A stretch of DNA of 64,000 nucleotides from Sumerlaeia bacterium (GTDB lineage Bacteria > Sumerlaeota > Sumerlaeia > SLMS01 > JAHLLQ01), in contig JAVJSW010000001.1 in NCBI GenBank assembly GCA_040219255.1, forward strand, positions 37,250 to 101,249, written 5' to 3'. The position numbers were made by a program, and so were the translations under genes. Positions within the stretch are counted from its first letter, which is position 1. Each line of letters starts with the position of its first letter. Positions 1 to 64,000 of the stretch are shown here, in pieces. The notes beneath the pieces are model-generated. The model was not told the origin of the DNA, searched no databases, and worked only from the letters and a program-made list of their open reading frames with translations.

Positions 1-503
1 CCTTGATCCCTTCGTCGGCGGCGCGGCGGGACATCTCGGCGTAGAAGCCGGCCGGCACGCCGGGGGGCAGGCTGCCGCTCGCCACCAGGAAGTCGGGTTT
101 GTCGGCGCCTTCTTCGCGGCCGAGAACGGCGGCGATGGCGTGGTCGAGTTCTTCGCGGGTCATTTCCGCGCCGGGCGTGTTGAAGCGGAACTGGCGGTTG
201 GTGGAGGTCTCCAGCACCGTCAGGTTTTCGCGGGTGAGGCCGTGGATGTCGATGCGGTGCTTGTCGAGGCCCGCTTCCTCGAGGAGATTGGCGAGTAACT
301 GGCCCGTCGGCCCGCCAGAGGTGTAGACGGTTTTCGATGTACCGCCGAGTTGCAGGATGGCGCGGGAGACGTTCAGGCCGCCGCCGCCGGCTTCGAAGCG
401 GGGCTTGCCGCACCGCAGCTTCTTTTCGTCCACCACGTGGTCCACTTCCACGGACTTATCGATGGCGGGGTTCAGGGTCAGGGTCAGAATGGATTGCTGC
501 ATG
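1..503 (-). CDS. PfkB-family sugar kinase (1-phosphofructokinase/tagatose-6-P kinase-like), 5' part only (gene continues beyond window start)
   Basis: Reverse-strand translation from ATG at 503: MQQSILTLTLNPAIDKSVEVDHVV...GGGGLNVSRAIL... matches N-terminal signature of PfkB/FruK kinases (TLNP.ID, GGKG-N-V motif). Not in ORF track because it runs off the window. Confidence 0.75.
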
Positions 504-999
504 GGACGGCTCTCGGAAAAGGGATCGGGAGGCACGGCGGCGCCACGGGGACTCGCAACCGACAAGAAGACCGGCTTGACCGCCTCTAGAGAGCACTTTA
601 GAGGAGAAGCCAAGCCGGACAACCGTAGGATTATGTTGGATAAGGATTCGTTCCTGGGTTCCCTCCCGGCAGACTGGGTGGCGCAACTCTGCGTCGCAGC
701 GATCGTACGTTATTCTAAAGCGAGGAGCCGGGAACTGCCGGTTCTCGCGGCGCCCTCGACGGTTACTGAGAAGGGCTTCTCGGCAAGAGCCGAGCCATGC
801 CGCAAACCGACCATAACTTCAGCAATAGCAAAGAATGACAGGTGAAGCCGGATCCCACCCGGTGCCGAGGAACGCGGAATCTCGCCGAAATTGCGGCGTG
901 ATGTCTGGAAAACGGGCGCCTGCCGGCTTTCGAAGTTCGGCGGCATGATGGGTGCATAAGCTCCTCTCGAAAAAATAAACCTCTGACCGGAGATGACTT

Positions 1000-1704
1000 A
1001 TGCAAATCGCCCTGTCCCGCTTACGAATCCTGGTGACCGCCGCCGCAGCCGGATTGGCGGTGTCCTGCGCCAGTGGCGCCCGCTACGCCAAGACCACCGG
1101 CGATGGCTCCCAGCCCAATGCCCCGGCGGCGCCCTCCCCCGCCACAGCGCTGGATCCAGCGCCCCCGGAAAATCCGCCCGCCGGAGCCTTTCCCATCGAC
1201 CCGGTTCACTCCAGCGCCGTGTTCCGCATCAAGCACCTCGGAACCGATTTCTATGGGCGCTTTGACCAAATGGACGGCTACGTGCTCTTCGACCCGCGAA
1301 ACCCCGGCGGCGGCGAAATCTTCGTCACTATCCCCACCGCCAGCGTGGACACCGACAAGGAAGCGCGCGACGAGCACCTGCGGTCGCCGGACTATTTCGC
1401 CGCGGACGAGTACGATGAGATGCGCTTCGTCAGTTCCGAGATCACGCCCTTGAGCGGTGATCGCTATCGCGTGGACGGCGATCTGACCATCCGAGGCGTG
1501 ACGCGGCCCCTCTCGACCGAGTTCACCTATGGTGGCGAGAGCTTCGATCCATTCATGGAAACGATGAAGAAATCCGGCTCCGCGGAGTTCACCATCAGCC
1601 GAAGCGCCTTCGGCGTCGATGGCACCCCGAGCCTGCTGAGCGACGAGGTGGACGTGCTGCTCGGCATCGAGGCCAAAGCCCCGGAGGGCGCGTCAGAGGG
1701 CTGA
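1000..1704 (+). CDS. YceI-like lipoprotein (polyisoprenoid-binding periplasmic protein family)
   Basis: 234 aa; lipoprotein signal (LAVSC); YceI-type motif IDPVHSSAVFRIKHLG..F.G.F and beta-barrel length. Confidence 0.75.
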   Translation: MQIALSRLRILVTAAAAGLAVSCASGARYAKTTGDGSQPNAPAAPSPATALDPAPPENPPAGAFPIDPVHSSAVFRIKHLGTDFYGRFDQMDGYVLFDPRNPGGGEIFVTIPTASVDTDKEARDEHLRSPDYFAADEYDEMRFVSSEITPLSGDRYRVDGDLTIRGVTRPLSTEFTYGGESFDPFMETMKKSGSAEFTISRSAFGVDGTPSLLSDEVDVLLGIEAKAPEGASEG

Positions 1705-4215
1705 GGCGCGCGTCGTCACCATGCGGTGCATGTCCATACCCAGCGCCCGCTCTGGCAACCCCGCCATCGTCATCAGGACGCGCTCCGGCGTCACTGGCAA
1801 CTCATCGGAGCGATGGCCGGTGGCGTGGGCGATGGCATTGGCCAGGGCCGACGCGGCGGGGATCAGGCTCGGTTCGCCGATGCCCTTGATGCCGAAGGGC
1901 CCGGCGGGCGTGGGGTCCTCGATCAGCTTGATGTGGATCTTCGGGGCGTCCAGGGCGCTCGGTATCAGGTAGTCCGTAAAGCCCGGGTTGCGGCACTTGC
2001 CGCGGTCGAGAATCAAGTGCTCCATCACGCCCCAGCCCATGCCCTGGACCACGCCGCCTTCGATCTGGCCCTCGACCATGTTGGGGTTGATGGCGCGGCC
2101 GACGTCGTGGGCGCAGAAGAAATTCTTCACCTGGATGGCGCCGGTGGCGGCGTTGATTTCGACGTCGGCGATCTGCGTGGCGTAGGCGAAACTGTGATAG
2201 GCGATGCCCTGGCCGGTGGCCTTGTCCCAGGGCTGATCGGGCACGGCGTACCAGCCCACCTCCGTCAGATTCTCGCGCATGGCGTAGCAACTCTTCACGG
2301 CGTCGATGTAATCGAGAAGCGCCTTGCCCGATTCCACGTCCACGATCCTGCCGTCGTGCAGGTCCAGGCTCTCCACGTCGCGGCGCAGATCCTCGGCCAC
2401 GCGGTTGAGGAGAGTGCGGCGGAGCTTGCCTGCGGCGTCGATCAGCGGGAAGCCGCTCATGATGGTGGCGCGGCTGGCCACCGTGGGGCCGCTGTCGGGG
2501 ACCATGGCGGTGTCGATCTGGTTGCAGAAGACGCGTTCGCTGGGGACGCCGAGGGCTTCGGCGGCCATCTGGCAGGCGGCCGTCAGAAGGCCCTGGCCCA
2601 TCTCCGTCAGGCCGATGGCGATGGCGACGCTGCCGTCCTCGAAAATCCGCATGTGGGCGCCGGAGCGATTGATGTACTGGCCCCCCGCGTGCAGGTTCAC
2701 GCCATAGATGATGGTGGCCATGCCGAGCCCCTTAAGGAACAAGGGCTTGCTGGCGTTGTGGCGGTCGTACTCGGCGCGGCGTTCGGCCCAATTCGCCATG
2801 TCCACCGCCGTCTCGATGGTTTCCAGGCAGGGGACGCGGCCGGTCAGCTCCTGACCGGAAGCCATCGTGTCGCCGGGGCGCAGGGCGTTCTTGCGGCGGA
2901 CCTCGGCCGGGTCCATGCCCAGCTCGGCGGCGAGTTCGTCGATGATGCTCTCGTGGCAGAACGTGACCTGGGGCGCCCCGAACCCGCGGAAAGCCCCGCC
3001 GAACAGGTTGTTCGTGTAAACGCAGTACGTATCGACGTGGATGTTGGGGACGCTGTAGGGCCCGATGCAGGAGATGTTGGCGCGGTCCGCGACGATCTGG
3101 CTGAGCCCCGCGTAGGCGCCGACGTCGGCGAGGACCTTGTTCTGCACCGCTTTAATCATGCCGTCCCGGGAGGCGCCGATCTTGACGTAAGTCGAATAGC
3201 GGTGGCGCTTCGAGGACCATTCGACGTCCTCTTCACGCTCGTAGATGAGCTTGATCGGCTTGCCCGTCGCCCAGGCCAGCAGCGCGGCACAGCAGGCCGG
3301 TTCCGTCGGGTAATCTTCCTTGCCGCCAAAGGCCCCGCCGGTGGCGCTTTGCAGCACCCGCACCAGGTGCGCGGGCACGCCGAGCACCTGGCGTACGCCG
3401 TTCTGCACGTAGAACGGGCACTGGCACGAGCTGTGGAGCGTCATCTGGCCCGCGTGGCCCGGAACGGCCACCACGCCCTGGGGCTCGAGGTAGGCGTGCT
3501 CCTGGTAATTGACCTGATAGTGGCGTTCCAGGACGACGTCGCTTTCCGCCCATCCGGCGTCCATGTCGCCGGTGATCACGTGCATCGTGTCCAGGATGTT
3601 GCCATGGTCGTGGATTTTGGGGGCTTCGGGAGCGAGGCCTTCCTCGGGGCTGAAAACGCCGGGCAGTTCGTCGTACTCGACCTTGATCAGGGCGGCGGCC
3701 TGGCGCGCGGCCTTCAGCGACCGGGCGGCCACGAGGGCGATGCGCTCGCCGTGCCAGCGAACCTTTTTCTCCGCCAGGAGCGGCTGATCCTTGATGATGA
3801 TGCCGACCTGGTTGTCGCCGGGGATGTCCTTGGCCAGGAGGATCGCTTCGACGCCCGGGACCTGCATGGCGGCGGCGGTGTCGATGGATTTGATGAAGCC
3901 GTGGGGGATGTCGCTACAGCGGATGTGACCATGCAGCATGCCGGTGAAGTGGAGGTCGTCGGCGTACTGGGTCTGGCCTGTGACTTTGCCCCGGGCGTCC
4001 ACGCGCAGCGGGCTTTGGCCGACGCTCGCGAAGCCCTGCGCCGGCGGTGCGGTGGCGGGAAGGTCCCTCGTTTCCGCCTTCGCCTCGCGCGCGGGATTCG
4101 GAGCCAAACCGGGGGAAGACGTGGGCGCCATGAACTGCGGGTCCTTGTGCGTGCGGGGATCGGCCGAGTTTCCGGCCAGACATTCAACGGAGCAGGCTAG
4201 GAAGGCCGCCCCCAC
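1693..4215 (-). CDS. Xanthine dehydrogenase/aldehyde oxidase family molybdopterin-binding (large) subunit
   Basis: 840-aa ORF; conserved XDH/CoxL-type blocks (GEPSLIPAA, GQGL.T, FGIKGIGE, GAFGGKE). True start probably Met at 4133 (MAPTSSP..., Tat-like N-terminus) rather than 4215. No Fe-S or FAD subunit genes adjacent. Confidence 0.85.
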   Translation of the reverse strand: MGAAFLACSVECLAGNSADPRTHKDPQFMAPTSSPGLAPNPAREAKAETRDLPATAPPAQGFASVGQSPLRVDARGKVTGQTQYADDLHFTGMLHGHIRCSDIPHGFIKSIDTAAAMQVPGVEAILLAKDIPGDNQVGIIIKDQPLLAEKKVRWHGERIALVAARSLKAARQAAALIKVEYDELPGVFSPEEGLAPEAPKIHDHGNILDTMHVITGDMDAGWAESDVVLERHYQVNYQEHAYLEPQGVVAVPGHAGQMTLHSSCQCPFYVQNGVRQVLGVPAHLVRVLQSATGGAFGGKEDYPTEPACCAALLAWATGKPIKLIYEREEDVEWSSKRHRYSTYVKIGASRDGMIKAVQNKVLADVGAYAGLSQIVADRANISCIGPYSVPNIHVDTYCVYTNNLFGGAFRGFGAPQVTFCHESIIDELAAELGMDPAEVRRKNALRPGDTMASGQELTGRVPCLETIETAVDMANWAERRAEYDRHNASKPLFLKGLGMATIIYGVNLHAGGQYINRSGAHMRIFEDGSVAIAIGLTEMGQGLLTAACQMAAEALGVPSERVFCNQIDTAMVPDSGPTVASRATIMSGFPLIDAAGKLRRTLLNRVAEDLRRDVESLDLHDGRIVDVESGKALLDYIDAVKSCYAMRENLTEVGWYAVPDQPWDKATGQGIAYHSFAYATQIADVEINAATGAIQVKNFFCAHDVGRAINPNMVEGQIEGGVVQGMGWGVMEHLILDRGKCRNPGFTDYLIPSALDAPKIHIKLIEDPTPAGPFGIKGIGEPSLIPAASALANAIAHATGHRSDELPVTPERVLMTMAGLPERALGMDMHRMVTTRASAL

Positions 4216-4265
4216 CCGTCAACGGAGAAGGGCTTTTGAAGCGTTCCCACTCGCGAGCGAACCGC

Positions 4266-5777
4266 CTATTCGACCTTCGTGGACACCGAGATGGCCAGTT
4301 CGTGGATTTTGTTGAAGAGCGTTTTGTAGGACACGCCGAGTTGCTTGGCGGCTTCCGCTTTGTTACCGCCGCAAACCTTGAGGGCGCGGATGACGGCGCC
4401 GCGCTGGGCGTCGGCGGCGACGTCGCTCAGGTTGCGCACGGCTTCGTCTTCCGTGCCGAGGTTCACGATCATCTGGTGCTCGCCAATGATGGGACCAAAG
4501 GAGCTGGGAGCGCCGCCGGGGACTTCGGACTTTTTCATGCCCACGGCGCGCATCGGGGAAATCAGGGCCGCCGGTTCCTGCATGACGATGGCCTGCTCCA
4601 CGGCGTTTTGCAGTTCCCGGATGTTGCCGGCCCAGGGCCGTTGAGACGCCGCCTGGATCAATTCAGTGGCGAATTCCGGCTCCGGCATGCGGTGTTTCGC
4701 GGCGAAGCGCCGGGCGAAGTGCTGGATCAGGCGCGGGATGTCGGACTGGCGTTCGCGCAGGGGCGGCAGGTGAATCGGAATCACGTTGAGGCGATAATAG
4801 AGGTCCTCGCGGAAGGAACCCTCCTCGATGGCCTTCTTCAAGTCGCGGTTCGTGGCGGCGATGATGCGCACGTCGGTCTTGATCTGCTTGTCGCCGCCGA
4901 CGCGCTGGAAGGTTTGGTCTTGCAGGACGCGCAGGAACTTGACCTGGAGGTCGAGGGGCATTTCGCCGATTTCGTCGAGGAACAGGGTTCCGCCGCTGGC
5001 CAGCTCGAACTTGCCTTTCTGCAAGGCGTGGGCGCCGGTGAAAGCGCCGCGTTCGTGGCCGAAGAATTCGCTCTCCAGCAGATTTTCCGGCAGCGCCCCG
5101 CAATTCACCGCCACGAAGGGCTGATCGCGGCGGTCGCCGTTGTAGTGGATCGCTTGGGCCACCAGTTCCTTGCCGGTGCCCGATTCGCCGGTAATCAGGG
5201 CGCTGGTCTTCAGGCTCGCGATGCGGCGGATGATGTCGAAAATATCGGTCAGGCTGTCGTCGTTGCCGATGATGGGCAGGGGTTTGTTGTCTGGCCCGAG
5301 GAAGATGTGGTCGGGCTGCTGGGGCAGGAGGACGGGGTTACTGAGTTCGGCGCGGGTCAGCAGGTCGCGGCTCTCGTGGGCGCGGCGGACAGCGCTGCGG
5401 ATGCGTTTGTTGTCGAAGGGCTTGACCACGAAATCGGTGGCGCCGGCGCGCATGGCCTTCACCGCGGCGTCGATGGTGCCATAGGCCGTCATGATGATGA
5501 CGGCGGTGCGGACGTCGCGCTTGCGGAGCTGCTCGATGACCTGGAAGCCATCCATCCCCGGCATGGAGAGGTCGAGGACGGTGACCGGCAGGGGCACCTC
5601 CGCCTCCTCGTGGGCGCGCAGCGCTTCCTCGCCGTTGCTGGCGGTGAGGACCTGCCAGCCATCGTCCTCGAGGACGTCGGTGAGAAGCTGGCGCAGGTTT
5701 TTCTCGTCGTCGCAGACCAGGACGCGGCGAACGTCGGCGGCGGTTTCGGCGGGGGCAACGGGGGCGGCGGAAGTCAT
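4266..5777 (-). CDS. Sigma-54-dependent response regulator (NtrC family: REC + AAA+ sigma54 activator + Fis HTH)
   Basis: 503 aa; REC (VLVCDDE...DLSMPGMDG), Walker A GESGTGKE, GAFTGA motif, ESEFFGHERGAFTGA, C-terminal HTH (AAKQLGVSYKTLFNKI). Confidence 0.9.
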   Translation of the reverse strand: MTSAAPVAPAETAADVRRVLVCDDEKNLRQLLTDVLEDDGWQVLTASNGEEALRAHEEAEVPLPVTVLDLSMPGMDGFQVIEQLRKRDVRTAVIIMTAYGTIDAAVKAMRAGATDFVVKPFDNKRIRSAVRRAHESRDLLTRAELSNPVLLPQQPDHIFLGPDNKPLPIIGNDDSLTDIFDIIRRIASLKTSALITGESGTGKELVAQAIHYNGDRRDQPFVAVNCGALPENLLESEFFGHERGAFTGAHALQKGKFELASGGTLFLDEIGEMPLDLQVKFLRVLQDQTFQRVGGDKQIKTDVRIIAATNRDLKKAIEEGSFREDLYYRLNVIPIHLPPLRERQSDIPRLIQHFARRFAAKHRMPEPEFATELIQAASQRPWAGNIRELQNAVEQAIVMQEPAALISPMRAVGMKKSEVPGGAPSSFGPIIGEHQMIVNLGTEDEAVRNLSDVAADAQRGAVIRALKVCGGNKAEAAKQLGVSYKTLFNKIHELAISVSTKVE

Positions 5778-6092
5778 GGCGGAGGCCTTTTATTCAGAGG
5801 TGGCTTTTTGAGGAAATCCGTGAGGAAGCATAAGCGTTAAACGCTGGAAGGCCACGTCTCATTGCATTTCTAGAAAAAAATTCTTGGCCACGCGAGGGGT
5901 TTGACGGAGGTGGTGGGTAATTTTTTACAGGGGTGGGGAGGAAAAATCCAGGGGCAACCGAGAGGCGTAATCCGCCCTGGAACCATACTCCACGGACCCC
6001 TCCAGAATTCGTGGCGGAGACACATTTGTCTTGTCAGGAGCGGATCGTGAGGGAGGTTTAGCACATCTCAAGATCCAACTATTTTCGGACAA

Positions 6093-7880
6093 TTGCTGAT
6101 GAATTCCAAAATTCTCTCCTGCGCTCTGTCGAGCGCACTGCTGATTCCTTCTTGCCTAATGGCCCAATGGCCCGGCTTCGCGACCCGGGTTCTCTATTCC
6201 ACAGCCAACGATCCCACGGATATCGTGACGGCCGATTTCGATGGTGATGGAATCCTGGATATCGCGACGGCCGACGCCGCGCTGTCGAATGTGAGCGTAC
6301 GACTCGGCGATGGAGACGGGACCTTTGGGGGCCGCGCGAACTTTGCCACCATCAACCTGCCGGTCTCGATATTCGCCGCCGATTTGGACGGGGATGACAT
6401 CCTCGATCTGGTCACCGCCAACAACTCACAGGACGTTCTGTGCATCCTGATCGGCAACGGCGATGGCACATTCCAGTCCTATTATACGGTGGCCACGGGG
6501 AATCTGGCGGCCGATGTGCAGGCTGGCGATTTCGACGGCGACCTGGTGATGGATCTGGCAATCGTCAATCAAACCGACAACGACATTTCCATCCGGCTCG
6601 GCAATGGTGACGGGACCTTCGGCGCAGCCACAGACTATGCGACCCAGACAACACCGAGGCGGCTTTTCATCGCCGAACTGAGCGGCGACTCTGACCTGGA
6701 TATCGCGGTTTCCAACGAAGTCGGAGACAGCGTGTCCGTCTTCATCGGCAATGGCGATGGAACCTTCGCGAACGCCGTGAACTATTCCACCGGCAACCGC
6801 CCCTGGAATGTGCACGCGGCCGATCTGAATGGCGACGGCTTGCGGGACTTGATCCTGCCACTGGTCGATCCCGACACCGTTTCTATCCTGCTGAACAATG
6901 GCGGCGGTGTCTTCGGAGCACCGACGACTTACTCCACCGGCAATGGTCCACAGGGCGTTGACGCGGCGGACTTTGACGGCGATGGCAATTTGGACGTGGC
7001 GGTGGCGGTCGGCAGCGCCTCGTCGGTGTCGGTGCTCCTGGGCAACGGCAACGGAACGTTGCAGGCCGCGCAGACCTTCGCCTCCGGAGCCTCCGGGCCA
7101 CAGAACCTGGCGGTTGGCGATTTCGACGCCGATGGCTCAATCGATTTGGCTTCGGCCAATTCAGGCTTTGCCGATACATTTTCGATCTACATCAACCTGG
7201 CCGAGCCCAGCCTGGATTACTCGCCAGCTTCTCTCGCATTTGGTGGGATTGAACTCGGCACCGGACCCAGCACCGAGACCATGGTTCTGACCAATGATGG
7301 CTCGGCGCTGCTCATCACGACAGCGACCTTGACCAACGATGGCGGGGGCGTTTTCGCGCTGAGCGAGGTTCCCGTGTCTCCACTGACGGCGGGGTCCACC
7401 ACCACTCTGGCAGTCACTTTCGACCCCGATGGTCTCACCACCTACACGGGGCAAGTGACCCTGGAAACGAATCTCGCGAGCAGCCCGACGATCACGTTGG
7501 CGATCTCTGGCGAGGGCATCGACACGATGCCTCCGAGTACTCAAATCACAGGGCCTTCTTCCGGCACCCTGACCCAGCCTTCGCCCACCTTCGATGTCAC
7601 CTGGACCGGTGACGACACGCCCGGCGGCAGTGGTCTGGCGACGGTAGAGCTGTTCTATAACTTCAGCGCCGCCAAGGGTGCGCCGCTCACCAGCTATGGC
7701 GTCTTCGCCAGTTCCCCGATCGTTTTCGACACCGGCACCACCGGCGGCGACGGCACCTACGAACTCTTCCTGGCGGGGACAGACGCCGCCGGAAACACGG
7801 AGCCGGTGACGGCCTCGGCGGAAGTGATCGTCACCTTCAACGATACGAGCGGCGTGGGCGGCTGGGACCAGTTGGAGTAA
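6093..7880 (+). CDS. Secreted FG-GAP/VCBS-repeat beta-propeller protein with C-terminal Ig-like domains
   Basis: 595 aa; signal peptide; about 7 repeats of (A)DFDGDG..D/LNGDG..D.. ; C-terminal Thr/Gly-rich beta-domains. Confidence 0.75.
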   Translation: MLMNSKILSCALSSALLIPSCLMAQWPGFATRVLYSTANDPTDIVTADFDGDGILDIATADAALSNVSVRLGDGDGTFGGRANFATINLPVSIFAADLDGDDILDLVTANNSQDVLCILIGNGDGTFQSYYTVATGNLAADVQAGDFDGDLVMDLAIVNQTDNDISIRLGNGDGTFGAATDYATQTTPRRLFIAELSGDSDLDIAVSNEVGDSVSVFIGNGDGTFANAVNYSTGNRPWNVHAADLNGDGLRDLILPLVDPDTVSILLNNGGGVFGAPTTYSTGNGPQGVDAADFDGDGNLDVAVAVGSASSVSVLLGNGNGTLQAAQTFASGASGPQNLAVGDFDADGSIDLASANSGFADTFSIYINLAEPSLDYSPASLAFGGIELGTGPSTETMVLTNDGSALLITTATLTNDGGGVFALSEVPVSPLTAGSTTTLAVTFDPDGLTTYTGQVTLETNLASSPTITLAISGEGIDTMPPSTQITGPSSGTLTQPSPTFDVTWTGDDTPGGSGLATVELFYNFSAAKGAPLTSYGVFASSPIVFDTGTTGGDGTYELFLAGTDAAGNTEPVTASAEVIVTFNDTSGVGGWDQLE

Positions 7881-8040
7881 ATCGGATCGCGTCCAATGTC
7901 CGAACATTTTTGATGCCTCGCGAGGGCGCTGCTTGCGCCGCGGGGGCGAGGAGGCGTAAGTGGCTGACTCTCTCGCTGCGGCTTGCTCCTGGGGGCATGC
8001 GCGCGGCGTTGTACCTGTGACTTAGAAGGAACCTCTCTCC

Positions 8041-8988
8041 ATGCCTGATTTGATCTCAATCGCGGATTTGACCCGTTCGGACGCGGAGGACCTGTTGAAA
8101 TTGGCCGCGAAGCTCAAGGCCGAGTGGCACGCGAGCCTGTCGGCCAACAAGGCTCAGAAGCCCCACCTGGCGGGCAAGACTCTCGCCATGATTTTCGAAA
8201 AGCCCAGCCTGCGGACCCGCTGCTCGTTCGAAGCCGGCATGTTCCAGCTCGGCGGCACGGCCATTAACCTCAACGCCAGCGAAGTCGGCCGCCTCGGCGA
8301 GCGCGAGTCCATCAGCGACACGGCGCGCAACCTGTCGCGCTGGGTCCAGATCATCCAGGCCCGCGTCTTCGCCCACAAGAGCGTCGAAGAGCTGGCCGAG
8401 TGGTCCGACGCGCCGGTCATCAACGGCCTCTCGGATTTCGAGCACCCGACCCAGATCATGGCCGATTACCTGACCATCCGCGAGCACCGGGCGAATTTCA
8501 CCGACGGCCTGCGCCTGGCCTGGGTCGGCGACGGCAACAACGTGGCCCACTCGCTGATGATGATGGCGTGCATTTTTGGCCACGAAATGCACCTGGCCGT
8601 ACCGGCGGGCTACGACCCGGCGGACCGCGCCTGGAGCCTGTGCGAGAAGCTGAACCCGAAAGCCCGCGACCTGATCCGCGTCTTCCGCGATCCCAAGGAA
8701 GCGGTCAAGGGCGCCCACGTCCTCTACACCGACGTGTGGGCCTCGATGGGCCAGGAAGCGGAGAAGGAAAAGCGCGCCAAAGCCTTCGAGGGCTTCCAGA
8801 TCAACGACGCCCTCCTCGACCTCGCCGAGCCCGGCGCCTTCGCCATGCACGACCTGCCCGCCAAGCGCGGCCTGGAAATCACCGACGAAGTCATCGACGG
8901 CGACCGCAATGCGATCTTCGATCAGGCGGAAAACCGCATGCACACGATCAAAGCGGCGCTGTGCTGGTGCCTCGGGCTGGGGGGCTGA
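8041..8988 (+). CDS. argF: Ornithine carbamoyltransferase family protein (ArgF-like; variant SLRTR and HDLP motifs)
   Basis: 315 aa; carbamoyl-phosphate site SLRTR (canonical STRTR), HPTQ, DVWASMG, but HDLP in place of canonical HCLP. Confidence 0.75.
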   Translation: MPDLISIADLTRSDAEDLLKLAAKLKAEWHASLSANKAQKPHLAGKTLAMIFEKPSLRTRCSFEAGMFQLGGTAINLNASEVGRLGERESISDTARNLSRWVQIIQARVFAHKSVEELAEWSDAPVINGLSDFEHPTQIMADYLTIREHRANFTDGLRLAWVGDGNNVAHSLMMMACIFGHEMHLAVPAGYDPADRAWSLCEKLNPKARDLIRVFRDPKEAVKGAHVLYTDVWASMGQEAEKEKRAKAFEGFQINDALLDLAEPGAFAMHDLPAKRGLEITDEVIDGDRNAIFDQAENRMHTIKAALCWCLGLGG

Positions 8989-9112
8989 GGCGACTCTTCC
9001 GCAAAGAATCACCACGGAGACGCGGAGGCACGGAGAAGCTTCCCGCAAGAGAGGTGGCGCAAGACCGCTTCCGCTGTGTTCAAGGATTGCCTTGCCGGGG
9101 CGCCTTCTCGGC

Positions 9113-9721
9113 CTATGGCGTTGCGGCGGCGAGGGCGGAGTCGAGATCGGGATACGGAGCCAGGACCTCGCCGCTGGCGAAGGTGATGCGTTCGACTTCG
9201 CAACAGACCGTGAATTCGTCTGGGTTCAGCCGGGTGAAGTCTTCGAATGGAATGGGGTCTTGCAGTCCGCTGTAGGGAAACGAGAAGTGGATCGGTTCTC
9301 CCACCGGAAAAGGCCGCAGGACTTCGTGGTAAGCAAGCGGGCGCCCGGTGAAATCGAACACCATCGTGGGGCTGTTCGGATCGGATGAACTCAGAAGGAA
9401 CCGGCCGCTGATTTCCCGAATGGGTTCCTTGCTCCCATTTCTCAATTCCACTGTGATGTAAAGATTGTCGCCCGGGGGATTGAGTCCCCGGAGTTGGGTC
9501 ATTTCTTCAACTGCCGTAACGCGGGCGCTGACCAGCGCGGCGAGGAACGCGCGTCGCCGGGCGTTGATCTTCTCGAGGGAAGGGACAGCGGCTTGCGAGG
9601 CGGGGGCTTCGCCTACGGCGGTAGGAGCGGGTGGAGGGCTCTGCTTTGCGAGCACAATAAAAACCACGGATGCACCGAGGGCAGTAGACACGGCGAAAAG
9701 AGCGGCAAGACGTCGTTTCAT
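9113..9721 (-). CDS. Hypothetical exported protein
   Basis: 202-aa ORF with N-terminal signal/anchor (MKRRLAALFAVSTALGASVVFIVLA); no recognisable domain. Confidence 0.5.
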   Translation of the reverse strand: MKRRLAALFAVSTALGASVVFIVLAKQSPPPAPTAVGEAPASQAAVPSLEKINARRRAFLAALVSARVTAVEEMTQLRGLNPPGDNLYITVELRNGSKEPIREISGRFLLSSSDPNSPTMVFDFTGRPLAYHEVLRPFPVGEPIHFSFPYSGLQDPIPFEDFTRLNPDEFTVCCEVERITFASGEVLAPYPDLDSALAAATP

Positions 9722-9917
9722 GGTTGGCCCTCCCGTAGATGAGCAGGAGAATGGAGGGTGAACCAGTGGTGCTGGGCCGTCAATCCGATCCGGGCTGACG
9801 CGGAAGGCGGATCGGTGGCGGGCATTTTCCGCGTGACCCTGCCGCCGGGCGCGTGACAGGACTTCGGCGCATTTTCTTGGCGCCCGGCCCGAACCGAGGG
9901 CTGGCGGGGAGTTTTGG

Positions 9918-12900
9918 ATGGATCAGGTGCTTCAACCGCTCTGGTGGCTCGAAGGGTGGGCCATGGGCCTTGGCTGGTGGCTGGTACTGGCGCTTTGGAC
10001 GGTGCTGGCGCTGCCGCTGGCGCTGCGGGTGTTCCGGGGCTTGGCGGATCAGGGCGCCGGCCTGGCCCCGGGATTCGCCATCGCGGCGGTCAGCGCCTTG
10101 GCCTGGCTGATGAGCCTGCGGTGGTTCACTGACCCGACGGCGGCCAAGGTGCGGCTGCTCCTCCTGGTGGTGGCGGGCGGAGCGCTGGCGGCGCTGTTCT
10201 GGAAACGCAAAGCCATCCCACACGCCCCGGCCTATCTGGCGGTGGCCGGCGTGGTGGCGTTCTGCGCGTTCCTCCATCTGCCGCACGGTTTCCTGACAGT
10301 CTGGCTGGGGGCGCTGATGCTGGGGGGCCTGAGCGTCCTGGCCTGGTGGGGCGAGCTGGGGACCCTGATGCGGCGCTGGCGCCAGGTGCGCGTGCCGTTC
10401 CTCGTCTCGCAGATCGTTCTGCTGCTGGGCTTCGCGTTCTTTGTGCAGGTGCGGGCGATCATCCCATGGGCGACCTTCGACCCGGGCGAGTCGGGCGCCG
10501 AGAAGTTCGGCAACCTGACCCACCTGAACGCGGTGATGATGGCGAGCAGCCTGCCGCCGAGCGACCCCTGGTTCCACGGCCAGCCAACCAACTACTACTA
10601 CGGCGGGCACCTGGTGGTGGCGACCATCGCCAAGGCGACTTTCACCGACACAGGCGAGGCGTTCAATTTGGGGCTGGCGACGATTTTCGCCCTGACGCTT
10701 TGCCTGGGCTTTTCGCTGACCTACAACATGGTGCATTGCCTGCCGAGGCCCCGCTTGGGCGCCGTGCGATGGAGCCATGGGTTGGGCTGGGGCATGCTGG
10801 GGGCGCTCGCCATCGGGATGTTCGGGAACCTGGACGCGGTGCAGCAGGCGATGGTTCGCAAGAGCGACGCCATCGAGCGCACGATCCGGACCGATTTCGA
10901 GCGCGAGTTGAAGCGCCAGCAGATGGTGGACGAGGAAGCCCTGACGGCGGCGGAGGCGGCGGCCCTGCCGAACCGCGAGGTGGATCGGCAGTTCATCGAA
11001 GCCTTTCCCGATCCGCAGAAGCAGCGCGAGTTGGCGGAGGCGCGGACGGAGCCGCTGGCGGAGGAGTTGGCGCGTGCGAGTCAGGGGGCGCTGATGCCCC
11101 AGTTTTCGGCGACATCGCTGGCCATGACCGATTTCTGGCGCAGCAGCCGCACCTATAAGTCTTCGCCCCCGGGGATGAACCAGAGCGGCACGGTGACGGA
11201 GTTCCCTTACTTCAGCGCGATCCTGGGCGATCTGCATCCGCATCATATGGCGCTGCCGTTCACGCTGCTGGTGCTGTCGGCGATGGTATCGCTTTTGAGG
11301 AAAGCGCGCCGGTTCATCCCCACGCCGACCGATAGCGATTGGTGGCGCCGGTGCGCGATCGACGTGTGCGCCATGGGTTTGGGCATCGGATTTGTTTTCC
11401 CGGTGAATATCTGGGATGCGGTCGTGCTGGCGCCGGCGATCGGTCTGGTGCTGCTTGTGGCGGTGTACCGGGTGGGGCCGTTCCTGGAGCGAATGGAGCG
11501 TGACCTCTGGGGCGCGGTGGCGTTTGCCGGATTTGGAATTCTGCTGTCGCTGGGGTTGGCGCTTGTGCTGAACGCGCGGGCGGAGGCGGTGCCGGTATTC
11601 ACGGTGGCGCCGCTGTGGTTGCTGGCGGTGGTGGCGGTCGTGGTGGCACTGGGGGTCTTTCCGCTGGGCAGTTTGTACGGCATCGCCCTTTTCGTGGGGG
11701 CGGTGTTCCTGGTTTGCGGCGGAGGATTCGCGGCAGGCATCTCCGCCGAATCCAACGGCCTGCTGATCGGCGCCCGCGATGGGTTGCTGTTCATTGGCGT
11801 GATGGTGGCGGCCGCGCTTCTGACGGGCGAATTCTCGACCCGGCGCCGGGGGCGCATGCGGCCGATGGACGGCGTCCGGCGCTTCGCTCTGGCCGGTTCG
11901 GCGTACGCCCTTTGCGGCGGCCTGGCGCTGCTGACGATTCTGCCCTTCAAAGCCTACTTCGCTTCGCCCGTCGCCAAGACCGAGCCGATCATGGCCTCGG
12001 TGCTGCCGCCGGTGCCCGATCCCGGCTTGATGGAGAGCGGTGTGCGACTGATGGACGAGTTCTGGAAGCGGTCGGCCATCAACCCCTTCCCCGCGAACCT
12101 GCGGACCGAGTTGAGGGATTACCTCGTGTACTGGGGATTGTTCCTGGTGCCGGTGATGGCGTTGATTCTGGTCCGGTTGTTTCGCGGCGCGCGCCGGGTG
12201 AACGGTGGCGTGGCCTTCGCCGCCTTTGGCGGGTTGATGGCGCTGTTCGCCTACACGCGCCACGCGCTGACGACATGGACCGGGCCGGTGGCGTTGGCGT
12301 TGCTGGCGGTGTCGCTGGTTATGGCGTTCCGCAAAGGCTCCCGCGCCCGCGACGAAGCGCCCGTCTGGGCCTTCCTCGCGGTGGCGTTTTTCTTCCAGTG
12401 GTTCGTCGAGGGCCTGCACTTCGACGACAACATGAGCGGCGTCAACGAGCGCTACAACACGGTCTTCAAGATCATTTATCCGCTATGGCCGATGATGGCG
12501 GTGGCGGCGATTTTCGCGCTGGCGGGGCTGGGCCGATGGCTGACGAATCGCGCAGCGGGTTCGCGTGAAGGCGACGATTCGCTCCGCGGCCGCCTGACCG
12601 ATCCCTATCTGGCGGGCGGGGTCTTCGGCGGGCTGGTCGCCGTGCCGTGGATTCTGGGGGTGCTTGGCATGGGCGCGATTCAGGGGTTCTGGTATCTGCT
12701 CTGTGTCGTGGTGGCGGTGATCGTGATGGCGGCGCTCGCCCTGCAAGTCTTCGTTCCCGGCCTCAAGAGCGGCAACGGAGCGCTGGGCTGGCTGGCGCTG
12801 GTGGCGAGGACTTCGCCCGCGTGGCTGCTGGCGGCGGCGATGCTGCTGCTGGGAATGGTGTATCCCTATGGCGCCACGGCGAACCGGACGAACGATATGC

Positions 12901-13682
12901 AGGCCGGCGGTGCGCCGTTCTGGGTGCAGGAAAACGAGCGGGCGCGCTGGGAGGAAAAGACCCTGGACGCGATCGCTTACATGAAGGTCAAGGAGCGGGG
13001 CCGCTTTGCCGGCGACGCGGAAGCCATCGCCTTTGTCCGAGAAGAAATCCCCCGCGGCAGCGTTATCCTGGAAGCCCCCGGCATCGAACCCTACGGCCCC
13101 GGCGGGCGATTCGCCGCCACCACCGGGCGCCCGACGCTGATGGGCTGGATGCACCATGAACTGCAATGGCGCGGCTGGGGCATCCCGGCCCAGGCCCACC
13201 TGATCGAACGCTATGGAGCCCGGTTCAACGTCGACGAACTCGGGGTGCGGGAGGCCGTCAGGACGGCCCTCGGCGGCGGAGGCTACGACGCGGAAGTGGT
13301 CGCGAAGGTCAAGCGCCTCGCGACGCTGCCCGAAAAAGACCGTGAGAACGGTCTGGAGGAATCCTTTCCGGAGTTCGACGAGGACAAGCGCGAGCGCATC
13401 CTCGAAAACCTGAAGGACGCCAAGCGCCCCACAATGGTCGAACTGGGAGGCAAACTCTCGCAGGACGCCACGGACATCTATCAGGCGGAGACGCTGCCGC
13501 GCGATCTGATGGAATTCTACGGCATCGATTACGTGGTGGTGGGGGCGCTGGAGCGCGAGCGCTACACGGAGCGGCAACTCGAGAAGTTCGAGGCGCTGGA
13601 AAAAGTCTTCGAGCAGAAAAACGAGCAAGGGCTGCCGGTGAAAAACGGGACCGCGATTTACCGCGTGGGAGGTGAGCAATGA
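9918..13682 (+). CDS. Large polytopic membrane protein, YYYxG (TIGR03662 / DUF2298 'chlor_Arch_YYY'-like) family
   Basis: 1254 aa; more than 20 predicted TM helices; signature FHGQPTNYYYGGHLV; C-terminal roughly 400-aa soluble domain; stop overlaps next gene start (ATGA). Confidence 0.8.
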   Translation: MDQVLQPLWWLEGWAMGLGWWLVLALWTVLALPLALRVFRGLADQGAGLAPGFAIAAVSALAWLMSLRWFTDPTAAKVRLLLLVVAGGALAALFWKRKAIPHAPAYLAVAGVVAFCAFLHLPHGFLTVWLGALMLGGLSVLAWWGELGTLMRRWRQVRVPFLVSQIVLLLGFAFFVQVRAIIPWATFDPGESGAEKFGNLTHLNAVMMASSLPPSDPWFHGQPTNYYYGGHLVVATIAKATFTDTGEAFNLGLATIFALTLCLGFSLTYNMVHCLPRPRLGAVRWSHGLGWGMLGALAIGMFGNLDAVQQAMVRKSDAIERTIRTDFERELKRQQMVDEEALTAAEAAALPNREVDRQFIEAFPDPQKQRELAEARTEPLAEELARASQGALMPQFSATSLAMTDFWRSSRTYKSSPPGMNQSGTVTEFPYFSAILGDLHPHHMALPFTLLVLSAMVSLLRKARRFIPTPTDSDWWRRCAIDVCAMGLGIGFVFPVNIWDAVVLAPAIGLVLLVAVYRVGPFLERMERDLWGAVAFAGFGILLSLGLALVLNARAEAVPVFTVAPLWLLAVVAVVVALGVFPLGSLYGIALFVGAVFLVCGGGFAAGISAESNGLLIGARDGLLFIGVMVAAALLTGEFSTRRRGRMRPMDGVRRFALAGSAYALCGGLALLTILPFKAYFASPVAKTEPIMASVLPPVPDPGLMESGVRLMDEFWKRSAINPFPANLRTELRDYLVYWGLFLVPVMALILVRLFRGARRVNGGVAFAAFGGLMALFAYTRHALTTWTGPVALALLAVSLVMAFRKGSRARDEAPVWAFLAVAFFFQWFVEGLHFDDNMSGVNERYNTVFKIIYPLWPMMAVAAIFALAGLGRWLTNRAAGSREGDDSLRGRLTDPYLAGGVFGGLVAVPWILGVLGMGAIQGFWYLLCVVVAVIVMAALALQVFVPGLKSGNGALGWLALVARTSPAWLLAAAMLLLGMVYPYGATANRTNDMQAGGAPFWVQENERARWEEKTLDAIAYMKVKERGRFAGDAEAIAFVREEIPRGSVILEAPGIEPYGPGGRFAATTGRPTLMGWMHHELQWRGWGIPAQAHLIERYGARFNVDELGVREAVRTALGGGGYDAEVVAKVKRLATLPEKDRENGLEESFPEFDEDKRERILENLKDAKRPTMVELGGKLSQDATDIYQAETLPRDLMEFYGIDYVVVGALERERYTERQLEKFEALEKVFEQKNEQGLPVKNGTAIYRVGGEQ

Positions 13683-16330
13683 GTACGAAAACTCTGATCG
13701 CCTCCCTCTCCGACGACAAAGGACAACCGATGACCAACGCCCAGGAATCCCTCGAAATCAAGGAAGCGGCTTCGCCCCTGGCAGCCGCCCCAGCTCCGCC
13801 GAGCTGGTGGACGCCGTGGCGCATCGCCTTCTTCGTCCTCCTGGTGGCCACCTGTTTCTTCACGCGGTTCTACGACCTGGGCACGCGGCCCATCATGCAC
13901 GACGAGTCGCTCTTCGTTTACTACACGGAATTCCAGCTCCACCGCGAACTGAGCTACAAATACATGCCGATCCTCCACGGACCGGCCATGCTGCACATCC
14001 AGGCCCTGGTGTTCCACATATTCGGCGTCAGCGACTACACGATGCGCATCGGTGTGGCGGCGCTCGGGTTCTTCGGACTGTTTTGGATTTGGGCACTCAG
14101 GCGATGGCTCGGCAACGTGGGCATTTGGGTCGCGATGGCGTTCTATGTGTTCTCGCCGGCGCTGATGTTTTATCAGCGATTCTACCGGAACGACGCGCTC
14201 TTCGCGTTCACGACGCTGTGGATTTTCGCGTCGGCGGTGCGATGGTGGCACAGCCGCGATGCGCGCTGGGCGGCCAGCTTCATCCTGGCCTGCACGATCC
14301 TGTTCTGTAACAAGGAAAGCAGCCTCTTCATCTACTTCACGGCTATCACGTTCTTTGTGATGCTGATCGTGCATGACTTGGCGGCGTGGTTGCTGCGCGA
14401 TAAATCGACGAATCGGGTCGTGGAGAAGCCCCCCTTCATTCACCCCGCCATCGGCGCCGGAATCGTGTTCGTGTTTGTGACACTGGTGCTGACGCGCGTG
14501 TTCGAAGGCATTGCCTACGAAGCCTCCGTGGTGCGGGCCATCGGAAAGGATTTTGTCCTGAAGGACGTGCGCAGCATTCCCATGGCGCTGGGCTGGCAAC
14601 CGGCTGTCGAAGACGTCGGCCGGGCCGGCGATCCGGGGACGTGGCGGATCTTCTACGTGGTGCTGGCGGCCGGGTCGCTGGCGCTGATGGTGGCGCTGAA
14701 GAAAGCCATCGACGGCGGCTGGGGCCGCAGCGCTTTCCTGAGCGATTACTGGGGTTCGGTCCGCAAGGCTCGCTGGTGGATTCTCGGCGCCCTGGGCCTT
14801 GGATTCTTCCTCTACATGGCGATTTTCACCACATACTTTCTCAACACCAAAGGCCCCTTCGAACTCTACAAGGACACGCTGGCGTACTGGATGGGTCAGA
14901 ACGCCCAGCATCGCATCAAGGGCCCCTTCCACATGCACTTGGTCAATATGCTGATTTACGAACTGCCGATGATGACCACGGTGCTGGTGGCGGCGATCGT
15001 GGCGAGTTTGCGCATCGCCTGGAACCGCGTCACCCCGGTCAGTTTGTTCCTGGTGGCGGTGGCGTTTTTCGGGTTCCACGCGCTCTTTTTCCGCGGCTCC
15101 GAGCAGCCCATGATCTACTTCCTGGCGCTGACCATCGGATGCGTGGCGCTGGGCATCGCCCTGCTGCTGCGGCCGCATTGGGGCACAGTCTTGTATCCGC
15201 TGGGTTTCGCCCTGTTTCTGGTTTTCTCCGCGCAATACCTGGGCAGCACGGAAATGGACACTTACCTGACCGAGCCGCACGTGGTCGATGGCGTTCAGAT
15301 CGATCCTTCGGGCCGGGTTCATCTGGACGAAACGCTGTCGCTGGAGCATCCCTTCCACCTGTTCCTCATCGCGTTCCTGGTGCTGGGCGGGACGGTGCTG
15401 ACATGGCACAAGATCGACCGGGGCGAGCGCTTCCACGGGCTCGCCATCTGGTGGCTGATCACCAACATCGGCGCCGTGTCCTATGCGCGCGAGAAAGTGC
15501 CATGGGTGGGCATCCACCTGGCACTGCCGCTGGTGTTCCTGACGGGCCTCTGGGCCCAGAAATGGGCGGTGCGGCTGGCGGAGAAGAAAGGCACCTGGCG
15601 CGGCGTATCCGTCGGCCAGACGGTGGCCATGGCGCTGCTGGCGGTGGCGCTCCTGTGGCAGAGCAAAGCGGCCTTCCAGCTCTGTTTCCGCAACCATTGG
15701 GACATCCGCGAGCGACTGATCTTCAGCATGACCCCCGACGACCTGAAGCACCACGCCGACATGGTGCAGCGCTACGCCGAAGTGGCCGGCATCCGCACCA
15801 CGCCCCATCACTTCCAGGGAACCACCAATAACCCCACGGTGGCGGAATGGCTGGCCTTCTACAACGATCCGAAGCGCGAGAAGGACGTCCAGATCCTGGT
15901 CAAGGCGGAGGCCACGACCTGGCCCTTGATGTGGTATCTGCGCGACCTGGACTACACCCAATGGGTCGATCCGAAAACCGCCGTTGAGCAGGACTACGAG
16001 TTTCTGTTCCTGGAGGCCGCGCAGGAAAACAACGTCCCCGGCCTAAAGGACAAGTACCACGTCATCAAGGGGCGGGCACGTATGTTCTGGACCCCGAAGG
16101 TTCTGGAGTGGGACAAGCTGGTGGATGCGTGGAAGCTCCTGATTCCGGGCCATTACCTAAACACATCGCCCCAGCGCGCCGAGGCCGACGCCGCCAAGCA
16201 AGAGTGGGACAAGCTGAAGAACTACGTCCTGCATCGCCACACGTTTGACCGCAATGACGCGTATTGGCCCACGGTTTCCAGCCAGGGCGATTACCTGTTC
16301 TGCATCCACAAGGACCTGCCGCCATTTTAA
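13679..16330 (+). CDS. GT-C-fold membrane glycosyltransferase-like protein (TIGR03663-like; PMT/ArnT-related N-terminus with invariant DE and HGP)
   Basis: 883 aa; N-terminal multi-TM region with ...IMHDESLFVYY...YMPILHGPAML... (DE dipeptide plus HGP tripeptide typical of TIGR03663/GT39-like proteins); translationally coupled to upstream YYY protein. Confidence 0.75.
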   Translation: MSTKTLIASLSDDKGQPMTNAQESLEIKEAASPLAAAPAPPSWWTPWRIAFFVLLVATCFFTRFYDLGTRPIMHDESLFVYYTEFQLHRELSYKYMPILHGPAMLHIQALVFHIFGVSDYTMRIGVAALGFFGLFWIWALRRWLGNVGIWVAMAFYVFSPALMFYQRFYRNDALFAFTTLWIFASAVRWWHSRDARWAASFILACTILFCNKESSLFIYFTAITFFVMLIVHDLAAWLLRDKSTNRVVEKPPFIHPAIGAGIVFVFVTLVLTRVFEGIAYEASVVRAIGKDFVLKDVRSIPMALGWQPAVEDVGRAGDPGTWRIFYVVLAAGSLALMVALKKAIDGGWGRSAFLSDYWGSVRKARWWILGALGLGFFLYMAIFTTYFLNTKGPFELYKDTLAYWMGQNAQHRIKGPFHMHLVNMLIYELPMMTTVLVAAIVASLRIAWNRVTPVSLFLVAVAFFGFHALFFRGSEQPMIYFLALTIGCVALGIALLLRPHWGTVLYPLGFALFLVFSAQYLGSTEMDTYLTEPHVVDGVQIDPSGRVHLDETLSLEHPFHLFLIAFLVLGGTVLTWHKIDRGERFHGLAIWWLITNIGAVSYAREKVPWVGIHLALPLVFLTGLWAQKWAVRLAEKKGTWRGVSVGQTVAMALLAVALLWQSKAAFQLCFRNHWDIRERLIFSMTPDDLKHHADMVQRYAEVAGIRTTPHHFQGTTNNPTVAEWLAFYNDPKREKDVQILVKAEATTWPLMWYLRDLDYTQWVDPKTAVEQDYEFLFLEAAQENNVPGLKDKYHVIKGRARMFWTPKVLEWDKLVDAWKLLIPGHYLNTSPQRAEADAAKQEWDKLKNYVLHRHTFDRNDAYWPTVSSQGDYLFCIHKDLPPF

Positions 16331-16524
16331 GGAGTCATGGCCGTCGTGGCCATGATCAGCGGGCCTCGGCCCACGCCGCGACGCCTGCTGGCGGGAGCGC
16401 ATGAAAAAGGCGGCGGCGCCCCAAGATGCCCTTTGTAATCCGCGGCAACCCGGTGCAGCCTCTGTCCGGTTTGCGCCGGGCAGTGAATCGGCGCGCCATT
16501 TTTCATTTTTTCCAGGACTCCTAC

Positions 16525-17880
16525 ATGCCCACTTTCGCCGAACTCCAACTCGATCCCGCCCTCCTCGCCGCCGTGGAGGGCATCGGTTGGCATACGCCCA
16601 CGGAGATCCAGCAGCGGGCCATTCCGCCCCTGATCGAAGGCCGCGATTTCCTAGGCCGTTCTCAGACCGGCACAGGCAAGACGGGCGCCTTCGCGCTGGC
16701 GCTGCTGCAAAGCATCCTGGCCGAGGGCGAGGAGCGCGATCACCGCATCCGGGCGCTGGTGATGGCGCCGACGCGCGAACTGGCGGCCCAGGTCCACCTG
16801 AACCTGAGCACCCTGGCGGCCCGCACGGAACTCAGGGGCCTGCTGGTTCGCGGCGGCGAGGACACCATGGAGGCCGAGGAACACGCACTGCGCCAAGGCG
16901 CCGCCTGGATCGTCGCTACACCGGGGCGCCTGCGCGATCACCTCACGCGGGGCAACTACGTCGATACGTCGGCGGTCCGGATCCTGGTGGTCGACGAAGC
17001 GGACGAAATGCTGATCCTGGGCTTCCTGGAGGACTTACAGGCCATCGTGTCTTGCCTGACCTGTCCCGAACGCCAAACGATTCTCTTCGGCGCCACGCTG
17101 CCGCCGGACTTGCAGCAGTTGGCGCATACTCTCCTCACCCGGCCGGTGCGGATGGACGTCGGCGAAGCGGGCGCTGCGGAAACCGTGACAGAGGAAGCGT
17201 GGCCCGTGGCCCATGAGCAGAAGCTCGAATTCCTGCTGGCGCTCTCGGAGGCGGAGCAGATCGACCGGGCCCTGGTCTTCGTGCGCACCAAGGTGCGGGC
17301 CGAGAAGCTGGTGGCCCGGCTTCTCCGCAAGGATATCGCCGCCGTCGCTCTGCACTCCGACCGCCCCATGCACGAACGACGCCGGGCGCTGGAGACCTTC
17401 CAAAACGGCGAGGCGCGCTTTCTGGTGGCGACGGATCTGGCGGCGCGGGGGCTGGACATCCCAGGCGTCGAATGGGTCGTGAACCTCGACGTGCCATTGG
17501 CGCCCGAGGACTATGTCCACCGCATCGGCCGCACGGGCCGCGCGGGGCGCAAGGGCCGCGCCGCGACCTTCATGTCCCTGGCCGAGCAGGTTCTGGTCGC
17601 CAAGATCGAGCACTACACCCGCAAGCGCTTGCCCGAACGACGCCTCGAAGGCTTTGCCTACGAGGTGGAAGACGCCGACGCGGTGCGGGAAATCCAAGCC
17701 CGCGAGCGCGCCCCCGCCGATTACAGCACCCGCAAGACCCACAAGGACCGCAAGAAATCGCCCTTTACCAAGGGCGGGGAGGCCCGGCGCGGCTTTGAAG
17801 TCTTCGATGCGGACAAGCACTACAAGAAGAAGGCCAAAAAGCGCTTCAAAATGAAGAAGCGCCTGCCGCACGAACGCTGA
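16525..17880 (+). CDS. DEAD-box ATP-dependent RNA helicase
   Basis: Motifs TGTGKTGAF (I), PTRELA (Ia), VVDEADEML (II), ARGLDIP (V), HRIGRTGRAG (VI); basic C-terminal tail. Track ORF starts at 16426, but conserved N-terminus begins at Met 16525 (MPTFAELQL...). Confidence 0.9.
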   Translation: MPTFAELQLDPALLAAVEGIGWHTPTEIQQRAIPPLIEGRDFLGRSQTGTGKTGAFALALLQSILAEGEERDHRIRALVMAPTRELAAQVHLNLSTLAARTELRGLLVRGGEDTMEAEEHALRQGAAWIVATPGRLRDHLTRGNYVDTSAVRILVVDEADEMLILGFLEDLQAIVSCLTCPERQTILFGATLPPDLQQLAHTLLTRPVRMDVGEAGAAETVTEEAWPVAHEQKLEFLLALSEAEQIDRALVFVRTKVRAEKLVARLLRKDIAAVALHSDRPMHERRRALETFQNGEARFLVATDLAARGLDIPGVEWVVNLDVPLAPEDYVHRIGRTGRAGRKGRAATFMSLAEQVLVAKIEHYTRKRLPERRLEGFAYEVEDADAVREIQARERAPADYSTRKTHKDRKKSPFTKGGEARRGFEVFDADKHYKKKAKKRFKMKKRLPHER

Positions 17881-17892
17881 GGCGGAACCGGG

Positions 17893-19665
17893 TCAGACCG
17901 CCATCTTGCGCTGCGAATCGCCACTGGGATGCAGTTCACGATCGATTTCACCGTTCGGAATGGCGGAGGCGGCTTCCGGGTTGAGAGGAAACCACAGAGT
18001 CACCCGCGCTCCGCAGGGGTCGCGTTTTTCGAACTGGGCGCGGCCATTGTGGACTTCGACGTGGCTTTTCACGATCGACAGCCCCAAGCCCGTGCCACCG
18101 GGTTTTTCCGTGTAAAACGGCGTGAAGAGCCGCGCGAGGGCTTCGTCGCTGAATCCGGGGCCCGAGTCCTCCACGATGATGGCGACCCCCCGCACGCCGT
18201 TTTCGTCTTCCTGCACCTCCGTGGTCAGGACGATTTCACCCCCCAGGCCCGCCAGTTGAACGGCCTCGATGGCGTTGCGGCACACGTTGGAGATGGCTTC
18301 TTCGACGCGTTCGCGGCAAATCAGAACGTCTGGCAGGTGCGGCGCCAGGTAGGTCCGCACGACAGGCGCCCCGGTATCCGAATCGGCGCCCTCGGACTCG
18401 AACCGCAGCAGCGTCGCGGCCCGCTCGACCATGGCATTGATGTCCTCCGGCTCGAAGGTCACGGCGGGTTTCTTCGCCATGTTCAGGAGCTGCCGCACCT
18501 TGCGGTCGATGGCTTCCACCTCTTCCGAAATGATCTCCAGGTGGCGCAGGAATCGGGTTCGATGGGGGAAATCCTCATCCGACATGTCGTCCAGCTTGTC
18601 GCGCATCATTTCCGTGTACCCCTTGATGGGGCCGAGCGGATTCTTGATTTCGTGAGCGATGCGGGCGGCGGTTTCGCCCACCACGGAGAGGCGCTCGGCG
18701 CGGCGCAGGCGCTCGCGCGTGTCGCGGAGCTGGAGCTGCGAGTCGCGGAACAGTTCGCGGTACTCCGCCACCCGCCGGAACATCACCCGGTCGAACATCG
18801 AACGCACCCGCGGCATGCTGGCCGCGATCACGAACAAGACGATGGTGACGAAGATGGTTGCCTGCACCGTGCGGGCCAGCAGCACCTTGCCCGCGACGCC
18901 CTCGTAGGCGGTGTAGAGCAACACGCTGACCGCGAAGCCCACGAGGACCGCGGCGGTGTAGTAAATCCAGCGCGAGAGCGCCATGGGGCGCTCGATCTCC
19001 TCCTGGCGAATGACCGCCAGGATGCTGAACTGGGCGATGAAAACGGCCAGCAGGCTTGGGCTCGGGGCCAGGGTTTCACCGCTGGTCTTCGTCGTGACGG
19101 CGAAAACCGAGGCGAAGGCGATGGGGCCGATGATGACGATCGAGAGATGCTTGCAAAGCGTCCGCACCGGGCTGGGGCCGATGGTTTCGTAGCGCACCGC
19201 CAGAACCACCATGCACCCCAGCACCATCACGATGCCGTAGAAAGTGGGCCAGACGCCCCCGGCCTCGAAGAAGGCGCGCCACTGCTCGCCGGTGTAGAAA
19301 TTGCTCGTCAGTTTTTCCTGAGCCAGGACCCGGTAGTCCAGCAGCGGCGTCAGCAGCACCGGCGGCAAGAACAACGCCGCCAGCACCCAAGGCTGGGTCC
19401 AGCCGGGGCGGAAAGGCTTGGGCCGAGTGCCGACGAAGTACAACAGGTTGGCGGGTACGAGAAGGAGCGCGAAGCACGCCAGGGCCAGGACACGGGACTC
19501 GTGCATCCACTCCCAGGCCTGAACCCCGGCGGACCACAGAATCAGCGAAATCGCATTCACCACCAGGAAGAATCCCGACCGCGTCCGGTCCCGTTCCCGC
19601 ACCACATAGGCGATGATGATCAGGTTGAGGAGGATGATGGCGGTGATGGGAATCCAGTGTAACAT
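17893..19665 (-). CDS. Sensor histidine kinase with N-terminal multi-TM sensor domain
   Basis: 590 aa; about 8 N-terminal TM helices; HisKA H-box (AARIAHEIKNPL), HATPase_c (DSGPGF...GTGLGLSIVK). Confidence 0.85.
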   Translation of the reverse strand: MLHWIPITAIILLNLIIIAYVVRERDRTRSGFFLVVNAISLILWSAGVQAWEWMHESRVLALACFALLLVPANLLYFVGTRPKPFRPGWTQPWVLAALFLPPVLLTPLLDYRVLAQEKLTSNFYTGEQWRAFFEAGGVWPTFYGIVMVLGCMVVLAVRYETIGPSPVRTLCKHLSIVIIGPIAFASVFAVTTKTSGETLAPSPSLLAVFIAQFSILAVIRQEEIERPMALSRWIYYTAAVLVGFAVSVLLYTAYEGVAGKVLLARTVQATIFVTIVLFVIAASMPRVRSMFDRVMFRRVAEYRELFRDSQLQLRDTRERLRRAERLSVVGETAARIAHEIKNPLGPIKGYTEMMRDKLDDMSDEDFPHRTRFLRHLEIISEEVEAIDRKVRQLLNMAKKPAVTFEPEDINAMVERAATLLRFESEGADSDTGAPVVRTYLAPHLPDVLICRERVEEAISNVCRNAIEAVQLAGLGGEIVLTTEVQEDENGVRGVAIIVEDSGPGFSDEALARLFTPFYTEKPGGTGLGLSIVKSHVEVHNGRAQFEKRDPCGARVTLWFPLNPEAASAIPNGEIDRELHPSGDSQRKMAV

Positions 19666-19794
19666 GAAAACTTGACAGTCTCCCGGCCTGCACCGACGAG
19701 TGAAGCAATCGGGTGGCGCCTTAGCGAGACGAAAGTGCTCTGGAATGTGCCGTGAGAGCCCAATGAGACTTCGAAGCGGGAAGGAATTTCCCCA

Positions 19795-20811
19795 TTGCCG
19801 CCTTCAGCCCATTCCCCCCACGCTTTCAATTTGTTGGCTTCTATCGAAGAGGCTGACGTATTTGAGGTGACGCAGAGGTTTTCCGTGCCCGAACCGAACC
19901 CGGACGATACCGGGCCGTTCCAGCAAAACCTGATCGACGAAGATCTGGAGGCGCTCGATGAGGGCGCCCTGCGATCCCGGTTGCGCGAAGTGCAGCGTCA
20001 GCTCGAGGCCGCCCACAGCCAGGAAAGCGAACTGCAACGGCGCCTGAAAGACGTCCTGAGCGCCAGCCAGCGCCAGCTCGGCGAGATCGCCCGCGTCCAC
20101 TCCCGCTTTCTCCCCAACCGCTTTCCCATTCTCGGAGGCCTCGGCTTCGCCGCCAATTGCCGCCCCTGCGCCGATGTGGGCGGCGATTTCTACGATGTCT
20201 TCGAATTGCGCGATGGCCGCGTCGCTTTCTGCATGGCCGACGTCTCTGGCCACGGCGCCATGGCCGCCATCAGCATGGCCACCACCCGCGCCCTGCTGCG
20301 AACCGCTCTGATCGAAGCGGAACCGGTCGATCAGCCCTCCGACGTCCTCGCCCGCCTGTCCTATTGGTTTGGCCCGCAGCTCGACGATGAGCAGTTCGTC
20401 ACCATGTGGCTGGGCATTTATGACCCGCCGACGTGCCTGCTCTCCTACGCCAGCGCCGCTCATCCCTCAGCCATTCTCTGGCGCAAAGAAAAAGACGACC
20501 CGGAATACATCCCCGTCGAGCCCACCGTGCCCTTGGGCATCAGCGGCATCGTGCCGCCCCCAGCCGAAGACGGCATGCTCAAGCTCAAGCCCGGCGACCG
20601 CGTCCTGCTCTACACCGACGGATGGACCGAAACGCCGTCGCGCACAGGCGAGGTCCTGGACGGCGAACGCTTCCTGGAGTTCTTCGCCAACACCCAAGGC
20701 CAGATGCTGGCTCACGTGCCGCTCATGATGTTCATGGATTTCGAGCGCCACGCCGTCGGCACCCGCATCCGCGACGATTTGAGTCTGCTGGTGATGGATC
20801 GGGTCCAGTGA
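19795..20811 (+). CDS. PP2C-type (SpoIIE/RsbU family) serine phosphatase
   Basis: 338 aa; coiled-coil N-terminus then SpoIIE domain (GGDFYDVF...CMADVSGHG...LLYTDG). Confidence 0.8.
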   Translation: MPPSAHSPHAFNLLASIEEADVFEVTQRFSVPEPNPDDTGPFQQNLIDEDLEALDEGALRSRLREVQRQLEAAHSQESELQRRLKDVLSASQRQLGEIARVHSRFLPNRFPILGGLGFAANCRPCADVGGDFYDVFELRDGRVAFCMADVSGHGAMAAISMATTRALLRTALIEAEPVDQPSDVLARLSYWFGPQLDDEQFVTMWLGIYDPPTCLLSYASAAHPSAILWRKEKDDPEYIPVEPTVPLGISGIVPPPAEDGMLKLKPGDRVLLYTDGWTETPSRTGEVLDGERFLEFFANTQGQMLAHVPLMMFMDFERHAVGTRIRDDLSLLVMDRVQ

Positions 20812-20830
20812 CGCGAGGCAAGCCGCCCTC

Positions 20831-21802
20831 GTGAAGCCCTGGTTCGCGCGCAATTGGTTCAACGTGGGCCTGATCGCCGTGGTGATCCTCGGGTTTCTGC
20901 TGCCCCGCGAAATCGGCCAGTTCCTCTATCGCTGGTCCGCCTGGATCGCGGGGGGGGCGATTTTCGTCACCGGGCTCAAATTCGACGTGCGGACGCTCGA
21001 CTTCCGGCGCTCCTTCGCCGTTGGCGTTGCCCTCTCCACTGTCATCAGCCTTCTTCTCGCCCCCGTGCTGTTCCGATACAGCGTTGGCTGGTTCTTCGAC
21101 GGCGGCATGTTTCTCGGCCTCATTATCCTCAGCGCCCTGCCCACCACCATCGTCAGCAACATTGCCCTGTGCGACGCCGCGCGGGGAAACACGGCGATGT
21201 CGAGCGTCTCCACGGTGGTCATCAACACCGGCGGTCTGGTCACCATCCCTATCGTGCTGGCCCTGTTCGCGGGCGAGAACGCGGGCGCCCAAAGCGTTTC
21301 CGCCGCCGATCTGCTCCAAACGCTCTTCTGGGTCGTAGTCCTGCCCAACGTCGCGTCGCAATTCATGCACCTCCTGGTTCCCGCCAAGGCCACGCAGACC
21401 CTCGTCAAGGCCACCGCCTTCGTTCCCCGGGGCGTCGTGCTGCTGTTCATTTTCCTCGGGGTAATCCTGAACGCGGACCGGCTGCGGGACGCCGCCCAGG
21501 ACAAACCCCTCTTCTTCGCCGAACTGGTGCTCATCGTGGTCCTTCTGCACGCGGCGCTGCTGGCGATTTCCTGGGTCAGCGCCCGCCTGCTCCGGCTCGG
21601 CTGGGAAGACCGCGTCAGCGTCCTCTTCGCCTCCAGCCAGAAAACCCTCACCATCGGCATCGCGCTGGTCTCCCAGCTCTTTCCCGACGTCACAGAGGCA
21701 ATCCTGCCGCTCATCCTCTATCAGGTCACCTCGCTCTTCGCCGACGGAATCCTGGCCAACGGGCTGGCGAAGCGACACCCATCGCGCCGCGCCGAGCGTT
21801 GA
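20831..21802 (+). CDS. Bile acid:sodium symporter (BASS/SBF-like) family membrane transporter
   Basis: 323 aa, about 9-10 TM helices, SBF-like core (ALPTTIVSNIAL..., VLLFIFLGVILN). Confidence 0.7.
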   Translation: MKPWFARNWFNVGLIAVVILGFLLPREIGQFLYRWSAWIAGGAIFVTGLKFDVRTLDFRRSFAVGVALSTVISLLLAPVLFRYSVGWFFDGGMFLGLIILSALPTTIVSNIALCDAARGNTAMSSVSTVVINTGGLVTIPIVLALFAGENAGAQSVSAADLLQTLFWVVVLPNVASQFMHLLVPAKATQTLVKATAFVPRGVVLLFIFLGVILNADRLRDAAQDKPLFFAELVLIVVLLHAALLAISWVSARLLRLGWEDRVSVLFASSQKTLTIGIALVSQLFPDVTEAILPLILYQVTSLFADGILANGLAKRHPSRRAER

Positions 21803-21820
21803 CCACGCAGCCACAAGCCG

Positions 21821-23992
21821 GTGCCAGTTGACGAACGCGACCGGGAGACCGTTACTACAGTCCTGAATGGCGTTCGGAGGCCTCCCGCAATTTTCCCTCG
21901 TTCTCTGTCTCTTCTTCACTTACGGAAATTCTGCCTCCTGACTGCGACCGCTCTCCTGCCGGCTGCGGCGGCGTGGCCGGGCGAGGGTCTCACGGCCCAG
22001 GCGCAATGGACCGGCGCGACCAGCGGCCTGCAGCTCGGCATGGCCTTGGCCGGCGTCGGCGATTTCAACGGCGACGGCCTGATGGATTTCGCCGCCGGGG
22101 CGCCCGGCTTCGACGCCGATACGGGGGCTGCGGGTCTGATCCTCGGCGGCACCAGTTCTCTTCCGAACCCCATCGGGCCGGATACGCTGACCGGCGCCAA
22201 CGGCTTTTGGGCCCGCGCCAGCGACCCCCGCGAGCGGGCCGGAACCGACGTGGCCGCCGCCGGTGACGTCAACGGCGACGGCTTCGCCGATTTGCTCATC
22301 GGATCGGCCTACGCCCGGGGCTTCCGGGGCGCCGCTTACCTGATCTTCGGCAGCGCCGCCGCCTTTCCCCGCGCCTTCGAACTCGACCTCATCGGCGCAC
22401 GCCAGGGCACCGCCGAAATCACCCTCGGCACAGTCATGCCGGGCGATACGCTGAGCGACCGCATGGGCACCGCCGTGGCGGGAATCGGCGACTTCAACGG
22501 CGATGGCTACGGCGATTTCGCCATCACGGCGGCACTGGCACAGGTGGGGGACGAGATTTTCGCCGGCCGGACCTTCGTGCTCTTCGGCCGCGAGAACTTC
22601 ACCGGTCAACTCTCGCCCTTCGACTTGCTCCCCGCCCGTGGCGGCGACGGGTCCGAAGGCTTCGTCCTCAATGGCGCCTTGTCTTACGATCAAGCCGGGC
22701 AAGCCATCGCCGGTCTTGGCGATATCAACGGCGATGGCTTCGCTGATTTCGCCGTGGGGGCCCCCTATACCGACGCCACCGATCTGGGCACGGAAGGCAA
22801 GGTGTTCGTCCTATTCGGCCGGCCAAGCGTCCTGATGCCCGAGTCCACCCTCGGCGCCCTCTCCCCCGCCGAAGGCTTTGTCGTCGCCAGTTCCATCCCC
22901 GAAGACCGCATCGGGTTCGCCGTCGCCGCTGCTGGCGACGTCAACGGCGATGGGCTCGAAGATTTCCTGATCGGCGCCCCGCGCGCCGACGGACGAGACG
23001 GCGCCCTGGTGGCCGCCGGAAAGGTCTACATCGTCTTTGGCCGCAGCGTCTTTCCCTCGCGCATCGATGCCGCAGCGAGCCTGCTCAGCATGGAGGGCGC
23101 CAGTGATCAGGACTTCTTTGCCCAGGCCGTGACCGGAGTGGGCGATTGGACCGGCGATGGTTTCGCGGATATTCTGATCGGCGCGCCCCGCGTGGACTCG
23201 CCAGATCGCCTGCTGCTGGAATTGGGGCAGACCGCCCTCATCCCTGGCGCCGCTTCGACCGGTGCTATTGGGCCAATCGCGTCCACCCTGACCGGTACCG
23301 CCGAGCGCAGTCTCCTGGGACAGAGCCTCGCCCTGATCGGCGATCACGATGGCGACGGCCGCTTCGCTTTCCTGGCCGGAGCCCCCACCTCCCCAGGCCA
23401 GAACGCTTTGCCCCAGGCGGGCGCCGTTATCGTCGTTAGCGAACCCGCAGGCCTCGCGGCCGACGGCCAACGCGTGCTCTCGCCCGCAAACGCCGCGTTC
23501 CTGCCGGTGGGTTTTGCTGGCGGGGCCAGCGCCATCGCACCCCGCACCGCTCTCCACGCCCGCGCCATCGGAGGAACGACGCCGGTAACCCTCAACGCCC
23601 GCCGCGAAGCCCAAGCCCCACGGAACCTGCCCGATGCGACGCCGGTGCGGTGGCGCCTGGAAGCAAGCGATCCGGCGCGGCGTCTGGAAATCCGCGTGGC
23701 GTTGACCGCCGCCGAAGTCGCCGGACTCCTGGAGTCGCGGCTGGCCCTCTTCTCGGCACCCGCCGAGGACGGGCCCTGGACGCCAGTCGCCGGAGCGGTT
23801 CGCGTCGGCGGCCGCCTGCAATGGCAGGGAACCGTGACCGCGACCCCCGTCTGGCTCGCTATCGCAGAGCGCCAAAGCGCCGTCGTGCGACAGGAAATCG
23901 TCCGCTTTCTCCTCGGCATTCAGGCCTACCGCGACGCCCTCGACGTAAACCGAGATGGCGTCGTGGACAGCGCCGACATGACCGGTTTGTAG
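21821..23992 (+). CDS. Secreted FG-GAP repeat (integrin-alpha-like beta-propeller) protein
   Basis: Signal peptide (LLTATALLPAAAAWP); at least 7 canonical FG-GAP repeats (GDFNGDGLMDFAAGAP, GDVNGDGFADLLIGSA, GDINGDGFADFAVGAP ...); C-terminal dockerin-like DVNRDGVVDSADM. True start probably a GTG/TTG near 21900. Confidence 0.75.
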   Translation: MPVDERDRETVTTVLNGVRRPPAIFPRSLSLLHLRKFCLLTATALLPAAAAWPGEGLTAQAQWTGATSGLQLGMALAGVGDFNGDGLMDFAAGAPGFDADTGAAGLILGGTSSLPNPIGPDTLTGANGFWARASDPRERAGTDVAAAGDVNGDGFADLLIGSAYARGFRGAAYLIFGSAAAFPRAFELDLIGARQGTAEITLGTVMPGDTLSDRMGTAVAGIGDFNGDGYGDFAITAALAQVGDEIFAGRTFVLFGRENFTGQLSPFDLLPARGGDGSEGFVLNGALSYDQAGQAIAGLGDINGDGFADFAVGAPYTDATDLGTEGKVFVLFGRPSVLMPESTLGALSPAEGFVVASSIPEDRIGFAVAAAGDVNGDGLEDFLIGAPRADGRDGALVAAGKVYIVFGRSVFPSRIDAAASLLSMEGASDQDFFAQAVTGVGDWTGDGFADILIGAPRVDSPDRLLLELGQTALIPGAASTGAIGPIASTLTGTAERSLLGQSLALIGDHDGDGRFAFLAGAPTSPGQNALPQAGAVIVVSEPAGLAADGQRVLSPANAAFLPVGFAGGASAIAPRTALHARAIGGTTPVTLNARREAQAPRNLPDATPVRWRLEASDPARRLEIRVALTAAEVAGLLESRLALFSAPAEDGPWTPVAGAVRVGGRLQWQGTVTATPVWLAIAERQSAVVRQEIVRFLLGIQAYRDALDVNRDGVVDSADMTGL

Positions 23993-24086
23993 CCGATCTG
24001 GCACGGGTTGTGCACCTCTTATCCGCACCCAAATCGACACCCGCGGCCTCCGCGCCGCTGCCGATCCCAACGGAGGACTCAACCAG

Positions 24087-24662
24087 ATGGCCACCAAGAA
24101 AAAAACCGACACCAAATCCGCCGCGGCCCCGACCAAGCCCCGCCGCGCCCAGACCGATATGGAAGAAAATCCGATCGGATTGCCGCAGGATTACTGCGAA
24201 GACATGGTGCCCGAGTTGGACAAGCTCCTCTCGACCGAATACACCCTACTGCACCAGTACCACAAGCATCACTGGCTGGTGAACGGCCCGCAGTTCCGCG
24301 ATCTGCATCTCTTCTACCAGGAGGCCTACGAGGCGCTCTTCGCAAAGGTCGACGACATCGCCGAACGCGTGACACACCTAGGCGGGTTCCCGACCTGCGA
24401 ACCGGCCAACATGCAGAAGAAGTCGATCATCGACCACGAACCGGAAGGTCTCTTCTCGGTCCGCGACATGCTGGCTCGCGACAAGGCGGCGGAAATCACC
24501 GTCGCGCAGAATCTGCGCAAAATGATCGCCTTCGCCCGCGACCACCAGGACTTTGGCACGGTCCGCCTGCTGGAGAAAGTTCTCCTCGGCGGCGAAGACC
24601 GCGCCCATCACATCGATCACTTCCTGGAGGAAGACTCGCTGGAAGAAGGCCGCGAGGACTGA
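24087..24662 (+). CDS. dps: Dps (DNA-binding ferritin-like starvation protein)
   Basis: 191 aa; Lys-rich N-tail, ferroxidase-centre residues (HW..GP.F..LH..F.E...D..AER). Confidence 0.85.
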   Translation: MATKKKTDTKSAAAPTKPRRAQTDMEENPIGLPQDYCEDMVPELDKLLSTEYTLLHQYHKHHWLVNGPQFRDLHLFYQEAYEALFAKVDDIAERVTHLGGFPTCEPANMQKKSIIDHEPEGLFSVRDMLARDKAAEITVAQNLRKMIAFARDHQDFGTVRLLEKVLLGGEDRAHHIDHFLEEDSLEEGRED

Positions 24663-24705
24663 CTCGCGGGGTTCGCCCCCCACAGGTTTCCCATAAAAAT
24701 GGCGC

Positions 24706-24739
24706 GCCCGGTCAGATTGTCTGGCCGGGCGTTTTTCTA
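24706..24739 (+). terminator. Intrinsic terminator downstream of dps (possibly bidirectional with convergent giant ATPase gene)
   Basis: cgcccggtcag-attgt-ctggccgggcg hairpin followed by TTTTTCT. Confidence 0.6.
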
Positions 24740-24757
24740 GCCTCCGCCATCGCGCAC

Positions 24758-27700
24758 TCAGCCCCCGCCCCCACCGACTTGCGCCAGCAAGCCGGTCGCC
24801 TTGCGGTGCGCGCCGTCCAACGCCGCGATGATCGCCGACAGCTCATTGCGCGTCAGGCTGGCGCCCTCGCGGCTTTCCACCAGCAGAAGCGTATCCTCGC
24901 GCAGGGCGAAGCTGACCGGTAGAATCTCGGAGTTGAAATCGAGCAGCACCCGGTACAAATCCGGCCCGGCGGCGCCGTTCAGCGCCCCCACCTCCGCCTC
25001 CAGATAGAACCGCTCGCCCTCGATCCGTAGCCGCACCGGCAGGCCGCCGTCGCGTTCCAGCAGGTACTCGGTGCGAGAGACTTCGCGGACGATAAACCCA
25101 CTGCCTTCAAGGAACCGGCGCAGCGAACCGGCCTGGTTGAATTCGCCTTCCTTGGGCGACCAGACGAATTTGTTCTCGCTCGGCGCTGGCGGCGTGGGAG
25201 CGGACGCCGGGGCGCGCTCGGGAATCACGGCCATGGCCAGGCTGGTCAGGATCTCGTGCAATTGGGCCAGGCTCTCCGGCGGGAACGTCGCCCGCAGATC
25301 GCCGGAAATCGGCGCGGGCGCGGCGGCCTGCGGCGCTTCAGAGCGCGTGGAGGCCGCCTCGGCGAGCGCCGCCTTCAAATCCGCCAGTCCCGTCTGCAAT
25401 CCCGCCAGGGCCTCCGGCGCGAATTCCGCCCGCACCGGCCGGTCCGATTCGGACTGCGCCTGGCGCATCGCGTCCAGGGCCAACTTCAATTCCGCCAGCG
25501 CTTCGCGCACCGGACCGAGGCTTTCGCCCTCGAGCGTCGCCCGCACCTCCTGCGGCCCCGTCGGGCGGCTTTGCTCGACCCGGTCCGCCAACTGCGTCAG
25601 GCCCCCCGCGATGCCCGCGTTCAGGCCGCCAACGCCCTCCGACAAATCGTTCAGCACGCCCATGATCTGGGTCATGCTGTCGGCTTGGCCGCCGCCGATG
25701 CCGCGGAACTTCTGGTTCCGGCGGAAGGTGTCGCAGATTTCCGCCCAGCGCTCGCGATCGCCCGGCTGTTCAAAGCCAAACGTCAGCTTGAAATTCAGCA
25801 GGTTCGCCTCGGCGCCGGTTGTGAGCGTCTGCGCCTCCTGATCGTAGTGCGAGAAAATCAGCGTCTTCAGCTCCGCATCGTTCATCACCGGCAGCACCTT
25901 CTCCGCCAGCTTGTTCATGTTGCGATAGGAGCCCTGGAGCTTGAACGGCGGCTGGGTGCGGAATTCGTCGGCTTGGGCGGCGCTCTCGATGTACATTTCG
26001 TTGATGCGCAGAATGACGTCGCGCACCGCCATCAGCTTCTTCAGCACGTCCACGTATTCGCTGATTTCGGTCGCGCTGTGGTTCGCTTCGAAATCCACGC
26101 CTTCGCGCGAACCGGTCTCGGCGATGCGCAGAATACCGTGCAGATCCTTGTGGCTCTTGGCCGACAACCGCGCCAGCGAGGCGTTCGAGGTCATGGCGTT
26201 TTCGATGTAGGACAGTTCGAACGCCGCCCGCGTGTCGCCAATGATGTCGCCCAGATTATACGTGTCGGCGCGGTTGGCCAGCATGTCGGGAATCTGGAAC
26301 TTTTCGCCGCTCTCGGTGTAGGGATTGCCGGCCATGATGACGCAGACTTTCCGCCCGCGCAGGTCATAGGTTTTCGTGCGGCCCTTGTACACGCCCTCGA
26401 TCTTGCGCTGGGCGTCGCAGAGGCTGATGAATTTCTGCAAGAATTCCGGGTTACAGTGCTGAATATCGTCGAGATAGATCATCACGTTGTCGCCCATTTC
26501 GAGCGACAGGTTCAGCTTCTCCAACTCCTGACGCGCTGTGGCGTTGGGGGCCTCCACCGGGTCCAGGCTGGTGACGTGGTGGCCGATGGCTGGACCATTG
26601 ATTTTCATGAAGATAATGCCGAGCCGGTTCGCGATGTACTCCATCAGCGTCGTCTTACCATAGCCCGGCGGCGAAATCAGCAGCAGCATGCCCATCCGAT
26701 CGGTGCGAGTATTCGCACCCACCGTCCCCATTTGTTTCGCCAGGTTGTCGCCGATCAGCGGCAGATAAACCTGATCCAGCAGCTTGTTGCGCACGAAGCT
26801 GGACAAGATGCGGGGCTTGAATTCTTCGAGCCGCAGTTGCTCGCGGAAGCGCTCGGCGCTGCGTTTCTTCGCCTCCTGGAACGTGCGGAACATCGGCCCC
26901 ACGGTGCGGTCGTAGTGGGCAAGGCGGCTCATGAATTCCGGATAGCTGAGCCCATAGCGGCCCTCCGCGATGCGGCTGTGCGAACCCAGCATGCCCTCTA
27001 ATTCCCGCGTGATCGAAGCCGACAGCACGCGCCGCTTCTCGAACGACCCGGTGAAGCAAAGCACCGCCGCTTCATCCAGGTACGGCCGCAGCGTTTCGGC
27101 CTCCTTCGCCTTCTCCAGATACCCCGCCAGCCATGCCCGCACCAGCGCGAAAGTCCCCACCGGATCGGCCTCCGCACCGGCCAACGTTTCCTCGAAGGCT
27201 TTGGCGCCATTGGCCTTTTTCAGGTGTGCGGTGAAGCCCTCGAAGAGCTTGGCGGCCTCCGGCGCGATCACGAAATCTTCGCCTGCCGTCAGCTCGAAAT
27301 ACAGATACTCAGCGCCTTCGCGGGCGGCCTCGGCGGGAAAAAGGGCCGTCGTCTCGGCGAACGCCACGAGCTGTTCCTCGAGCGGCGCCAGGAACCGCCC
27401 GCGGTCCAGCCGGTGCGGCAGCACCCGCAGAATCGCCCGCACACCCCGGAGTTGCTGGGCGAGGCGCCCCTTCAGTTCCCCATCGCCAAAGCGCCGGAAC
27501 CACATCTGCGCGCACGCCCGCGAAGCCGTCGGGTAGCGCAGCAGGCCAACCGCCTGATTCATCTGCGCCAGCGCCCGCACGATCTTCGCCGCGTCACCGT
27601 CGTGGACGCCCTTGACGTAGCCCTCGGCGTAGCGCGGGCTCGCGAACTTCTGCACCGCGTCCAGCAGCGCCGCGTCCTCCATCACCGCCAATTCGGCCAC

Positions 27701-30508
27701 CGGCGGTTGCGCGCCCGATTCGCTGGCCTTCAGGAACTGATAAGCCAGATATTCGGCGCGATAGACATTATTGTTTTCGGACACGATTTCCTGCGCCCAA
27801 ACCGCCCGGGTCTCGTCCAATTCCGGATCGGACGCCATTTCATAGAAGTTCGTTCCGGTGATGTGGTAATAGATCTTGCCATCGCGAATGACCGTCGAAA
27901 GATCCAAAGGTTGCGTGTTGACGCTAAATTTCTGTTTTCCGAACTGGATGACATCGCCACCGTCGGCGTACAATTCCAGTTTGTCCTTCAGTTGACGAAG
28001 GGCGTCTTCCTTGATGGTTTTCAACCGGCTTTGAATTTCGTCGGATTTGACCGAGTCGCCCAGGTCCCGCAGTTTCTCGATCGTGTCGCGCACTTTATCA
28101 ATCATCAAATCGGTGGCGAAGTAACTGTTGATTTCGTCCACCGACTTCATGCCGCGAGCGCGATTTTCGACGCCCTTCAGGATGCGGTCCGCCGCCCCCT
28201 GGAGCGTGACCGCCCGCTTCTGGCGGGCTTCCATCAGCGACGTCTTCTTGCTCTCGAACGCCTGATAAATCTCTTCCCGCTTGGTGGAAAGCTCCGTCAC
28301 GAATTCATCGTAATCGGCAAACTTGCCTTCCAGCTCCTCGACCTGGACGAGTAACTTCGTCAGGTACTCGTCGCACTTCTCCGGTGTGTCGCAAAGGTCC
28401 ATGAAGTTCACGACGCTCTGGCTGACGAGCTTGATTTGCGATCCGAACTCCGCGACCGCTTCCGCGCTGCCCAATTCCTTTTTCTTGTTTGTCAAGGCGG
28501 CGCGGACCTGATTGACCTTCTGGAAAATCGCGGAAATCGCATCGATGATTTGGGTCGTCTTCGTCGAATCGTCGATTTTCAAATTCCCGACGATTTCGAT
28601 CAACAATTCGAGCTGCCCGCTGATTTCGTGAATCGCCTCTTCATGCTCGCGAGCTTCCGTGACTTTCGTCAATTTCGGAATCGCCGCCTTCTCCTCCGCG
28701 ACTTTCTCTTCGTAGATATCGAGGGCGTTTGGCTGGAGCAAGAACTCCACCGTTTTCTCTGAGACCCCGTCGCTCTGCTCGGCGACCTGCTTCTCCAGCG
28801 CTTCCACGTGCGGCAAATCCACATAGCGGAGGTCCTTGAGCGAAATCACCTCGCCGCGCAGCAAACGCAATTCATTCAGCCCCGCCACATAGCCATCCAC
28901 CGCGGGCCATTGCCGGCCGCGCAGGCTCCCAAGAATCTCTTCCGCTTTCTTTGTCGTTTCGCGGACTTTCGTTTCCGTCTGCTTGCGAAGCGCCGTGACT
29001 TTTTCGAACTCGTCGATGGCCGTGCCGGCGCTCCTGCGGATTTGCTCCAGCACTTCCTTTAAATTGAAGAGCTCGCCCTCGCCCACCCAAAAATACGAGT
29101 CCGTGATATCCGTGGTGTTCTTCACCAAGTCCAGATACAGACTCTCGTAAGGCGTTTCGCGGCGGCACAGCTTGATGACTTCCCAGCATTCCGCCATCGC
29201 TCGCACAACTTCTTTGTTTCCAATTTTGTAGAGGCGCGAATCGCCCTTTTGAGGAAGCTCGAAATTCGGCCCCACATACGGGGTCTGCCACACCTGCACG
29301 GGATGGTGCTTTTGCGGCTCGATCTGATCGCCGAAGTACACCATTTCTCCGTTTTCGAAAATCGAATAACCCTGGCCGACAATCGGTGTCGCGACCCGCT
29401 GCTCGATCATGTTGTACGACAACAGAATATACACGCCGCTCGCCCTGTTGTGAAACACGAACAGGTGATCTTCGCCGTTGGCCGATGGCACCCGCCGCTC
29501 GAACAGCATTTCCTTCAGACCATGCTCGAACTGCTTGTGCTCGCCATTGACCAGGTAATAACCACTGCTAAAGATAATTCCGTGATCGTCCGGCAGAAGA
29601 ACGCAAGAATGCTGGATCGCATCCACGCGCCGCGCTTCCTTGATCTTGTCGTTATAGATGATATACCGATGATCTTTCTCCTGGTAAGGCTTGATCTTCA
29701 GCAATATCAGCGGCCCCACCACGGCGTAGGAAATCTCGGCGTCGTCCAGCACCTGGTCGGCGTTTTCCACCGGTTCCCGATAAATACCCTCACCCGACTC
29801 CGTATTGTCTTCCACCTTGATGGTCAAATCCCCGCCAACGGTTTCCACGAAAACTCGGTCTTCGATGGAAATGTGCGGGTGTTTCCCTTCGCGGTGCAGG
29901 TCGCGGTGCGTACGCTTCCAGGTGAACTCGTGCTGCGGCGGGTACTTGAACTCGTGATCGCTGCGGTTGTCCAGGTACGTCAACCCGTCCCCCTGAATCG
30001 CCCACTTGAAGGTCTTGATGTCCGTCGGCCGCTTGCCCACCTGGAAAACCATGAACAGGTGCGGCCCGATAATGGCGAATCGCGAGAACGTCGTTTCCTT
30101 GTAATACTTGTAGAGGTTGTTGAAATCCTCCTCGAACCGCTTGTCATCGATCAGGCTCAAATCCGCCGTGTGAAACTGGCGCTCCCGGTATTCGTAAACG
30201 GCGAAAACGTCCTTGAGCTCCGTCGTGCTCTTCAGACCGAAATGGACATTGTAGCCAAAGATAAACCGGGTTCCCACCGGCACCATATCGCGGGCGATGC
30301 AGTTATGCTCCGTCGTGATCCGCGCCCGGTCCAGGACCTGCAAATCGATCGAGCCAAAGGTGTCCTTCCGCACCGCGTTCAGCTTGTTGACGCGGTCCTG
30401 CAAATCCTTCGCCTGCGCCGCGAGACGATTGCGGATGATCTCGTAGGTGCCGCCTTCGAGCTGTGCTTGATCCTGTTGCGCCTGCGATTCTTTTTCAACG
30501 TCCGCCAT
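24758..30508 (-). CDS. Giant (1916 aa) uncharacterised protein: aromatic-rich N-domain + about 700-aa coiled coil + single AAA_5 (dynein/MoxR/McrB-class) ATPase module + C-terminal YbjN-like domain
   Basis: Walker A LLLISPPGYGKTTLMEYIANRLG, Walker B VMIYLDDIQHCNPEFLQKF, sensor-1-like KVCVIMAGNPYT; heptad-rich region about 500-1200; C-terminus FVWSPKEGEFNQAGSLRRFLEGSGFIV...RFYLEAEV...LLDFNSEI matches YbjN/T3SS-chaperone-like fold; RBS GGGGAAAGAGAGA before ATG; GC lower than neighbouring genes. Confidence 0.8.
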   Translation of the reverse strand: MADVEKESQAQQDQAQLEGGTYEIIRNRLAAQAKDLQDRVNKLNAVRKDTFGSIDLQVLDRARITTEHNCIARDMVPVGTRFIFGYNVHFGLKSTTELKDVFAVYEYRERQFHTADLSLIDDKRFEEDFNNLYKYYKETTFSRFAIIGPHLFMVFQVGKRPTDIKTFKWAIQGDGLTYLDNRSDHEFKYPPQHEFTWKRTHRDLHREGKHPHISIEDRVFVETVGGDLTIKVEDNTESGEGIYREPVENADQVLDDAEISYAVVGPLILLKIKPYQEKDHRYIIYNDKIKEARRVDAIQHSCVLLPDDHGIIFSSGYYLVNGEHKQFEHGLKEMLFERRVPSANGEDHLFVFHNRASGVYILLSYNMIEQRVATPIVGQGYSIFENGEMVYFGDQIEPQKHHPVQVWQTPYVGPNFELPQKGDSRLYKIGNKEVVRAMAECWEVIKLCRRETPYESLYLDLVKNTTDITDSYFWVGEGELFNLKEVLEQIRRSAGTAIDEFEKVTALRKQTETKVRETTKKAEEILGSLRGRQWPAVDGYVAGLNELRLLRGEVISLKDLRYVDLPHVEALEKQVAEQSDGVSEKTVEFLLQPNALDIYEEKVAEEKAAIPKLTKVTEAREHEEAIHEISGQLELLIEIVGNLKIDDSTKTTQIIDAISAIFQKVNQVRAALTNKKKELGSAEAVAEFGSQIKLVSQSVVNFMDLCDTPEKCDEYLTKLLVQVEELEGKFADYDEFVTELSTKREEIYQAFESKKTSLMEARQKRAVTLQGAADRILKGVENRARGMKSVDEINSYFATDLMIDKVRDTIEKLRDLGDSVKSDEIQSRLKTIKEDALRQLKDKLELYADGGDVIQFGKQKFSVNTQPLDLSTVIRDGKIYYHITGTNFYEMASDPELDETRAVWAQEIVSENNNVYRAEYLAYQFLKASESGAQPPVAELAVMEDAALLDAVQKFASPRYAEGYVKGVHDGDAAKIVRALAQMNQAVGLLRYPTASRACAQMWFRRFGDGELKGRLAQQLRGVRAILRVLPHRLDRGRFLAPLEEQLVAFAETTALFPAEAAREGAEYLYFELTAGEDFVIAPEAAKLFEGFTAHLKKANGAKAFEETLAGAEADPVGTFALVRAWLAGYLEKAKEAETLRPYLDEAAVLCFTGSFEKRRVLSASITRELEGMLGSHSRIAEGRYGLSYPEFMSRLAHYDRTVGPMFRTFQEAKKRSAERFREQLRLEEFKPRILSSFVRNKLLDQVYLPLIGDNLAKQMGTVGANTRTDRMGMLLLISPPGYGKTTLMEYIANRLGIIFMKINGPAIGHHVTSLDPVEAPNATARQELEKLNLSLEMGDNVMIYLDDIQHCNPEFLQKFISLCDAQRKIEGVYKGRTKTYDLRGRKVCVIMAGNPYTESGEKFQIPDMLANRADTYNLGDIIGDTRAAFELSYIENAMTSNASLARLSAKSHKDLHGILRIAETGSREGVDFEANHSATEISEYVDVLKKLMAVRDVILRINEMYIESAAQADEFRTQPPFKLQGSYRNMNKLAEKVLPVMNDAELKTLIFSHYDQEAQTLTTGAEANLLNFKLTFGFEQPGDRERWAEICDTFRRNQKFRGIGGGQADSMTQIMGVLNDLSEGVGGLNAGIAGGLTQLADRVEQSRPTGPQEVRATLEGESLGPVREALAELKLALDAMRQAQSESDRPVRAEFAPEALAGLQTGLADLKAALAEAASTRSEAPQAAAPAPISGDLRATFPPESLAQLHEILTSLAMAVIPERAPASAPTPPAPSENKFVWSPKEGEFNQAGSLRRFLEGSGFIVREVSRTEYLLERDGGLPVRLRIEGERFYLEAEVGALNGAAGPDLYRVLLDFNSEILPVSFALREDTLLLVESREGASLTRNELSAIIAALDGAHRKATGLLAQVGGGGG

Positions 30509-30900
30509 GGTTGTCTCTCTTTCCCCATTCTGGCCTCGGTGGCCAATTCGTCATTTTTTTTGGCGAGATAAAGATTGTGTAAGGACAAGGCCGCTGTGGT
30601 TTCTTTCCACATAATGATCCAGCGCGAGTAGCAAATTCTCTCGCTTGCCAGATAGAGGTACAAAAGCAATCCGGCTATAGTCCCCATCATATGGTATTCT
30701 GGATAAACAAGTACCCAAAGAAATCCAACTGTCACTGCGATAGGAACCACAAAAGCCCATTTGTAACGCTTCCAGTTCTTCCGCGTTTGAAAACAGCTCT
30801 TGATAAAAGGAATCTGCTCCTCGGTGACACCTAGCCTGGGATTCACAACCAATGCGAGTTCCTGACTGCTTGGTTCTTCGAGTGTGCTGTTGGGTGTCAC
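30379..30900 (-). CDS. Small hypothetical 2-TM membrane protein encoded in a low-GC (about 43%) patch; 3' end overlaps start of giant ATPase gene
   Basis: 173-aa ORF; TM segments WAFVVPIAVTVGFLWVLVY and GTIAGLLLYLYLASERI; Arg-rich tail is read-through into 24758..30508 in another frame; could instead be non-coding spacer. Confidence 0.3.
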   Translation of the reverse strand: MTPNSTLEEPSSQELALVVNPRLGVTEEQIPFIKSCFQTRKNWKRYKWAFVVPIAVTVGFLWVLVYPEYHMMGTIAGLLLYLYLASERICYSRWIIMWKETTAALSLHNLYLAKKNDELATEARMGKERQPWRTLKKNRRRNRIKHSSKAAPTRSSAIVSRRRRRICRTASTS

Positions 30901-30943
30901 CGAGTACGATTTCCTTTCGGGTCCGGCTGGGCGGTTTGGGGGA

Positions 30944-33058
30944 TTACCCCTTCTTCACCAGCCCCGGCTCGCCCAGCAACTGGGCCGCCGGTTTGTCGCT
31001 CAGGCCCGCCTGCTTCGCGCCGTCCAGCAGCCCTTGCAGCATCGCCTTCGTTTCCTTCTCCTTCGTCATGCCGATCAGGCGCAGCAGCAGCGCCGACGTC
31101 GTCAGGTTCTTCAGATCCGCCGTCGTCACGCCGAAGGTATCGACCAGCTCCTTGACCTTCACGCGCAGGGCTTCGCCCGCGTCGCTGGTGCCGTTGCCGT
31201 TGGGGATGAAAGCATCCCGCAGGCCCGACGCCACGTCGCTGTTCTGCACGAACCGGTCGACCGACTTGCCGTAGGAAATCGAGTTCACGATACGATCGAA
31301 GAACATCGAGTCGCCGCCGACGATGTCGATCTTGGCGCTCTTCAGGCCTTCGCGGATCACGCTGGCCTGGGCTTCGGCGATGTCGCGCTGGATCGTGATC
31401 TGGGCCAACTCGATTTCCTTGTCCTTGGCCAGGCGCAGCTTGAACTCCTCGTGCTCGCGGCCCACCGCGTCCAGCTTCTTCATCGCTTCGGCCTTTTGCG
31501 TGATGCCTTCCGCTTCCGCGTTCATCTTCTGGCGCATGACTTCCGCTTCCGCTTCGCCCTGCTTCTGGGTCGCTTCGGCTTTGGCGGCCAAGCCCATCGC
31601 TTCCGCTTCCGCCTTCTTCTGGATGACTTCCGCCTGGGCCGCGCCTTCCTTGGCCAGGGCCGACGCGCGGGCCTCCATCACGCGGACTTCCGACATGCCG
31701 TGCACGGCCTCTTCCTCGGCTTTCGCGGCGGCCAGGGTCTTCATCGCTTCGGCGCGTTGATCGGCGGCCAGCTTGTCCGCCTCCGCTTCCACCTGCACCT
31801 GCTTGGCGCGGTGGTCGGCGGCCTGGCGTTCGGCCTCGGCGGCTCTCACCCGCTTGATCATTTCCTCCTCGGCTTTGCGCTGCGCCTCCACCAGGGCCAC
31901 ATGCTTCTCGCGCTCGGCGCCGGCGTGGGCCTGCGTGTCCTTGATGCGCTCTTGCTCCTCGACCACCTGGCGCTCCACGACAACCCGTTCGCGGATGACG
32001 TCCTGGATGTTCTTGCGCTGCTCTTCGACGCTCTTCTCTTTTTCGATCTGCGCCAAGGTCACGATGCGTTCGCGCTCGTTTTGCTCCAACTGGCGAGCCT
32101 GCTCCACCCGTTCGCCTTCCACAGCGTCGGTGCGTTCCTTCGCCCGCCGGGCCACGATGACCTGGCGTTCGCGGTTTTGCTCCGCCACTTCCAGCTCTTC
32201 CGCCGTCGCGATGCGCGCCTGCTCGGACTTCTGCCATTCCTGAGCCTTCACGATGGCCGCTTCCGCTTCCTCGCGGCTTGTCAGGGCGGCGATCTCCTTC
32301 TTCTGCCGCTGCTCCGCTTCCGTGCGCTGCCGGTCCAGCTCCAGGATCGCCTCGCGCGCTTCCACGTCCTGCTGCTTGATCGTCTTCTCTTTATCGCGCT
32401 CGATCTTGTTCGCCAGCATCTGCTGCTTCGATGTCAGATCGGTGATCTTCTTGATACCCTCGGCGTCCAGGATGTTGTCCGGGTTCAACGTCTCCTTGGG
32501 CGTCTGCTCCAGGTAATCGATCGCCGCGTCGTCCAGGATGTAACCGTTCAGGTCCGTGCCGATGATCTGCAGGATCTCGTTCTTGAACTTCTCGCGGCTC
32601 GAGTACAACTCGGTGAAGTCAAAGCCCTTACCGACCGTCTTCAGCGCCTCCGAGAACTTCGCGTCGAAGAACTCCACCAGCGCCGCCGGGTCGCTCGCCC
32701 GCTCGCAGCCAATGCTTTGCGCCACTTTCAAAACGTCCTGCTCCGTCTTGTTCACGCGGACAAAGAAGGCCACCTTGATATCGGCGCGCATGTTGTCCTT
32801 ACAAACCAGGCCATCCTTGCCCGTGCGCCAGATTTCGATGCGCTTGACCGAGACGTCGATTTCTTCCAGGCGGTTGAACACTGGGTAATAGAAGCTCGCC
32901 GAGAAGACGACTTTCGATCCGCTGCGGCTGGTGATGATCAGGGCTTTGCCTTGTTTCGCTTTGACCAGGAAGAATCGGGCCGCGGCCACATAGCCGACAA
33001 TCAGTATCAGGCCGACAAGAAAGGCGATACCGAGAATGAGATAAACGAGGTCCATCAT
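30944..33058 (-). CDS. Flotillin-like SPFH/band-7 protein (YqiK/FloT type) with long Ala/Glu/Gln-rich coiled-coil region
   Basis: 704 aa; N-terminal TM, SPFH domain (VFNRLEEIDVSVKRIEI...DNMRADIKVAFFVRV), extensive EA-repeat coiled coil, flotillin C-terminus. Confidence 0.9.
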   Translation of the reverse strand: MMDLVYLILGIAFLVGLILIVGYVAAARFFLVKAKQGKALIITSRSGSKVVFSASFYYPVFNRLEEIDVSVKRIEIWRTGKDGLVCKDNMRADIKVAFFVRVNKTEQDVLKVAQSIGCERASDPAALVEFFDAKFSEALKTVGKGFDFTELYSSREKFKNEILQIIGTDLNGYILDDAAIDYLEQTPKETLNPDNILDAEGIKKITDLTSKQQMLANKIERDKEKTIKQQDVEAREAILELDRQRTEAEQRQKKEIAALTSREEAEAAIVKAQEWQKSEQARIATAEELEVAEQNRERQVIVARRAKERTDAVEGERVEQARQLEQNERERIVTLAQIEKEKSVEEQRKNIQDVIRERVVVERQVVEEQERIKDTQAHAGAEREKHVALVEAQRKAEEEMIKRVRAAEAERQAADHRAKQVQVEAEADKLAADQRAEAMKTLAAAKAEEEAVHGMSEVRVMEARASALAKEGAAQAEVIQKKAEAEAMGLAAKAEATQKQGEAEAEVMRQKMNAEAEGITQKAEAMKKLDAVGREHEEFKLRLAKDKEIELAQITIQRDIAEAQASVIREGLKSAKIDIVGGDSMFFDRIVNSISYGKSVDRFVQNSDVASGLRDAFIPNGNGTSDAGEALRVKVKELVDTFGVTTADLKNLTTSALLLRLIGMTKEKETKAMLQGLLDGAKQAGLSDKPAAQLLGEPGLVKKG

Positions 33059-33064
33059 GGGACG

Positions 33065-33754
33065 TTAGGGCTCCTTGGCGATAAGTTCGGAAGAGGGTAA
33101 GGGTTCGATTTGGTAAATGCCCCGGCTTTCGTCTTCGTTGACGATCACAGCCTGTTGCCGGGCGGCGAGGGTGATGCCTTCGCGGGTTCGCACGTTCAGA
33201 CGCAGCGGCGCGCCCGTGATTTCGATTTCCGCCTGGCCGATACGGATCGCGTCCACGGCGGTCAGCGTCGTGCAGATACGCCCCGTCAGATCGCGAATCG
33301 TTATCTCGTTCGACTCCCGGGCGGCTTTCGCCAACGGCGCCGTGATCGCCTTCGTGGCGAAAATCGCCAGGATGTAGGCCACGAACAAAATCACCAGGCC
33401 AATACCCGGATCGTGGTTCGGATTCAGGACGATCGTCCCGATCATCGTGATGGTCCACATCACCAGGATCAAAATCCCGATCACGATCATCAACGGAACC
33501 TGATGGGCGTTGATGAAGGAAAGGAAACCCGACAGAATCCCGCCGCCACCGCTCCCCCCCTCCGCATCCAGGTCCGCATCCCCGTCCACGCCCGCATCCA
33601 GGTCCAGGTCGGCGTCGATTTCCGCCTCCATATCCAGCGAATCGCCACCCACGAATCCCAGAATCACGAACAGCCAGTAGGCCACGACCAAGAGCAACGG
33701 CACCGTCACGATCAGGTTGATCGGCGCAAAGACAACATTCAGCAACTCAGCCAT
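33065..33754 (-). CDS. YqiJ/NfeD-like membrane protein (flotillin-associated, C-terminal OB-fold)
   Basis: About 230 aa from Met MAELLNVV; 3-4 TM helices, acidic loop (DADLDLDAGVDGDADLD), C-terminal beta-barrel (ITIRDLTGRICTT...IEITGAPLRLNV); 6-nt gap to flotillin start, as in yqiJK/nfeD-floA operons. Confidence 0.7.
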   Translation of the reverse strand: MAELLNVVFAPINLIVTVPLLLVVAYWLFVILGFVGGDSLDMEAEIDADLDLDAGVDGDADLDAEGGSGGGGILSGFLSFINAHQVPLMIVIGILILVMWTITMIGTIVLNPNHDPGIGLVILFVAYILAIFATKAITAPLAKAARESNEITIRDLTGRICTTLTAVDAIRIGQAEIEITGAPLRLNVRTREGITLAARQQAVIVNEDESRGIYQIEPLPSSELIAKEP

Positions 33755-34066
33755 CCATTTCTCGCTCCTTTCGGCACTTCGCGTTCGCATCCCTTACTTC
33801 ACCACCGAGAGCCCTATTCACCGCCCCGGCGGAAAAATCGGCGGCGCCCATTGATTGCGCCCCTCGATCCGATTTTCGCCCCTGTTTTTTCGCCTCTATT
33901 CGTCTCGCCCTTTCCGCCAGTGGTCAAGCTCAGCCGACACCCGCCGAAGCCTTTTCTTTCGCCCTTTCCCCCTTGACAGATCGGCCCGCCTTGCCTTCCC
34001 CTTTTCCCTAGCTCCTGGCTCCGCTCCAACTCGCGGCCCGCCAGGCATAAGGGAAAGACTCCGCAG

Positions 34067-34171
34067 ATGTTTTTCGCGACGCTCCAGCTTTTGGTTTTCG
34101 CCACTGCCCACAAGGCAGAGCGGTGGATCCTGGGCCGTCGCCTCGCCGTGGTCGTAGTACGAACGCTCTGA
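34067..34171 (+). CDS. Candidate ilv leader peptide (34 aa, MFFATLQLLVFATAHKAERWILGRRLAVVVVRTL)
   Basis: Short ORF with RBS AAGGGAAAG; four consecutive Val codons (GTG GTC GTA GTA) just before the stop; stop codon embedded in 5' arm of a strong hairpin; followed by terminator and ilvB. Confidence 0.5.
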   Translation: MFFATLQLLVFATAHKAERWILGRRLAVVVVRTL

Positions 34172-34263
34172 GACGGGGCCGCCCGCCGGCCCGCCCCTCG
34201 GGCCATGCGTCTCAGAGCCGAAAACACCAGCCGCTGACGTCCGTCGGCGGCCTTTTTGTTGTC
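34165..34263 (+). promoter_or_regulatory. Transcription attenuator upstream of ilvB: 11-bp-stem hairpin (gctctgagacg...cgtctcagagc) followed by intrinsic terminator (gccgctgac-gtcc-gtcggcggc + CTTTTTGTTGTC)
   Basis: Perfect 11-bp inverted repeat 34165-34175/34208-34218; second hairpin 34230-34251 followed by U-tract 34252-34263; located about 75 nt upstream of ilvB start. Confidence 0.55.
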
Positions 34264-34335
34264 ACTGCGTCTCCAAAAGACACCACGGCTTTGCGAAACC
34301 CAACCCACACCGCCAAATCAAGAGAACCTCTCGCT

Positions 34336-36258
34336 ATGATTCACGAAGAAATGTCCCCCGCCACCGAAGACGCCGTGGCTGAAGAATACGCCACCAACGG
34401 CCAGGACGTCGCGCTCCGCGCCCCCCACGCCCTCCGCGGACAGCAAATGACCGGCGCCGACACCATCATCCAGGTCCTCGCCGACGAAGGCGTCGATGTC
34501 ATCTTCGGCTACAGCGGCGGCGCCATCCTGCCCACCTACGACGCCATTTTCCGCTACAACAAGAACCATCAGGAAGACCTCGAAAACCAAATCCGCCTCG
34601 TCGTCCCCGCCAACGAGCAGGGCGCCGGGTTCATGGCCGCCGGCTATGCCCGCGCCACCGGCAAAGTCGGCGTCTTCCTCGTCACCAGCGGCCCCGGCGC
34701 CACCAACTGCGTCACCCCCATCCGCGACTGCATGGCCGACAGCGTCCCCACCATCCTGATCTGCGGCCAGGTCCCCCGCCCCGCCATCGGCACCGACGCC
34801 TTCCAGGAAGCCCCCATCTTCAACATCATGAGCGCCTGCGCCAAGCACACCTTCCTGGTGACCAAACCCGAGGAACTGGAAGCCACCTTCCGCACCGCCT
34901 TTGAAATCGCCCGCAGCGGCCGCCCCGGCCCCGTCGTCATCGACGTCCCCAAGGACGTCCAGAACGCCCTGATGGAATACCAGGGCGACGGCGTGCTGGA
35001 ACTGCGCGGCTTCCAGAAGCGCATGGAAAACCTGCGCGCCGCCAAAGTCTCCAAGAAAAACCAGGCGTCCTTCTTCCAGATGCTCGGCGAATCCAAACGC
35101 CCCCTCATCTACGCCGGCGGCGGCGTCATCAACAGCGCCGGAGCCGCCGAAGAACTGCGCGCCTTCGCCAAGCGCTTCCAAATCCCAGTGGTGACCACCC
35201 TGATGGGCATCGGCGCCTACGACACCACCGACTCCCTCAGCCTCCACATGCTCGGCATGCACGGCGCCGCCTACGCCAACTACGCCGTCGAAGACTGCGA
35301 CATGCTCATCGCCGTCGGCAGCCGCTTCGACGACCGCGTCGCCGGCAAGGTTCTCGAGTTCGCCCCCCTGGCCCGCCACATCGCCCACCTCGACATCGAC
35401 GCCGCCGAAATCGGCAAGGTCAAGAACATCCACTGGAGCCATGTCGGCGACGCCGGTGCCGGCCTCAAGATGCTCCGCGAATACGGCGAGCAGATCGACT
35501 TCAAGCGCGACTTCTCCGCCTGGGTCCAGCACGCCGCCGAACTCCGCGCGAATCACGCCTTCAACTTCGACCGCGAATCCGCCATGCTCCAGCCCTACGA
35601 AGTCCTCGAAGCCCTCAACCGCATCACCAAAGGCGAAGCCATCGTCTCCACCGGCGTCGGCCAGCACCAGATGTGGGCCGCCCAGTACATCGACTACAAG
35701 CACCCCCGCTCCTGGCTCACCAGCGGATCCATGGGCACCATGGGCTTCGGCCTCCCCGCCGCCATCGGCGCCAAAATCGCACGCCCCGACAAAATCGTCA
35801 TCAACGTCGACGGCGACGGATCCATCCGTATGAACATCGGCGAACTTGAAACCGCCACCACCTACGGCGCCAACATCAAGGTCCTTCTCCTCAACAACGA
35901 GGGCGACGGCATGGTGCGCCAGTGGCAAAAACTCTTCTTCGACGAACGCTTCTCCGGCACCGACAAGACCATGCACACCAAGGACTTCGTCAAAGCCGCC
36001 GAAGCCGACGGCTACCGCTTCGCCAAACGCCTCGAACTCTACGACCGCGAAAACCTCGAGCAAGTCCTCCAGGAATTCGTCGCCTTCGACGAAGGCCCCG
36101 CCTTCCTCGAAGTCCGCATCGACCCCGACGCCTGCGTCTTTCCCATGGTCGGCCCCGGCAAAGGCTACAAAGACATGATCGTCGGCCCCCACATCACCCC
36201 CCGCGACGCCGCCGCCGCCCAAGAAGCCAAGGGCGCCGAAGCCGCCGACCTCTTCTAA
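34336..36258 (+). CDS. ilvB: Acetolactate synthase (acetohydroxyacid synthase) large catalytic subunit, biosynthetic type
   Basis: TPP enzyme blocks (GYSGGAILP, GPGATN, ThDP motif GDGSIRMNIGELETA...NNEGDGMVRQWQ); start assigned to ATG 34336 (track ORF extends upstream to 34123 in the same frame). Confidence 0.9.
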   Translation: MIHEEMSPATEDAVAEEYATNGQDVALRAPHALRGQQMTGADTIIQVLADEGVDVIFGYSGGAILPTYDAIFRYNKNHQEDLENQIRLVVPANEQGAGFMAAGYARATGKVGVFLVTSGPGATNCVTPIRDCMADSVPTILICGQVPRPAIGTDAFQEAPIFNIMSACAKHTFLVTKPEELEATFRTAFEIARSGRPGPVVIDVPKDVQNALMEYQGDGVLELRGFQKRMENLRAAKVSKKNQASFFQMLGESKRPLIYAGGGVINSAGAAEELRAFAKRFQIPVVTTLMGIGAYDTTDSLSLHMLGMHGAAYANYAVEDCDMLIAVGSRFDDRVAGKVLEFAPLARHIAHLDIDAAEIGKVKNIHWSHVGDAGAGLKMLREYGEQIDFKRDFSAWVQHAAELRANHAFNFDRESAMLQPYEVLEALNRITKGEAIVSTGVGQHQMWAAQYIDYKHPRSWLTSGSMGTMGFGLPAAIGAKIARPDKIVINVDGDGSIRMNIGELETATTYGANIKVLLLNNEGDGMVRQWQKLFFDERFSGTDKTMHTKDFVKAAEADGYRFAKRLELYDRENLEQVLQEFVAFDEGPAFLEVRIDPDACVFPMVGPGKGYKDMIVGPHITPRDAAAAQEAKGAEAADLF

Positions 36259-36337
36259 ACCATCGTCCCCGTTCGCAATCCCGCCAACCGGCGGAACGCG
36301 AACCCGCAAGGCCCCATCCCCCGCCAAAACGCCACCG

Positions 36338-36382
36338 CCCCGGCAAAGCCTTCGCGCTTCGCCGGGGCGGTTATCGTTTTTT
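36338..36382 (+). terminator. Intrinsic terminator after ilvB
   Basis: ccccggc...gccgggg GC-rich hairpin followed by CGTTTTTT. Confidence 0.7.
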
Positions 36383-36869
36383 CAGGAACCCTTCCCCGAA
36401 AAGGACAGAGCTTTCCCACAGATCATCAGGTCTCTGACGCGAGAATCCTGATGAAGCCATACAAGTTCAACAAAACAACTTCTCGTTCAGATCGTTACCC
36501 AACCCGCTTTTCTCTGAGAATCGACACACTCACCGATCGCTCCCTCTTGCTATCGGCCTTCGGCCGATCCGCCGAGCAACGGGCCGGGGTTTCGAGAGTC
36601 ACCCGCACAAGCCTTCGCCCCCCCAAGATTGTCCTGCCTATCTCTCCTGTCCCCAATCTTCTCTGCGCCCTCTGTGACTCTGTGGTGAGTTCTAAAGGAA
36701 CCGGGAGCTTCGAGACCTCCGCGCCCCGGCACTAAGTGCAACATGTGTAACTTGTCTATCTTGTACCCGAGTCTCCACATGAGAGGACAAACGGAAAGGC
36801 TTGTGATCTCATGCCCTCGCACTCACCGACCGGAGCCCTCGAGCCATGACCCTCAAGCCCTCAGCCACC

Positions 36870-37554
36870 CTACCCCTGCTTGCCCTCGATCAGGCACAGC
36901 AGCGTCGCCGCCGCCGCCCCCAGCCGCCGGTCCAGCCAACCGTGCGTGTCTTGCGAAAAATCCGCCGTCAGCTTCATGAGGAACGGATTGAAATTCTGCT
37001 TCATGAACCCCACCGGATGGCCGTTGATCGTGAAGTTGTACTGCTGGCTGAGGCACGAACAGCGACACAAAATCCACGAACCGCCGCAGCAGCGCCGTCA
37101 GCAAGCTGTCTTCCTGGATGATGCCGATGGGCTGGTCGTTCAGGTCCCAAATCTGCCATTCATCGCGCGCGATCGACTTCATCCCCATGCGCCGCAGCGC
37201 CCCGATCTTCACCTCGGGGCCCGTCGAAACGTCGAAGATGTCGAAGGTCACGCCGATGTCGAACACCTGCCGCGCCCGCATCCGCAGCAGCGGCTGGCTC
37301 AACGCCTCGTCGCCATACACGGTCAGGTCTTCCTTCAGCTTGAAAGCCTTCTGCTTGCACTTGAGCAGCAGCTCACCGCTCTCGCTGAAAACATTCGCCT
37401 CGGCGCCGAAGATCTTGAAGAACTTCCGCCTAATCAGGAACTTGTGGTGCTGGAAATGGGGGTGCAACTGGGCGAAGTGGGGCTGAGGAACCTCCGGGGG
37501 CATCTGGCCCGGGGGCACGTTTTGCGGGGCGCTGGGCGCGGCTTCCAAACTCAT
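36870..37554 (-). pseudogene. YxjI / LURP-one-related (DUF567, tubby-C/scramblase-like) family gene interrupted by a 1-nt frameshift near 37100
   Basis: N-terminal about 150 aa in frame of ORF 36853..37554 (FLIRRKFFKIFGAEANVF...WQIWDLNDQPIGIIQEDSLL) then family-conserved C-terminus continues in another frame (..SWILCRCSCLSQQYNFTINGHPVGFMKQNF...LLCLIEGKQG*, ends 36870); the in-frame continuation of the first frame is low-complexity junk. Confidence 0.55.
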
Positions 37555-37728
37555 AATCGGACCTCGTGTCTCTTTGATAAATTTTTCAGGCTACGAATGC
37601 CGATGAAATCGTTTATTCCAGCCGCCGGATCAAGCTGGAAAAGCTCCCACTTCCCCCTTGCCGCGCACCGGAAATCAGAGTCTATGAGTCACCGATTCGA
37701 TCCCACAGGAAAGACTAGGCCTCCCCTC

Positions 37729-38346
37729 ATGACAAAGCCAAAAGCTTTCACACTCATTGAACTGCTAATCGTTGTCGCAATTATCGCCATTCTCGCCGCC
37801 ATCGCCGTCCCCAACTTCCTCGAAGCCCAGACCCGCGCCAAAGTCAGCCGCGCCACCACCGATCTGCGCACCATCGCCACCGCCATCGAAGCCTACGCCG
37901 TCGACAACGGCAAGTACCCCACCATGATCGATCCCGGCTTCCCCGGCGGCGTCGCCCCCCTCGCCGGTTCCGACCTCAAATGGTGGTACGTGCCCGACGC
38001 CCTTTCGACCCCCATCGCCTACATCACCGATGCCAATCTGCGCTGCCCCTTCGGCGGCAACACGGACCGCAAGAACGACTTCCCCGATGAGATCTGGCGC
38101 CGTTACAGCTACGAAAACATCCCCGAACTGATGGGCAAGCGCGACGCCTTCCCGATCCTGCAGAACCGCTACCGCGACGAAGCCCTCGCCTGGAGCGGCC
38201 AATGGCGTCTGAACTGCGTCGGACCCGACAACATCTGGAACCCCTCGCGCGCCTACGATCCCACCAACGGCACCGTCAGCGAAGGCGACATCATCCGCAG
38301 CCAAGTCAGCACCCAAGGCAACGCCAACCCCGACACCTTGCCTTGA
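37729..38346 (+). CDS. Prepilin-type N-terminal cleavage/methylation domain protein (type IV pilin/pseudopilin-like)
   Basis: MTKPKAFTLIELLIVVAIIAILAAIAVPNF: class-III signal peptide with short leader and hydrophobic helix; about 205 aa. Alternative upstream Met at 37684. Confidence 0.8.
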   Translation: MTKPKAFTLIELLIVVAIIAILAAIAVPNFLEAQTRAKVSRATTDLRTIATAIEAYAVDNGKYPTMIDPGFPGGVAPLAGSDLKWWYVPDALSTPIAYITDANLRCPFGGNTDRKNDFPDEIWRRYSYENIPELMGKRDAFPILQNRYRDEALAWSGQWRLNCVGPDNIWNPSRAYDPTNGTVSEGDIIRSQVSTQGNANPDTLP

Positions 38347-38378
38347 CCCCCTTCTCTCAACCGTGAAACCGCACTCCC

Positions 38379-40154
38379 ATGATGAACGCGGCCCCCTCTG
38401 AGAAAGAAAAAAGCCTGATGCGGCGGTTCCTGCTCGGAGCCGTCGCCTTCGCCATCCTTTGGGTCGTGGTGGGAGCCTTCGCCCTCAAGCTCAACCGCGA
38501 CGAAGCCCAGCTCCTCTCCGTCGCCTGGCACATGGCCCAGGGCGAACGCCTCTACCTCGACATCTGGGACAACCATGGGCCCCTGCCCATGGTGGCCGCC
38601 TCCCTCTGGTTCCGCGCCGTCGCCTGGGAGAGCTACGCCATCCTCTACGTCTTCCGGGGCTTCGGCCTCGCGATGCTGCTGGCGGGCGCCTGGCTGCTCT
38701 GGCGCCTCGCCCGGCGCATCCTCCCCGCCCCCGAGTGGACCGCCCCGCTGACCGTACTCTTCTATCTGGCGTCCGTCATCACCGGCGAGATGGGCTTTCA
38801 GATTCGCTCCGACACGCCACTCACCCTCATCTGGATCGCCAGCCTGCTCCTCTATTTCCGCGCTCGAGATAAGGCCCGATGGCCCCATTGGCTCCTGGCC
38901 GGCGCCGTCATCGGCCTAGGTTTCACATGCAGCGTCAAGACCCTCATCCTCGGCTTCACCGTCGGCCTGATGTTCGTGGCGGAGACGATCTGGCACCGGC
39001 GCCTGATGTGGAAGGAGCTGCTGCTCTACGGGGCCGGCGCCGCCATTTCGACAGGCCTGCTCCTCCTCGCCCTTCGTTTGTTCGGCGTGTGGGACATTTT
39101 TTTCGAGACTGTCTTCGGCCAGAACTTCGACCGCGAGGCCGAGCCCCCCAGCTACGGCTGGGATCAGTACCGGGGCTACGACAGCGTTGGCTCCATCGTC
39201 CTGCTTCTCGCCCTGGCCTACACCTGGGTTCAGGCCGCGCGGCGCCGCGTGCCTCTGCTGGTGCTGCTGTTATCCTTGCCCATGGCGTTCTTGATTTTCC
39301 AGTTTGTCGTCCTCTTACCGACCAAGTACCCGCAAAGCCTGACCACCATGATTCCGCCCGCCGCCCTGGTTTGCGCCTGGGTCGCCTGGGACTTGGCGAC
39401 TCGGATTCCGCGGGCCTCCTGGAAGCCCTTCCAGCGCCTTTCCCCCGCCCGATGGGCGATGGGCGCCCTCACGGTTTTCGCCCTCGCCATACCGTTCCGC
39501 GTGGACTATTTCGAGGACGACCGGCTGGCCACTCAAGTCCAATGGGGACAAAGGCTCCTGGCCAACACGCCGCCGGACACCACCGTCTTCGACGCCGACG
39601 GCCATCCCTTCTTCCGCGTCCACCCCGGTCCCTTCAAGTGCATCGTCAACACCATCCGCGACCGCGTCGAAGGCGGACAGTTCGACACCACCTTCCCTCA
39701 GATTATCGACGAGCACGACATCCAGTACGCCGTCATTGGCTCGCGGTTCGCCAAAGTCAAGAAAGAGACACTTCGCTTCCTCGAAGCCAACTACCTGCCC
39801 GCCAAAGGCCCCGCGCCCCTCTTTGCCGCCGGCAAAGTCATCGGTGAACCGGGCGAATTTCCCCTCCTGATCGCTGGCGAATACCACTGGGGCCTCTTCG
39901 ACGACGCCGCCAACCCCATCACCACCGCCACGCTGACTCTCAACGGCCAACAGCCGCCCAATCCCACTGTACTTGGCGACGGCACGCACAGCGCCTCCTT
40001 CCCCGAGTGGGCGCGGCTGGTCATCTATCGGACCCCGCCAGAGAACTGGGGGAACTGGCATCGCGCCCTCACCCGGGAAATGCCCCACGACAACAAGCGG
40101 AAACTCAAGAAGTACCATGAGAAGGTCTGGCAGGAAGACATTCTCTACTACTGA
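38379..40154 (+). CDS. GT-C-fold membrane glycosyltransferase-like protein, second DE/HGP (TIGR03663-like, PMT/ArnT-related) paralogue
   Basis: 591 aa; about 11 N-terminal TM helices with ...NRDEAQLLSVAWH...IWDNHGPLPMV (DE + HGP invariants as in 13679..16330); C-terminal soluble domain; starts 33 nt after pilin stop. Confidence 0.7.
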   Translation: MMNAAPSEKEKSLMRRFLLGAVAFAILWVVVGAFALKLNRDEAQLLSVAWHMAQGERLYLDIWDNHGPLPMVAASLWFRAVAWESYAILYVFRGFGLAMLLAGAWLLWRLARRILPAPEWTAPLTVLFYLASVITGEMGFQIRSDTPLTLIWIASLLLYFRARDKARWPHWLLAGAVIGLGFTCSVKTLILGFTVGLMFVAETIWHRRLMWKELLLYGAGAAISTGLLLLALRLFGVWDIFFETVFGQNFDREAEPPSYGWDQYRGYDSVGSIVLLLALAYTWVQAARRRVPLLVLLLSLPMAFLIFQFVVLLPTKYPQSLTTMIPPAALVCAWVAWDLATRIPRASWKPFQRLSPARWAMGALTVFALAIPFRVDYFEDDRLATQVQWGQRLLANTPPDTTVFDADGHPFFRVHPGPFKCIVNTIRDRVEGGQFDTTFPQIIDEHDIQYAVIGSRFAKVKKETLRFLEANYLPAKGPAPLFAAGKVIGEPGEFPLLIAGEYHWGLFDDAANPITTATLTLNGQQPPNPTVLGDGTHSASFPEWARLVIYRTPPENWGNWHRALTREMPHDNKRKLKKYHEKVWQEDILYY

Positions 40155-40165
40155 CTCGTCCAGAG

Positions 40166-41686
40166 TTAGATCGCCTTGGCCGCCAGCGCGTCCTGGAGCC
40201 ATTGCGCCACCAGCCGCACACCGAAGCCACTGGCTCCCGGCCGCAGGAACCGGAAGCCCTTTGGCGCCAGGGCCGGACCCGCCAGGTCCACATGGGCCCA
40301 GCGTACGCCCTCCGGCACGAAGGCCTTCAGGAAGTTCGCCGCGTGGATCGCTCCGCCGTCGGCGCCGAGCTGGCTGATGTTGTTCATGTCCGCCAGCGGA
40401 TGTCTCAGCGAAGACTCGTATTCTTTCCAGAGGGGCAGCCTCCAGAGCGTATCGCCCGAATCTCCAGCCGCTTTGAGCAGCGACGCGGAGAGCGCCTCGT
40501 CGTCGGTGAAGAGCGCCGCCATGCTCGGCCCCAGCGCCCGCACCGCCGCGCCGGTCAGCGTGGCGAAGTCGATCATCACCTGGGCCTTTTCCTCGCCCGC
40601 GCGGTGGAACGCGTCCGCCAGAATCAACCGCCCCTCGGCGTCCGTGTTTCCGATAAAGACTGTCTTGCCGGACTTGTGCGTCAGGATGCAGCCGGGCTGG
40701 TAAGCCGCCGCGTCGATGGCGTTGTGGGCACTCGGGATGATCGCCGTGACGCGCACCGGCAGTTCCATCGAAGCGATCGCCTGCATCGCCCCGAGCACAG
40801 TGGCCGCGCCTCCCATGTCGCCGTTCATGTGCGGCATGGACTCGCGCGTCTTGATGCTGTACCCGCCCGAATCGTAGGTCATGCCCTTACCCACCAGCAC
40901 GACGTGCGGCAGGCCCTTGCGCGCGTTCTTGGGCGCGTAGCGCAGCACCACCATCCGCGGCGGGTACTCGCTGCCCCGGCCGACGTTCCAGAGCAGCCGG
41001 TAATCCTGGCGCTGGATCGCTTCCTCGTCGAGAACCGTCGCGCCGAGCTGATGGTATTCCGCCAGACGAAGCGCCTCATCCGCCAGCTCTTCAGGCGTCA
41101 GGATGTTATGCGGCGCGTTGACCAGCAGGCGGGCCAGCGAAATGCCTTCGCAGATACCCTGGCGCCGCTTCAGCGCGGCCTCCACGAACCGCTTCCGCTC
41201 CTTGTCCACCACGAAAACCAGCTTGATCACGGGCCGCGTTTCCGTCTTGGACTTGAAGCGCTCATCGGTGAAATCGCCCAGCGCCGCACCCTCGAACAGA
41301 TCCGCCGCCAAATCCGCGGCATCGCCATTGCCGGAAGACAACATCACCTGGAGCCGCTCGACGCCCTGGCGCCGGGCCAGATCGATCACTCGGGCCATGG
41401 CGGCCTTGCGGCCCTCGACCCCCGGCAGCCAATTGCCCAGCGTCACCGAGTCCAGCAGCAGCATTGGCGCCGCCTCCGCCGCATCGCGCGGCAAGACCGC
41501 CACAACGGACGATTGGCAGGTTCCGGTTTCGATTTTCTCGGCGAATTCGCGCAGGAGACCCTCGATCGGTTCGCCCACGCCCGTGGGCCATGCACCGCTG
41601 CCGTGGAGCGCCACGATGGCGTCCGCGGAAAGCGGTTTGCCGCCACGCGCTTTGACCTCGGCCAAGACGGATAAGGAGGAGAGCAT
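40166..41686 (-). CDS. pepA: Leucyl aminopeptidase (M17 family)
   Basis: 506 aa; M17 signature VGKGMTYDSGGYSIK, NTDAEGRL, metal ligands conserved. Confidence 0.9.
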   Translation of the reverse strand: MLSSLSVLAEVKARGGKPLSADAIVALHGSGAWPTGVGEPIEGLLREFAEKIETGTCQSSVVAVLPRDAAEAAPMLLLDSVTLGNWLPGVEGRKAAMARVIDLARRQGVERLQVMLSSGNGDAADLAADLFEGAALGDFTDERFKSKTETRPVIKLVFVVDKERKRFVEAALKRRQGICEGISLARLLVNAPHNILTPEELADEALRLAEYHQLGATVLDEEAIQRQDYRLLWNVGRGSEYPPRMVVLRYAPKNARKGLPHVVLVGKGMTYDSGGYSIKTRESMPHMNGDMGGAATVLGAMQAIASMELPVRVTAIIPSAHNAIDAAAYQPGCILTHKSGKTVFIGNTDAEGRLILADAFHRAGEEKAQVMIDFATLTGAAVRALGPSMAALFTDDEALSASLLKAAGDSGDTLWRLPLWKEYESSLRHPLADMNNISQLGADGGAIHAANFLKAFVPEGVRWAHVDLAGPALAPKGFRFLRPGASGFGVRLVAQWLQDALAAKAI

Positions 41687-41713
41687 ACGGATCGCAGCCT
41701 CTGTGTTCAGAAA

Positions 41714-42205
41714 TTAGCGCTTCATGTTTTCGAAGGACAGCGGCCGCTCATAGTCGGCATCCTTGAGCAGCGCGATGACCTGCTGCAAGTCGTCGATCTG
41801 CTTGCCTTCGACGCGGACCTGGTCGCCCTGGATCGAGGTCTTGACCTTCAGCCCGCTGTCCTTGATGCGCTTGGTGATGTCTTTGGCGGTCTCTTTGTCG
41901 AGACCCTCGTGCATCTTGGCGTTGATGCGGATGGCGCCCAGGGAAGCGTCCTCGCGGTGCTCCCAGTCGAAGGTCTTCATCGAGACGCCCTGATCGTTGA
42001 GGGAACCGAGGACGATCTCGCGCACCGCCTTCAGCTTCATCTCGTCGGGCACGACCACCAGCAGTGTCTTGGTTTTCTTGTTCAACTCCAGCGTCACGTC
42101 GACGCCCTTGAAGTCGTAGCGCTGGGCGATCTTGCGGTTCGCCGTGTTGATGGCGTTGTCAACGAGCTGCAGGTCCGGTTTACAGACAATATCGAAAGTC
42201 GGCAT
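41714..42205 (-). CDS. yajQ: YajQ-family nucleotide (c-di-GMP)-binding protein (UPF0234)
   Basis: 163 aa; MPTFDIVCKPDLQLVDNAINTA...YDFKGVDVTLELNKK: full-length match to YajQ family. Confidence 0.85.
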   Translation of the reverse strand: MPTFDIVCKPDLQLVDNAINTANRKIAQRYDFKGVDVTLELNKKTKTLLVVVPDEMKLKAVREIVLGSLNDQGVSMKTFDWEHREDASLGAIRINAKMHEGLDKETAKDITKRIKDSGLKVKTSIQGDQVRVEGKQIDDLQQVIALLKDADYERPLSFENMKR

Positions 42206-42418
42206 CGTCGCTCAGGGCTCCCTGCTTTCGTCGAACACGCCCATGAAAAAGAACAGGGCGGTGACGAGGATGAACGATCCAAAAAAGAAAACACCGAAGT
42301 AGATCACAATGCGGCCTCGCACATGGAATTTCTCGGCCCGCACCGTGTCGATGGGCACCCTGCGGCGGCAATGCGAAAGACGTTGCCCCGCAAGAGAAAG
42401 CGCAGCCAAGGTGGCGCG

Positions 42419-43504
42419 ATGAACGATGCCTCCCTTTCTTTCCTCAAACGCCTTCTCGACGTGCCCTCCCCCTCGGGCTTCGAAGAACCGGCTCAGGCCA
42501 TCTGGAGCGACGAGGTCCGCCAGTTTGTCCCCGACATCCGACGCGGCGTCCACGGCGACGTCTACGCCGTCCTGCCGGGCCGGGGCGCCGGACTCTCCGT
42601 TGCCCTGATGGGTCATGCCGACGAAATCGGCCTCATCGTCCGCTTCATCTCCGAGGACGGCCTGCTCTACGTCGCAGGGATCGGCGGCGTGGACGTGACC
42701 CTGCTGCCGGGCGAGCGCGTCCGATTCCAGGGCCTCAAGGGCGAAGTCCACGGCGTGGTCGGCAGTCTCGCCATTCATCTCAAGACCGCCGAACAACGCA
42801 AGAAATCCGCGAACGACTGGAACGGCATCTGGGTCGACCTCGGCGCCAAATCCCGCGAGGAAGCGCTGACGCTGGTGGCCGTGGGAACTCCCGGGGTCTT
42901 CGGCGGCGGAGGCTTTCAGGAACTGCCCAACGGCCGGGCCATCGCCCGCTGCTGGGACAATCGCATCGGCTGCTTCATCGTCGCCGAGGTCCTGCGCCGC
43001 CTGGCCAAGGACGGCGAATCCGAGGTCCTCCCCACTGTTTTCGGCATCAGCACCGCTCAGGAGGAAATCTGCGGCCGGGGCGCCCAGACCATCCTGCACG
43101 GCATCAATCCCCACTTCGCCCTCGTTTACGATGTCACTCACGCCACCGACACGCCCGATTGCGACAAGCGCCGCCACGGCGACATACGCCTCGGTGCCGG
43201 CGGCGCCATCACCGTTGGCGTGCTGACAAACAACGCCCTGACCGCGGCCGTTCAGGCCTGCGCCAAGCGTCATGGCATTCCCCTGCAAACGGAAGCCGAC
43301 AACGGCAAATCCAGCACCGACGCCGACCAGGTCTCCATCGTCCGCGCCGGAATTCCCGTGGCCGTCATGGGCTGCCCCCTGCGGTACATGCACACGGCCA
43401 GCGAAATCGCCCAATTGAGCGACATCGATGCCCTGATCGATGTCACCGTGGCGTTCTTGAAGGACCTGACGGAGGGCTTCCCGCTCTTCGCCGAGCAGGG
43501 ATAA
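42419..43504 (+). CDS. M42-family aminopeptidase (FrvX/CelM-like)
   Basis: Starts MNDASLSFLKRLLDVPSPSGFE (typical M42 N-terminus); GHADEIG, metal-binding blocks; track ORF 41909..43504 starts too far upstream. Confidence 0.85.
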   Translation: MNDASLSFLKRLLDVPSPSGFEEPAQAIWSDEVRQFVPDIRRGVHGDVYAVLPGRGAGLSVALMGHADEIGLIVRFISEDGLLYVAGIGGVDVTLLPGERVRFQGLKGEVHGVVGSLAIHLKTAEQRKKSANDWNGIWVDLGAKSREEALTLVAVGTPGVFGGGGFQELPNGRAIARCWDNRIGCFIVAEVLRRLAKDGESEVLPTVFGISTAQEEICGRGAQTILHGINPHFALVYDVTHATDTPDCDKRRHGDIRLGAGGAITVGVLTNNALTAAVQACAKRHGIPLQTEADNGKSSTDADQVSIVRAGIPVAVMGCPLRYMHTASEIAQLSDIDALIDVTVAFLKDLTEGFPLFAEQG

Positions 43505-43513
43505 AACGGAACC

Positions 43514-43981
43514 TCAGTAAACCCAGGGAACGAGCAGCTTCGTCCGAGCCGCCCAGGCGGCGTGCCGGGGACCAAAGGCTTGCCCCAGAAGGCGATCCTC
43601 GAGCCTAGTCTGCTGAACGACGCAGGCAACCGCCAGCAGCCACAATCCCCACGCCAGACCATCCCCCGCCAGGCCTGCGAATCCTGTCAGCATCACCAGA
43701 TCGCCCAAATACATCGGGTGCCGCACCCAACGCAGCAGCCCCCCGCCGGTCACCAGTTCGGAGGGCCGGCCAAGGGCGCGGGCCTTGCGCTTGAGAATGA
43801 CGTAATGAGAAAGCTCGATCGATCCCCCCGCCACCGCCAGCCCGGCTCCCGCGGCATAGGGCGGCGCCAGCAACTCTCGGCCGAGCGGGATGCCCGGCAC
43901 CCCCATCGAGGCCGCGGCGCCATAGCCGATCAGGCCCAGGCTCAGCCCCAACTTGGCCCACCAGGCGGGCGATGCGCTCAT
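43514..43981 (-). CDS. Isoprenylcysteine carboxyl methyltransferase (ICMT/PEMT)-family membrane methyltransferase
   Basis: 155 aa, 3-4 TM, RHPMYLG motif typical of ICMT/NnrU family. Confidence 0.7.
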   Translation of the reverse strand: MSASPAWWAKLGLSLGLIGYGAAASMGVPGIPLGRELLAPPYAAGAGLAVAGGSIELSHYVILKRKARALGRPSELVTGGGLLRWVRHPMYLGDLVMLTGFAGLAGDGLAWGLWLLAVACVVQQTRLEDRLLGQAFGPRHAAWAARTKLLVPWVY

Positions 43982-45258
43982 GCTTCGACGGTGGTGTGGC
44001 CGCTGGCGCCGCCGGTGCGCTCGATCAGGATCAGCGTCAAATCGTCGTGCGGCACTTCCCCGCGAATGTGAGAGGAAACATCGCCGGTCACAAGGTCGAG
44101 CGCTTCCTCCAGATCCATGTCGCCGGTGACCGACAGGAGCGAAATCAGTCGTTCCGTGCCATAGGTTTCCCCCGAACCGTCCCGGCCATGGAGGATTCCG
44201 TTCGTCATCAGAATCAACCGGCCTCCGATGGGAAGCGTGCTGAGCGAATCGTGATAGGTAATGTCATCGAAGATGCCGAGTGGTGGGCCGCCGGCGGGTT
44301 CGAGAAGGTCCGCCCGGTCTTCCTCCGGCAGGTGCAGGATGGGCGAGGGATGACCCGCCGCGGAGTGCACCAGAGTGCCCGATTCCGGGTCCACAACGGC
44401 GATATAGCAGGTCATCAGCTCCTCGGAGTCGAAGGTGCTCAGGAGGGTCTTGTTCATTTCCTGGAGGGTTTGCGCCGGGGAAAGCCCCCGCGCCAGCACG
44501 CACCGCAACACCGCCTGGGCCATGGCGGAATGCACCAGGGCCTGCAAGCCCGAGCCCTTGACATCCCAGACGACGTAAGCCACGCGCCCGTCGGGCAGCG
44601 CCAGCGCACCATACCCATCGCCCGATCCATCGCGCCCGCTGGCCTCGAAGTAAACGACTGAGCGCAGGTTGCGGAATTGAGGCAAAGCCTCTGGAATCAG
44701 CCGACTGCGCACACGCGTCATCTGCTCGCTCTTGCGGTCCAGCGTGGCCCTCGCCTCCGCCAACCGGTCATGCAAAAACTTGATCTTCAGGTGCGAAGCG
44801 ACTCGCGCGGAGAGGAGTTGGGGATCGACCGGCTCGAAAAGGAAATCGTCGGCTCCGGCTTCCAGACCGGTGGCCCGGGCGGCGAAATCCTCGTCCGAGA
44901 CCAGCATCAGGATCGGCAGATTTTGCCCCCGGCCCTGGCGTTTGCGCAGCTCTCGGGTCACATCCGCCGGGCGATTGTCTGAAAGTCTGCTGGGCAACAG
45001 GACCAGATCCGCCCCTTGACGCCCCACCTGATGCACCACGTCGTCGCCGTTCACACAGCACAGGACGTCGTAGCCGTTGGCCTGGAGCGTAGCCTTCATC
45101 AGCGCCGAGTCGGGAGTTAACGTATCCACCAGGACGACGCGATGCTTCGCCGATTGCAGATCGCCGGTCGTATTGGCGGGGAAAGGGGTCGGTACACTCA
45201 AGGCTATATCACGCCCACGATGGTCAGGAAGGATAATGAGAATTGTCGCCGAGGCCAA
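43978..45258 (-). CDS. Response-regulator receiver-modulated PP2C (SpoIIE/RsbU-type) serine phosphatase
   Basis: 426 aa; N-terminal REC-like domain then SpoIIE domain (VVWDVKGSGLQA, ILMTNG); stop overlaps start of downstream methyltransferase (ATGA-type overlap). Confidence 0.8.
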   Translation of the reverse strand: MASATILIILPDHRGRDIALSVPTPFPANTTGDLQSAKHRVVLVDTLTPDSALMKATLQANGYDVLCCVNGDDVVHQVGRQGADLVLLPSRLSDNRPADVTRELRKRQGRGQNLPILMLVSDEDFAARATGLEAGADDFLFEPVDPQLLSARVASHLKIKFLHDRLAEARATLDRKSEQMTRVRSRLIPEALPQFRNLRSVVYFEASGRDGSGDGYGALALPDGRVAYVVWDVKGSGLQALVHSAMAQAVLRCVLARGLSPAQTLQEMNKTLLSTFDSEELMTCYIAVVDPESGTLVHSAAGHPSPILHLPEEDRADLLEPAGGPPLGIFDDITYHDSLSTLPIGGRLILMTNGILHGRDGSGETYGTERLISLLSVTGDMDLEEALDLVTGDVSSHIRGEVPHDDLTLILIERTGGASGHTTVEA

Positions 45259-45607
45259 AGACCTTGAGCAACCGGGTCATCCTGAGGACATCCAGGACTT
45301 TCGGCGAGGGATTGACGAGCGAGAGCACCGTGCCCTGATGACGCAAGTGCTGGCGCAATCCCACCAGTACGCCGAGGCCGCTGGTGTCGAGAAAGGGCGT
45401 CTCCGACATGTCCAGGAGAACCGCCTTGGGCTGGCGCGCCGACGCGTCCATCACCATCTCGCGCAGGTCCGAGCAAGTGTCGGCGATCAGTTCGCCAATC
45501 ACGCGTATCTGCAGCGTCTCCTTGTTGCCTTCCAACACCAGTTCCACGCTTGATCGGAGCCCCCGTTGGGAGAAAGATCGAATCGTTGCCATGGTCGCCG
45601 TCGACAT
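45224..45607 (-). CDS. STAS-domain anti-sigma-factor antagonist (SpoIIAA/RsbV-like)
   Basis: ...LDMSETPFLDTSGLGVLVGL: conserved phosphorylatable Ser (DTSG) loop; start chosen at Met about 45607 (track ORF extends to 45700). Confidence 0.7.
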   Translation of the reverse strand: MSTATMATIRSFSQRGLRSSVELVLEGNKETLQIRVIGELIADTCSDLREMVMDASARQPKAVLLDMSETPFLDTSGLGVLVGLRQHLRHQGTVLSLVNPSPKVLDVLRMTRLLKVFGLGDNSHYPS

Positions 45608-45711
45608 GGTCAAATCATAGCCGAACATCGGGCGAAAAAGGCCCGTCGTCAACCGCTTAGTCAAGCGCCTCCAATCCCATCCCACCGGTTTGTCCGGCAA
45701 CGAACATCGCC

Positions 45712-46659
45712 ATGTCCCTGCTTCCCTTTTCCCTCAAAATGCCAGGCCGCTCCTTTCGCGGCAGCCCGCCGCCGCTGACACCGGCGGAAAGGGACCTCGC
45801 CGAGGAACTGCGCCACGACCTCGAACACCTCTGCCGCGACATCGGCGACCGCAGTCTTCCCTACCGCACCGCTCAACTGCGCCAGTCCGCAGAGTGGCTC
45901 ACCGCCCAGCTCAAGGCCGCCGGCTGCGTTGTCGCGGGGCAGAGCTTCGCTGTCGAAGGCGAGCGGGTCGAAAACATCATCGGCGAAGCCCCCGGTCAGG
46001 ACCCCGGCCTCCCGCCGCTTCTCGCCGGAGCCCACTATGACTCCCTTCGTGGAACTGTCGGCGCCAATGACAACGGCAGCGGCGTCGTCTGCGCCCTGGC
46101 CCTCGCCCGCCGGCTCGCCAAGGCGAACCTGGCCCGGACGCTGCGGTTCGTTTTTTTCGTGAACGAAGAACCGCCCTACTTTCAGACGCCCGAAATGGGC
46201 TCGGTGGTCTACGCCCAGCACTGCCGCGCCCAGCAGGAAGAGCTTCTCGGATTCATCAACCTCGAGACCATCGGCCACTACACGCAAGAGCCCAAGTCCC
46301 AGCACTATCCCTTGAAGGCGATGGAGTTCGTACTGCCCACCACGGGCAACTTCCTGGCTTTCGTCGCCAACGAAATGTCCAAGGACCTGCTTTACGCCAC
46401 GATCGGCGAGTTCCGCGAGCACGCGACCCTGCCCAGCGTCGGCGCGGCCCTGCCGGACGACATGGAGGGCATTGGCTTTTCCGATCAGTGGAGTTTCTGG
46501 CAAGTGGGCTATCCGGCCATCATGCTCACCGACACGGCGCCCTTCCGCTATACGCACTACCACACCACCCAGGACACGCCGGACAAGTGCGACTTCGAAT
46601 CGATGGCTCGGCTGACGTCAGCCATGGAGGCGGCGATCCGGGCGCTTTGCTCGAAGTAG
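45712..46659 (+). CDS. M28-family peptidase (aminopeptidase-like)
   Basis: 315 aa; AHYDS, NDNGSGV, FFVNEEP metal-binding blocks of M28 peptidases. Confidence 0.8.
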   Translation: MSLLPFSLKMPGRSFRGSPPPLTPAERDLAEELRHDLEHLCRDIGDRSLPYRTAQLRQSAEWLTAQLKAAGCVVAGQSFAVEGERVENIIGEAPGQDPGLPPLLAGAHYDSLRGTVGANDNGSGVVCALALARRLAKANLARTLRFVFFVNEEPPYFQTPEMGSVVYAQHCRAQQEELLGFINLETIGHYTQEPKSQHYPLKAMEFVLPTTGNFLAFVANEMSKDLLYATIGEFREHATLPSVGAALPDDMEGIGFSDQWSFWQVGYPAIMLTDTAPFRYTHYHTTQDTPDKCDFESMARLTSAMEAAIRALCSK

Positions 46660-46669
46660 GGCTCGGAGA

Positions 46670-47299
46670 CTAGATATCCGAATCGCGGATGAGAGCCCAA
46701 TTGGCCCTGAGATAGTTCAACCCCGACACCACCGTCAGCACGACCGCCACCAGGAACGCCAGGAACGGCCCCCACTCGTACACCAGATCGGCGCGGAACC
46801 GGGACACGAGAGGATCGGCCCAGACGCCCGCGGCGACCAGGAAGTCCTTGGTCATCAAGAACGTGATCGTCGTGATGATGGCGCCGAGTTGCCAGCCGGT
46901 CTTGTGTTTCCCCCAGCGGTCCGCCGCCATCACGAAGCCATTCACCGCGGCCAGCGTGCGCAGGCCTGTGACCAGAAATTCCCGGCACAGAATCACGATC
47001 ACCAGCCAGGACGGAACGAGTTGCAATTCGACGAAAGCGACGAAGGCGGCGGTGACGAGAAGCTTGTCGGCGAGCGGGTCCAGGAGCTTTCCCAGGTTCG
47101 AAATCGCCCCCGTCTCGCGCGCCAGTTTGCCATCGTAATAATCCGTGATCGCCGCCGCCACGACAAGCAGCAGGCAGCACGCCCGGCTGATCGCCGCCAG
47201 AAGCGGGTTCGACGGGTCCGTTCCCGGCGCCAGCAGGGTCGCCAGAATCAAGGGAATGACGAGGATTCGGCTGAGGCTGAGTTTATTCGGAAGGGTCAT
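46670..47299 (-). CDS. pgsA: CDP-diacylglycerol--glycerol-3-phosphate 3-phosphatidyltransferase
   Basis: 209 aa; CDP-alcohol phosphatidyltransferase motif DYYDGKLAR...G...DPLADKL. Confidence 0.85.
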   Translation of the reverse strand: MTLPNKLSLSRILVIPLILATLLAPGTDPSNPLLAAISRACCLLLVVAAAITDYYDGKLARETGAISNLGKLLDPLADKLLVTAAFVAFVELQLVPSWLVIVILCREFLVTGLRTLAAVNGFVMAADRWGKHKTGWQLGAIITTITFLMTKDFLVAAGVWADPLVSRFRADLVYEWGPFLAFLVAVVLTVVSGLNYLRANWALIRDSDI

Positions 47300-47335
47300 G
47301 AAAGGTCCAAAAGCCCGGGGAATGAACGGGGGCGA

Positions 47336-48424
47336 TTACCTCGACTCGCGGATTGCCGAGTCAATGACTTCTCCCACCAGTGTGTGCTCCTGTGCCGCGA
47401 TTTGGAGCTGCGTGCCCCGCGCGGCCTTCAGCGCATCCACGAACGCGAGGGCTATGCCCATCCCCAGACGGGGGCTGCGCGCCGCCCGCGTGATCCGCCC
47501 CACCGGCATCCCGTCGTACATCACGCGGTCGCCGCCTCGCGGCATACGGCCATCCTCGAATCGGATATTCACCAGACGGCGGCTGAATTCTCCGCAGGTG
47601 CTGTGGAGCAACGCCCGGCGCCCCACGAAACGGCGCTTGTGGAACGCGATGTCCTCCGCCTCGCCCAGTTCGATGGGCGTCGTGTCCTCGTCGATCTCCG
47701 TGCCCACTTGGGGAATGCCGGCTTCGAGCGTCAGGATATCGACCGCTTGCTGACCGACGGGAACCAGACCGAGCTGCGCCCCCATCGAGTACAGCCGGTC
47801 CCAGACGTCCTCGAGAAACGGAGTGCCCATGTTGATCTGATAGCCTTCGATGCCGGCGAAGGGGGCGTTGAAAATCAGGCAGCGGGCCTGACCGATCTGG
47901 ACGATGGTGGACTCTCCGGGCCGATGGGGGAGCGAACCGTCGAGCAGCGCGCTCTCAAGAATTCCATGGGCGAGCGGCCCGCGCACCTCGATCGTTCCCT
48001 GCGTTTTCGTGTTGTTGGCGATTTCGATCGCTTTGTCGGCGGTCTGGCTCTGCATCCATCCGAGCAGACGCTCGGACATGGAACCGGTGCCATGAAGCAG
48101 GTAGAACTTATCGGTGCGATGAATCGCCACGGAATCGATGATGCCGCCGCGCTCGTTGCACATGTAGCTTTGGCGGGTCTGGTTCGGCTCGAGCCCGGAG
48201 AGGACACTGGTGGTCAGGAAATCGAGAACCTCGCCCGCCGCCTCGCCCGTGAGGCGGAAACGGCTGTCGTGACACCGGTCGATGAGTCCGGCGGCGGTGC
48301 GCAGCGATTCGTACTCCGCTTCCGAAGTGCTGAACCGATAAGGCACCTCGATCCCATGGCTCTCCAGCAATCGTGCCCCATGGCTTTCGTGCCAGTGTGC
48401 AAGAGGAGAGCGTTTGCCAGCCAT
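47336..48424 (-). CDS. Glycine-cleavage T-protein family aminomethyltransferase (GcvT-like; could be folate-binding YgfZ-type)
   Basis: Conserved N-terminus MAGKRSPLAHWHESHGARL and GcvT fold blocks; start at Met 48424 (track ORF extends to 48583). Confidence 0.7.
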   Translation of the reverse strand: MAGKRSPLAHWHESHGARLLESHGIEVPYRFSTSEAEYESLRTAAGLIDRCHDSRFRLTGEAAGEVLDFLTTSVLSGLEPNQTRQSYMCNERGGIIDSVAIHRTDKFYLLHGTGSMSERLLGWMQSQTADKAIEIANNTKTQGTIEVRGPLAHGILESALLDGSLPHRPGESTIVQIGQARCLIFNAPFAGIEGYQINMGTPFLEDVWDRLYSMGAQLGLVPVGQQAVDILTLEAGIPQVGTEIDEDTTPIELGEAEDIAFHKRRFVGRRALLHSTCGEFSRRLVNIRFEDGRMPRGGDRVMYDGMPVGRITRAARSPRLGMGIALAFVDALKAARGTQLQIAAQEHTLVGEVIDSAIRESR

Positions 48425-48627
48425 AGTTGCCCCATTCCCGAAAATTCTCTCTGCCGGAAACGAGTTCCCGGGCCAGAACGTGACCCTATTTCCTAGGTCC
48501 GCCGGGGGCAAGGAGCAAGAGAGACCGCCATCCCGGCTGAAAAAGGAAAAAGCCGGGAGAGCGATTCTTCGCTCTCCCGGCATCGATCCTGGGTCAGAGG
48601 CGCTTGTGAAGCGATGAAGGAGGGGTC

Positions 48628-50301
48628 TTAGAAGGTGGGCTTGTCCACCGACTCGACAGTGATGCTACGCAGCGTGATCGAGGGATTCTGGACCGAGCCG
48701 GCGCCACGAAGGTCGTAGACGTCGAAGCCAAGGTCGAGCGGCGAGCCGTTCGCCCCATCCGGAACCACGAAGAAGGCCTGATAAGACTCACCGTCCGCAT
48801 CGGGGGCATCGGCCGGATCCGAGGCGGTCGAGTTCAAGGACAGATCGCCCACGAAGTCGTTGTTGCCGGCCGCGAAGCGCAGACGCACCACGGGAAGCTC
48901 GGCGGGAACCGCGTCCGCGGAGACGACCATCGTCACGCGGTAGAGCTTCGACGAGTTCGCCGTGCCGATGTTCAGGACGTCCCAGAACCCGTAGGAGAAG
49001 GCGCCGATGCTGAAGTCGGCGGGTCCGGCGCTGGTGACCTGAAGGCCATCGGCGGTGGCGGTCAGCGTCGCGCCGGGCAGCGCGCCGCCGGCGTCGACCG
49101 ACGTGTTGTTCCAGCCGTTCGTGTTGCTGCCGGAGAAGTCGGCGGAGTACACGGGGGCGAAGGTGCCCAGGGCGGCCGGATCGATCACGCGCTCCGTCAG
49201 GCGGGCGAGCGTGATGCTCTCGTTGGCCGAACCAAGACCGATCTGAAGGATGTCCATCGCGATGTCGAAGCCGGAGCGGCCACCGACACTGTCGGCCACA
49301 TGGGCCGGAACGGTGGAGACCACCGAATAGGTCTCGCCGTCGCCGTCGGGCGTGACGATGATGTTGTTGTTCGGGTCCGAGTCCTGGAAGAGGACGCCGG
49401 TGCCGCGGAAAGTATCGGCGGAGTTCAGACGCACACGTCCCGGAGGAACCGCGCCGCCGGAGGTCGAAGAGCTGACTTCGAAGGTGTTGTAGTAGATCAC
49501 ACCCTGCGGGGGCTGACCGAAGGCATCGGTCGTGAAGCCCGAGTCCCAGGTACCGAAGGAGAGGTCGCGATTCTTGGACAGAATCCGCAGACCGGCGCCC
49601 GGTACGGCGTTGCCTTCCGGCAGGTTGCCGGCGGGCAGAATGCCGTTGTAAGTCCAGGTTCCGGCGCCATTCACCTCGAAATCCGTAACCGACGGGAACG
49701 CTCCCGCCACCACGTTGACCGTGATGGTGTCGCCGGCCGGGCGGGTTTCGCCCTGGGCGTTGAGCGAGTTGCCGCTGGCATCGGAGATACCCAGCAGACC
49801 GGTGTTGTTGTCGATGGCGGAGACCAATTCCACAGCCACGTCACCGGTGCCCGAACCGGTCGGGATGCTGACGGTGGCGACGCGCTGGCTGGCGCTGGCG
49901 TTGAAGGTGGAAATGGGGTTGTTGCTGGTCGAATAAATCACCCCGCGGAACTCGATCACGTTGCCCGTGATCGTTCCACCGGAGACTCCGGTCCGATCGA
50001 GCTTCTCGTTGAACACGTAGGTGAACGTGCCGGCGAGACTGGGATCGATGGCCGAGGTGGCGTTGGCGAAATCGAGAAGAGCCCCATCGGCCTGCTCGAT
50101 TCGCAAAGTGAAGTTCACACCCGCCACGCCTTCCGGCACGTTCTCGACGAAGATGTCGAGATCGAGGGTGGACAACGGCCGAACTTCGACCGAATCGCTC
50201 CCGAAGGAGAAGTCGTATGCCTGGGCCGAAGTGGCCGCCAGGCAGGTAGCGGCACCGGCAAGGGCTAATGCCTTGATGGACCTACGCGCCATTCGCTTCA
50301 T
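48628..50301 (-). CDS. Hypothetical secreted Gly/Thr/Ser/Asn-rich beta-rich protein
   Basis: Signal peptide MKRMARRSIKALALAGAATCLAATSAQA from Met about 50301; no catalytic motifs recognised. Confidence 0.55.
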   Translation of the reverse strand: MKRMARRSIKALALAGAATCLAATSAQAYDFSFGSDSVEVRPLSTLDLDIFVENVPEGVAGVNFTLRIEQADGALLDFANATSAIDPSLAGTFTYVFNEKLDRTGVSGGTITGNVIEFRGVIYSTSNNPISTFNASASQRVATVSIPTGSGTGDVAVELVSAIDNNTGLLGISDASGNSLNAQGETRPAGDTITVNVVAGAFPSVTDFEVNGAGTWTYNGILPAGNLPEGNAVPGAGLRILSKNRDLSFGTWDSGFTTDAFGQPPQGVIYYNTFEVSSSTSGGAVPPGRVRLNSADTFRGTGVLFQDSDPNNNIIVTPDGDGETYSVVSTVPAHVADSVGGRSGFDIAMDILQIGLGSANESITLARLTERVIDPAALGTFAPVYSADFSGSNTNGWNNTSVDAGGALPGATLTATADGLQVTSAGPADFSIGAFSYGFWDVLNIGTANSSKLYRVTMVVSADAVPAELPVVRLRFAAGNNDFVGDLSLNSTASDPADAPDADGESYQAFFVVPDGANGSPLDLGFDVYDLRGAGSVQNPSITLRSITVESVDKPTF

Positions 50302-50615
50302 GAGATACTCCTCTGAATCATTCTCTCTGCCACATCGTCTCCAATGAGGCGGAGGAAAAGCAAGACCAGGATTCATGCTTTCGCATTTCTCTCTTACCGT
50401 TCCCCTTCGCCGAAGCGTGAGTCAAGCTTGAACAGCAAGTGAGTGATGGGGTATCTAACCTTTTTCCCCAAGTGGATGGCAAGCCAGAAAGACCATCGCA
50501 GGGAATAAGTTCAGTACCCTACTTTCTATTTCTGGACCAACTCCCCCCTGTGTCAACCCACACTTCCATTTTTCTCCACCCTTCCCCGCCAATCTCAGCC
50601 ACCCATCCAGAACGT

Positions 50616-51764
50616 TCAGGGAGCGGGCTCCACGATTTCCGCCAGCTTCTCCGCCAGAACCCGCACCTCCTCGACGCCTGTCAGGTGACTTAGGGAAATC
50701 CTCAGCCCTCCCCGGGCCCGCTCCTCATCCCCGGGAAACATCGACGCCAGAACCGGCGAAACCGACACCACGCCGGTCGAGCAGGCGGCTCCCGGCGAAA
50801 CGGCGCAACCCCGCCCGTCCAGGGCGATCGCCAAATCCGTGGCGGCGATGGGGCCGAAGGAGAGGTTCAACACCCCTGGCAATCGGGGGGCCTCCCCATT
50901 GCGCCGGCAAATCACCCCGAGGTCCGCCAGCGCCCGCAGAAAAGCCTCCTCCAACCGATGCACCGCTCGGGTCCGCGCCTCCCGCTCTTCGCACGCCAGT
51001 TCGAGCGCCCGCGCGCAACCGATCGCCAGAACCACCGGCTCCGTGCCGCCCCGGATTTCGCTCTCCTGACTGCCCCCTGTGACCTGCGGGACGATCGTCT
51101 GCAAGTCTCGGCCCGCCAGGAATCCAATCCCCACCGGCCCATAGAACTTGTGCGCCGCCCCAAAGGCGAAATCCGCCCCCAGCGCGTCCAGACCCAGCGG
51201 CACTTTCCCCACCGACTGAGTGACGTCGCACAGCCAATGGGCGCCCAGTTCGGCGGTCCATCCCGGAATGCTTTCCACATCCTGCAAAACACCCGTTTCA
51301 TTGTTGCTGTGCATGACACAAATAAGATCGGGAGGACTATTCACTTCTGCAATCCATTTTGATTCCGGAATACAAATCCGACCATTCGCTCCCGCTTCCA
51401 TCCAATGGGGGACAACGCTTCCGCGCTCCGCCATCCCCGCCAGCGTCTTCTCGACACAGGAGTGTTCGAGGGCGGAGGCCCAGACCCGCATCGGCCGATC
51501 CAGAGTTTGCGCGAGGCCCCGGATCGCCAGGTTCGCCGCCTCTGTGGCACCCGAGGTGAAGACGAGATGATTGGGGTCTTCGATTCCGAGGCAAGCGGCC
51601 ACGCGCTCGCGCGCGTCTTCGAGCAGCATGCGGGCGCGCTGGCCCAGGCGGTGCGTGCTCGAGGGGTTCAGGGGCAGGCCCTGGATCGCCGCCATCGCTT
51701 CCCAGACCCGGGGATCGAGGGGGGTGGTGGCGGCGTGGTCAAAGTAGTGGAGCGGGATGGGCAT
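50616..51764 (-). CDS. Cysteine desulfurase (NifS/IscS-family class-V aminotransferase)
   Basis: 382 aa; PLP lysine block GAHKFYGPVGIGFL, SGATEAANLAIRG, C-terminal active-site Cys loop. Confidence 0.85.
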   Translation of the reverse strand: MPIPLHYFDHAATTPLDPRVWEAMAAIQGLPLNPSSTHRLGQRARMLLEDARERVAACLGIEDPNHLVFTSGATEAANLAIRGLAQTLDRPMRVWASALEHSCVEKTLAGMAERGSVVPHWMEAGANGRICIPESKWIAEVNSPPDLICVMHSNNETGVLQDVESIPGWTAELGAHWLCDVTQSVGKVPLGLDALGADFAFGAAHKFYGPVGIGFLAGRDLQTIVPQVTGGSQESEIRGGTEPVVLAIGCARALELACEEREARTRAVHRLEEAFLRALADLGVICRRNGEAPRLPGVLNLSFGPIAATDLAIALDGRGCAVSPGAACSTGVVSVSPVLASMFPGDEERARGGLRISLSHLTGVEEVRVLAEKLAEIVEPAP

Positions 51765-51918
51765 CGGCGATCCTCGAGAAATTGGCGCTTGGGGAAAATC
51801 AGGCTTTGGACTTGCGACGGAAATTGGTGGGCAGGCAGCTTAGCGTTCCGAAACTCGCGGTGCGCCCGACTTGGCGATGGGGGTGACGTGCCGGGTTCTT
51901 CACCCGGTCCAAAAGTTC

Positions 51919-53955
51919 ATGAAGCCACTCGATCAAAAGCTTATCAACCGGCTCCGTAAGATGGGGGCTCTGGACGGCGAACAGTCGGACCTGGTGACTC
52001 GGCGTACCGAGGAATCGGGCCTGCCCGCGCAAACGGTCCTCGATGCCCTGGGGATCGTCGAACCGAAAATCGTGGCGCGCCAGGTCGCGCGCCTCAGCGG
52101 ACTCGAGTTTCTGGACTTGGACGCTTTCGAACCGGCCCCCGAAGTTCTGCGCCAACTCCCCACGGAGCTGGTACAGCGTTACGCCGTGCTGCCCGTCGGC
52201 GAAGTCGGCGGTGATTTGATCCTCGCCGTCTCCGACGCCACCAATGTCCTCAAGATCGACGAGTTGAAGGCCCTGACGGGTCGCACCCTGCGGGTCGTGC
52301 TGGCGACGGAGAAGTCGATCCGGCGGGCCCTGGCGCTCTATTACAGCGTCACTCCGGCGGAGGAGGCGTTGTCCTCGCGCCGCAGCCGGACGCCCCAGCC
52401 GGAGTTCCGTTCCGAAGAACGCGAGCTCACCACGCGCGGCCGAGATATTCACGAGGTCGCCACCGTTTTCGACGCCACGCCCGCACCGGCGCCAGGCAAA
52501 GCCGCCGGGCCCGAGCGGCCGCCCGAAGCACCCGAAGCGCCCCAGGCTGGCACCTCGGCCAGCGAGTCCAGTTCGGACAGCGAGACCGAAGACATCAGCT
52601 TTCACGACCTGGAAACGCGCATCGATATGGGGTCGAAGGAGACGCGCCTGGACATGCCGGGCAGCTTGCCGCCGGACGCCATTCCCGTGGCCGGGTCCGC
52701 AAATTCCGCCTCCACCGAACTGCTTTCCGTCGGCGACGCCCAGACCTTTCTGGACCCCGCCGCACAATCGACCCGCATCGCCTCGCCGGAGAAGACCAGC
52801 CACAAGAACGGCTGGATTCGCCTCGCCATCGAGAACGACTCCGACCTCGAAGTCCTCAAGACGGTGGAAAAGGTTCTGGAAGAGGCTTTGGAATTCGGCG
52901 CCGAGGAAATCGAGCTGGCGCCGCCTACCGGCCCCGACGTCATCGTCCGCGCCCGCAAAGCCACCTCGTGGATCGATCTGCACAGCTACAATCCCCGCCT
53001 TCACGAGCCCGTGGTGGCGCATCTCCGCAAGATGTCGGGCTTACCAGCCGCCGAGCGGGAAAGCCACGACCTCCTCATCGAGCGGCGCTTCGACCTCTCG
53101 ACGCGCCGCGGAGAAGTGCCTGTCGTCGCCCACTTCGCCACCACCGTCCGGGGCTCGCGGTGCCTGCTCCGTCTGCCGGAAAACACGCCGCTGCTTCAAC
53201 GCCCGCTGCGCATCCTCGGCACCGACAACGATTTGCAGAAACGCATCGGCGAACGACTGGACAGTGGCGCCGGCGGAGCGATTTTCTTCTCCGCCACCAC
53301 CCAGCGCATGGCCGCCCAGCTCTTTTCCTCGCTTCTGCACGAACAAGCCTCGCGCGGGCGGTCGGTCATCGCGCTCGAAATGGGCGAGAGCCGCACCATT
53401 CCCAACGTGTCGCAGATCTCCTGTGAAGACGCTCCCGCGCTGCTCGACAACCTGCATCACGCCAGCAAGGAAAACCCCGATGTACTCGGCGTTTCCTCCA
53501 TCCCCGACGTGAAGACGATGCGCGAGGTCCTGAACCTGGCGCTCCAAGGCCAGACCATCGTGGGCGCTTTCAGCGCGCCCGACGCGTCCTCGGGCATGGC
53601 GATCTACGAGGCCGCCGGTCTCGACCCGCTCGAACTCTTCCGCGGCATCGTCGCCCACATTCACGCCAGCCAGGTGCCGCGCCTGTGCAGCCGCTGCCGC
53701 GCGGAAATGGAAGATCCCGCCGGCGTCTTCGTTTCGCCCTGGGCCGAGGCCTTCAAGGACCTGCCCCTCTACGAAGCGAAAGGCTGTCCCGACTGTCGCA
53801 ATACCGGCCGCAAGGGCAGCAATTGGGTGGCCGAAGCGTTCGTGCCCCGCTCGGAACCGGAAGGCGAGCGCTTCCGCCAGGTCCGCCACCGCGAAACGGC
53901 CCTGCGCCAGCTCGTGCGCGAGGCTTGGCTCGACCCGCGCGACATCCGCTCGTAG
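51919..53955 (+). CDS. GspE/PilB-family secretion-ATPase paralogue with degenerate (predicted inactive) Walker A/B and His boxes; retains N-terminal T2SSE_N domain and C-terminal tetracysteine Zn motif
   Basis: N-term T2SSE_N-like (LINRLRKMGALDGEQSDL...LVQRYAVLPV); core aligns to GspE but GPTGSGKSTT is replaced by SATTQRMAAQ, Walker-B Glu by Ser (VLGVSSIPD), His-box (TGHLVLSTLH) by GQTIVGAFSA; CSRC...CPDC retained. Confidence 0.7.
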   Translation: MKPLDQKLINRLRKMGALDGEQSDLVTRRTEESGLPAQTVLDALGIVEPKIVARQVARLSGLEFLDLDAFEPAPEVLRQLPTELVQRYAVLPVGEVGGDLILAVSDATNVLKIDELKALTGRTLRVVLATEKSIRRALALYYSVTPAEEALSSRRSRTPQPEFRSEERELTTRGRDIHEVATVFDATPAPAPGKAAGPERPPEAPEAPQAGTSASESSSDSETEDISFHDLETRIDMGSKETRLDMPGSLPPDAIPVAGSANSASTELLSVGDAQTFLDPAAQSTRIASPEKTSHKNGWIRLAIENDSDLEVLKTVEKVLEEALEFGAEEIELAPPTGPDVIVRARKATSWIDLHSYNPRLHEPVVAHLRKMSGLPAAERESHDLLIERRFDLSTRRGEVPVVAHFATTVRGSRCLLRLPENTPLLQRPLRILGTDNDLQKRIGERLDSGAGGAIFFSATTQRMAAQLFSSLLHEQASRGRSVIALEMGESRTIPNVSQISCEDAPALLDNLHHASKENPDVLGVSSIPDVKTMREVLNLALQGQTIVGAFSAPDASSGMAIYEAAGLDPLELFRGIVAHIHASQVPRLCSRCRAEMEDPAGVFVSPWAEAFKDLPLYEAKGCPDCRNTGRKGSNWVAEAFVPRSEPEGERFRQVRHRETALRQLVREAWLDPRDIRS

Positions 53956-54041
53956 GCCCGCCTTCAGGCGGAAAGTTGAGCAGTGAAAGTTGAGCAGTGC
54001 GTGTTCTCCCCCACCAGCCACTCTTCGGCCCATTCTCTGCA

Positions 54042-54087
54042 AGAACGAAAAACCCCCGGCCGCGACCTTGTGGTCCGCGGGCGGGGG
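54042..54087 (-). terminator. Intrinsic terminator after pyruvate dehydrogenase operon (minus strand)
   Basis: On minus strand: cccccgcccgcggacc-acaa-ggtcgcggccggggg hairpin followed by TTTTTCGTTCTT. Confidence 0.6.
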
Positions 54088-54134
54088 CTGGGGATTATTG
54101 CTCGGACTTCTTCGCCGGGCGGCGGGGCCTTGAA

Positions 54135-55466
54135 CTACACCAACATCAGGAACGGATCGTCGAGCGCCGCCTTGAGGTCCTTGAGATAAGCCGCCGCGAC
54201 GGCCCCATCGACGACCCGGTGGTCCGACGACAGGGTCATGTTGAAGACCTTGCCGACGTCCAGGCCACCATTGCGGACGACGGGCTTTTCGAGCACCGCG
54301 CCAACCGCCAGAATGCTGGTCTCCGGCGGGTTGATGATGGCATCGAAGTGATCGATGCCGAACATGCCGAGATTGCTGATGGTCTGAACGCCGCCGGACA
54401 TTTCGGCCGGCTTCAGGCCCTTGTCGCGCGCTTTGCCGGCCAGTTCCTTCAGGTCCTGTGAAATCTGCACGACGCCCTTGCGGTCGGCGTCGCGGATCAC
54501 TGGCGTGACCAGACCTTCGGGCAGCGCCACGGCGCAGGAAATGTGCACCGCGTCCTTGCGGACCATCGTGTTGTTGGCTTCGTCCCATTGGGTGCGCAGC
54601 CACGGATGGCGGCGCAGGGTATTCGCCATGGCCTTGATGATGAAGTGGGTCACCGTGACCTTCTCGTCGGTCAGGTCGCGCACCTTCTTGACGGCGGCGA
54701 GAACGTTAGCGGCGTCCACCTCCACCGTAAGGCTGAAGGACGGCACCTGCTGGCGGCTCTGGACGAGGCGCTTGGCGATGACGCTGCGCATGCCGGAGAC
54801 GGCGAGTTCTTCGTCGCCGCTGGCCGATTCCACCGCGACGGGCTTGCTCTTGACCGGGCTGGCGACGTCTTTGCCTTCGGCGGCGCCATAGCCGCCGGGG
54901 GCCGCGGCCGGGGAGGCCTTGCCGGTGCCGGACTGGAGAGCCTTCTCGATGTCGCGCTTCACGACGCGGCCGCGGGGGCCCGAGCCTTCGATCTGCTTCA
55001 GGTCCAGATCGTTGTCCGACGCCATCTTACGCGCGAGCGGGCTGGCCATGACGGAGCCATTGGAGGCCGCCGCCGGAGCGGACTTTTCTTCCTTGGGGGG
55101 AGCCGGTGCCTTGGCCACAGCCTGCGCCGGCTGCGCCTTGGCGGCCGGTTTGTCTTCCGGAGCCGCTTCCTTCTTCTCTTCCTTCTTGGCCGCCGCACCG
55201 CCGGAGGAAGCCGACGACACGTCTTCGCCGGCCTCGCCCACAAGGGCGATTTCATCGCCAACGCTGGCTTTATCGCCTTCCTTCACCGACAGCTTCAGCA
55301 CGGTGCCGTCTTCAAAGGCTTCCTGTTCCATGACAGCTTTGTCGGTTTCGATTTCGGCCAGGATATCCCCGGCGGAGATCGAATCGCCCTCCTTCACGAG
55401 CCACCGCACGATCGTGCCTTCGCTCATGGTGGGCGACAATTGGAGCAGAGTCACTGGTGTTGCCAT
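54135..55466 (-). CDS. pdhC: Dihydrolipoamide acetyltransferase (E2) of pyruvate/2-oxoacid dehydrogenase complex
   Basis: 443 aa; lipoyl domain (EIETDKA), Ala/Pro linker, E3-binding domain, catalytic domain DHRVVDG. Confidence 0.9.
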
Positions 55467-55526
55467 AAGGGTCCCATTCCGTTTTCTACATAGGGGGTCG
55501 AGCGTATCGGGTTGATGGAGCAGCGC

Positions 55527-56516
55527 TTAGCTGATGTAGGACACTTGCTTGACGGCCTCCACGACGTCCACCGGGCGAGGAAGAGAAATCTCCTCGAGGT
55601 TGAACGCGTAGCTCAGTGGCACGTCCTTCTGATATACCCGGGCGATTTCCGCGTCCAGGTAATCGAAGCAGCGCGCGTACATTTCGCTCGCGATCCACGC
55701 GCCAACGCTCGCCTTGGGCCAGCTTTCCTCCACCACGACGCAGCGACCGGTCTTCTTGACCGAGTTCGTCAGCGTCTCGAAGTCCAGCGGCGACAGGCTC
55801 CAGCAGTCGATGATTTCGCAACTGACGCCGAATTCGCCCTCCAGGATTTCCACCGCCGGCTCGACCACATGCGTCAACATCCGGCTCCACGTGATGATCG
55901 TCACGTCGGTGCCTTCCTTGTGGACGTTGGCCTTGCCGATGGGCAGGACGTAGTCGGGGTCTTCGTTCACCTCGCCACGCGAATTGTAGAGCTTCTCCGA
56001 CTCGATAAAGATCACCGGGTCGGGGTCACGGATGGCGGCTTTCAAAAGCGCCTTCGCGTTGTCCGGCGTGGAAGGCATGACGACCTTGATGCCCGGAATG
56101 TGAACGTATTGCTGTTCGAGCGACTGGCTGTGCTGGCTGCCGAGGCTGCCGCCGGCGCCGCCCGGCCCGCGCAGAACCATGGGCACTTCGATCTGGCCGC
56201 CGGACATCTGCCGCAGCTTGGCCGCGTTGTTGATGATCTGGTCGAGGGCCAGGATCGCGAAGTTGAAGGTCATCACTTCGATCACGGGGCGCATGCCGAC
56301 GTGGGCGGCACCGATGCCGAGACCCACGAAGCCCGCTTCCGTGATCGGTGCGTCGACGACGCGCTTCTCGCCGAATTTTTCCAGGAGACCCTGGGACACC
56401 TTGTAGGCGCCCTGGTACTGGGCCACTTCCTCGCCCATGAGGAAAATCTGATCGTCGCGCTCCATCTCCTGGGCCAAGGCCAAGCCGAGCGCTTCGCGGA
56501 AAGTCATTTCTGCCAT
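55527..56516 (-). CDS. pdhB: Pyruvate dehydrogenase E1 component beta subunit
   Basis: 329 aa full-length match to transketolase-like E1-beta (MAEMTFREAL..., GIGAAHVGMRPV). Confidence 0.9.
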   Translation of the reverse strand: MAEMTFREALGLALAQEMERDDQIFLMGEEVAQYQGAYKVSQGLLEKFGEKRVVDAPITEAGFVGLGIGAAHVGMRPVIEVMTFNFAILALDQIINNAAKLRQMSGGQIEVPMVLRGPGGAGGSLGSQHSQSLEQQYVHIPGIKVVMPSTPDNAKALLKAAIRDPDPVIFIESEKLYNSRGEVNEDPDYVLPIGKANVHKEGTDVTIITWSRMLTHVVEPAVEILEGEFGVSCEIIDCWSLSPLDFETLTNSVKKTGRCVVVEESWPKASVGAWIASEMYARCFDYLDAEIARVYQKDVPLSYAFNLEEISLPRPVDVVEAVKQVSYIS

Positions 56517-56576
56517 GTTGTTCTCATGTACTCCGTCTGGAAGGTCGCAAACTGGGAAAAGGGGACTCGCCGGCTC

Positions 56577-57680
56577 TTAGCGGAATTCGCCGTCGGGGCC
56601 GATGTAGCCAGGGTAGTCGATGTAAACGTCGCTCCAGATTTCCCGATCGTTGGGGAACGGCGAGTCCTCCGCGAACTTGATCGCGTCCATCACTTCCTCT
56701 TTGATTTCCTTCTCCAACGCCTCGACCTTTTCCTCGGGGAACAGATCGGGGTATTGGGCTTCCAGACGCTTCATCGGGTCGCGAAGCTGCCACTGCGACA
56801 CTTCGTCCTTGGTCCGGTAGGTCTTCGCCGGGTCGGACATCGAGTGTCCGCGATACCGATAGCACACAGCGTTGATAAAGGTCGGGCGCCCTTCTTCGAT
56901 CGCGATGGTGCGCGCTTCGTCGATGGCGGCGTACATCTCCAGCACGTCCATGCCATCAACCTTCACGCCGCGAATGCGGTACGCGCCCGGCGTGCGCAGG
57001 TGCAGCTCGGGCTCGGCACTGGCGCGATGCACCGCCGTGCCCATGCCATACAGGTTGTTCTCGACGATGTAGATCACCGGCAGGTTCCACAACGACGCCA
57101 TGTTGAGGCTCTCGTGGAAGACGCCCTGGTTCATGGCCGCTTCGCCCATGAAACAAACCGCAACGGCCTTTTCCTTGTTGTACATCAGCTTCCAGCCCAC
57201 ACCGGTGGCCAGCGGCACATGGCCGCCGACGATGCCGTTGCCGCCCATCATTCCGTGGCTGACCTTGAACATGTGCATCGAACCACCCTTGCCTTTGGAG
57301 CAACCGGTGGCTTTGCCGAACAATTCGGCCATCACTTCCCGCGAGGAGCAGCCTCGGATCAAAGCCTGGCCGTGATCGCGGTACGTCTGGAAAATGTAAT
57401 CTTTCTCGCCAAGAGCGGCGACCGTGCCGACACCGACGGCTTCCTGACCGATGTACAGGTGGCAGAAGCCTTTGATCTTGCCCATCTGGTACTGCTGGGC
57501 GCACCGCTCCTCGAAGCGGCGGATCAGGAGCATCTGACGGTACATTTCCATCAGCTTCTCCGCGGGGAGATCGACTCGGGGCTTGGGGATTGCGGACTGG
57601 GAGTCCGACACTTCGGACGAAGACGGGCTTTTGGCGTTCTTCGCCTTATCCTCTGCTTGTGCGCTCGTGGCCATAGGCAT
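56577..57680 (-). CDS. pdhA: Pyruvate dehydrogenase E1 component alpha subunit (TPP-binding)
   Basis: TPP motif GDGA-like block (CFMGEAAMNQG...NN.YGMGT), phosphorylation-loop region; start at Met about 57680 (track ORF to 57734). Confidence 0.9.
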   Translation of the reverse strand: MPMATSAQAEDKAKNAKSPSSSEVSDSQSAIPKPRVDLPAEKLMEMYRQMLLIRRFEERCAQQYQMGKIKGFCHLYIGQEAVGVGTVAALGEKDYIFQTYRDHGQALIRGCSSREVMAELFGKATGCSKGKGGSMHMFKVSHGMMGGNGIVGGHVPLATGVGWKLMYNKEKAVAVCFMGEAAMNQGVFHESLNMASLWNLPVIYIVENNLYGMGTAVHRASAEPELHLRTPGAYRIRGVKVDGMDVLEMYAAIDEARTIAIEEGRPTFINAVCYRYRGHSMSDPAKTYRTKDEVSQWQLRDPMKRLEAQYPDLFPEEKVEALEKEIKEEVMDAIKFAEDSPFPNDREIWSDVYIDYPGYIGPDGEFR

Positions 57681-58061
57681 CCTTTCGAATTCCGGACAGG
57701 CCGCGCTGGGCGGCCCGCGACACAGGTCCGGCAAAATGAGAACGTGTCATCAAAAAGGCGGGATCATTGCGCAAAGCCAGATGGGCCTGCGACCGCCCCC
57801 GCGGGCCGCCAGAGCAAGAGTCGTGCAGACCACCCCGGCATCCAGCGGCGCACTTTCGCACAATCCAACGGCCCACGATACGGGCCACCCGATCGCGCGA
57901 AAGAACCAGGGGAATTTACGGATCGCTCAAAACGCAACGCAACCGCGAAATGCGTCCGCGGGCGCGAAGGTGTGTGGAAAGGCTTTTTCGGAAACAGAGG
58001 GAAAGCGTCGTCGCGTCGCTTGCCGAAGGGTCCAAAGTCCGACGGCGGGCGCGGGGGGACG

Positions 58062-58101
58062 CAAAGAAAAAGCCCCGCCGCACCTCGGATGGGCGGCAGG
58101 G
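58062..58101 (-). terminator. Intrinsic terminator after secretin gene (minus strand)
   Basis: Minus-strand gccctgccgcc...gcggcggggc hairpin followed by TTTTTCTTT. Confidence 0.55.
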
Positions 58102-58159
58102 CTTTGGATTGCTCGGAATCCGCAGGCGTTGGGAAACCCGCGAAACGACCTATGTGGAT

Positions 58160-59683
58160 TTACATCGGGAAGTCGGAGCCGGCTTCGGGAGCCGGATCGA
58201 AGGGGGCGGAGTCGCTGGTCTTCAACGTCGGCTTGATGACGATGGTGACCTTGGTGGTGGTGGTGTCGAAGACGGTTTCGCTGAAGAGCGGGTTGATGAT
58301 CGGGATGTCTTTGAGGATCGGAATGCCGGTGCGGCTCTCGACCGAGTTCTGCTTGTCCAGGCCGCCGATGACGAGGGTTTCGCCGTTGCGGATGTTGGCC
58401 ACGGTGGAGAGATCGCGGCTCGCGATGATCGGAATGTCGGCTTCCTTGCTGAAGCCTACGAGGCTGTTCACGACGACGTCGATGTCGAGGGTCATGCTTT
58501 CGGTGCCGATGAAGGAGAGCAGTTCGACCTTCACGCCTTCGAAGGCGTCGTCGACCACTTCGTTGAACTCGTTGAGGGAGTTGGTGGCGCCGATGTCGGG
58601 CTGCCAGACGGAGTAGGGAATGGCGCGGGTGGAGGAGATAACGGCTTTGTCGCCAGTGGCGGTGCCGCGGAGACCGCCGGCGAGGCCGCCGGGGACGTCT
58701 TCGCTGTTGACCATCGTGATCCGGGTCTTGGTGAGCACCTTGCTGTCGCCGGTCTGAACGGTGTAGTTCAGCAGTTCGGCGGCAATGCGGGCGTCAAAGG
58801 TCAGGATCGTGTCGTAGGTGGCGATTTCCTTATCGAAGAGGCCGGTGGTGCTGCCGGTGGCGGAGTAGCCGAAGGTACCCGTGACGGCGCGGCGGAAGGA
58901 ACCCCAGTCGAGGCCGAGGGCGCCGTTGTCGCCCACTTCGGTCTCGTAGATGGTGACTTCGAGTTCGACTTGCAGCGGGGGCTTGTCGAAGAGTTCGAGA
59001 GCGATGATATCATCGGCGATGTCGGTCGGGTTTTCCACGATGTAGATCGTGTTGGTGGAGTCATCGGCGAAGGGCGGGAAGAGGAACACGCCGACGTTGC
59101 CGAGTTCGGTGGCGCCAAGAATGGCGGTCAACTCGGAGGCGGTGCGGTGCTTGCCGACGTAGGCCACGGCGCCGGGGCCGCCGCCGAAGTCCTTGCCGGT
59201 CGCGTCGAAGAACCGGAAACCGGGGCGGTCGGTCTTCTCGACGATTTCGGTGATGTAGGGCTCCATGAAGTCGGGCATCGTGACGAACAGGTACTGGACA
59301 ACGCGTCCACTGGCGTCCTTGACGTCGTTGGCGCCCATGACTTCCGCGATGCCGCCTTCGTACGCGAGGGTGCGCAGAAGGTAGGACTGAATCTCGATGG
59401 CTTCGGCGTTGTAGATTTCGTACACCTTGCCGATGTAGTTGTTCTTGGCCAAGCCGGGGGCAGGACGGGTCAGATCGCTGGTCTCGCGCTCCAGCGTGTC
59501 GATCGTATCGAGGTAGTAGCGGGGAATACCGCTCGCCTTCACGTTATTGAAGTCGGCGGTGGGGCCGCGGCGATTCGTTTGGATTTCGTTGGTTTGTTGG
59601 GAGAAACCAGTCGCGGCGAGAGTGAGCGCGGCGGCGGAGAAAAGGGCCGCCCGGGTTGAGGAGACTTTGAGAGTCTGCTTCAT
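58160..59683 (-). CDS. Secretin (GspD/PilQ-family outer-membrane channel), short form
   Basis: 507 aa; signal peptide; C-terminal secretin domain (NGETLVIGGLDKQNSVESRTGIPILKDIPIINPLF...VTIVIKPT). Confidence 0.8.
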   Translation of the reverse strand: MKQTLKVSSTRAALFSAAALTLAATGFSQQTNEIQTNRRGPTADFNNVKASGIPRYYLDTIDTLERETSDLTRPAPGLAKNNYIGKVYEIYNAEAIEIQSYLLRTLAYEGGIAEVMGANDVKDASGRVVQYLFVTMPDFMEPYITEIVEKTDRPGFRFFDATGKDFGGGPGAVAYVGKHRTASELTAILGATELGNVGVFLFPPFADDSTNTIYIVENPTDIADDIIALELFDKPPLQVELEVTIYETEVGDNGALGLDWGSFRRAVTGTFGYSATGSTTGLFDKEIATYDTILTFDARIAAELLNYTVQTGDSKVLTKTRITMVNSEDVPGGLAGGLRGTATGDKAVISSTRAIPYSVWQPDIGATNSLNEFNEVVDDAFEGVKVELLSFIGTESMTLDIDVVVNSLVGFSKEADIPIIASRDLSTVANIRNGETLVIGGLDKQNSVESRTGIPILKDIPIINPLFSETVFDTTTTKVTIVIKPTLKTSDSAPFDPAPEAGSDFPM

Positions 59684-59842
59684 AGTTTGTCGCTTCCATC
59701 AATTGGGATGGCCAGGATGTGGCGAACCTAACAGTTGAGAAACAACGAAAGATTGCGGCTAAGACAAATTTGGAGCGGTACGGTATTCTCGCATGTTTTT
59801 ATTGCAATAATTTGCACCTACCGTCCCTAAATCAAAAGCCAC

Positions 59843-60736
59843 TCACTTTTCCCTCAAAAATTCGCTCAGGACGGACTGGAAGGCGTCGGCTTTCTCCATC
59901 CATGGAAAGTGGCCACACTCAGGGATCCGCACGTGTTTCGCATGGCTGGGAAGAACTTCCATCCACATGTCGCCGATGCTCGCCGGCATCGCGTCTTCGG
60001 CTCCGCCGATTTGATAAACCGGCCTGTCGAGCTGCTTCAAATCCAAAAACCAGCCGGTTTCCCCATAAAGTTTTTCCACGCTCGCCGTCGTATCCCGGTG
60101 TACGGGCCAGCTAAATGCCGCAAGCCCAGGCTTTCCCGCCGCATTACTGGGCGCGAAATAGCCCTGATTCAGGAGCGCGTAGCGCTGGGCGTAGTGGCTG
60201 TTCACCTCGTCCTCACTGGGATGGGAAAGACCTTCCAGATGCGCGTCGAGATGGCGCAACTTCTCCTGACCTTCGGGACCCAGGCGCTCCCAAAGCGCGG
60301 CGTCGCGTTCCTCCTGCCAGCCACCGCGAGGCCCCATCGGACAGATCAGCATCAGGCGCTCGACCCGTTCGAGGTGCTGGCTGGCGTAGTACGCCGCCAG
60401 GAATCCGCCCCAACTGTGCGCCAGCAGCCCGATCTTTTCGAAGCCGCCCAGAACCTCGTCCAGCTCGCGCCGCACCGCCTCGATGTCGTCGCTGTTGGCC
60501 TGCACGGTGAAAGGCCCGTCGCTCGGCGATCCGGGACAGCCACGCTGGATGATCCCCACCGGGCGGTAGCCCGCGTCCCGCAAAGGCGGCCCGAACGCCT
60601 TCGACAAGTAATCCGTCACGCCCGGTCCTCCGTGGATCAGGAACATCGGCTTCAGGTCGGAATCGTCCACCCGCACGCGGACCGAGCCGCCGTCGACGGG
60701 AACGCTGCGCATGTGGTGTTGGGGAATGTCGGGCAT
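59843..60736 (-). CDS. Alpha/beta-hydrolase, proline iminopeptidase-like
   Basis: HGGPG oxyanion motif, nucleophile elbow GHSWGG, C-terminal His; start at Met about 60736. Confidence 0.75.
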   Translation of the reverse strand: MPDIPQHHMRSVPVDGGSVRVRVDDSDLKPMFLIHGGPGVTDYLSKAFGPPLRDAGYRPVGIIQRGCPGSPSDGPFTVQANSDDIEAVRRELDEVLGGFEKIGLLAHSWGGFLAAYYASQHLERVERLMLICPMGPRGGWQEERDAALWERLGPEGQEKLRHLDAHLEGLSHPSEDEVNSHYAQRYALLNQGYFAPSNAAGKPGLAAFSWPVHRDTTASVEKLYGETGWFLDLKQLDRPVYQIGGAEDAMPASIGDMWMEVLPSHAKHVRIPECGHFPWMEKADAFQSVLSEFLREK

Positions 60737-60962
60737 GATGGGCTCCTCGGCCAGGATCGGGATAGGGTAGGGAAACGGTATGCCGGAAGCGTACCAGGGG
60801 GGAAAGAGTACAAACATCCTCTGACGCTATTCCGTAAGAAAATTCCGCTATTACAGAATTGATCGGTCCAAGTCTTTGTGTTCTCCTGAATCAATTCTGG
60901 ACCGTCCCATGGCCTCCCTTGGCCGGTCCCCCGAATGCCACACTGAAATAAGGACTTCATCG

Positions 60963-63014
60963 ATGCGCTTTTCCACATCCTCCGGCGCCCTTGCCCTTGG
61001 AGCCCTCCTCCTGGCTGGCCCGGCGCTTGCCCAGGACTCCCCCGCCGCCCACACCGTCACCTCGCCCGGCGACATCCACACGGTGACCTTCACCCTGCGC
61101 GACGGCGCGCCCTTCTACCGCGTCGATCGGCTCGGCGCGCCCTTGATCCTCGACTCGCGCCTGGGTCTGGTGCTCAAGGACGGTCCGAGCATGGACGCCG
61201 ATTTCACGGTCGCCGATTCCTCGACTCGCTCCTTCGACGAAACCTGGACCACGGTCTGGGGAGAATCCGACTCCATCCGCAACAACTACAACGAACTGCG
61301 CGTCCAGCTCCGTAGCGACACCCAGCCCCCGCGCACCCTCGACATCGTCTTCCGCGCTTTCGACGACGGCGTCGGGCTGCGCTACGAAGTGCCAGAGCAG
61401 GAAGGCCTCGGCGCCTTCGAAATCATGGACGAGTTGACCGAGTTCGCCATGACCGGCGACCACATGGCCTGGTGGATCGGCGCCTATCAGGACAACCGCT
61501 ACGAGTACCTGACCAACCACACTCCCGTCAGCGAATTCGAAACCGCGATTACCCCACTGACGATGGAGACCGACGACGGCGTCGCCATCGCGATCCACGA
61601 GGCCGCACTGCTGAATTATTCGAGCATGACGCTGCGTTCGACCGGTAACGCGACCCTGGAGGCGGACCTGATTCCCTGGTCCGATGGCGTGCGCGTCAAG
61701 ACGGCGGCGCCGATGGTGACGCCTTGGCGCACGATCCAGGCGAGCGACGGCCCCGGAGGCCTGATCGAGTCGGACCTGGTCCTCAACCTCAACGAACCCA
61801 ACAAGATCGAGGACACGTCCTGGATCGAGCCGGGCAAGTACGTCGGCATCTGGTGGGAAATGCACCTGGGCACCTCCTCCTGGTCCATTGGCGAGACGCA
61901 TGGCGCCACCACGGAAAACACGAAGCGCTACATCGATTTCGCCGCCGAGCATGGATTCTCCGGTGTGCTCGTTGAGGGCTGGAACAAGGGCTGGGAGCAG
62001 GGCTGGGTCGGCACCGGCGATCACTTCAGCTTCACCGATCCCTACCCGGATTTCGACCTGGAGTACCTGGCGAAGTACGCCGTGGAGAAGGGCACGCGGC
62101 TGATCGGCCACCACGAAACGGGCGGCGGCATCGAGAACTACGAGCGCCAGATGGCCGATGCTTACGCGCTCTACAACGACCTGGGCGTTCGCGCGGTGAA
62201 GACCGGCTACGTGGCCTTTGGCCCGAACCTGCAACGTACCGGCGCCGACGGCCAGAAACACGGCGAATGGCACCATGGTCAATGGATGGTCGAGCATTAC
62301 CAACGCTCGGTCGAAGAAGCCGCCAAACACCAGGTGATGGTCAACATCCACGAACCTATCAAAGACACCGGCATCCGCCGCACCTGGCCCAACCTGATGA
62401 CCCGCGAAGGCGCCCGGGGCCAGGAGTACAACGCTTGGAACGAGGAAGGTAGCAACCCGCCGGACCACACGGTCATCGTGCCGTTCACGCGCATGCTGGG
62501 CGGGCCCTTCGATTACACGCCGGGCATCGTGGAGCTTCTCCTTCCCGCCCGCCCCAACAACCGCATCCAGGCCACACTGGCCCGGGAACTGGCCCACTAC
62601 GTGACGATCTACAGCCCGCTGCAGATGGCCGCCGACCTGCCGGAAAACTACGAGGCCCATCCCGAACCCTTCGCCTTCATCAAGGCCGTCCCCGCCGATT
62701 GGGCGGAGACGCGGGTCCTGCACGCGGAAATCGGCGACTACCTGACCATGGTGCGCAAGGACCGCGACAGCGAAGACTGGTACCTGGGCAGCACCACCGA
62801 CGAGCACGGACGCCTGCTCAAGGCCCCGCTCGCGTTTCTGACGCCGGGTGTGACTTACACGGCGCAAATCTATCGCGACAGCGCCGACGCCGATTGGGAA
62901 TCCAATCCCTACGGCTTCATCGTGGAAGAAAAGACCGTGACCAGCGCCGACGTGCTGGATCTGCGACTGGCGCCCGGAGGCGGCCAAGCGATCCGCTTCA
63001 CCCCGGCCGAGTGA
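60963..63014 (+). CDS. Glycoside hydrolase family 97 (alpha-glucosidase/alpha-galactosidase, SusB-like)
   Basis: Signal peptide MRFSTSSGALALGALLLAGPALA; GH97 N-domain, catalytic TIM-barrel (VLVEGWNKGWE, calcium/catalytic Glu blocks), C-domain; track ORF start 60876 is upstream of the signal-peptide Met. Confidence 0.85.
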   Translation: MRFSTSSGALALGALLLAGPALAQDSPAAHTVTSPGDIHTVTFTLRDGAPFYRVDRLGAPLILDSRLGLVLKDGPSMDADFTVADSSTRSFDETWTTVWGESDSIRNNYNELRVQLRSDTQPPRTLDIVFRAFDDGVGLRYEVPEQEGLGAFEIMDELTEFAMTGDHMAWWIGAYQDNRYEYLTNHTPVSEFETAITPLTMETDDGVAIAIHEAALLNYSSMTLRSTGNATLEADLIPWSDGVRVKTAAPMVTPWRTIQASDGPGGLIESDLVLNLNEPNKIEDTSWIEPGKYVGIWWEMHLGTSSWSIGETHGATTENTKRYIDFAAEHGFSGVLVEGWNKGWEQGWVGTGDHFSFTDPYPDFDLEYLAKYAVEKGTRLIGHHETGGGIENYERQMADAYALYNDLGVRAVKTGYVAFGPNLQRTGADGQKHGEWHHGQWMVEHYQRSVEEAAKHQVMVNIHEPIKDTGIRRTWPNLMTREGARGQEYNAWNEEGSNPPDHTVIVPFTRMLGGPFDYTPGIVELLLPARPNNRIQATLARELAHYVTIYSPLQMAADLPENYEAHPEPFAFIKAVPADWAETRVLHAEIGDYLTMVRKDRDSEDWYLGSTTDEHGRLLKAPLAFLTPGVTYTAQIYRDSADADWESNPYGFIVEEKTVTSADVLDLRLAPGGGQAIRFTPAE

Positions 63015-63026
63015 TCCCGTGGCGGC

Positions 63027-64000
63027 TCAGTGAGACGCCGCCACTTCCTTCTCGAACTTCCCTTCACCCTCAAGCAAGACCGGCCGCACCACGTCCCGCC
63101 AGAGTTCATAGCCCTGGCGGTTCATGTGCAGCATGTCCTCGACGAAGAGTTCGGGGCGGGGCGCGCCGTCCGCGCCGAGCATCGGCGCCGCGACATCGAG
63201 GAACGTCACGCGATAATCGCGCTTCGCTTCCTCGGCGAAGAGGGCGTTCATTTCCGCCACTTGCTCGGCGAAACCGGCGCGCGAAGGGCTGGGCTTGACC
63301 GCCAGCACGTACACCCGGGTGCCCGGCAAGCGGACCTCGAGGAGCGCCATGAAGTCTTGGAACTTTTCCAGGATGGTTTCGGGGAAGACACCGTGGGCGA
63401 TGTCGTTGTCGCCTTCGTAGAGCAGGATCGCCCGCGGCTTGTAGGGCGTCACCACTTCATCGAAGTAATGCACCGCATCGTTCATCATGCTGCCGCCAAA
63501 GCCGCGGGGCAAGACGGTCAAGGGGGCGAGGTCTTCCTGGATGTGATCGTGCCAGTGAACGATGCTCGACGACCCGAGCGCCAGCACGCCGCCGGGGGCG
63601 GGCATGGCCTGAGCGTCCTGCGCCTTGAAGCGGTCGATATCCTCGCGCCACCGCTCTGGATCGGGATAGGGCACTTCATTGCTGAGGTCGCGGAAGCGAT
63701 GCACATAGGCGGAAACTTCCGTGTCGTCCTGCACCAGAACGCGGAAGTTGTCCGGGACGTTGAAGTCCGCGGTGAGCATTTCCTGCTCCCAAGTGCCCAG
63801 GGTGAACTTGAACTCGACGAGGGTACCGCCAGGGACGACGAGATCGGCCTCGCGGCGGGTGCCTTCACCGTGCATCAGCTTGCCCTGCGGATGCCAATTG
63901 CGCAGCGAGTCGAGATTCCCGGCGATGTAGACGTCGCCGCTCTCCGGCGGCACAACGGCGGTGACCCGCAATGTCCGGGTCGTGGGCAAATCTTGGGCCG
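63027..64000 (-). CDS. CBM20-like starch-binding domain + SGNH/GDSL hydrolase (partial; 5' end may lie beyond window)
   Basis: N-terminal TLRVTAVVPPESGDVYIAGNLDSLRNWHPQ...EFKFTLGTWEQE (CBM20-like), C-terminal SGNH block (ILLYEGDNDIAHG, DMLHMNRQG). Confidence 0.7.
   Translation of the reverse strand, partial: AQDLPTTRTLRVTAVVPPESGDVYIAGNLDSLRNWHPQGKLMHGEGTRREADLVVPGGTLVEFKFTLGTWEQEMLTADFNVPDNFRVLVQDDTEVSAYVHRFRDLSNEVPYPDPERWREDIDRFKAQDAQAMPAPGGVLALGSSSIVHWHDHIQEDLAPLTVLPRGFGGSMMNDAVHYFDEVVTPYKPRAILLYEGDNDIAHGVFPETILEKFQDFMALLEVRLPGTRVYVLAVKPSPSRAGFAEQVAEMNALFAEEAKRDYRVTFLDVAAPMLGADGAPRPELFVEDMLHMNRQGYELWRDVVRPVLLEGEGKFEKEVAASH

Follow-up and report, generated by a model that had tools for sequence, protein, structure and literature searches.

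The window analysed here, a 64-kb stretch of DNA from a Sumerlaeia bacterium, carries a triad of minus-strand genes that encode a YqiJ/NfeD-like membrane protein (33065-33754), a YqiK-type flotillin of 704 aa (30944-33058) and a giant AAA+ protein of 1916 aa (24758-30508), which bears the name 'DNA repair ATPase' in its source. A preliminary description of this locus had proposed four co-oriented minus-strand genes with spacers of 6-45 nt or overlaps. Three of the four are real genes; the fourth, a small ORF of 173 aa, is unsupported, and once it is removed the 6-nt gap between the YqiJ-like and flotillin genes stands but that between the flotillin and giant genes becomes 435 nt. The cluster is bounded at both ends, as had been described. 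A Dps (ferritin) gene on the plus strand (24087-24662) is convergent with the giant gene, and a 13-bp GC-rich hairpin (24704-24732) lies between it and the 3' end of the giant gene. At the other end is an ilvB-like TPP enzyme gene, encoded on the plus strand and divergent from the YqiJ-like gene. The intergenic region between these two genes (33755-34337) presumably contains the operon promoter; a consensus scan of this region found no sigma-70-like site, such scans being uninformative for this phylum. The same limit applies to the consensus scans for elements that would split the operon, in which promoters (2 found, 2.1 expected) and terminators (15 found, 12.6 expected) occurred at chance level. 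An ORF of 164 aa at 33814-34308 was considered as an extra upstream gene and rejected, its translation being Arg/Gly-rich and without a family match. Related loci were also searched for conserved genes 3' to the giant gene, and none were found.

The 435-nt spacer between the flotillin and giant genes (30509-30943) has a GC content of only 0.49-0.51 and overlaps the 173-aa minus-strand ORF (30379-30900), which had been put forward as a small membrane protein with two transmembrane segments and a component of the system. This ORF was rejected as a fourth component. No homologue of it, itself included, was found among 5.8e9 proteins, and none was found in 160 related loci; it is missing from the two nearest relatives, in which the gaps from flotillin to giant are 98 and 6 nt. 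The GC content at third codon positions is 0.53, compared with 0.72-0.87 in the adjacent genes, and the ORF, if real, would share 130 nt with the conserved start of the giant gene. The possibility of an RNA element, in this spacer or in the upstream region, was likewise rejected, Rfam matches being at chance level only. At other loci the equivalent spacer ranges from -16 to 2379 nt and often contains unrelated inserted genes. Since the 435-nt spacer could hold a promoter of its own, co-transcription of the giant gene in this organism is putative.

The YqiJ/NfeD-like protein is predicted to have three hydrophobic transmembrane segments. Its ORF reaches 33790, and the Met codon at 33754 corresponds to the start of its orthologs. 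The identification as YqiJ-like was borne out by hhalign comparison of the ortholog profile with E. coli YqiJ (probability 96.8%, E 3e-10), in an alignment that takes in the C-terminal part of YqiJ. Pfam YqiJ_N is matched by 13 of 28 orthologs. PF01957, the C-terminal, partner-binding OB-fold of NfeD proteins, is not matched by the protein in the window and is matched (E 0.005) by 1 of the 28. The gene precedes flotillin in 56 of 61 loci; the median gap between the two is ~16 nt, and overlaps of 4 nt are frequent.

The flotillin has the features of SPFH proteins of the YqiK/FloT type: an N-terminal membrane anchor (one transmembrane segment is predicted), a Band_7 domain, and then the long Glu/Ala-rich coiled coil that had been described for it, followed by a C-terminal domain. 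Pfam detected Band_7 (E 5e-12) only when the N-terminal 229 aa were scanned alone. The protein is 29% identical to E. coli YqiK over 455 aa (E 6e-43), and comparison of its profile with YqiK gave a probability of 99.96% (E 6.7e-39). The profile alignment ends at column 452 of 706; thus the C-terminal part is not common to YqiK. The C-terminal domain (aa ~560-704), which is 33-53% identical across phyla, is specific to the flotillin subfamily linked with the giant protein. The NCBIfam FloT equivalog model, whose cut-off is 700 bits, gave a score of 15, so the flotillin of the window is not a FloT ortholog.

In the giant protein, Pfam identifies DUF3686 (aa 35-473, E 5e-191), DUF7902 (aa 594-678) and, in agreement with the single module described earlier, one AAA domain (aa 1275-1400). 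No transmembrane segment is predicted, and the protein is soluble and cytoplasmic. Homologues from other phyla are 53-59% identical over more than 1600 aa; virtually all proteins with DUF3686 are 1.6-2.0 kaa long, and clustering of the family at 50% identity gives 749 clusters. A helix at aa 19-51 precedes the beta-rich, propeller-like DUF3686 core (aa 57-408; 29285-30340), for which the propeller assignment is weak (target-normalised Foldseek TM score ~0.33). This core is followed by long-helix repeats, spectrin-like or coiled-coil, that include DUF7902 (aa 425-846; 27971-29236), and by an all-helical domain (aa ~915-1225; 26834-27766) predicted by AF2 with a pLDDT of ~85-93, for which no Pfam match, PDB sequence match or recognisable family was found. 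In place of the ~700 aa of coiled coil proposed in the preliminary description, the AF2 models have ~420 aa of long-helix repeats and a separate helical domain of ~310 aa.

The single AAA+ module and its helical lid occupy aa ~1235-1600 (25709-26806). The nucleotide site comprises Walker A GYGKT (K1285/T1286), Walker B LDD (D1347/D1348), N1395 and R1413, all of which are invariant among the homologues, and the module conforms to the AAA+ pattern of Walker A GxxGxGK[ST], Walker B hhhhD[DE], a polar sensor-1 residue and an arginine finger. Walker B ends in DD rather than DE. Judged by these residues the ATPase site looks intact; the AAA+ core has low confidence in the AF2 model (pLDDT 40-80), and its placement in the AAA_5/MoxR (dynein-related) subfamily, as proposed earlier, is tentative. 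An Ala/Pro/Glu-rich linker that is unconserved among homologues (aa ~1601-1780; 25169-25708; pLDDT 30-50) connects this module to a C-terminal domain at aa ~1785-1912 (24773-25156). This domain has the three helices on a 5-6-stranded sheet and the family profile match that characterize the CesT/YbjN fold, and its best structural match is BacA (DUF2170, CesT fold) of P. aeruginosa, so that the YbjN-like domain claimed earlier holds at the level of the fold. Its sequence is only weakly similar to that of stand-alone CesT_Tir_1 proteins (hhalign probability 10.7%), the fold search alone being convincing, and this weak similarity counts against the functional reading given below. The C-terminal fusion is rare, being present in 3 of 120 homologues.

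When the neighbourhoods of related genes were examined, 62 of 65 genome loci had flotillin directly 5' to the giant gene and co-oriented with it. In the reverse test, starting from this flotillin subfamily, a giant gene was 3' to flotillin in 63 of 64 metagenome loci. The linkage is thus near-obligate in both directions and is not a matter of chance, which agrees with the earlier view of the giant protein as a dedicated partner of the NfeD/YqiJ-flotillin pair. About 5% of the giant genes have no adjoining flotillin (L012, L016 and L037). The order is kept in Streptomyces, Myxococcus, Halopseudomonas and Vibrio, at 30-42% identity, and the divergence of flotillin is correlated with that of the giant protein (Spearman 0.43, n=127). 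The triad occurs in at least nine phyla; a giant ATPase of 1600-1900 residues and its dedicated flotillin were found in Bacteroidota, Planctomycetota, Verrucomicrobiota, Desulfobacterota, Clostridia, Actinobacteria, Myxococcota, Gammaproteobacteria and Sumerlaeota.

The giant protein had been thought to lie outside any described flotillin operon. This proved incorrect, since Ravi et al. (mSystems 2024; PMC11237479) reported an operon of CesT/Tir, PspA, YqiJ/YuaF, Band-7/flotillin and an ATPase combining beta-propeller, coiled-coil and AAA+ regions, which they grouped by comparative genomics with the phage-shock membrane-stress network. The same study describes 'abbreviated' operons without CesT/Tir-PspA, and its supplementary table includes a Dokdonia example (ANH61663.1) with the same gene order (PMC11237479). 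The system has therefore already been described, and the window is a further instance of it that has a rare CesT-like fusion. The three proteins, their order and their architectures are the same in the window: a YqiJ/YuaF-type gene for a 3-TM protein directly 5' to flotillin at a gap of 6 nt, a membrane-anchored flotillin with Band-7 and coiled coil, and a large AAA+ ATPase 3' to flotillin, for which the propeller matches (AF2, Foldseek) are weak. The CesT/Tir-PspA dyad at the operon head of the full form is absent; instead, the ATPase ends in a fused CesT-fold domain, and the window also differs in its 435-nt low-GC spacer. No stand-alone PspA or CesT homologue was found within the 64-kb window, which makes this an 'abbreviated' form. 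The missing PspA gene also counts against the functional reading below.

The full form was readily recognized elsewhere. Genes for CesT_Tir_1 (E 4.6e-54) and PspA_IM30 (E 2.5e-40) precede the triad in the same orientation at 17-19 Bacteroidota genome loci, which match the published operon down to its divergent HTH+S24-like regulator, and at 30 of 49 metagenome loci. A DUF2170-PspA operon adjoins the triad in Halopseudomonas. In a count uncorrected for phylogeny, the CesT/Tir-PspA genes were in cis only beside short-tailed ATPases. Ravi et al. give no quantification of linkage, which was counted here. The present analysis also adds a rejection of the name 'DNA repair', a fold for the C-terminal fusion, and the limitation of CesT/Tir-PspA in cis to short-tailed ATPases. 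A literature search on DUF3686/PF12458, DUF7902 and 'DNA repair ATPase' with flotillin found no experimental study of the giant protein.

The bacABCDEF operon ('biofilm-associated cluster') of P. aeruginosa is probably an instance of this system. It encodes BacA (DUF2170, CesT fold), BacB (PspA), BacC (a short NfeD), BacD (the flotillin PaFlo3) and BacE, which is annotated as an 'ATPase involved in DNA repair' (PMC13086221). BacE is probably the ortholog of the giant protein, judging by annotation and position; no P. aeruginosa entry for the giant protein was found in the list of representatives or in a Vibrio-seeded search, which returned Halopseudomonas and Pseudomonadales members. The six genes are co-transcribed, as determined by RT-PCR, and are jointly de-repressed in a bacA mutant (PMC10948618). 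The operon differs from that of the window in its sixth gene, bacF, and in its sigma-54 promoter, and its biofilm, rhamnolipid and virulence phenotypes were studied for bacA and bacB.

Other known systems share parts of this arrangement. E. coli YqiJ-YqiK and B. subtilis YuaF-FloT are homologous NfeD-flotillin membrane pairs, but they have no giant ATPase, and the extra C-terminal domain of the window flotillin is unaligned with YqiK. HflK/C-FtsH, Vps4/ESCRT-III and PspF/PspA are alike in concept, each combining an AAA+ machine with an SPFH cage or ESCRT-III-family polymer at the membrane, but homology of their ATPases to the giant protein is limited to the generic AAA+ fold. FtsH is a membrane-anchored protease, Vps4 carries an MIT domain, and PspF activates transcription. 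The PspA-YdjGHI operon of B. subtilis combines genes for PspA and an SPFH protein, as in the full form of the operon, but the other accessory proteins differ and there is no AAA+ ATPase; the SPFH protein is reportedly needed to bring PspA to the membrane (PMC8581546).

Our preferred reading, to which we assign a probability of about 0.6, is that the window contains an 'abbreviated' form of a conserved membrane-stress (phage-shock-related) operon, in which the AAA+ protein would act as a remodeller of flotillin or PspA assemblies. It is favoured by the two-way linkage, the correlated divergence of flotillin and giant protein, the CesT/Tir and PspA genes often found in cis, the invariant nucleotide site and, in P. 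aeruginosa, the co-transcription of bacA-F (PMC10948618) and the increase of PA3728-PA3732 after infection by phage (PMC12041424). Bacteria maintain their membranes largely by means of flotillin/SPFH scaffolds and PspA/ESCRT-III polymers, and SPFH cages have been solved for HflK/C, QmcA-YbbJ and flotillin-1/2. Flotillin and YqiJ would form such a cage, or a microdomain, on the cytoplasmic face of the inner membrane. The giant protein would be recruited to it via the propeller or helical arms, possibly through the C-terminal domain of flotillin, and would oligomerise via its AAA+ module. ATP would then be used to assemble, remodel or disassemble flotillin or PspA polymers, or their clients, in envelope stress, which would make the protein analogous in function to Vps4 on ESCRT-III or to FtsH inside HflK/C. 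A role as built-in adaptor is proposed for the CesT-like fusion; in Bacteroidota and Pseudomonas this adaptor would be a separate gene. Further points against this reading are the weak propeller assignment, the low confidence of the AAA+ core, the DD of Walker B and the ~5% of giant genes that have no flotillin beside them. Since the giant gene is kept beside a dedicated flotillin in many phyla, often with PspA, its product is an obvious candidate for the missing energy-consuming component of these membrane systems, and since the carriers include tractable Pseudomonas, Streptomyces, Myxococcus, Vibrio and Flavobacteriia, the question is directly testable.

A bolder form of the remodeller reading, which we regard as tentative and on balance doubtful, casts the giant protein as the Vps4 equivalent that bacteria seemed to lack; according to a review of 2025, an ATPase of the Vps4 type 'appears absent in bacteria' (PMC7619361). 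As a dedicated AAA+ machine, the protein would dock on the C-terminal domain of flotillin, and the CesT-fold adaptor would load PspA/ESCRT-III-type polymers or trapped membrane proteins for remodelling. The adaptor would be fused in Sumerlaeia, stand-alone in Bacteroidota and Pseudomonas, and perhaps replaced elsewhere by a QFxxMxxWxxP tail. If this were true, the fusion in the window would be a 'Rosetta stone' that presents chaperone and ATPase as one unit.

Among explanations that differ from remodelling, the one that survives best, although we consider it unlikely, is that the giant protein is a signalling scaffold or nucleotide-dependent switch through which the condition of the flotillin platform, or second messengers, would feed into downstream responses. 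Of the 120 relatives listed for a Vibrio member, about 10 carry an N-terminal fusion to PilZ, a c-di-GMP-binding domain, but such fusions would fit a regulated remodeller equally well. The DD of Walker B is seen in some slow or switch-like NTPases, but the strict invariance of the nucleotide-site residues is what a working ATPase would show. The large propeller and helical-repeat surfaces would be suited to partner binding, and BacA, the CesT-like partner in P. aeruginosa, behaves as a negative regulator of its operon (PMC10948618); however, Pfam finds no output domain (kinase, DNA-binding or cyclase) in the giant protein.

We consider it very unlikely that the locus is an anti-phage defence or abortive infection system, in which the flotillin platform would sense phage membrane damage and the giant protein would be the effector or switch. 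The preliminary description had raised a defence-type machine, and some observations are in keeping with it. In P. aeruginosa, every phage-infected sample shows up-regulation of PA3728-PA3732 (PMC12041424), but any membrane stress response of the phage-shock type would be expected to show such induction. A few members have mobile or defence-like neighbourhoods: locus L012 is near NACHT-like/TPR and toxin-like genes and the Vibrio locus L167 adjoins genes for HipA, RNA ligase and TelA, whereas the neighbours in the window, dps and ilvB, are housekeeping genes. The giant protein has weak matches to mad8 and IetA in PADLOC-DB v2, but these cover the P-loop only (E ~1e-3); no system model was matched, and the other three proteins, the small ORF included, had no match in this database. 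The conservation of the giant protein between phyla is also unusually high for defence, and its 749 clusters are few.

The reading of the giant protein as a DNA repair ATPase with an incidental flotillin neighbour is scarcely credible, since it is favoured by the source names alone ('DNA repair ATPase', 'ATPase involved in DNA repair'), which have no support: Pfam, NCBIfam and PDB searches found no SMC/RecN-type ABC head, nuclease, helicase or DNA-binding domain, the only ATPase found, the AAA+ module, has a RuvB_N match that is below cut-off and limited to the Walker A region, the literature search found no paper linking DUF3686 to DNA repair, and an incidental neighbourhood is ruled out by the two-way linkage with a membrane scaffold.

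All four minus-strand ORFs that the preliminary description had proposed as one flotillin-associated operon are present in the window at the positions it assigned to them. The proposal is real for three of these genes, the YqiJ/NfeD-like gene, the YqiK-type flotillin gene and the gene for a 1916-aa protein (here called the giant), and wrong for the fourth, a 173-aa ORF. The linkage of the three was measured in both directions. Alignment of the giant retrieved 80 genome loci, with Bacteroidota, Planctomycetota, Verrucomicrobiota, Desulfobacterota, Clostridia, Omnitrophota and Kiritimatiellota represented; of the 65 loci with sufficient upstream sequence, 62 had a flotillin homologue directly upstream of the giant in the same orientation, and a YqiJ-like gene preceded the giant-linked flotillin in 56 of 61. 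In the reverse test, 80 metagenome loci were retrieved by alignment of the flotillin, and of the 64 with sufficient sequence 63 encoded the giant's N-terminal domain downstream in the same orientation. The linkage thus supports the suggestion that the giant is part of a dedicated flotillin-associated machine. The order of a protein of about 215-270 aa, flotillin and giant is kept in four distant members, from Halopseudomonas, Streptomyces, Myxococcus and Vibrio, which have 30-42% identity in the N-terminal domain; no conserved genes were found downstream of the giant in the retrieved genome loci. Across loci, identity to the window's flotillin correlates with identity to its giant (Spearman 0.43, n=127), as expected of any vertically co-inherited pair. 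Three giants (loci L012, L016 and L037) have no adjacent flotillin or YqiJ gene and lie in mobile-looking surroundings, where the neighbours are NACHT-like/TPR proteins, a DNA methyltransferase or membrane proteins of no evident relation; these giants may have been relocated or may act in trans.

The giant gene (24758-30508, minus strand) encodes three Pfam families: DUF3686 (aa 35-473, E 5e-191), which Pfam describes as 'ATPase involved in DNA repair', DUF7902 (aa 594-678, E 7e-25) and a single AAA module (aa 1275-1400; AAA 8e-7, RuvB_N 4e-5, AAA_5 5e-5). An identical protein occurs in a Sumerlaeia bacterium MAG, where its source names it 'DNA repair ATPase'. No hydrophobic segments were found in the protein. 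Among 14 homologues there is no variation in Walker A (GYGKT), Walker B (LDD), N1395 or R1413. The DUF3686 domain is limited to 749 clusters at 50% identity, and since all complete proteins bearing it are 1.6-2.0 kaa long, the architecture is fixed. The giant was modelled by AF2 in two pieces, each on a sub-alignment, with mean pLDDT of 78.9 (aa 1-900) and 71.0 (aa 861-1916). The models predict a helix (aa 19-51), a beta-rich domain (aa 57-408), long helices (aa 425-846), a small beta unit (aa 853-891), a confident all-helical domain (aa ~915-1225), the AAA+ module with its lid (aa ~1235-1600), the core of which is of low confidence, a poorly predicted Ala/Pro-rich linker (aa ~1600-1780) and a confident alpha/beta domain (aa ~1785-1912). 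The 5' half of the gene (27600-30508) has a GC content of 0.53-0.58, clearly below the 0.60-0.73 of the 3' half. This drop lies mainly in codon positions 1 and 2, with GC3 only slightly lower (0.72-0.78 versus 0.82-0.87), and thus reflects the amino-acid composition of the conserved domains.

The flotillin gene (30944-33058, minus strand) encodes 704 aa with one N-terminal TM segment. The complete protein had no match in a Pfam scan; Band_7 was matched (E 5e-12) when its first 229 residues were scanned separately. Band_7 was likewise missed on full-length flotillins of relatives, including those of Halopseudomonas, Streptomyces, Myxococcus and Vibrio; HMMER's bias filter, set off by the Glu/Ala-rich coiled coil, is the probable cause. 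As a consequence, neighbourhood tables list the flotillin as '-' and the association is hidden from automatic surveys. E. coli YqiK aligns with the window flotillin over 455 aa (29% identity, E 6e-43), and its alignment with the 706-column flotillin profile stops at column 452. The C-terminal globular part (aa ~560-704) has no Pfam match and is 33-53% identical across phyla. Judged by sequence, the window flotillin is a member of a dedicated subfamily, and this C-terminal part may be where the giant docks. The YqiJ-like gene (33065-33754/33790, minus strand) encodes three TM segments. By itself its product has a weak YqiJ_N match (E 0.014), but 13 of 28 orthologues do match YqiJ_N; the family profile aligns nearly end to end with E. 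coli YqiJ (hhalign probability 96.8%, E 3e-10).

The 173-aa ORF (30379-30900), described as a two-TM protein, has to be withdrawn from the operon. No homologue was found among 5.8 billion proteins; even a self-copy was missing, so that the ORF was apparently left out of the source's gene calls. A tblastn search of 160 related loci gave no match, and the two closest relatives have flotillin-giant gaps of 98 nt and 6 nt. The codon-position GC of the ORF is 0.48/0.40/0.53, against a GC3 of 0.72-0.87 in its neighbours, and a real gene here would share 130 nt with the conserved start of the giant. We treat the interval 30509-30943 as a 435-nt low-GC spacer (GC about 0.50 versus 0.63 for the window), which has no Rfam match and resembles either the residue of a foreign insertion or an extended regulatory spacer. 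In other genomes the flotillin-giant spacer ranges from -16 to 2379 nt and often holds unrelated small genes, among them PDDEXK_3 (Pfam), assorted lipoproteins and, called by eye from sequence, a ParE-like toxin, a DUF559-like protein and an IS200-like transposase (examples, from loci L003-L075: L033 9522-9941, L069 9625-9963, L024 9524-9946 and L049 6802-7251). This spacer appears to be a site tolerant of insertions, and a hot spot in other genomes, unlike the YqiJ-flotillin junction, which is tight and often a 4-nt overlap.

The gene neighbourhoods also link the operon to the phage-shock network. De novo clustering of neighbouring ORFs identified three extra genes recurring in 17-19 Bacteroidota loci: upstream on the same strand, a PspA_IM30 protein (E 2.5e-40) and a 131-aa CesT_Tir_1 protein (E 4.6e-54), and, divergently oriented, an HTH+S24-like regulator. 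CesT_Tir and PspA were both present, always on the same strand, in 30 of the 49 metagenome loci with more than 3 kb of upstream sequence. In Halopseudomonas (L164, 1-3949 and 5245-13331) the triad has, some 1.3 kb away, a divergent operon whose genes encode DUF2170, PspA, a K+ channel, DUF2491, DUF350 and DUF1190; a rhomboid gene and a DUF6471 gene occupy the interval. The 64-kb window itself lacks both PspA and CesT genes. Among 120 close homologues of the giant, about 40, the named ones being Bacteroidota, end soon after the AAA+ lid; about 58-70 have a tail with a terminal conserved QFxxMxxWxxP-like motif, and only three, the window's included, have a CesT-fold C-terminal domain, so the window's giant is a rare domain fusion. 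Of 92 loci in which the giant is complete and the upstream sequence long enough, 64 have a short-tailed and 28 a long-tailed giant; CesT/Tir or PspA genes were found in cis for 43 of the former and 0 of the latter (Fisher p 1.6e-10, uncorrected for phylogeny). This fits replacement of a separately encoded adaptor by the tail or fused domain, a pattern that phylogeny alone could also yield.

The triad is not, as had been suggested, a system of a new kind. Ravi et al. (mSystems 2024, PMC11237479; preprint 2020) reported an operon of CesT/Tir-PspA plus three further genes, with abbreviated operons without this dyad more widely distributed; the gene order found independently here is the one in their supplementary table for Dokdonia donghaensis. 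The window triad is thus another instance of an operon class known in silico, the linkage of which is now quantified by the forward and reverse tests. The bacABCDEF genes of P. aeruginosa are probably a further instance, with BacE matched by annotation and position: BacA is a DUF2170/CesT-fold protein and BacB is PspA (PMC10948618), PA14_16160 is a short NfeD and PA14_16180 a flotillin (PMC13086221), and PA14_16190/PA3728 (BacE) is annotated 'ATPase involved in DNA repair' or 'ATPase'. The bac genes are on one transcript by RT-PCR, with all partners up in a bacA mutant (PMC10948618). Probably, then, the system has already been handled experimentally in part; our literature search found no paper on DUF3686 itself.

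The system bears on the question of which energy source drives the dynamics of flotillin and PspA in bacteria. The YqiJ-like protein and flotillin, as a membrane pair, would build a cytoplasm-facing SPFH platform, to which the giant would be dedicated as a soluble ATPase. By analogy to HflK/C-FtsH and ESCRT-III-Vps4, and because PspA and a CesT-fold adaptor recur, the likeliest function (probability roughly 0.6) would be to use ATP in building, remodelling or taking apart flotillin and/or PspA assemblies, or their clients, during envelope stress. Alternatively, the giant could be a signalling scaffold or switch, as suggested by its DD Walker B, by the regulator-like behaviour of BacA and by PilZ (PF07238) fusions in some relatives (P0346, P0355, P0364, P0368, P0370-P0372, P0374 and P0390; the two with a taxon name are both Myxococcota). 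Since PilZ heads their precomputed Pfam entries, it would lie at the N-terminus and could place these relatives under the control of c-di-GMP. An anti-phage role would agree with the induction of PA3728-PA3732 by phage infection (PMC12041424) and with the mobile contexts of a few members, but PADLOC gave no system match, conservation is unusually high and the window neighbours are housekeeping genes. The database label 'DNA repair ATPase' has no support at all as the function of the giant.

The flanks of the operon are as previously claimed, with a ferritin/Dps gene and hairpin on one side and a divergent ilvB-like TPP enzyme on the other. The dps gene (24087-24662, plus strand) is convergent to the giant gene, and the hairpin between dps and the giant stop codon (24704-24732), which is strong and GC-rich, has a 13-bp stem and comes with a T-run, is probably a terminator shared by both. 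Directly upstream of the ilvB-like gene, where Rfam matched no known leader, a terminator-like hairpin (34230-34251, plus strand; 9 bp followed by CTTTTTG) is compatible with the leader or attenuator mentioned in the preliminary description. Beyond dps, 21821-23992 (plus strand) encodes a 723-aa protein with six FG-GAP repeats and a weak C-terminal dockerin-like match, near genes for a histidine kinase (17893-19665) and for a phosphatase of SpoIIE type (19795-20811); these three are unrelated to the flotillin operon.

Follow-up and report, generated by a model that had tools for sequence, protein, structure and literature searches.

The 64,000-nucleotide stretch of DNA analysed here (the window) encodes a protein of 1916 aa that is no orphan: giant ATPases of this kind (DUF3686 + DUF7902 + AAA) form a widespread family that is still uncharacterised. 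The gene in the window closes a conserved three-gene operon, YqiJ/NfeD - flotillin - ATPase, and the Sumerlaeia copy is unusual in that its end is fused to a small chaperone-like protein which otherwise partners PspA, a membrane-repair protein. We propose that the ATPase may act as a hexameric, MoxR-like remodeller of flotillin/PspA membrane assemblies, a reading to which we assign a probability of roughly 45%.

A giant ATPase of the DUF3686/DUF7902 family

The ORF put forward in the original prediction is real. It is read from the minus strand, opens with an ATG codon and yields a product that is 100% identical to database entry P0001, "MAG: DNA repair ATPase [Sumerlaeia bacterium]"; the start agrees with the N-termini of the homologues, which have ...LEGGTYEIIRNRL in common. 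The protein matches PF12458 (DUF3686) over the full length of the profile (positions 1–448 of 448) and above the curated cut-off, with 635 bits and an E-value of 5e-191. This match is followed by PF25472 (DUF7902; 87 bits) and by a single C-terminal AAA, i.e. the order of the family is kept, and the conserved core comprises about 1640 aa. PF12458 and PF25472 are present in all of the 120 closest homologues listed and PF00004 in all but one, at identities of 50–59% over 84–100% of the query. The family numbers more than 5700 homologues in at least 501 species, and homologues about 55% identical are spread across Planctomycetota, Bacteroidota, Acidobacteriota, Desulfobacterota and Verrucomicrobiota. 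Both this named Pfam family and the operon of Ravi et al. 2024 described below had been missed by the original prediction. In the literature, we found neither experimental work on any ATPase of the family nor a mention of DUF3686, PF12458 or DUF7902.

From the N- to the C-terminus, the protein consists of the β-rich DUF3686 domain, spectrin-like helical bundles, a small β domain, an all-α domain, one AAA+ module, an Ala/Gly/Pro-rich linker and a tail with the CesT/Tir/YjfI fold (Table 1). Two AF2 models, with pLDDT values of 80.4 and 85.6, together span the whole chain. The N-terminal aromatic-rich β domain that had been postulated is present; its core contains 28 strands in about seven groups of four, and F, W and Y make up 12.4% of its residues. 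N-terminal β-propeller repeats are given as a feature of the operon's ATPase by Ravi et al. 2024 (PMC11237479). The DUF3686 β core may be an atypical propeller; no match of this domain to any known propeller was found. The small β domain and the all-α domain had both been overlooked, and the latter shows the lowest conservation within the core (37% identity to homologues). The linker is rich in Ala and Gly as claimed (A+G 26.7%, P 9.1%) and has the repeated amphipathic-helix motifs VRAEFAPEALAGL and LRATFPPESLAQL.

Table 1. Features of the ATPase and of its operon partners, with positions in the window.
Feature	Residues	Position	Strand	Remarks
Complete ATPase ORF	1916 aa	24758..30508	-	ATG start, stop codon included
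β-rich core of Pfam DUF3686	57-408	29285..30340	-	Pfam match aa 35-473
Helical region, spectrin-like helical bundles	425-846	27971..29236	-	includes Pfam DUF7902 (aa 594-678)
Small five-stranded β domain	850-914	27767..27961	-	AF2 model, pLDDT 77-95
All-α domain, about 13 helices	917-1153 (237 residues)	27050..27760	-	AF2 model
β-hairpin and long helix ahead of ATPase module	1167-1230	26819..27010	-	AF2 model
Single AAA+ module	1242-1600	25709..26785	-	α/β core aa 1275-1418; helical lid and extension after
Walker A, SPPGYGKTT	1279-1287	26648..26674	-	
Walker B, IYLDD	1344-1348	26465..26479	-	acidic pair D-D, not D-E
AGNP	1393-1396	26321..26332	-	end of strand 4, sensor-1 position
Ala/Gly/Pro-rich linker	1601-1787	25148..25708	-	AF2 model and composition; low model confidence
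CesT/Tir/YjfI-like domain (T3SS-chaperone fold)	1788-1912	24773..25147	-	
Flotillin-like protein, upstream operon gene	704 aa	30944..33058	-	TM, SPFH/Band_7 and long Glu/Ala-rich coiled coil
YqiJ/YuaF (NfeD)-like membrane protein, first operon gene	241 aa	33065..33790	-	weak matches only

The single AAA+ module and its relatives

The AAA+ module is single and lies far C-terminally, as predicted: a regex scan of the ATPase detected no second Walker A or Walker B, and the whole-chain AF2 models contain only one α/β P-loop domain, with no second AAA-like fold ahead of it. The Walker A, Walker B and AGNP motifs could all be confirmed, and the Walker B stretch (aa 1344–1358) reads IYLDDIQHCNPEFLQ. 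N1395 (sensor 1) and R1413 at the arginine-finger position are invariant across the aligned homologues, and the AAA core is 86% identical to 60 homologues. In the AF2 model, strands aa 1369–1374 and 1377–1382 form a pre-sensor-1 β-hairpin between helix 3 and strand 4, and a long helix (aa 1479–1511), which may represent a pre-sensor-II insert, precedes the invariant QGSYR motif. The model's secondary-structure string shows no hairpin after strand 2 and before helix 2, and the loop following strand 2 (GPAIGHxVTS) lacks the aromatic pore-loop that is typical of threading unfoldases.

Placement of the module in the AAA_5 clade, which the original prediction had derived from its motifs, fits the structural neighbours; motifs and sequence alone are insufficient for it. 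By structure, the module appears closest to the MoxR proteins CbbQ and NorQ, which are the best matches, and to dynein and midasin, the closest neighbours over core and lid being those of the AAA_5/MoxR-dynein-midasin clade. By Pfam bit score, PF00004 (29.9) and RuvB_N (24.0) outscore AAA_5 (23.8; cut-off 22), and a sigma-54 activator encoded in the window reaches a higher AAA_5 score (30.7 bits) than the ATPase. Similarly, hhalign of the family profile yielded scores of 65, 55 and 52 for RuvB, ClpX and Lon vs 33 for RavA (probability 20%). In PDB searches with the whole protein and with a profile of the AAA region, p97 and RuvB were matched over the Walker A/strand 2 stretch alone, which is uninformative on clade assignment.

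Besides its marginal sequence similarity to AAA_5 and RavA, the ATPase differs from MoxR proteins (CbbQ, NorQ, RavA) and from dynein/midasin AAA_5 modules in that its model has no evident helix-2 hairpin, its Walker B carries D-D, and its single module follows about 1240 aa of unrelated N-terminal domains. It also has no vWA/MIDAS partner. MoxR-type ATPases normally pair with a vWA protein; none is encoded by the window genes between 17.9 and 38.3 kb, and none is conserved at homologous loci. A multi-AAA chain of the midasin or dynein type is incompatible with one Walker A/B set and one P-loop domain, and neither an McrB GTPase as nearest fold nor a DNA-binding N-terminus nor an adjacent McrC nuclease was found; the midasin and McrB identities were rejected on these grounds. 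Domain searches also upheld the predicted absence of DNA-binding, nuclease and vWA domains from the ATPase, and the name "DNA repair ATPase" is therefore without basis.

A conserved operon with YqiJ/NfeD-like and flotillin-like genes

A flotillin-like gene precedes the ATPase gene on the same strand in 63 of the 66 loci whose upstream sequence is long enough, and a YqiJ-like gene is present in 61. The intact flotillin-like protein of the window had no Pfam match even at E ≤ 10, and Band_7 was recognised after removal of the coiled coil (E 5.8e-12). For the product of the first gene, a weak match to YqiJ_N was obtained (E 0.014), and its family profile weakly matched YuaF (2k14, E 0.24) and a stomatin operon partner (3wwv, E 1.6) in the PDB; Ravi et al. 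2024 (PMC11237479) refer to this family as YqiJ/YuaF. In the window, the operon is bordered by housekeeping genes.

This operon has already been reported in a comparative-genomics study, in which a CesT/Tir-PspA gene pair often accompanies it and chaperone-like, ESCRT-analogous membrane dynamics are proposed for it (Ravi et al. 2024, mSystems, PMC11237479). The locus studied here has the same protein family and the same YqiJ-like/flotillin-like/ATPase order; the adjacent CesT/Tir-PspA pair of the full version is absent, which matches the "abbreviated operon" without pspA in that work. In contrast to the published operon, the CesT/Tir-like protein has no gene of its own beside pspA but forms the C-terminal part of the ATPase chain, an architecture that Ravi et al. 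2024 (PMC11237479) do not mention.

The ATPase and flotillin-like genes are separated by an AT-rich gap of 435 nt (30509–30943) containing a small ORF with two TMs (GC3 0.53; codon-usage correlation with neighbours 0.03) that is not conserved at other loci. The gap has no promoter-like site and no Rfam match, and terminator-like sites did not exceed shuffle expectation; the small ORF was rejected as part of the system.

Fusion of a CesT/Tir-type domain to the ATPase

The tail had been predicted to be YbjN-like with a T3SS-chaperone fold. This is supported, and the tail can be assigned more specifically to the CesT/Tir family of PspA partners: it has the α-β-β-β-α-β-β-α chaperone fold of CesT_Tir_1/TY-Chap and is homologous to members of this family. 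Homologue searches with the tail alone or with linker plus tail returned no match and missed even the query's own protein, probably as the word-index candidates were swamped by low-complexity sequence. A profile search of a representative library was used instead, which detected homologous stand-alone proteins of about 138 aa with E-values down to 3e-32. These score above the curated CesT_Tir_1 cut-off, whereas the window tail itself stays below it (22 vs 27 bits). In all three cases checked, a PspA_IM30 gene directly follows the gene of the stand-alone homologue, and hhalign of the tail with the CesT protein of the Bacteroidota operon gave 97.5% (E 6.5e-12).

The fusion of a CesT/Tir domain to the ATPase is a new and rare architecture. 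It is found in 3 of the 120 closest homologues, in one of 59 matches among representatives clustered at 50% identity and in none of 80 genome loci, and it also occurs in a lineage that is only 42% identical (P0179). Other family members end in a helical tail with the motif VLxxQFxLMxxW or have no tail. In YjfI/DUF2170-YjfJ(PspA) and CesT_Tir_1-PspA pairs, T3SS class I chaperones and YbjN, the corresponding protein is free and has ~135 aa, whereas here it is covalently joined to the ATPase; unlike in the case of the T3SS chaperones, no T3SS is involved. Free CesT/T3SS-type chaperones are typically dimers. No PspA gene is present in the 64-kb window or on the contigs of the two other tailed homologues.

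The fusion links the ATPase physically to a PspA partner protein, and gene order and the gene cluster on plasmid pQBR103 provide two further, independent lines for an ATPase-PspA link. In Bacteroidota loci, cesT-pspA is located directly upstream of yqiJ-flot-ATPase (pspA in 18 and cesT in 17 of 58 loci). On the P. fluorescens megaplasmid pQBR103, the YjfI, PspA and polyamine genes are clustered with an SPFH gene and a "DNA repair ATPase". Many ATPase genes of the family are not adjacent to pspA.

A possible role in remodelling of flotillin and PspA assemblies

According to the proposed model, the three genes would provide a membrane module in which a giant AAA+ ATPase in the cytoplasm is combined with a flotillin-like SPFH scaffold and a membrane protein resembling YqiJ/NfeD. 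In analogy to AAA+ proteins that likewise have one module, the ATPase would work as a hexamer, with its large N-terminal part (DUF3686 domain, spectrin-like bundles and all-α domain) serving as docking and lever apparatus. ATP would drive assembly, remodelling or disassembly of sub-membrane polymers, namely the flotillin cage and/or PspA/IM30 (ESCRT-III-like), and PspA/IM30 assemblies might be recruited to the flotillin cage under envelope stress. We infer entirely from gene order and the fusion that the ATPase would bind flotillin or PspA. Elsewhere, the CesT/Tir/YjfI-type adaptor is a separate protein encoded immediately ahead of pspA. Since the adaptor is tethered here to the C-terminus of the ATPase via a flexible linker, we argue that it would pass its client, be it PspA or another one, straight to the ATPase. 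Several observations speak against a remodeller: most family members have no CesT tail, the aromatic pore-loop is missing, Walker B carries D-D, a vWA partner is lacking and the window has no PspA gene.

A bolder version treats the fusion as a "Rosetta stone", with the ATPase as the long-missing ATP-driven remodeller of PspA/ESCRT-III-like polymers that would act in or beside the flotillin cage at the cytoplasmic membrane as a non-homologous analogue of Vps4; this we consider doubtful. The likeness to Vps4 with ESCRT-III is one of functional analogy only, i.e. an AAA+ ATPase genetically coupled to a polymer of the ESCRT-III superfamily (PspA). How PspA/IM30 polymers assemble and disassemble without a Vps4-type ATPase is an explicit open question in Ravi et al. 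2024 (PMC11237479), to which the domain fusion adds a concrete, testable physical connection of an ATPase to a PspA adaptor. The remodeller model also bears on the still unclear job of bacterial flotillin cages. In many Planctomycetota, Bacteroidota and related phyla, DUF3686 ATPases rank among the top proteins in both size and conservation, and tractable carriers of the operon include Proteus mirabilis, Vibrio campbellii, P. fluorescens pQBR103, Pontibacter and Hymenobacter.

Quality control of membrane proteins is the alternative that fares best, even if we judge it unlikely: the flotillin cage would corral damaged or unfolded membrane proteins, which the ATPase with its CesT-like peptide-binding domain would extract or hold without degrading them itself. 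An SPFH scaffold and an NfeD-type partner co-encoded with an AAA+ ATPase recall HflK/C-FtsH, QmcA-YbbJ, YqiK-YqiJ and FloA/FloT-NfeD, CesT-type chaperones bind extended polypeptides, and both the conserved operon and the hhalign preference for RuvB, ClpX and Lon agree with this reading. However, the ATPase differs from FtsH in that it lacks a transmembrane anchor as well as a protease domain, belongs to another AAA+ clade and is about three times larger; there is no adjacent protease gene and no canonical aromatic pore loop, and the closest relatives of the tail are specifically linked to PspA, which therefore is favoured over general clients.

That CbbQ and NorQ are the best structural matches would suit a canonical MoxR-type maturation chaperone, which inserts cofactors or activates partner enzymes via a vWA/MIDAS adaptor as in CbbQ-CbbO, NorQ-NorD and RavA-ViaA. 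This is improbable given the missing vWA protein, both near the gene and across loci, the weak hhalign match to RavA, and the 1240-aa N-terminal extension and flotillin partners, which are without parallel in MoxR systems.

Still less credit is due to anti-phage or abortive-infection defence, in which a giant NTPase sensor would be coupled to membrane-acting proteins. Giant multidomain ATPases beside membrane proteins are common in defence islands, some megaplasmids including pQBR103 carry a family ATPase, and in Pontibacter, the locus has an integrase, group II intron reverse transcriptases and transposases at its flanks. However, family matches occur in only 13 of 72,556 plasmid records and in no phage record, PADLOC matches are at P-loop level only (E ≥ 9e-4), and nuclease, toxin or other effector domains are absent. 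The extreme conservation across phyla of the AAA core (86%) and of the whole protein (about 55%) is unlike that of fast-evolving defence genes, and the genes flanking the operon are housekeeping. Finally, a DNA repair ATPase is hardly credible. In its favour are only the PF12458 name ("ATPase involved in DNA repair"), which misdirects readers of derived NCBI product names, and a RuvB_N match that is weak and does not extend beyond the P-loop. Against it, the similarity to RuvB is limited to Walker A and strand 2, DNA-binding, nuclease and helicase domains are absent, the conserved partners are membrane proteins, and there is no support in the literature.

Base composition of the ATPase gene

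A lower GC content with segments below 50% had been taken as a hint at horizontal acquisition. The observation is literally true (GC 0.602 vs about 0.64 in the neighbours), but the effect is minor: only 1.5% of the 300-nt windows of the gene fall below 50% (minimum 0.48), and none of the 600-nt windows. The hint itself proved weak when composition was compared with the neighbours. GC3 (0.796) is close to their value (0.825 ± 0.038), and the codon-usage correlation with them (0.874) lies within their own range (0.72–0.96). Most of the deficit resides at codon position 2 (0.384 vs 0.440), which reflects amino-acid composition.

Architecture of the ATPase

The protein encoded by the 1916-aa ORF is 100% identical to the GenBank entry 'MAG: DNA repair ATPase [Sumerlaeia bacterium]' and its start codon, ATG 30508, is consistent with the N-termini of homologues, all of which start 15-20 residues upstream of the conserved LEGGTYEIIRNRL. 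A regex scan detected no further Walker A or Walker B motif in the chain, and NCBIfam and PADLOC returned matches at P-loop level only. Two AlphaFold2 models, which were computed from 61-sequence alignments and together span the whole chain (pLDDT 85.6 for aa 1-880 and 80.4 for aa 850-1916), contained no second AAA-like alpha/beta domain. Motif scan, Pfam and AlphaFold2 confirmed the originally predicted architecture of one AAA module, an N-terminal beta domain, a linker and a chaperone-fold tail. In the AAA+ core, a beta-hairpin (1369-1382) is located between helix 3 and strand 4, N1395 sits where sensor 1 is expected, and R1413, which is invariant, at the arginine-finger position.

Features of the ATPase and of neighboring genes
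Feature	Position	Strand	Remark
FG-GAP/VCBS-repeat protein, 595 aa	6093-7880	+	
FG-GAP/VCBS-repeat protein, 723 aa	21821-23992	+	two genes downstream of ATPase gene, opposite strand
Dps/ferritin-like gene	24087-24662	+	convergent, immediately downstream of ATPase gene
ATPase, 1916 aa	24758-30508	-	
173-aa ORF, predicted small 2-TM protein	30379-30900	-	overlaps ATPase start by 130 nt
Flotillin-like gene, 704 aa	30944-33058	-	upstream of ATPase gene
Membrane protein, 241 aa	33065-33790	-	upstream of ATPase gene
Disordered	aa 1-16		AlphaFold2
Helix	aa 19-51		AlphaFold2
DUF3686 'ATPase involved in DNA repair'	aa 35-473		Pfam, E 5e-191
Beta-rich domain	aa 57-408		AlphaFold2; 28 strands, ~seven groups of four
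Helices	aa 425-846		AlphaFold2
DUF7902	aa 594-678		Pfam, E 7e-25
Small beta domain	aa 850-914		AlphaFold2
All-alpha domain	aa 917-1153		AlphaFold2
Hairpin and long helix	aa 1167-1230		AlphaFold2
AAA+ module	aa 1242-1600		AlphaFold2; alpha/beta core 1275-1418
RuvB_N	aa 1264-1310		Pfam, 24.0 bits
AAA (PF00004)	aa 1275-1395		Pfam, 29.9 bits
AAA_5	aa 1275-1400		Pfam, 23.8 bits
SPPGYGKTT (Walker A-type)	aa 1279-1287		
IYLDDIQHCNPEFLQ (Walker B region)	aa 1344-1358		
AGNP	aa 1393-1396		
Ala/Gly/Pro-rich linker	aa 1601-1787		AlphaFold2; low-confidence helices
Alpha-beta-beta-beta-beta-alpha-beta-beta-alpha domain	aa 1788-1912		AlphaFold2
CesT_Tir_1	aa 1825-1898		Pfam, E 0.0056

The AAA_5-clade assignment of the original prediction held for the fold, which is MoxR/dynein-like, but sequence profiles do not tell AAA+ clades apart for this module. 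PF00004 outscores AAA_5, and the AAA_5 score is not diagnostic, because a sigma-54 activator encoded within the window reaches 30.7 bits. In PDB, the AAA-region profile aligned only to p97 and RuvB, and there only across Walker A and strand 2, and hhalign against single reference proteins scored RuvB at 64.7, ClpX at 55.0, Lon at 51.5, RavA at 33.4 and an NtrC-like protein at 23.5. No helix-2 hairpin was evident in the module and, unlike in MoxR systems, a vWA partner is absent. We take the module to have a MoxR/dynein-like fold and a highly derived sequence.

The C-terminal tail resembles CesT/Tir adaptors of PspA

The last 127 residues match CesT_Tir_1 (E 1.3e-4), TY-Chap1 and CesT, all under the curated cut-offs, and in P0002 and P0083, the two homologues sharing this tail, it also matches CesT_Tir_1 (best E 2.9e-6). 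A profile built from these three tails was searched against 1.84 billion representative proteins and detected 59, of which 58 stand alone, with lengths of 68-213 aa and a best E of 2.9e-32. The remaining one, the 1776-aa P0179, belongs to the DUF3686 ATPases and shares only 42% identity with the window ATPase; the fusion is present in two or more divergent family lineages. Five of ten stand-alone relatives scanned exceeded the CesT_Tir_1 cut-off (31-39 bits), two of which also touch DUF2170/YjfI. In all three relatives with readable contigs a PspA_IM30 gene directly follows, in spermine-synthase/DUF350 operons. When the tail family was compared by profile-profile alignment with CesT proteins from Bacteroidota versions of the ATPase operon, the probability was 97.5% (E 6.5e-12, 108 columns). 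Because of the CesT_Tir_1 matches, the adjoining PspA_IM30 genes and the profile-profile match, the tail, originally described as YbjN-like (T3SS-chaperone fold) and correctly so at superfamily level, is more precisely assigned to the PspA-partner CesT/Tir family.

In a metagenomic CesT_Tir_1-PspA operon belonging to the spermine-synthase/DUF350 type, the gene after pspA encodes a classical AAA ATPase of 449 aa (PF00004 and AAA_lid_6; locus L087 11146-12495, also L088), a second, unrelated ATPase coupled to this gene pair. Most long (~1800-aa) family members, e.g. P0024, P0028 and P0118, carry another conserved helical tail (VLxxQFxLMxxWxxP..., C-terminal ~60 aa) instead of the CesT-like domain, and Bacteroidota members lack any tail.

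The linker (aa 1655-1765, window about 25210-25545) repeats an amphipathic motif, (V/L)RAxFxPExLxxL, two to three times; the motif is also seen in the P0002 and P0083 linkers (copies FAPEALAGL and FPPESLAQL in the window ATPase; FEPETLVHL, FAPETIDQL and FTLEAIEAL in P0002). It is ~25 times commoner in tails than in cores and was found in the tails of only 8 of the 116 homologues scanned, among them the query (P0001) and P0002. The motif could be an intramolecular ligand of the chaperone-like domain.

The ATPase gene resides in a conserved flotillin operon

The first 240 residues of the flotillin-like protein match Band_7/SPFH (E 5.8e-12) once its Glu/Ala-rich coiled coil is removed; the intact protein has no Pfam match. 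The 241-aa membrane protein matches YqiJ_N weakly (E 0.014), and its family profile matches YuaF (E 0.24) and a stomatin operon partner (E 1.6). The ATPase has relatives in no fewer than 501 species genomes. Among loci with at least 3.2 kb upstream, a flotillin-like gene precedes the ATPase gene on its strand in 63/66 and a YqiJ-like gene in 61/66. Where 7.5 kb or more is available upstream, pspA is also present in 18/58 and cesT in 17/58 loci; in those listed, e.g. Pontibacter, both directly precede yqiJ. The most complete version among those seen is on pQBR103, the P. fluorescens SBW25 megaplasmid (NC_009444.1 84437-97641), which encodes on one strand YjfI, PspA/IM30, rhomboid, DUF2491, DUF350, DUF1190, glutathionylspermidine synthase, a YqiJ-like protein (annotated hypothetical), SPFH and a 'DNA repair ATPase'. 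This well-studied plasmid offers a convenient experimental entry point. No PspA gene was found on the contigs of P0002 and P0083, which both retain the flotillin gene.

The original prediction, sound in observation and partly in interpretation, had missed operon, Pfam family and prior description. The literature searched did not mention DUF3686, PF12458 or DUF7902. Exactly this operon has been described from comparative genomics: a CesT/Tir-PspA gene pair is combined with three other genes, including a YqiJ/YuaF-type membrane protein, the abbreviated operons, which lack pspA, are the more widespread ones, and chaperone-like, ESCRT-analogous membrane dynamics were proposed (Ravi et al. 2024, PMC11237479). 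The CesT-ATPase fusion is not mentioned there. The window gene is a member of this known, experimentally untouched family in its canonical operon, and the CesT-fused ATPase is a newly seen form of it.

Most likely, the ATPase would use ATP to remodel sub-membrane assemblies formed by PspA and the flotillin/NfeD pair. The strongest new clue comes from the fused CesT/Tir domain, which suggests that the adaptor normally accompanying PspA works physically with the ATPase. By analogy with single-module AAA+ proteins in general, the ATPase would act as a hexamer; its client could be PspA, flotillin or another molecule, and it could drive either assembly or disassembly. Against this role speak the missing aromatic pore loop, the D-D pair in Walker B, the lack of the CesT-like tail in most family members and the absence of a PspA gene within the 64-kb window.

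Composition and neighboring genes

Horizontal acquisition had been hinted at from a lower GC content. The gene indeed has 0.602 GC, compared with about 0.64 for the 33 other window genes used as reference, and some segments fall below 50%, but these make up just 1.5% of 300-nt windows. The deficit lies mainly in codon position 2 (0.384 vs 0.440 +/- 0.051; GC1 0.625 vs 0.648 +/- 0.040; GC3 0.796 vs 0.825 +/- 0.038), reflecting amino-acid composition, and GC3 falls to 0.71-0.775 across aa 201-1000. RSCU correlation with pooled neighbors is 0.874 (N-half 0.81, C-half 0.89), inside the neighbors' own range of 0.72-0.96. Of 72,556 plasmid records only 13 contain a homologue, and most of these are megaplasmids or chromids; phage records contain none. 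The hint is weak, and the data do not support a recent acquisition; an ancient transfer between phyla may have occurred, given ~55% identity across phyla.

The remaining window genes are ordinary (Dps/ferritin, FG-GAP repeat protein, SBF transporter, SpoIIE phosphatase, histidine kinase, TPP enzyme, DEAD-box helicase, ornithine carbamoyltransferase). The 723-aa FG-GAP/VCBS-repeat gene is not conserved beside the operon in other loci. Another member of the ferritin family is encoded 7.6 kb downstream in the P0083 locus (L090 18090-18575), which is probably a coincidence.

The 435-nt gap between flotillin and ATPase genes (30509-30943) is AT-rich (GC 0.485 vs ~0.64 for the genome). Its 173-aa ORF has a GC3 of 0.53 and codon usage uncorrelated with the neighbors (r = 0.03), is absent from equivalent gaps of other genomes and could be the relic of an insertion or not code for a protein. 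The corresponding gaps of Desulfonema (L004 9559-10000) and Symmachiella (L003 9714-10000) contain REP-like repeated elements, i.e. two near-identical copies translating as ...RSNALRWN..PDAL.PVTRR.SVG in the former and a single similar-looking element in the latter.

Follow-up and report, generated by a model that had tools for sequence, protein, structure and literature searches.

Leader peptides upstream of ilvB are on record for Actinobacteria (PMC1262725, PMC11857589, PMC13236596); for Staphylococcus aureus, an attenuator peptide rich in Leu has been reported (PMC5794164). Experimentally studied examples are the ilvB leader IlvL of Corynebacterium glutamicum, MTIIRLVVVTARRLP (PMC11857589), and the uORF of Mycobacterium tuberculosis ilvB1, an LVVI uORF with GUA and a UGA stop (PMC13236596); GUA has been named as a control codon for both (PMC11857589, PMC13236596). 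The three-hairpin attenuator of C. glutamicum ilvBNC and the M. tuberculosis uORF both have a short reading frame of 15 aa with almost no 5' leader. The hairpins overlap with this frame, and the terminator has bases in common with the antiterminator (GCC boundary).

The ivbL-ilvBN leader of Escherichia coli (AHAS I) precedes the same enzyme, carries runs of Val codons, ends in Pro-stop (MTTSMLNAKLLPTAPSAAVVVVRVVVVVGNAP) and has an intrinsic terminator ahead of ilvB. The E. coli trp leader combines a short ORF and tandem regulatory codons with an intrinsic terminator, and its first hairpin lies at the right distance for a pause hairpin. The E. coli leu leader uses rare CUA codons, the rarest synonymous codon for the amino acid sensed.

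Similar features are found upstream of ilvB in a 64,000-nucleotide stretch (hereafter the window) of a Sumerlaeia bacterium (Table 1). This element is interpreted here, at somewhat better than even probability, as a transcription attenuator of ilvB in which the ribosome senses how much charged tRNA-Val, and probably charged tRNA-Leu, is available. The attenuator type is already known; this is its first sighting in the phylum Sumerlaeota, possibly with a variant geometry. The Sumerlaeota (formerly BRC1) have no cultured member, the organism is represented by MAGs alone, and the literature holds no account of gene regulation in the phylum. A remark in the initial annotation that leader-peptide attenuation is not routinely annotated outside Proteobacteria was overstated in view of the actinobacterial and staphylococcal reports.

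Table 1. Features of the ilvB leader region in the window.
Feature	Position	Strand	Remarks
TTGACA, -35-like box of the leader transcription unit	33973-33978	+	read in the sequence
Possible weak ribosome-binding site, purine-rich AGGGAAAG	34050-34057	+	9-12 nt from ATG
Leader ORF, 34 codons, product MFFATLQLLVFATAHKAERWILGRRLAVVVVRTL*	34067-34171	+	conceptual translation
Regulatory codons GTG GTC GTA GTA (Val x4)	34148-34159	+	CGA next, up to 34162
Hairpin H1, 54 nt, about -36 kcal/mol	34165-34218	+	predicted fold
Linker CGAAAACACCA, H1 to terminator	34219-34229	+	10-12 nt in all 8 loci
Terminator hairpin GCCGCTGAC-GTCC-GTCGGCGGC, -17.5 kcal/mol	34230-34251	+	predicted
U-tract TTTTTGTTGT	34253-34262	+	U-tract after the hairpin in 8/8 loci
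ilvB, biosynthetic acetolactate synthase large subunit	34336-36258	+	presumed regulated gene

Conceptual translation of the leader ORF confirmed what had been proposed for it: the peptide ends in ...LAVVVVRTL*, with the four Val codons followed by CGA ACG CTC and a TGA stop at 34169-34171. Codons for a product of the pathway are clustered in a short ORF upstream of a biosynthetic gene, and some of them are rare. GTA, the rarest of the Val codons, accounts for only 3 of the 236 Val codons (1.3%) in the genes of the window and for none of the 41-48 Val codons in ilvB of GC-rich relatives, and CGA accounts for 7 of 234 Arg codons in the window genes. VVVV runs number only four in all six frames of the 64-kb window. 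The ribosome-binding site assigned to the ORF in the initial annotation proved to be the weakest part of the proposal, consisting only of a purine-rich stretch at a long spacing from the ATG; Shine-Dalgarno matches are weak in the window leader and poor in those of relatives. In each of the eight loci that carry the element (described below), TTGAC precedes the leader start by 35-94 nt; a sigma-70 scan found no -10 match, so that the leader promoter is only putative.

The stem at the base of H1 is perfect over 11 bp, pairing GCTCTGAGACG (34165-34175) with CGTCTCAGAGC (34208-34218), and its 5' arm contains the stop codon, as had been claimed. Perfect stems of at least 11 bp with a loop of 3-40 nt occur at only four loci in the window, and Markov-1 random sequences gave a mean of 1.7 matches to the same criterion. 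The folding z-score of the 301-nt leader region is -4.2. The downstream hairpin has a stem of nine pairs, seven of them G-C, with a loop of 4 nt, and is followed by CTTTTTGTTG. An intrinsic terminator is thus predicted between the leader ORF and ilvB and is kept in eight loci; the gene upstream of the leader is divergent, so this terminator does not end another gene. The limits of the GC hairpin and U-tract, both correctly recognized at the outset, could be refined, and the U-tract is separated from the ATG at 34336 by 73 nt, close to the 75 nt first estimated.

Absence of the Val-run ORF from relatives had been named beforehand as grounds for rejecting the idea. The proposal passed this check: the leader unit recurs at seven more independent ilvB loci from the Sumerlaeota AHAS clade to which the window belongs, or eight loci including the window, in lineages that share about 70% AHAS identity. 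The unit comprises an ORF with a Val/Leu run, a 47-54-nt hairpin containing the stop codon, a linker of 10-12 nt and a terminator. A peptide end of the form [VL]-V-[VL]-V-R-x-[PL]-stop is common to all eight: counted back from the stop, positions -7 to -4 hold only V or L, with V invariant at -6 and -4. The last Val codon (-4) is GTA in seven of the eight loci, the codon after it (-3) is CGA in six, and the reading frame from run to stop is free of frameshifting indels in every one. The N-terminal part of the peptide is poorly conserved and the ORF varies from 26 to 61 codons, so that the regulatory codons are kept across orthologous leaders while the remaining peptide drifts. The genes upstream of the leader differ among the eight loci.

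Conservation extends to the RNA. In the eight-sequence alignment of H1, 95.5% of cells are paired and 5 of the 11 pairs show compensatory changes, a covariation score reached by none of 500 shuffles. The stop codon lies within H1 in every locus (in the 5' arm in seven, in the loop in L178), while the interior of the hairpin, including its loops, is unconserved in sequence. The sequence CCGCTG (34231-34236) in the 5' arm of the terminator is invariant in all eight loci, and the nucleotides GTCGTACGAC are conserved beyond coding need. A covariance model matched the element solely before these ilvB genes (88-113 bits), with no second copy in 638 kb that included the window and 91 loci. No leader was found in 44 loci of the AHAS clade with 60-68% identity, which belong to other phyla, or in five other loci of about 70% identity (L161, L165, L166, L172 and L179). 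L161 and L165 belong to Sumerlaeaceae and L166 to BRC1. An Rfam scan of 33000-35000 on both strands returned only noise (best E = 0.57, an unrelated snoRNA), and no curated model of the leader and cis-regulatory families (Leu, Thr, His and Trp leaders, T-box, riboswitches) matched. Judged from sequence, the ORF is supported as a leader-peptide element tied to ilvB. This much of the proposed leader-peptide attenuation of a valine-pathway gene stands, while the textbook mechanism suggested for it is not supported.

The arrangement departs from the textbook in that H1 and the terminator share no bases, being separated by the 10-12-nt linker, and in that the stop codon lies in region 1 and not just before region 2. 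Folding had been recommended to reveal mutually exclusive terminator and antiterminator pairings, and no conserved antiterminator was found. With the 5' arm of H1 masked, the consensus fold offered a single alternative helix, in which UCRGRG from the H1 3' arm pairs with CC.GCUGA from the terminator 5' arm. This helix has only -1.8 kcal/mol, and the corresponding duplexes in the loci reach only -4 to -8.6 kcal/mol. In the H1 3' arm only one change is informative, a G-to-A substitution seen in the window and in L178, and the terminator arm carries no matching change. When the complementarity of the terminator arms with the region before the run, the H1 interior and the H1 3' arm was compared with genomic background, no consistent excess emerged; the marginal signal for the H1 interior with the terminator 5' arm was driven by L180. 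Shuffling of the terminator 5' arm likewise revealed no excess pairing, a test without power, as known E. coli attenuators also fail it. Whole-leader equilibrium folding at each ribosome position was discarded as uninformative because the terminator always won (P > 0.95), as it did for E. coli trpL and ivbL. A helix of the Val/Leu codons with the linker ('P0'), which seemed by eye to covary, did not exceed shuffles (p 0.08-0.93).

A thermodynamic simulation of ribosome position, which contains no kinetics, distinguished these leaders from known ones. For E. coli thrL, leuL, ilvL, trpL and ivbL, values of 0.62-0.97 with the ribosome at the regulatory codons fell to 0.01-0.24 with the ribosome at the stop, and this classical profile was seen in five of six E. 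coli leaders. In the Sumerlaeota leaders, except L178, the profile was opposite: predicted pairing of the terminator 5' arm was 0.07-0.50 with the ribosome at the Val/Leu codons and 0.34-0.97 at the stop. Low-GC L178, which has two Val runs, behaved classically for the first run only. Masking the H1 5' arm raised the pairing predicted for the terminator 5' arm from 0.07-0.35 to 0.4-0.97; this terminator arm was predicted to be least sequestered with the ribosome on the Val run. A ribosome stalled on the first Val/Leu codons leaves H1 untouched, one that has reached the last Val codon disrupts no more than about 5 of its 11 bp, and one at the stop opens it fully, so that a simple model places most antitermination at the end of the ORF. 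On such a model, only timing can rescue the logic of a response to starvation. The geometry is unusual in three respects: a stop codon within a hairpin of about 50 nt, no overlap of that hairpin with the terminator, and a predicted ribosome-position profile inverse to that of the E. coli leaders.

The best reading of H1 within the favored attenuator model is as its pause and protector element. The length of the linker corresponds to the distance between a pause hairpin and its pause site, which suggests a link to pausing. Transcription would start about 60 nt upstream of the short leader ORF, and RNA polymerase, having made H1, would probably pause 10-12 nt further on, just before the terminator is made. 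Because the stop lies in the 5' arm of H1, a ribosome translating the ORF could reach it only by entering the base of the hairpin, and this entry would release the polymerase. When Val-tRNA is ample, the ribosome would run through the last codons, terminate at UGA and leave; H1 would re-zip, the downstream hairpin and U-tract would form, and transcription would stop ahead of ilvB. When Val-tRNA is scarce, the ribosome would be delayed at the rare GUA codons, which lie 4 and 6 codons ahead of the stop, and its leading edge would then reach into the H1 base. The 3' half of H1, thereby released, could base-pair with CCGCUG, the invariant sequence in the terminator 5' arm; the terminator would fail, and ilvB would be transcribed. 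A point against this model is that CGA and Pro-UGA (6/8 loci), both slow features, would lengthen the end-of-ORF state without starvation.

Other explanations make different use of the same features. An intact H1 might itself be the ON signal, acting on the polymerase or on terminator folding or stem entry without shared bases: a stall on the Val/Leu run would leave H1 intact and allow readthrough, and a ribosome at the stop would destroy H1 and permit termination. The geometry suits an antiterminator better than a protector, since the run ends 5-7 nt before H1 and most stalled positions would leave it untouched. The stop within H1 at every locus and the conserved size and distance to the terminator also fit, and the expected physiological logic would be obtained without timing. 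Nevertheless, H1 does not overlap the terminator, which is predicted to form whenever H1 is closed, and the unconserved H1 interior argues against a specific polymerase-binding RNA such as put of phage HK022. We know of no precedent for a plain hairpin 10-12 nt upstream that suppresses an intrinsic terminator. This reading is considered unlikely; if true, it would represent a new way to couple ribosome position to intrinsic termination. Slightly less credible is a two-strand antiterminator enclosing H1, in which the RNA of the Val/Leu codons pairs with the linker and the terminator 5' arm. Because this RNA would itself be the pairing strand, the sensing codons would have to lie further upstream. 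The scheme is clear in L178, and the GC-rich loci would represent degenerate forms of it. When a ribosome occupies the first Val run of L178, the second (GUGGUAGUGGUGGUUCG) forms pairs with CGA..AACAACCACCGCUGAC, and pairing of the terminator 5' arm reaches 0.82-0.87; it drops in classical fashion to 0.21 once the ribosome covers the second run. In GC-rich loci, pairing with the terminator arm is also predicted for the 27 nt that precede H1 when they are unmasked (P 0.36-0.70), but these loci have no conserved upstream run to hold a ribosome, and a ribosome on the conserved run would mask the strand and favor termination, the wrong logic. Moreover, neither the complementarity nor the helix of Val codons with the linker rises above its genomic or shuffled background, and the specific retention of GUA and CGA is left unexplained. 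Upstream single Ile, Leu or Val codons, considered as the true sensors, had no fixed position and occurred at the frequency expected by chance.

It is about as improbable as the two-strand scheme that the leader senses no starvation and instead encodes an arrest peptide responding to a small molecule, or is an untranslated constitutive partial terminator or protein-binding leader. The R-x-Pro-UGA ending (6/8 loci) recalls the TnaC peptide, which ends in ...HRP-UGA, and the logic of the RNA taken by itself, in which stalling on the run favors termination, would suit repression by an abundant ligand. The weak Shine-Dalgarno sequences and the constraint on GTCGTACGAC, palindromic in four of the eight loci, likewise count in favor of such readings. 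However, conservation at positions -7 and -5 is limited to the V/L class, with V and L interchanging between lineages, as is typical of regulatory codons and not of a specific arrest motif; the choice of rare codons points to tRNA sensing; and the frame from run to stop is preserved throughout. The absence of an Rfam match and of conserved loops in H1 also speaks against these readings, and the palindrome, rejected as a protein operator, is absent in the window, L174, L178 and L180. Finally, open frames and GC hairpins abound in GC-rich DNA, and the ORF might lie beside two unrelated hairpins by chance. This is highly improbable and contradicted by the comparative data, given the unit in seven other lineages, the covariation of H1, the scarcity of VVVV runs and perfect 11-bp hairpins in the window, and the divergent upstream gene, which removes the terminator of a neighbor as an explanation.

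The element also differs from the described systems. In E. coli ivbL the Val codons lie inside region 1 and the ribosome, on terminating, releases the terminator arm (from 0.62 down to 0.24), whereas in the Sumerlaeota leader, which belongs to another phylum and has no sequence or Rfam relation to ivbL, the run precedes the first hairpin, the stop lies inside it and the profile is inverted. The trp stop codon lies just before region 2, so that the antiterminator is blocked once the ribosome terminates there (from 0.62 down to 0.01); in Sumerlaeota, region 2 is 35-40 nt beyond the stop and the 2:3 pairing is weak and putative. The leu leader senses another amino acid and uses classical alternative pairing (0.75 falling to 0.01). 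Unlike the actinobacterial leaders, those of Sumerlaeota have ORFs of 26-61 codons, a 5' UTR and a gap of 10-12 nt between H1 and the terminator. Compared with IlvL (PMC11857589), they are similar only in the peptide ending and are not assigned to the IlvL type: the actinobacterial ...LVVVTARRLP* resembles ...LLVVVRLP* and ...VLVVVRRP*. This similarity is probably convergent, because GC-rich Arg and Pro codons build the stem.

Ribosome-mediated attenuation of AHAS would thus have arisen in, or spread to, another phylum beside Proteobacteria, Actinobacteria and Firmicutes. The leader is easily recognized, and the covariance model (R1) allows annotators to mark the element. It also offers a compact test case for whether timing alone, through pause release and rare-codon dwell, can replace a strong antiterminator.

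Two further observations concern reading frames near the start of ilvB. An ORF that begins 2 nt past the leader stop, crosses the terminator and enters ilvB is open in L163 and broken in L164, and is attributed to chance. The ilvB product, which contains TPP_enzyme_N/M/C domains, is 100% identical to P0001 from a Sumerlaeia bacterium MAG, for which the public annotation (603 aa) begins at ATG 34447; because H31 and G35, encoded upstream of this ATG, are invariant in orthologues, 34336 is the likelier start of ilvB.

The element upstream of ilvB, the gene for the AHAS large subunit, is real and conserved and is very probably a Val(/Leu)-sensing attenuator, the geometry of which departs from that of a classical attenuator. 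The initial annotation described an ORF with a Val run and its stop codon in a perfect 11-bp hairpin, followed by a GC-rich hairpin and a U-tract before ilvB, and this anatomy was confirmed in the region 33700-34500 of the window; the ribosome-binding site claimed for the leader was the only part found to be weak. The first hairpin, H1, spans 54 nt with a folding energy of about -36 kcal/mol and is separated from the terminator by eleven nucleotides. Folding of the leader region beats that of all shuffles (z = -4.2), VVVV runs occur only four times in the six frames of the 64-kb window, and perfect hairpin stems of at least 11 bp are found at only four loci in it; a chance origin of the element is excluded. 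Two of these four stems are H1 and the ilvB terminator, and the others lie at 22701-22740 and 48552-48581.

Features of the ilvB leader region in the window
Feature	Position	Strand	Description
-35-like TTGAC	33973-33978
Candidate ribosome-binding site AGGGAAAG	9-12 nt before leader ATG	+	weak
Leader ORF	34067-34171	+	ATG start; product MFFATLQLLVFATAHKAERWILGRRLAVVVVRTL, then stop
Val codons GTG GTC GTA GTA	34148-34159	+	followed by CGA ACG CTC TGA
Leader stop codon	34169-34171	+	within H1 5' arm
H1 basal stem	34165-34175 with 34208-34218	+	perfect, 11 bp
Terminator stem-loop	34230-34251	+	9 bp, GC-rich, then CTTTTTGTTG; predicted by terminator scan
Probable ilvB start ATG	34336	+	73 nt past U-tract
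Terminator after ilvB	36334-36371		strong; stem followed by T run

The AHAS protein of the window is 100% identical to P0001, from a 'Sumerlaeia bacterium' MAG. Collection scans returned AHAS relatives only at 60-68% identity, all from other phyla, and no Val/Ile-rich leader was found in their upstream regions. Closer relatives (about 70% identity) were found via the protein database and the encoding DNA was then retrieved. A neighbour-joining tree placed the window protein in a clade with P0002, P0004, P0007, P0008, P0009, P0023 and P0069, and the leader-H1-terminator unit was found in every clade member with readable upstream DNA; it is absent at five further loci of about 70% identity (L161 and L165 of Sumerlaeaceae, L166 of BRC1, L172 and L179). 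Because the genes 5' of the unit vary among loci, the unit moves together with ilvB. The initial annotation had named a Val-run ORF missing from relatives as grounds for refutation; the ORF is kept in the seven other clade loci, and the proposal thus survived this test.

With leader positions numbered backwards from the stop codon at the eight loci, window included, V or L occupies -7 and -5 and V occupies -6 and -4 throughout, while R stands at -3 in 7/8 and P at -1 in 6/8. In window genes, GTA accounts for 3 of 236 Val codons, and in ilvB of GC-rich relatives for none of 41-48, but it is used at -4 in seven of the eight loci and at -6 in five; CGA makes up 3% of Arg codons, yet is found at -3 in six. 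The E. coli leu leader is known to encode the amino acid it senses by the rarest codon, and such codon use fits a sensor of tRNA charging. Covariation argues for H1: 95.5% of cells in its alignment are paired, compensatory changes affect 5 of 11 basal pairs, the covariation score was reached by 0/500 shuffles, and the paired share falls to 35-53% in slid controls. H1 length (47-54 nt) and the linker to the terminator (10-12 nt) vary little across loci, and CCGCUG always lies within the terminator 5' arm. A covariance model from the eight sequences, which scores those same sequences at 88-113 bits, had no other match in the window or 91 other loci, and no match to the element was found in Rfam.

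The claim of a textbook arrangement was not supported. A ribosome was simulated at every codon, with RNA masked to 12 nt beyond the first A-site base. When the RNA is complete, the terminator forms at all ribosome positions (P > 0.95), which is uninformative because E. coli trpL and ivbL give the same result. In the informative version, the RNA ended short of the point at which the terminator 3' arm emerges, and the readout was how often the 5' arm was already paired, with six E. coli leaders as positive controls. The pairing profile of the Sumerlaeota leaders was reversed relative to the E. coli leaders, because the run precedes H1 and the stop codon sits in its 5' arm, because 35-40 nt separate the stop from the H1 3' arm, and because H1 has no bases in common with the terminator. 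This masking served as the suggested folding check of 34140-34270 for mutually exclusive pairings and gave no support to a textbook switch.

Predicted pairing of the terminator 5' arm by ribosome position, with leader C-termini of the relatives
Leader	C-terminus up to stop	Regulatory codons (E. coli) or Val/Leu run	Stop codon (E. coli) or last codons or stop
thrL (E. coli)		0.97	0.01
leuL (E. coli)		0.75	0.01
ilvL (E. coli)		0.75	0.04
trpL (E. coli)		0.62	0.01
ivbL (E. coli)		0.62	0.24
hisL (E. coli, relay type)		0.74	0.74, not resolved
Window		0.18-0.40	0.66
L164	...GVLVVVRRP	0.30-0.51	0.72
L174	...GVLLVLVLLP	0.22-0.50	0.74
L180	...AALVLVRQP	0.24-0.93	0.97
L171	...ALLVVVRLP	0.07-0.45	0.59
L163	...TVLVLVRRP	0.23-0.50	0.75 at -2, then 0.34 at stop
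L169	...TVLVVVRRP
L178 (low GC)	...SVVVVSVVVVVRLLWGSVVG

In a consensus fold with the H1 5' arm masked, a single alternative helix appeared, in which UCRGRG (H1 3' arm) and CC.GCUGA (terminator 5' arm) would form the 2:3 pairing; the terminator arm amounts to an imperfect repeat of the H1 5' arm. The helix itself is energetically weak (-1.8 kcal/mol for the consensus, -4 to -8.6 kcal/mol per sequence), and a G-to-A change in the H1 3' arm of the window and L178 is uncompensated. Complementarity of the terminator arms to the pre-run region, H1 interior and H1 3' arm was not above genomic background, except for a marginal H1 interior signal due to L180. Terminator-arm shuffling revealed no excess pairing; because known E. 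coli attenuators also fail this test, the null results carry little weight. Pairing of the Val/Leu codons with the linker looked promising by eye but did not exceed that in shuffles. At the GC-rich loci, the terminator arm can pair with the 27 nt preceding H1 (0.36-0.70) only if the ribosome is at least 5 codons upstream of the run, where no conserved sensor codons were found. A classical profile was predicted for L178 alone: with the ribosome on its first Val run, second-run codons would pair with the linker and terminator 5' arm, enclosing H1 (arm 0.82-0.87 paired), and pairing drops to 0.21 when the ribosome has moved over the second run. That an antiterminator enclosing H1 in this manner explains the element is quite improbable. 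H1 itself acting as a non-overlapping antiterminator has good geometry but no known mechanism, and is unlikely.

Rare Val (and Leu) codons form a conserved run in a short ORF, which is followed by a conserved terminator and stands in front of the gene for the first Val/Leu/Ile synthesis enzyme. Ribosome-mediated attenuation best explains this arrangement, and a kinetic version is the one fitting the anatomy of the element. The leader would be translated and H1 would serve as a pause or protector hairpin, the linker having the length expected from a pause hairpin to the pause site. Paused polymerase would be freed only once the ribosome leading edge enters the H1 base, with the A site at roughly -6 to -4, where the Val positions are invariant and GUA is used. 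A lingering ribosome would leave the H1 3' half available as the terminator 5' arm emerges, so that the terminator fails; a ribosome that finishes and leaves would let H1 re-zip and the terminator form. The main weakness of the kinetic version is that a ribosome at the stop codon likewise keeps H1 open, and the conserved slow end features (CGA, Pro-UGA) would extend this state whatever the Val supply. The reading frame between run and stop is not shifted at any locus; in the N-terminal part, both sequence and length (26-61 codons) vary. The alternative that the element encodes an arrest peptide or acts as an RNA without translation is quite improbable.

The public ilvB annotation (P0001, 603 aa) begins at ATG 34447 (Met38). 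Residues H31 and G35, which precede that start, do not vary among seven orthologues; the true start therefore lies further upstream, probably at the tabulated ATG, which is preceded by AAGAGAA. ilvB is monocistronic in the window, and tblastn detected no gene for the AHAS small subunit, ilvN, in the whole 64 kb; ilvN directly follows ilvB in six relatives. TTGAC precedes the leader start by 35-94 nt at 8/8 loci, none of which has a recognisable sigma-70-type -10 box. The L178 leader ATG is only about 35 nt past TTGAC, which implies a very short 5' UTR at that locus. Elsewhere in the window, there is an ORF at 24758-30508 (minus strand) whose product (1916 aa) contains the domains DUF3686 ('ATPase involved in DNA repair'), DUF7902 and AAA.

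The closest functional analogue is E. coli ivbL-ilvBN, which shares the enzyme, Val runs and a Pro-stop ending. C. glutamicum IlvL (MTIIRLVVVTARRLP) has control codons CUU and GUA and three hairpins that overlap (PMC11857589), M. tuberculosis carries an LVVI uORF that includes GUA and UGA (PMC13236596), ilvB leaders of other Actinobacteria were treated in an earlier comparative study (PMC1262725), and a Leu-rich attenuator peptide is described for S. aureus (PMC5794164). Control of ilvB through a leader peptide is therefore not unique to Proteobacteria, and the remark in the initial annotation that leader-peptide attenuation is not routinely annotated outside that phylum was overstated. The Sumerlaeota element has the principle, and even the end of the peptide, in common with known ilvB leaders, but differs in its lack of sequence homology, longer ORF, 5' UTR, and non-overlapping hairpin and terminator. 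A literature search found no paper on gene regulation in Sumerlaeota. The element is very probably an attenuator of a known kind in this uncultured phylum.

Individual loci showed further peculiarities. The L178 leader (2488-2744) has 61 codons and two Val runs (VVVV S VVVVV), and a TGA-to-TGG change places the end of its ORF in the H1 loop. A frame from an ATG two bases past the leader stop (UGAGAUG) runs through H1 and the terminator in L163 (2855-3004), where it closes in an ATGA overlap with ilvB, and in L164 (2849-2893); being interrupted in L164, it is probably due to chance. In L180, a 158-aa ORF without a Pfam match (377-853) lies between attenuator and ilvB, apparently in the attenuated transcription unit. 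Finally, tRNA-like genes, read by eye, lie directly upstream of the leader promoter region in L163 (about 2480-2555) and L171 (about 2590-2680, other strand).
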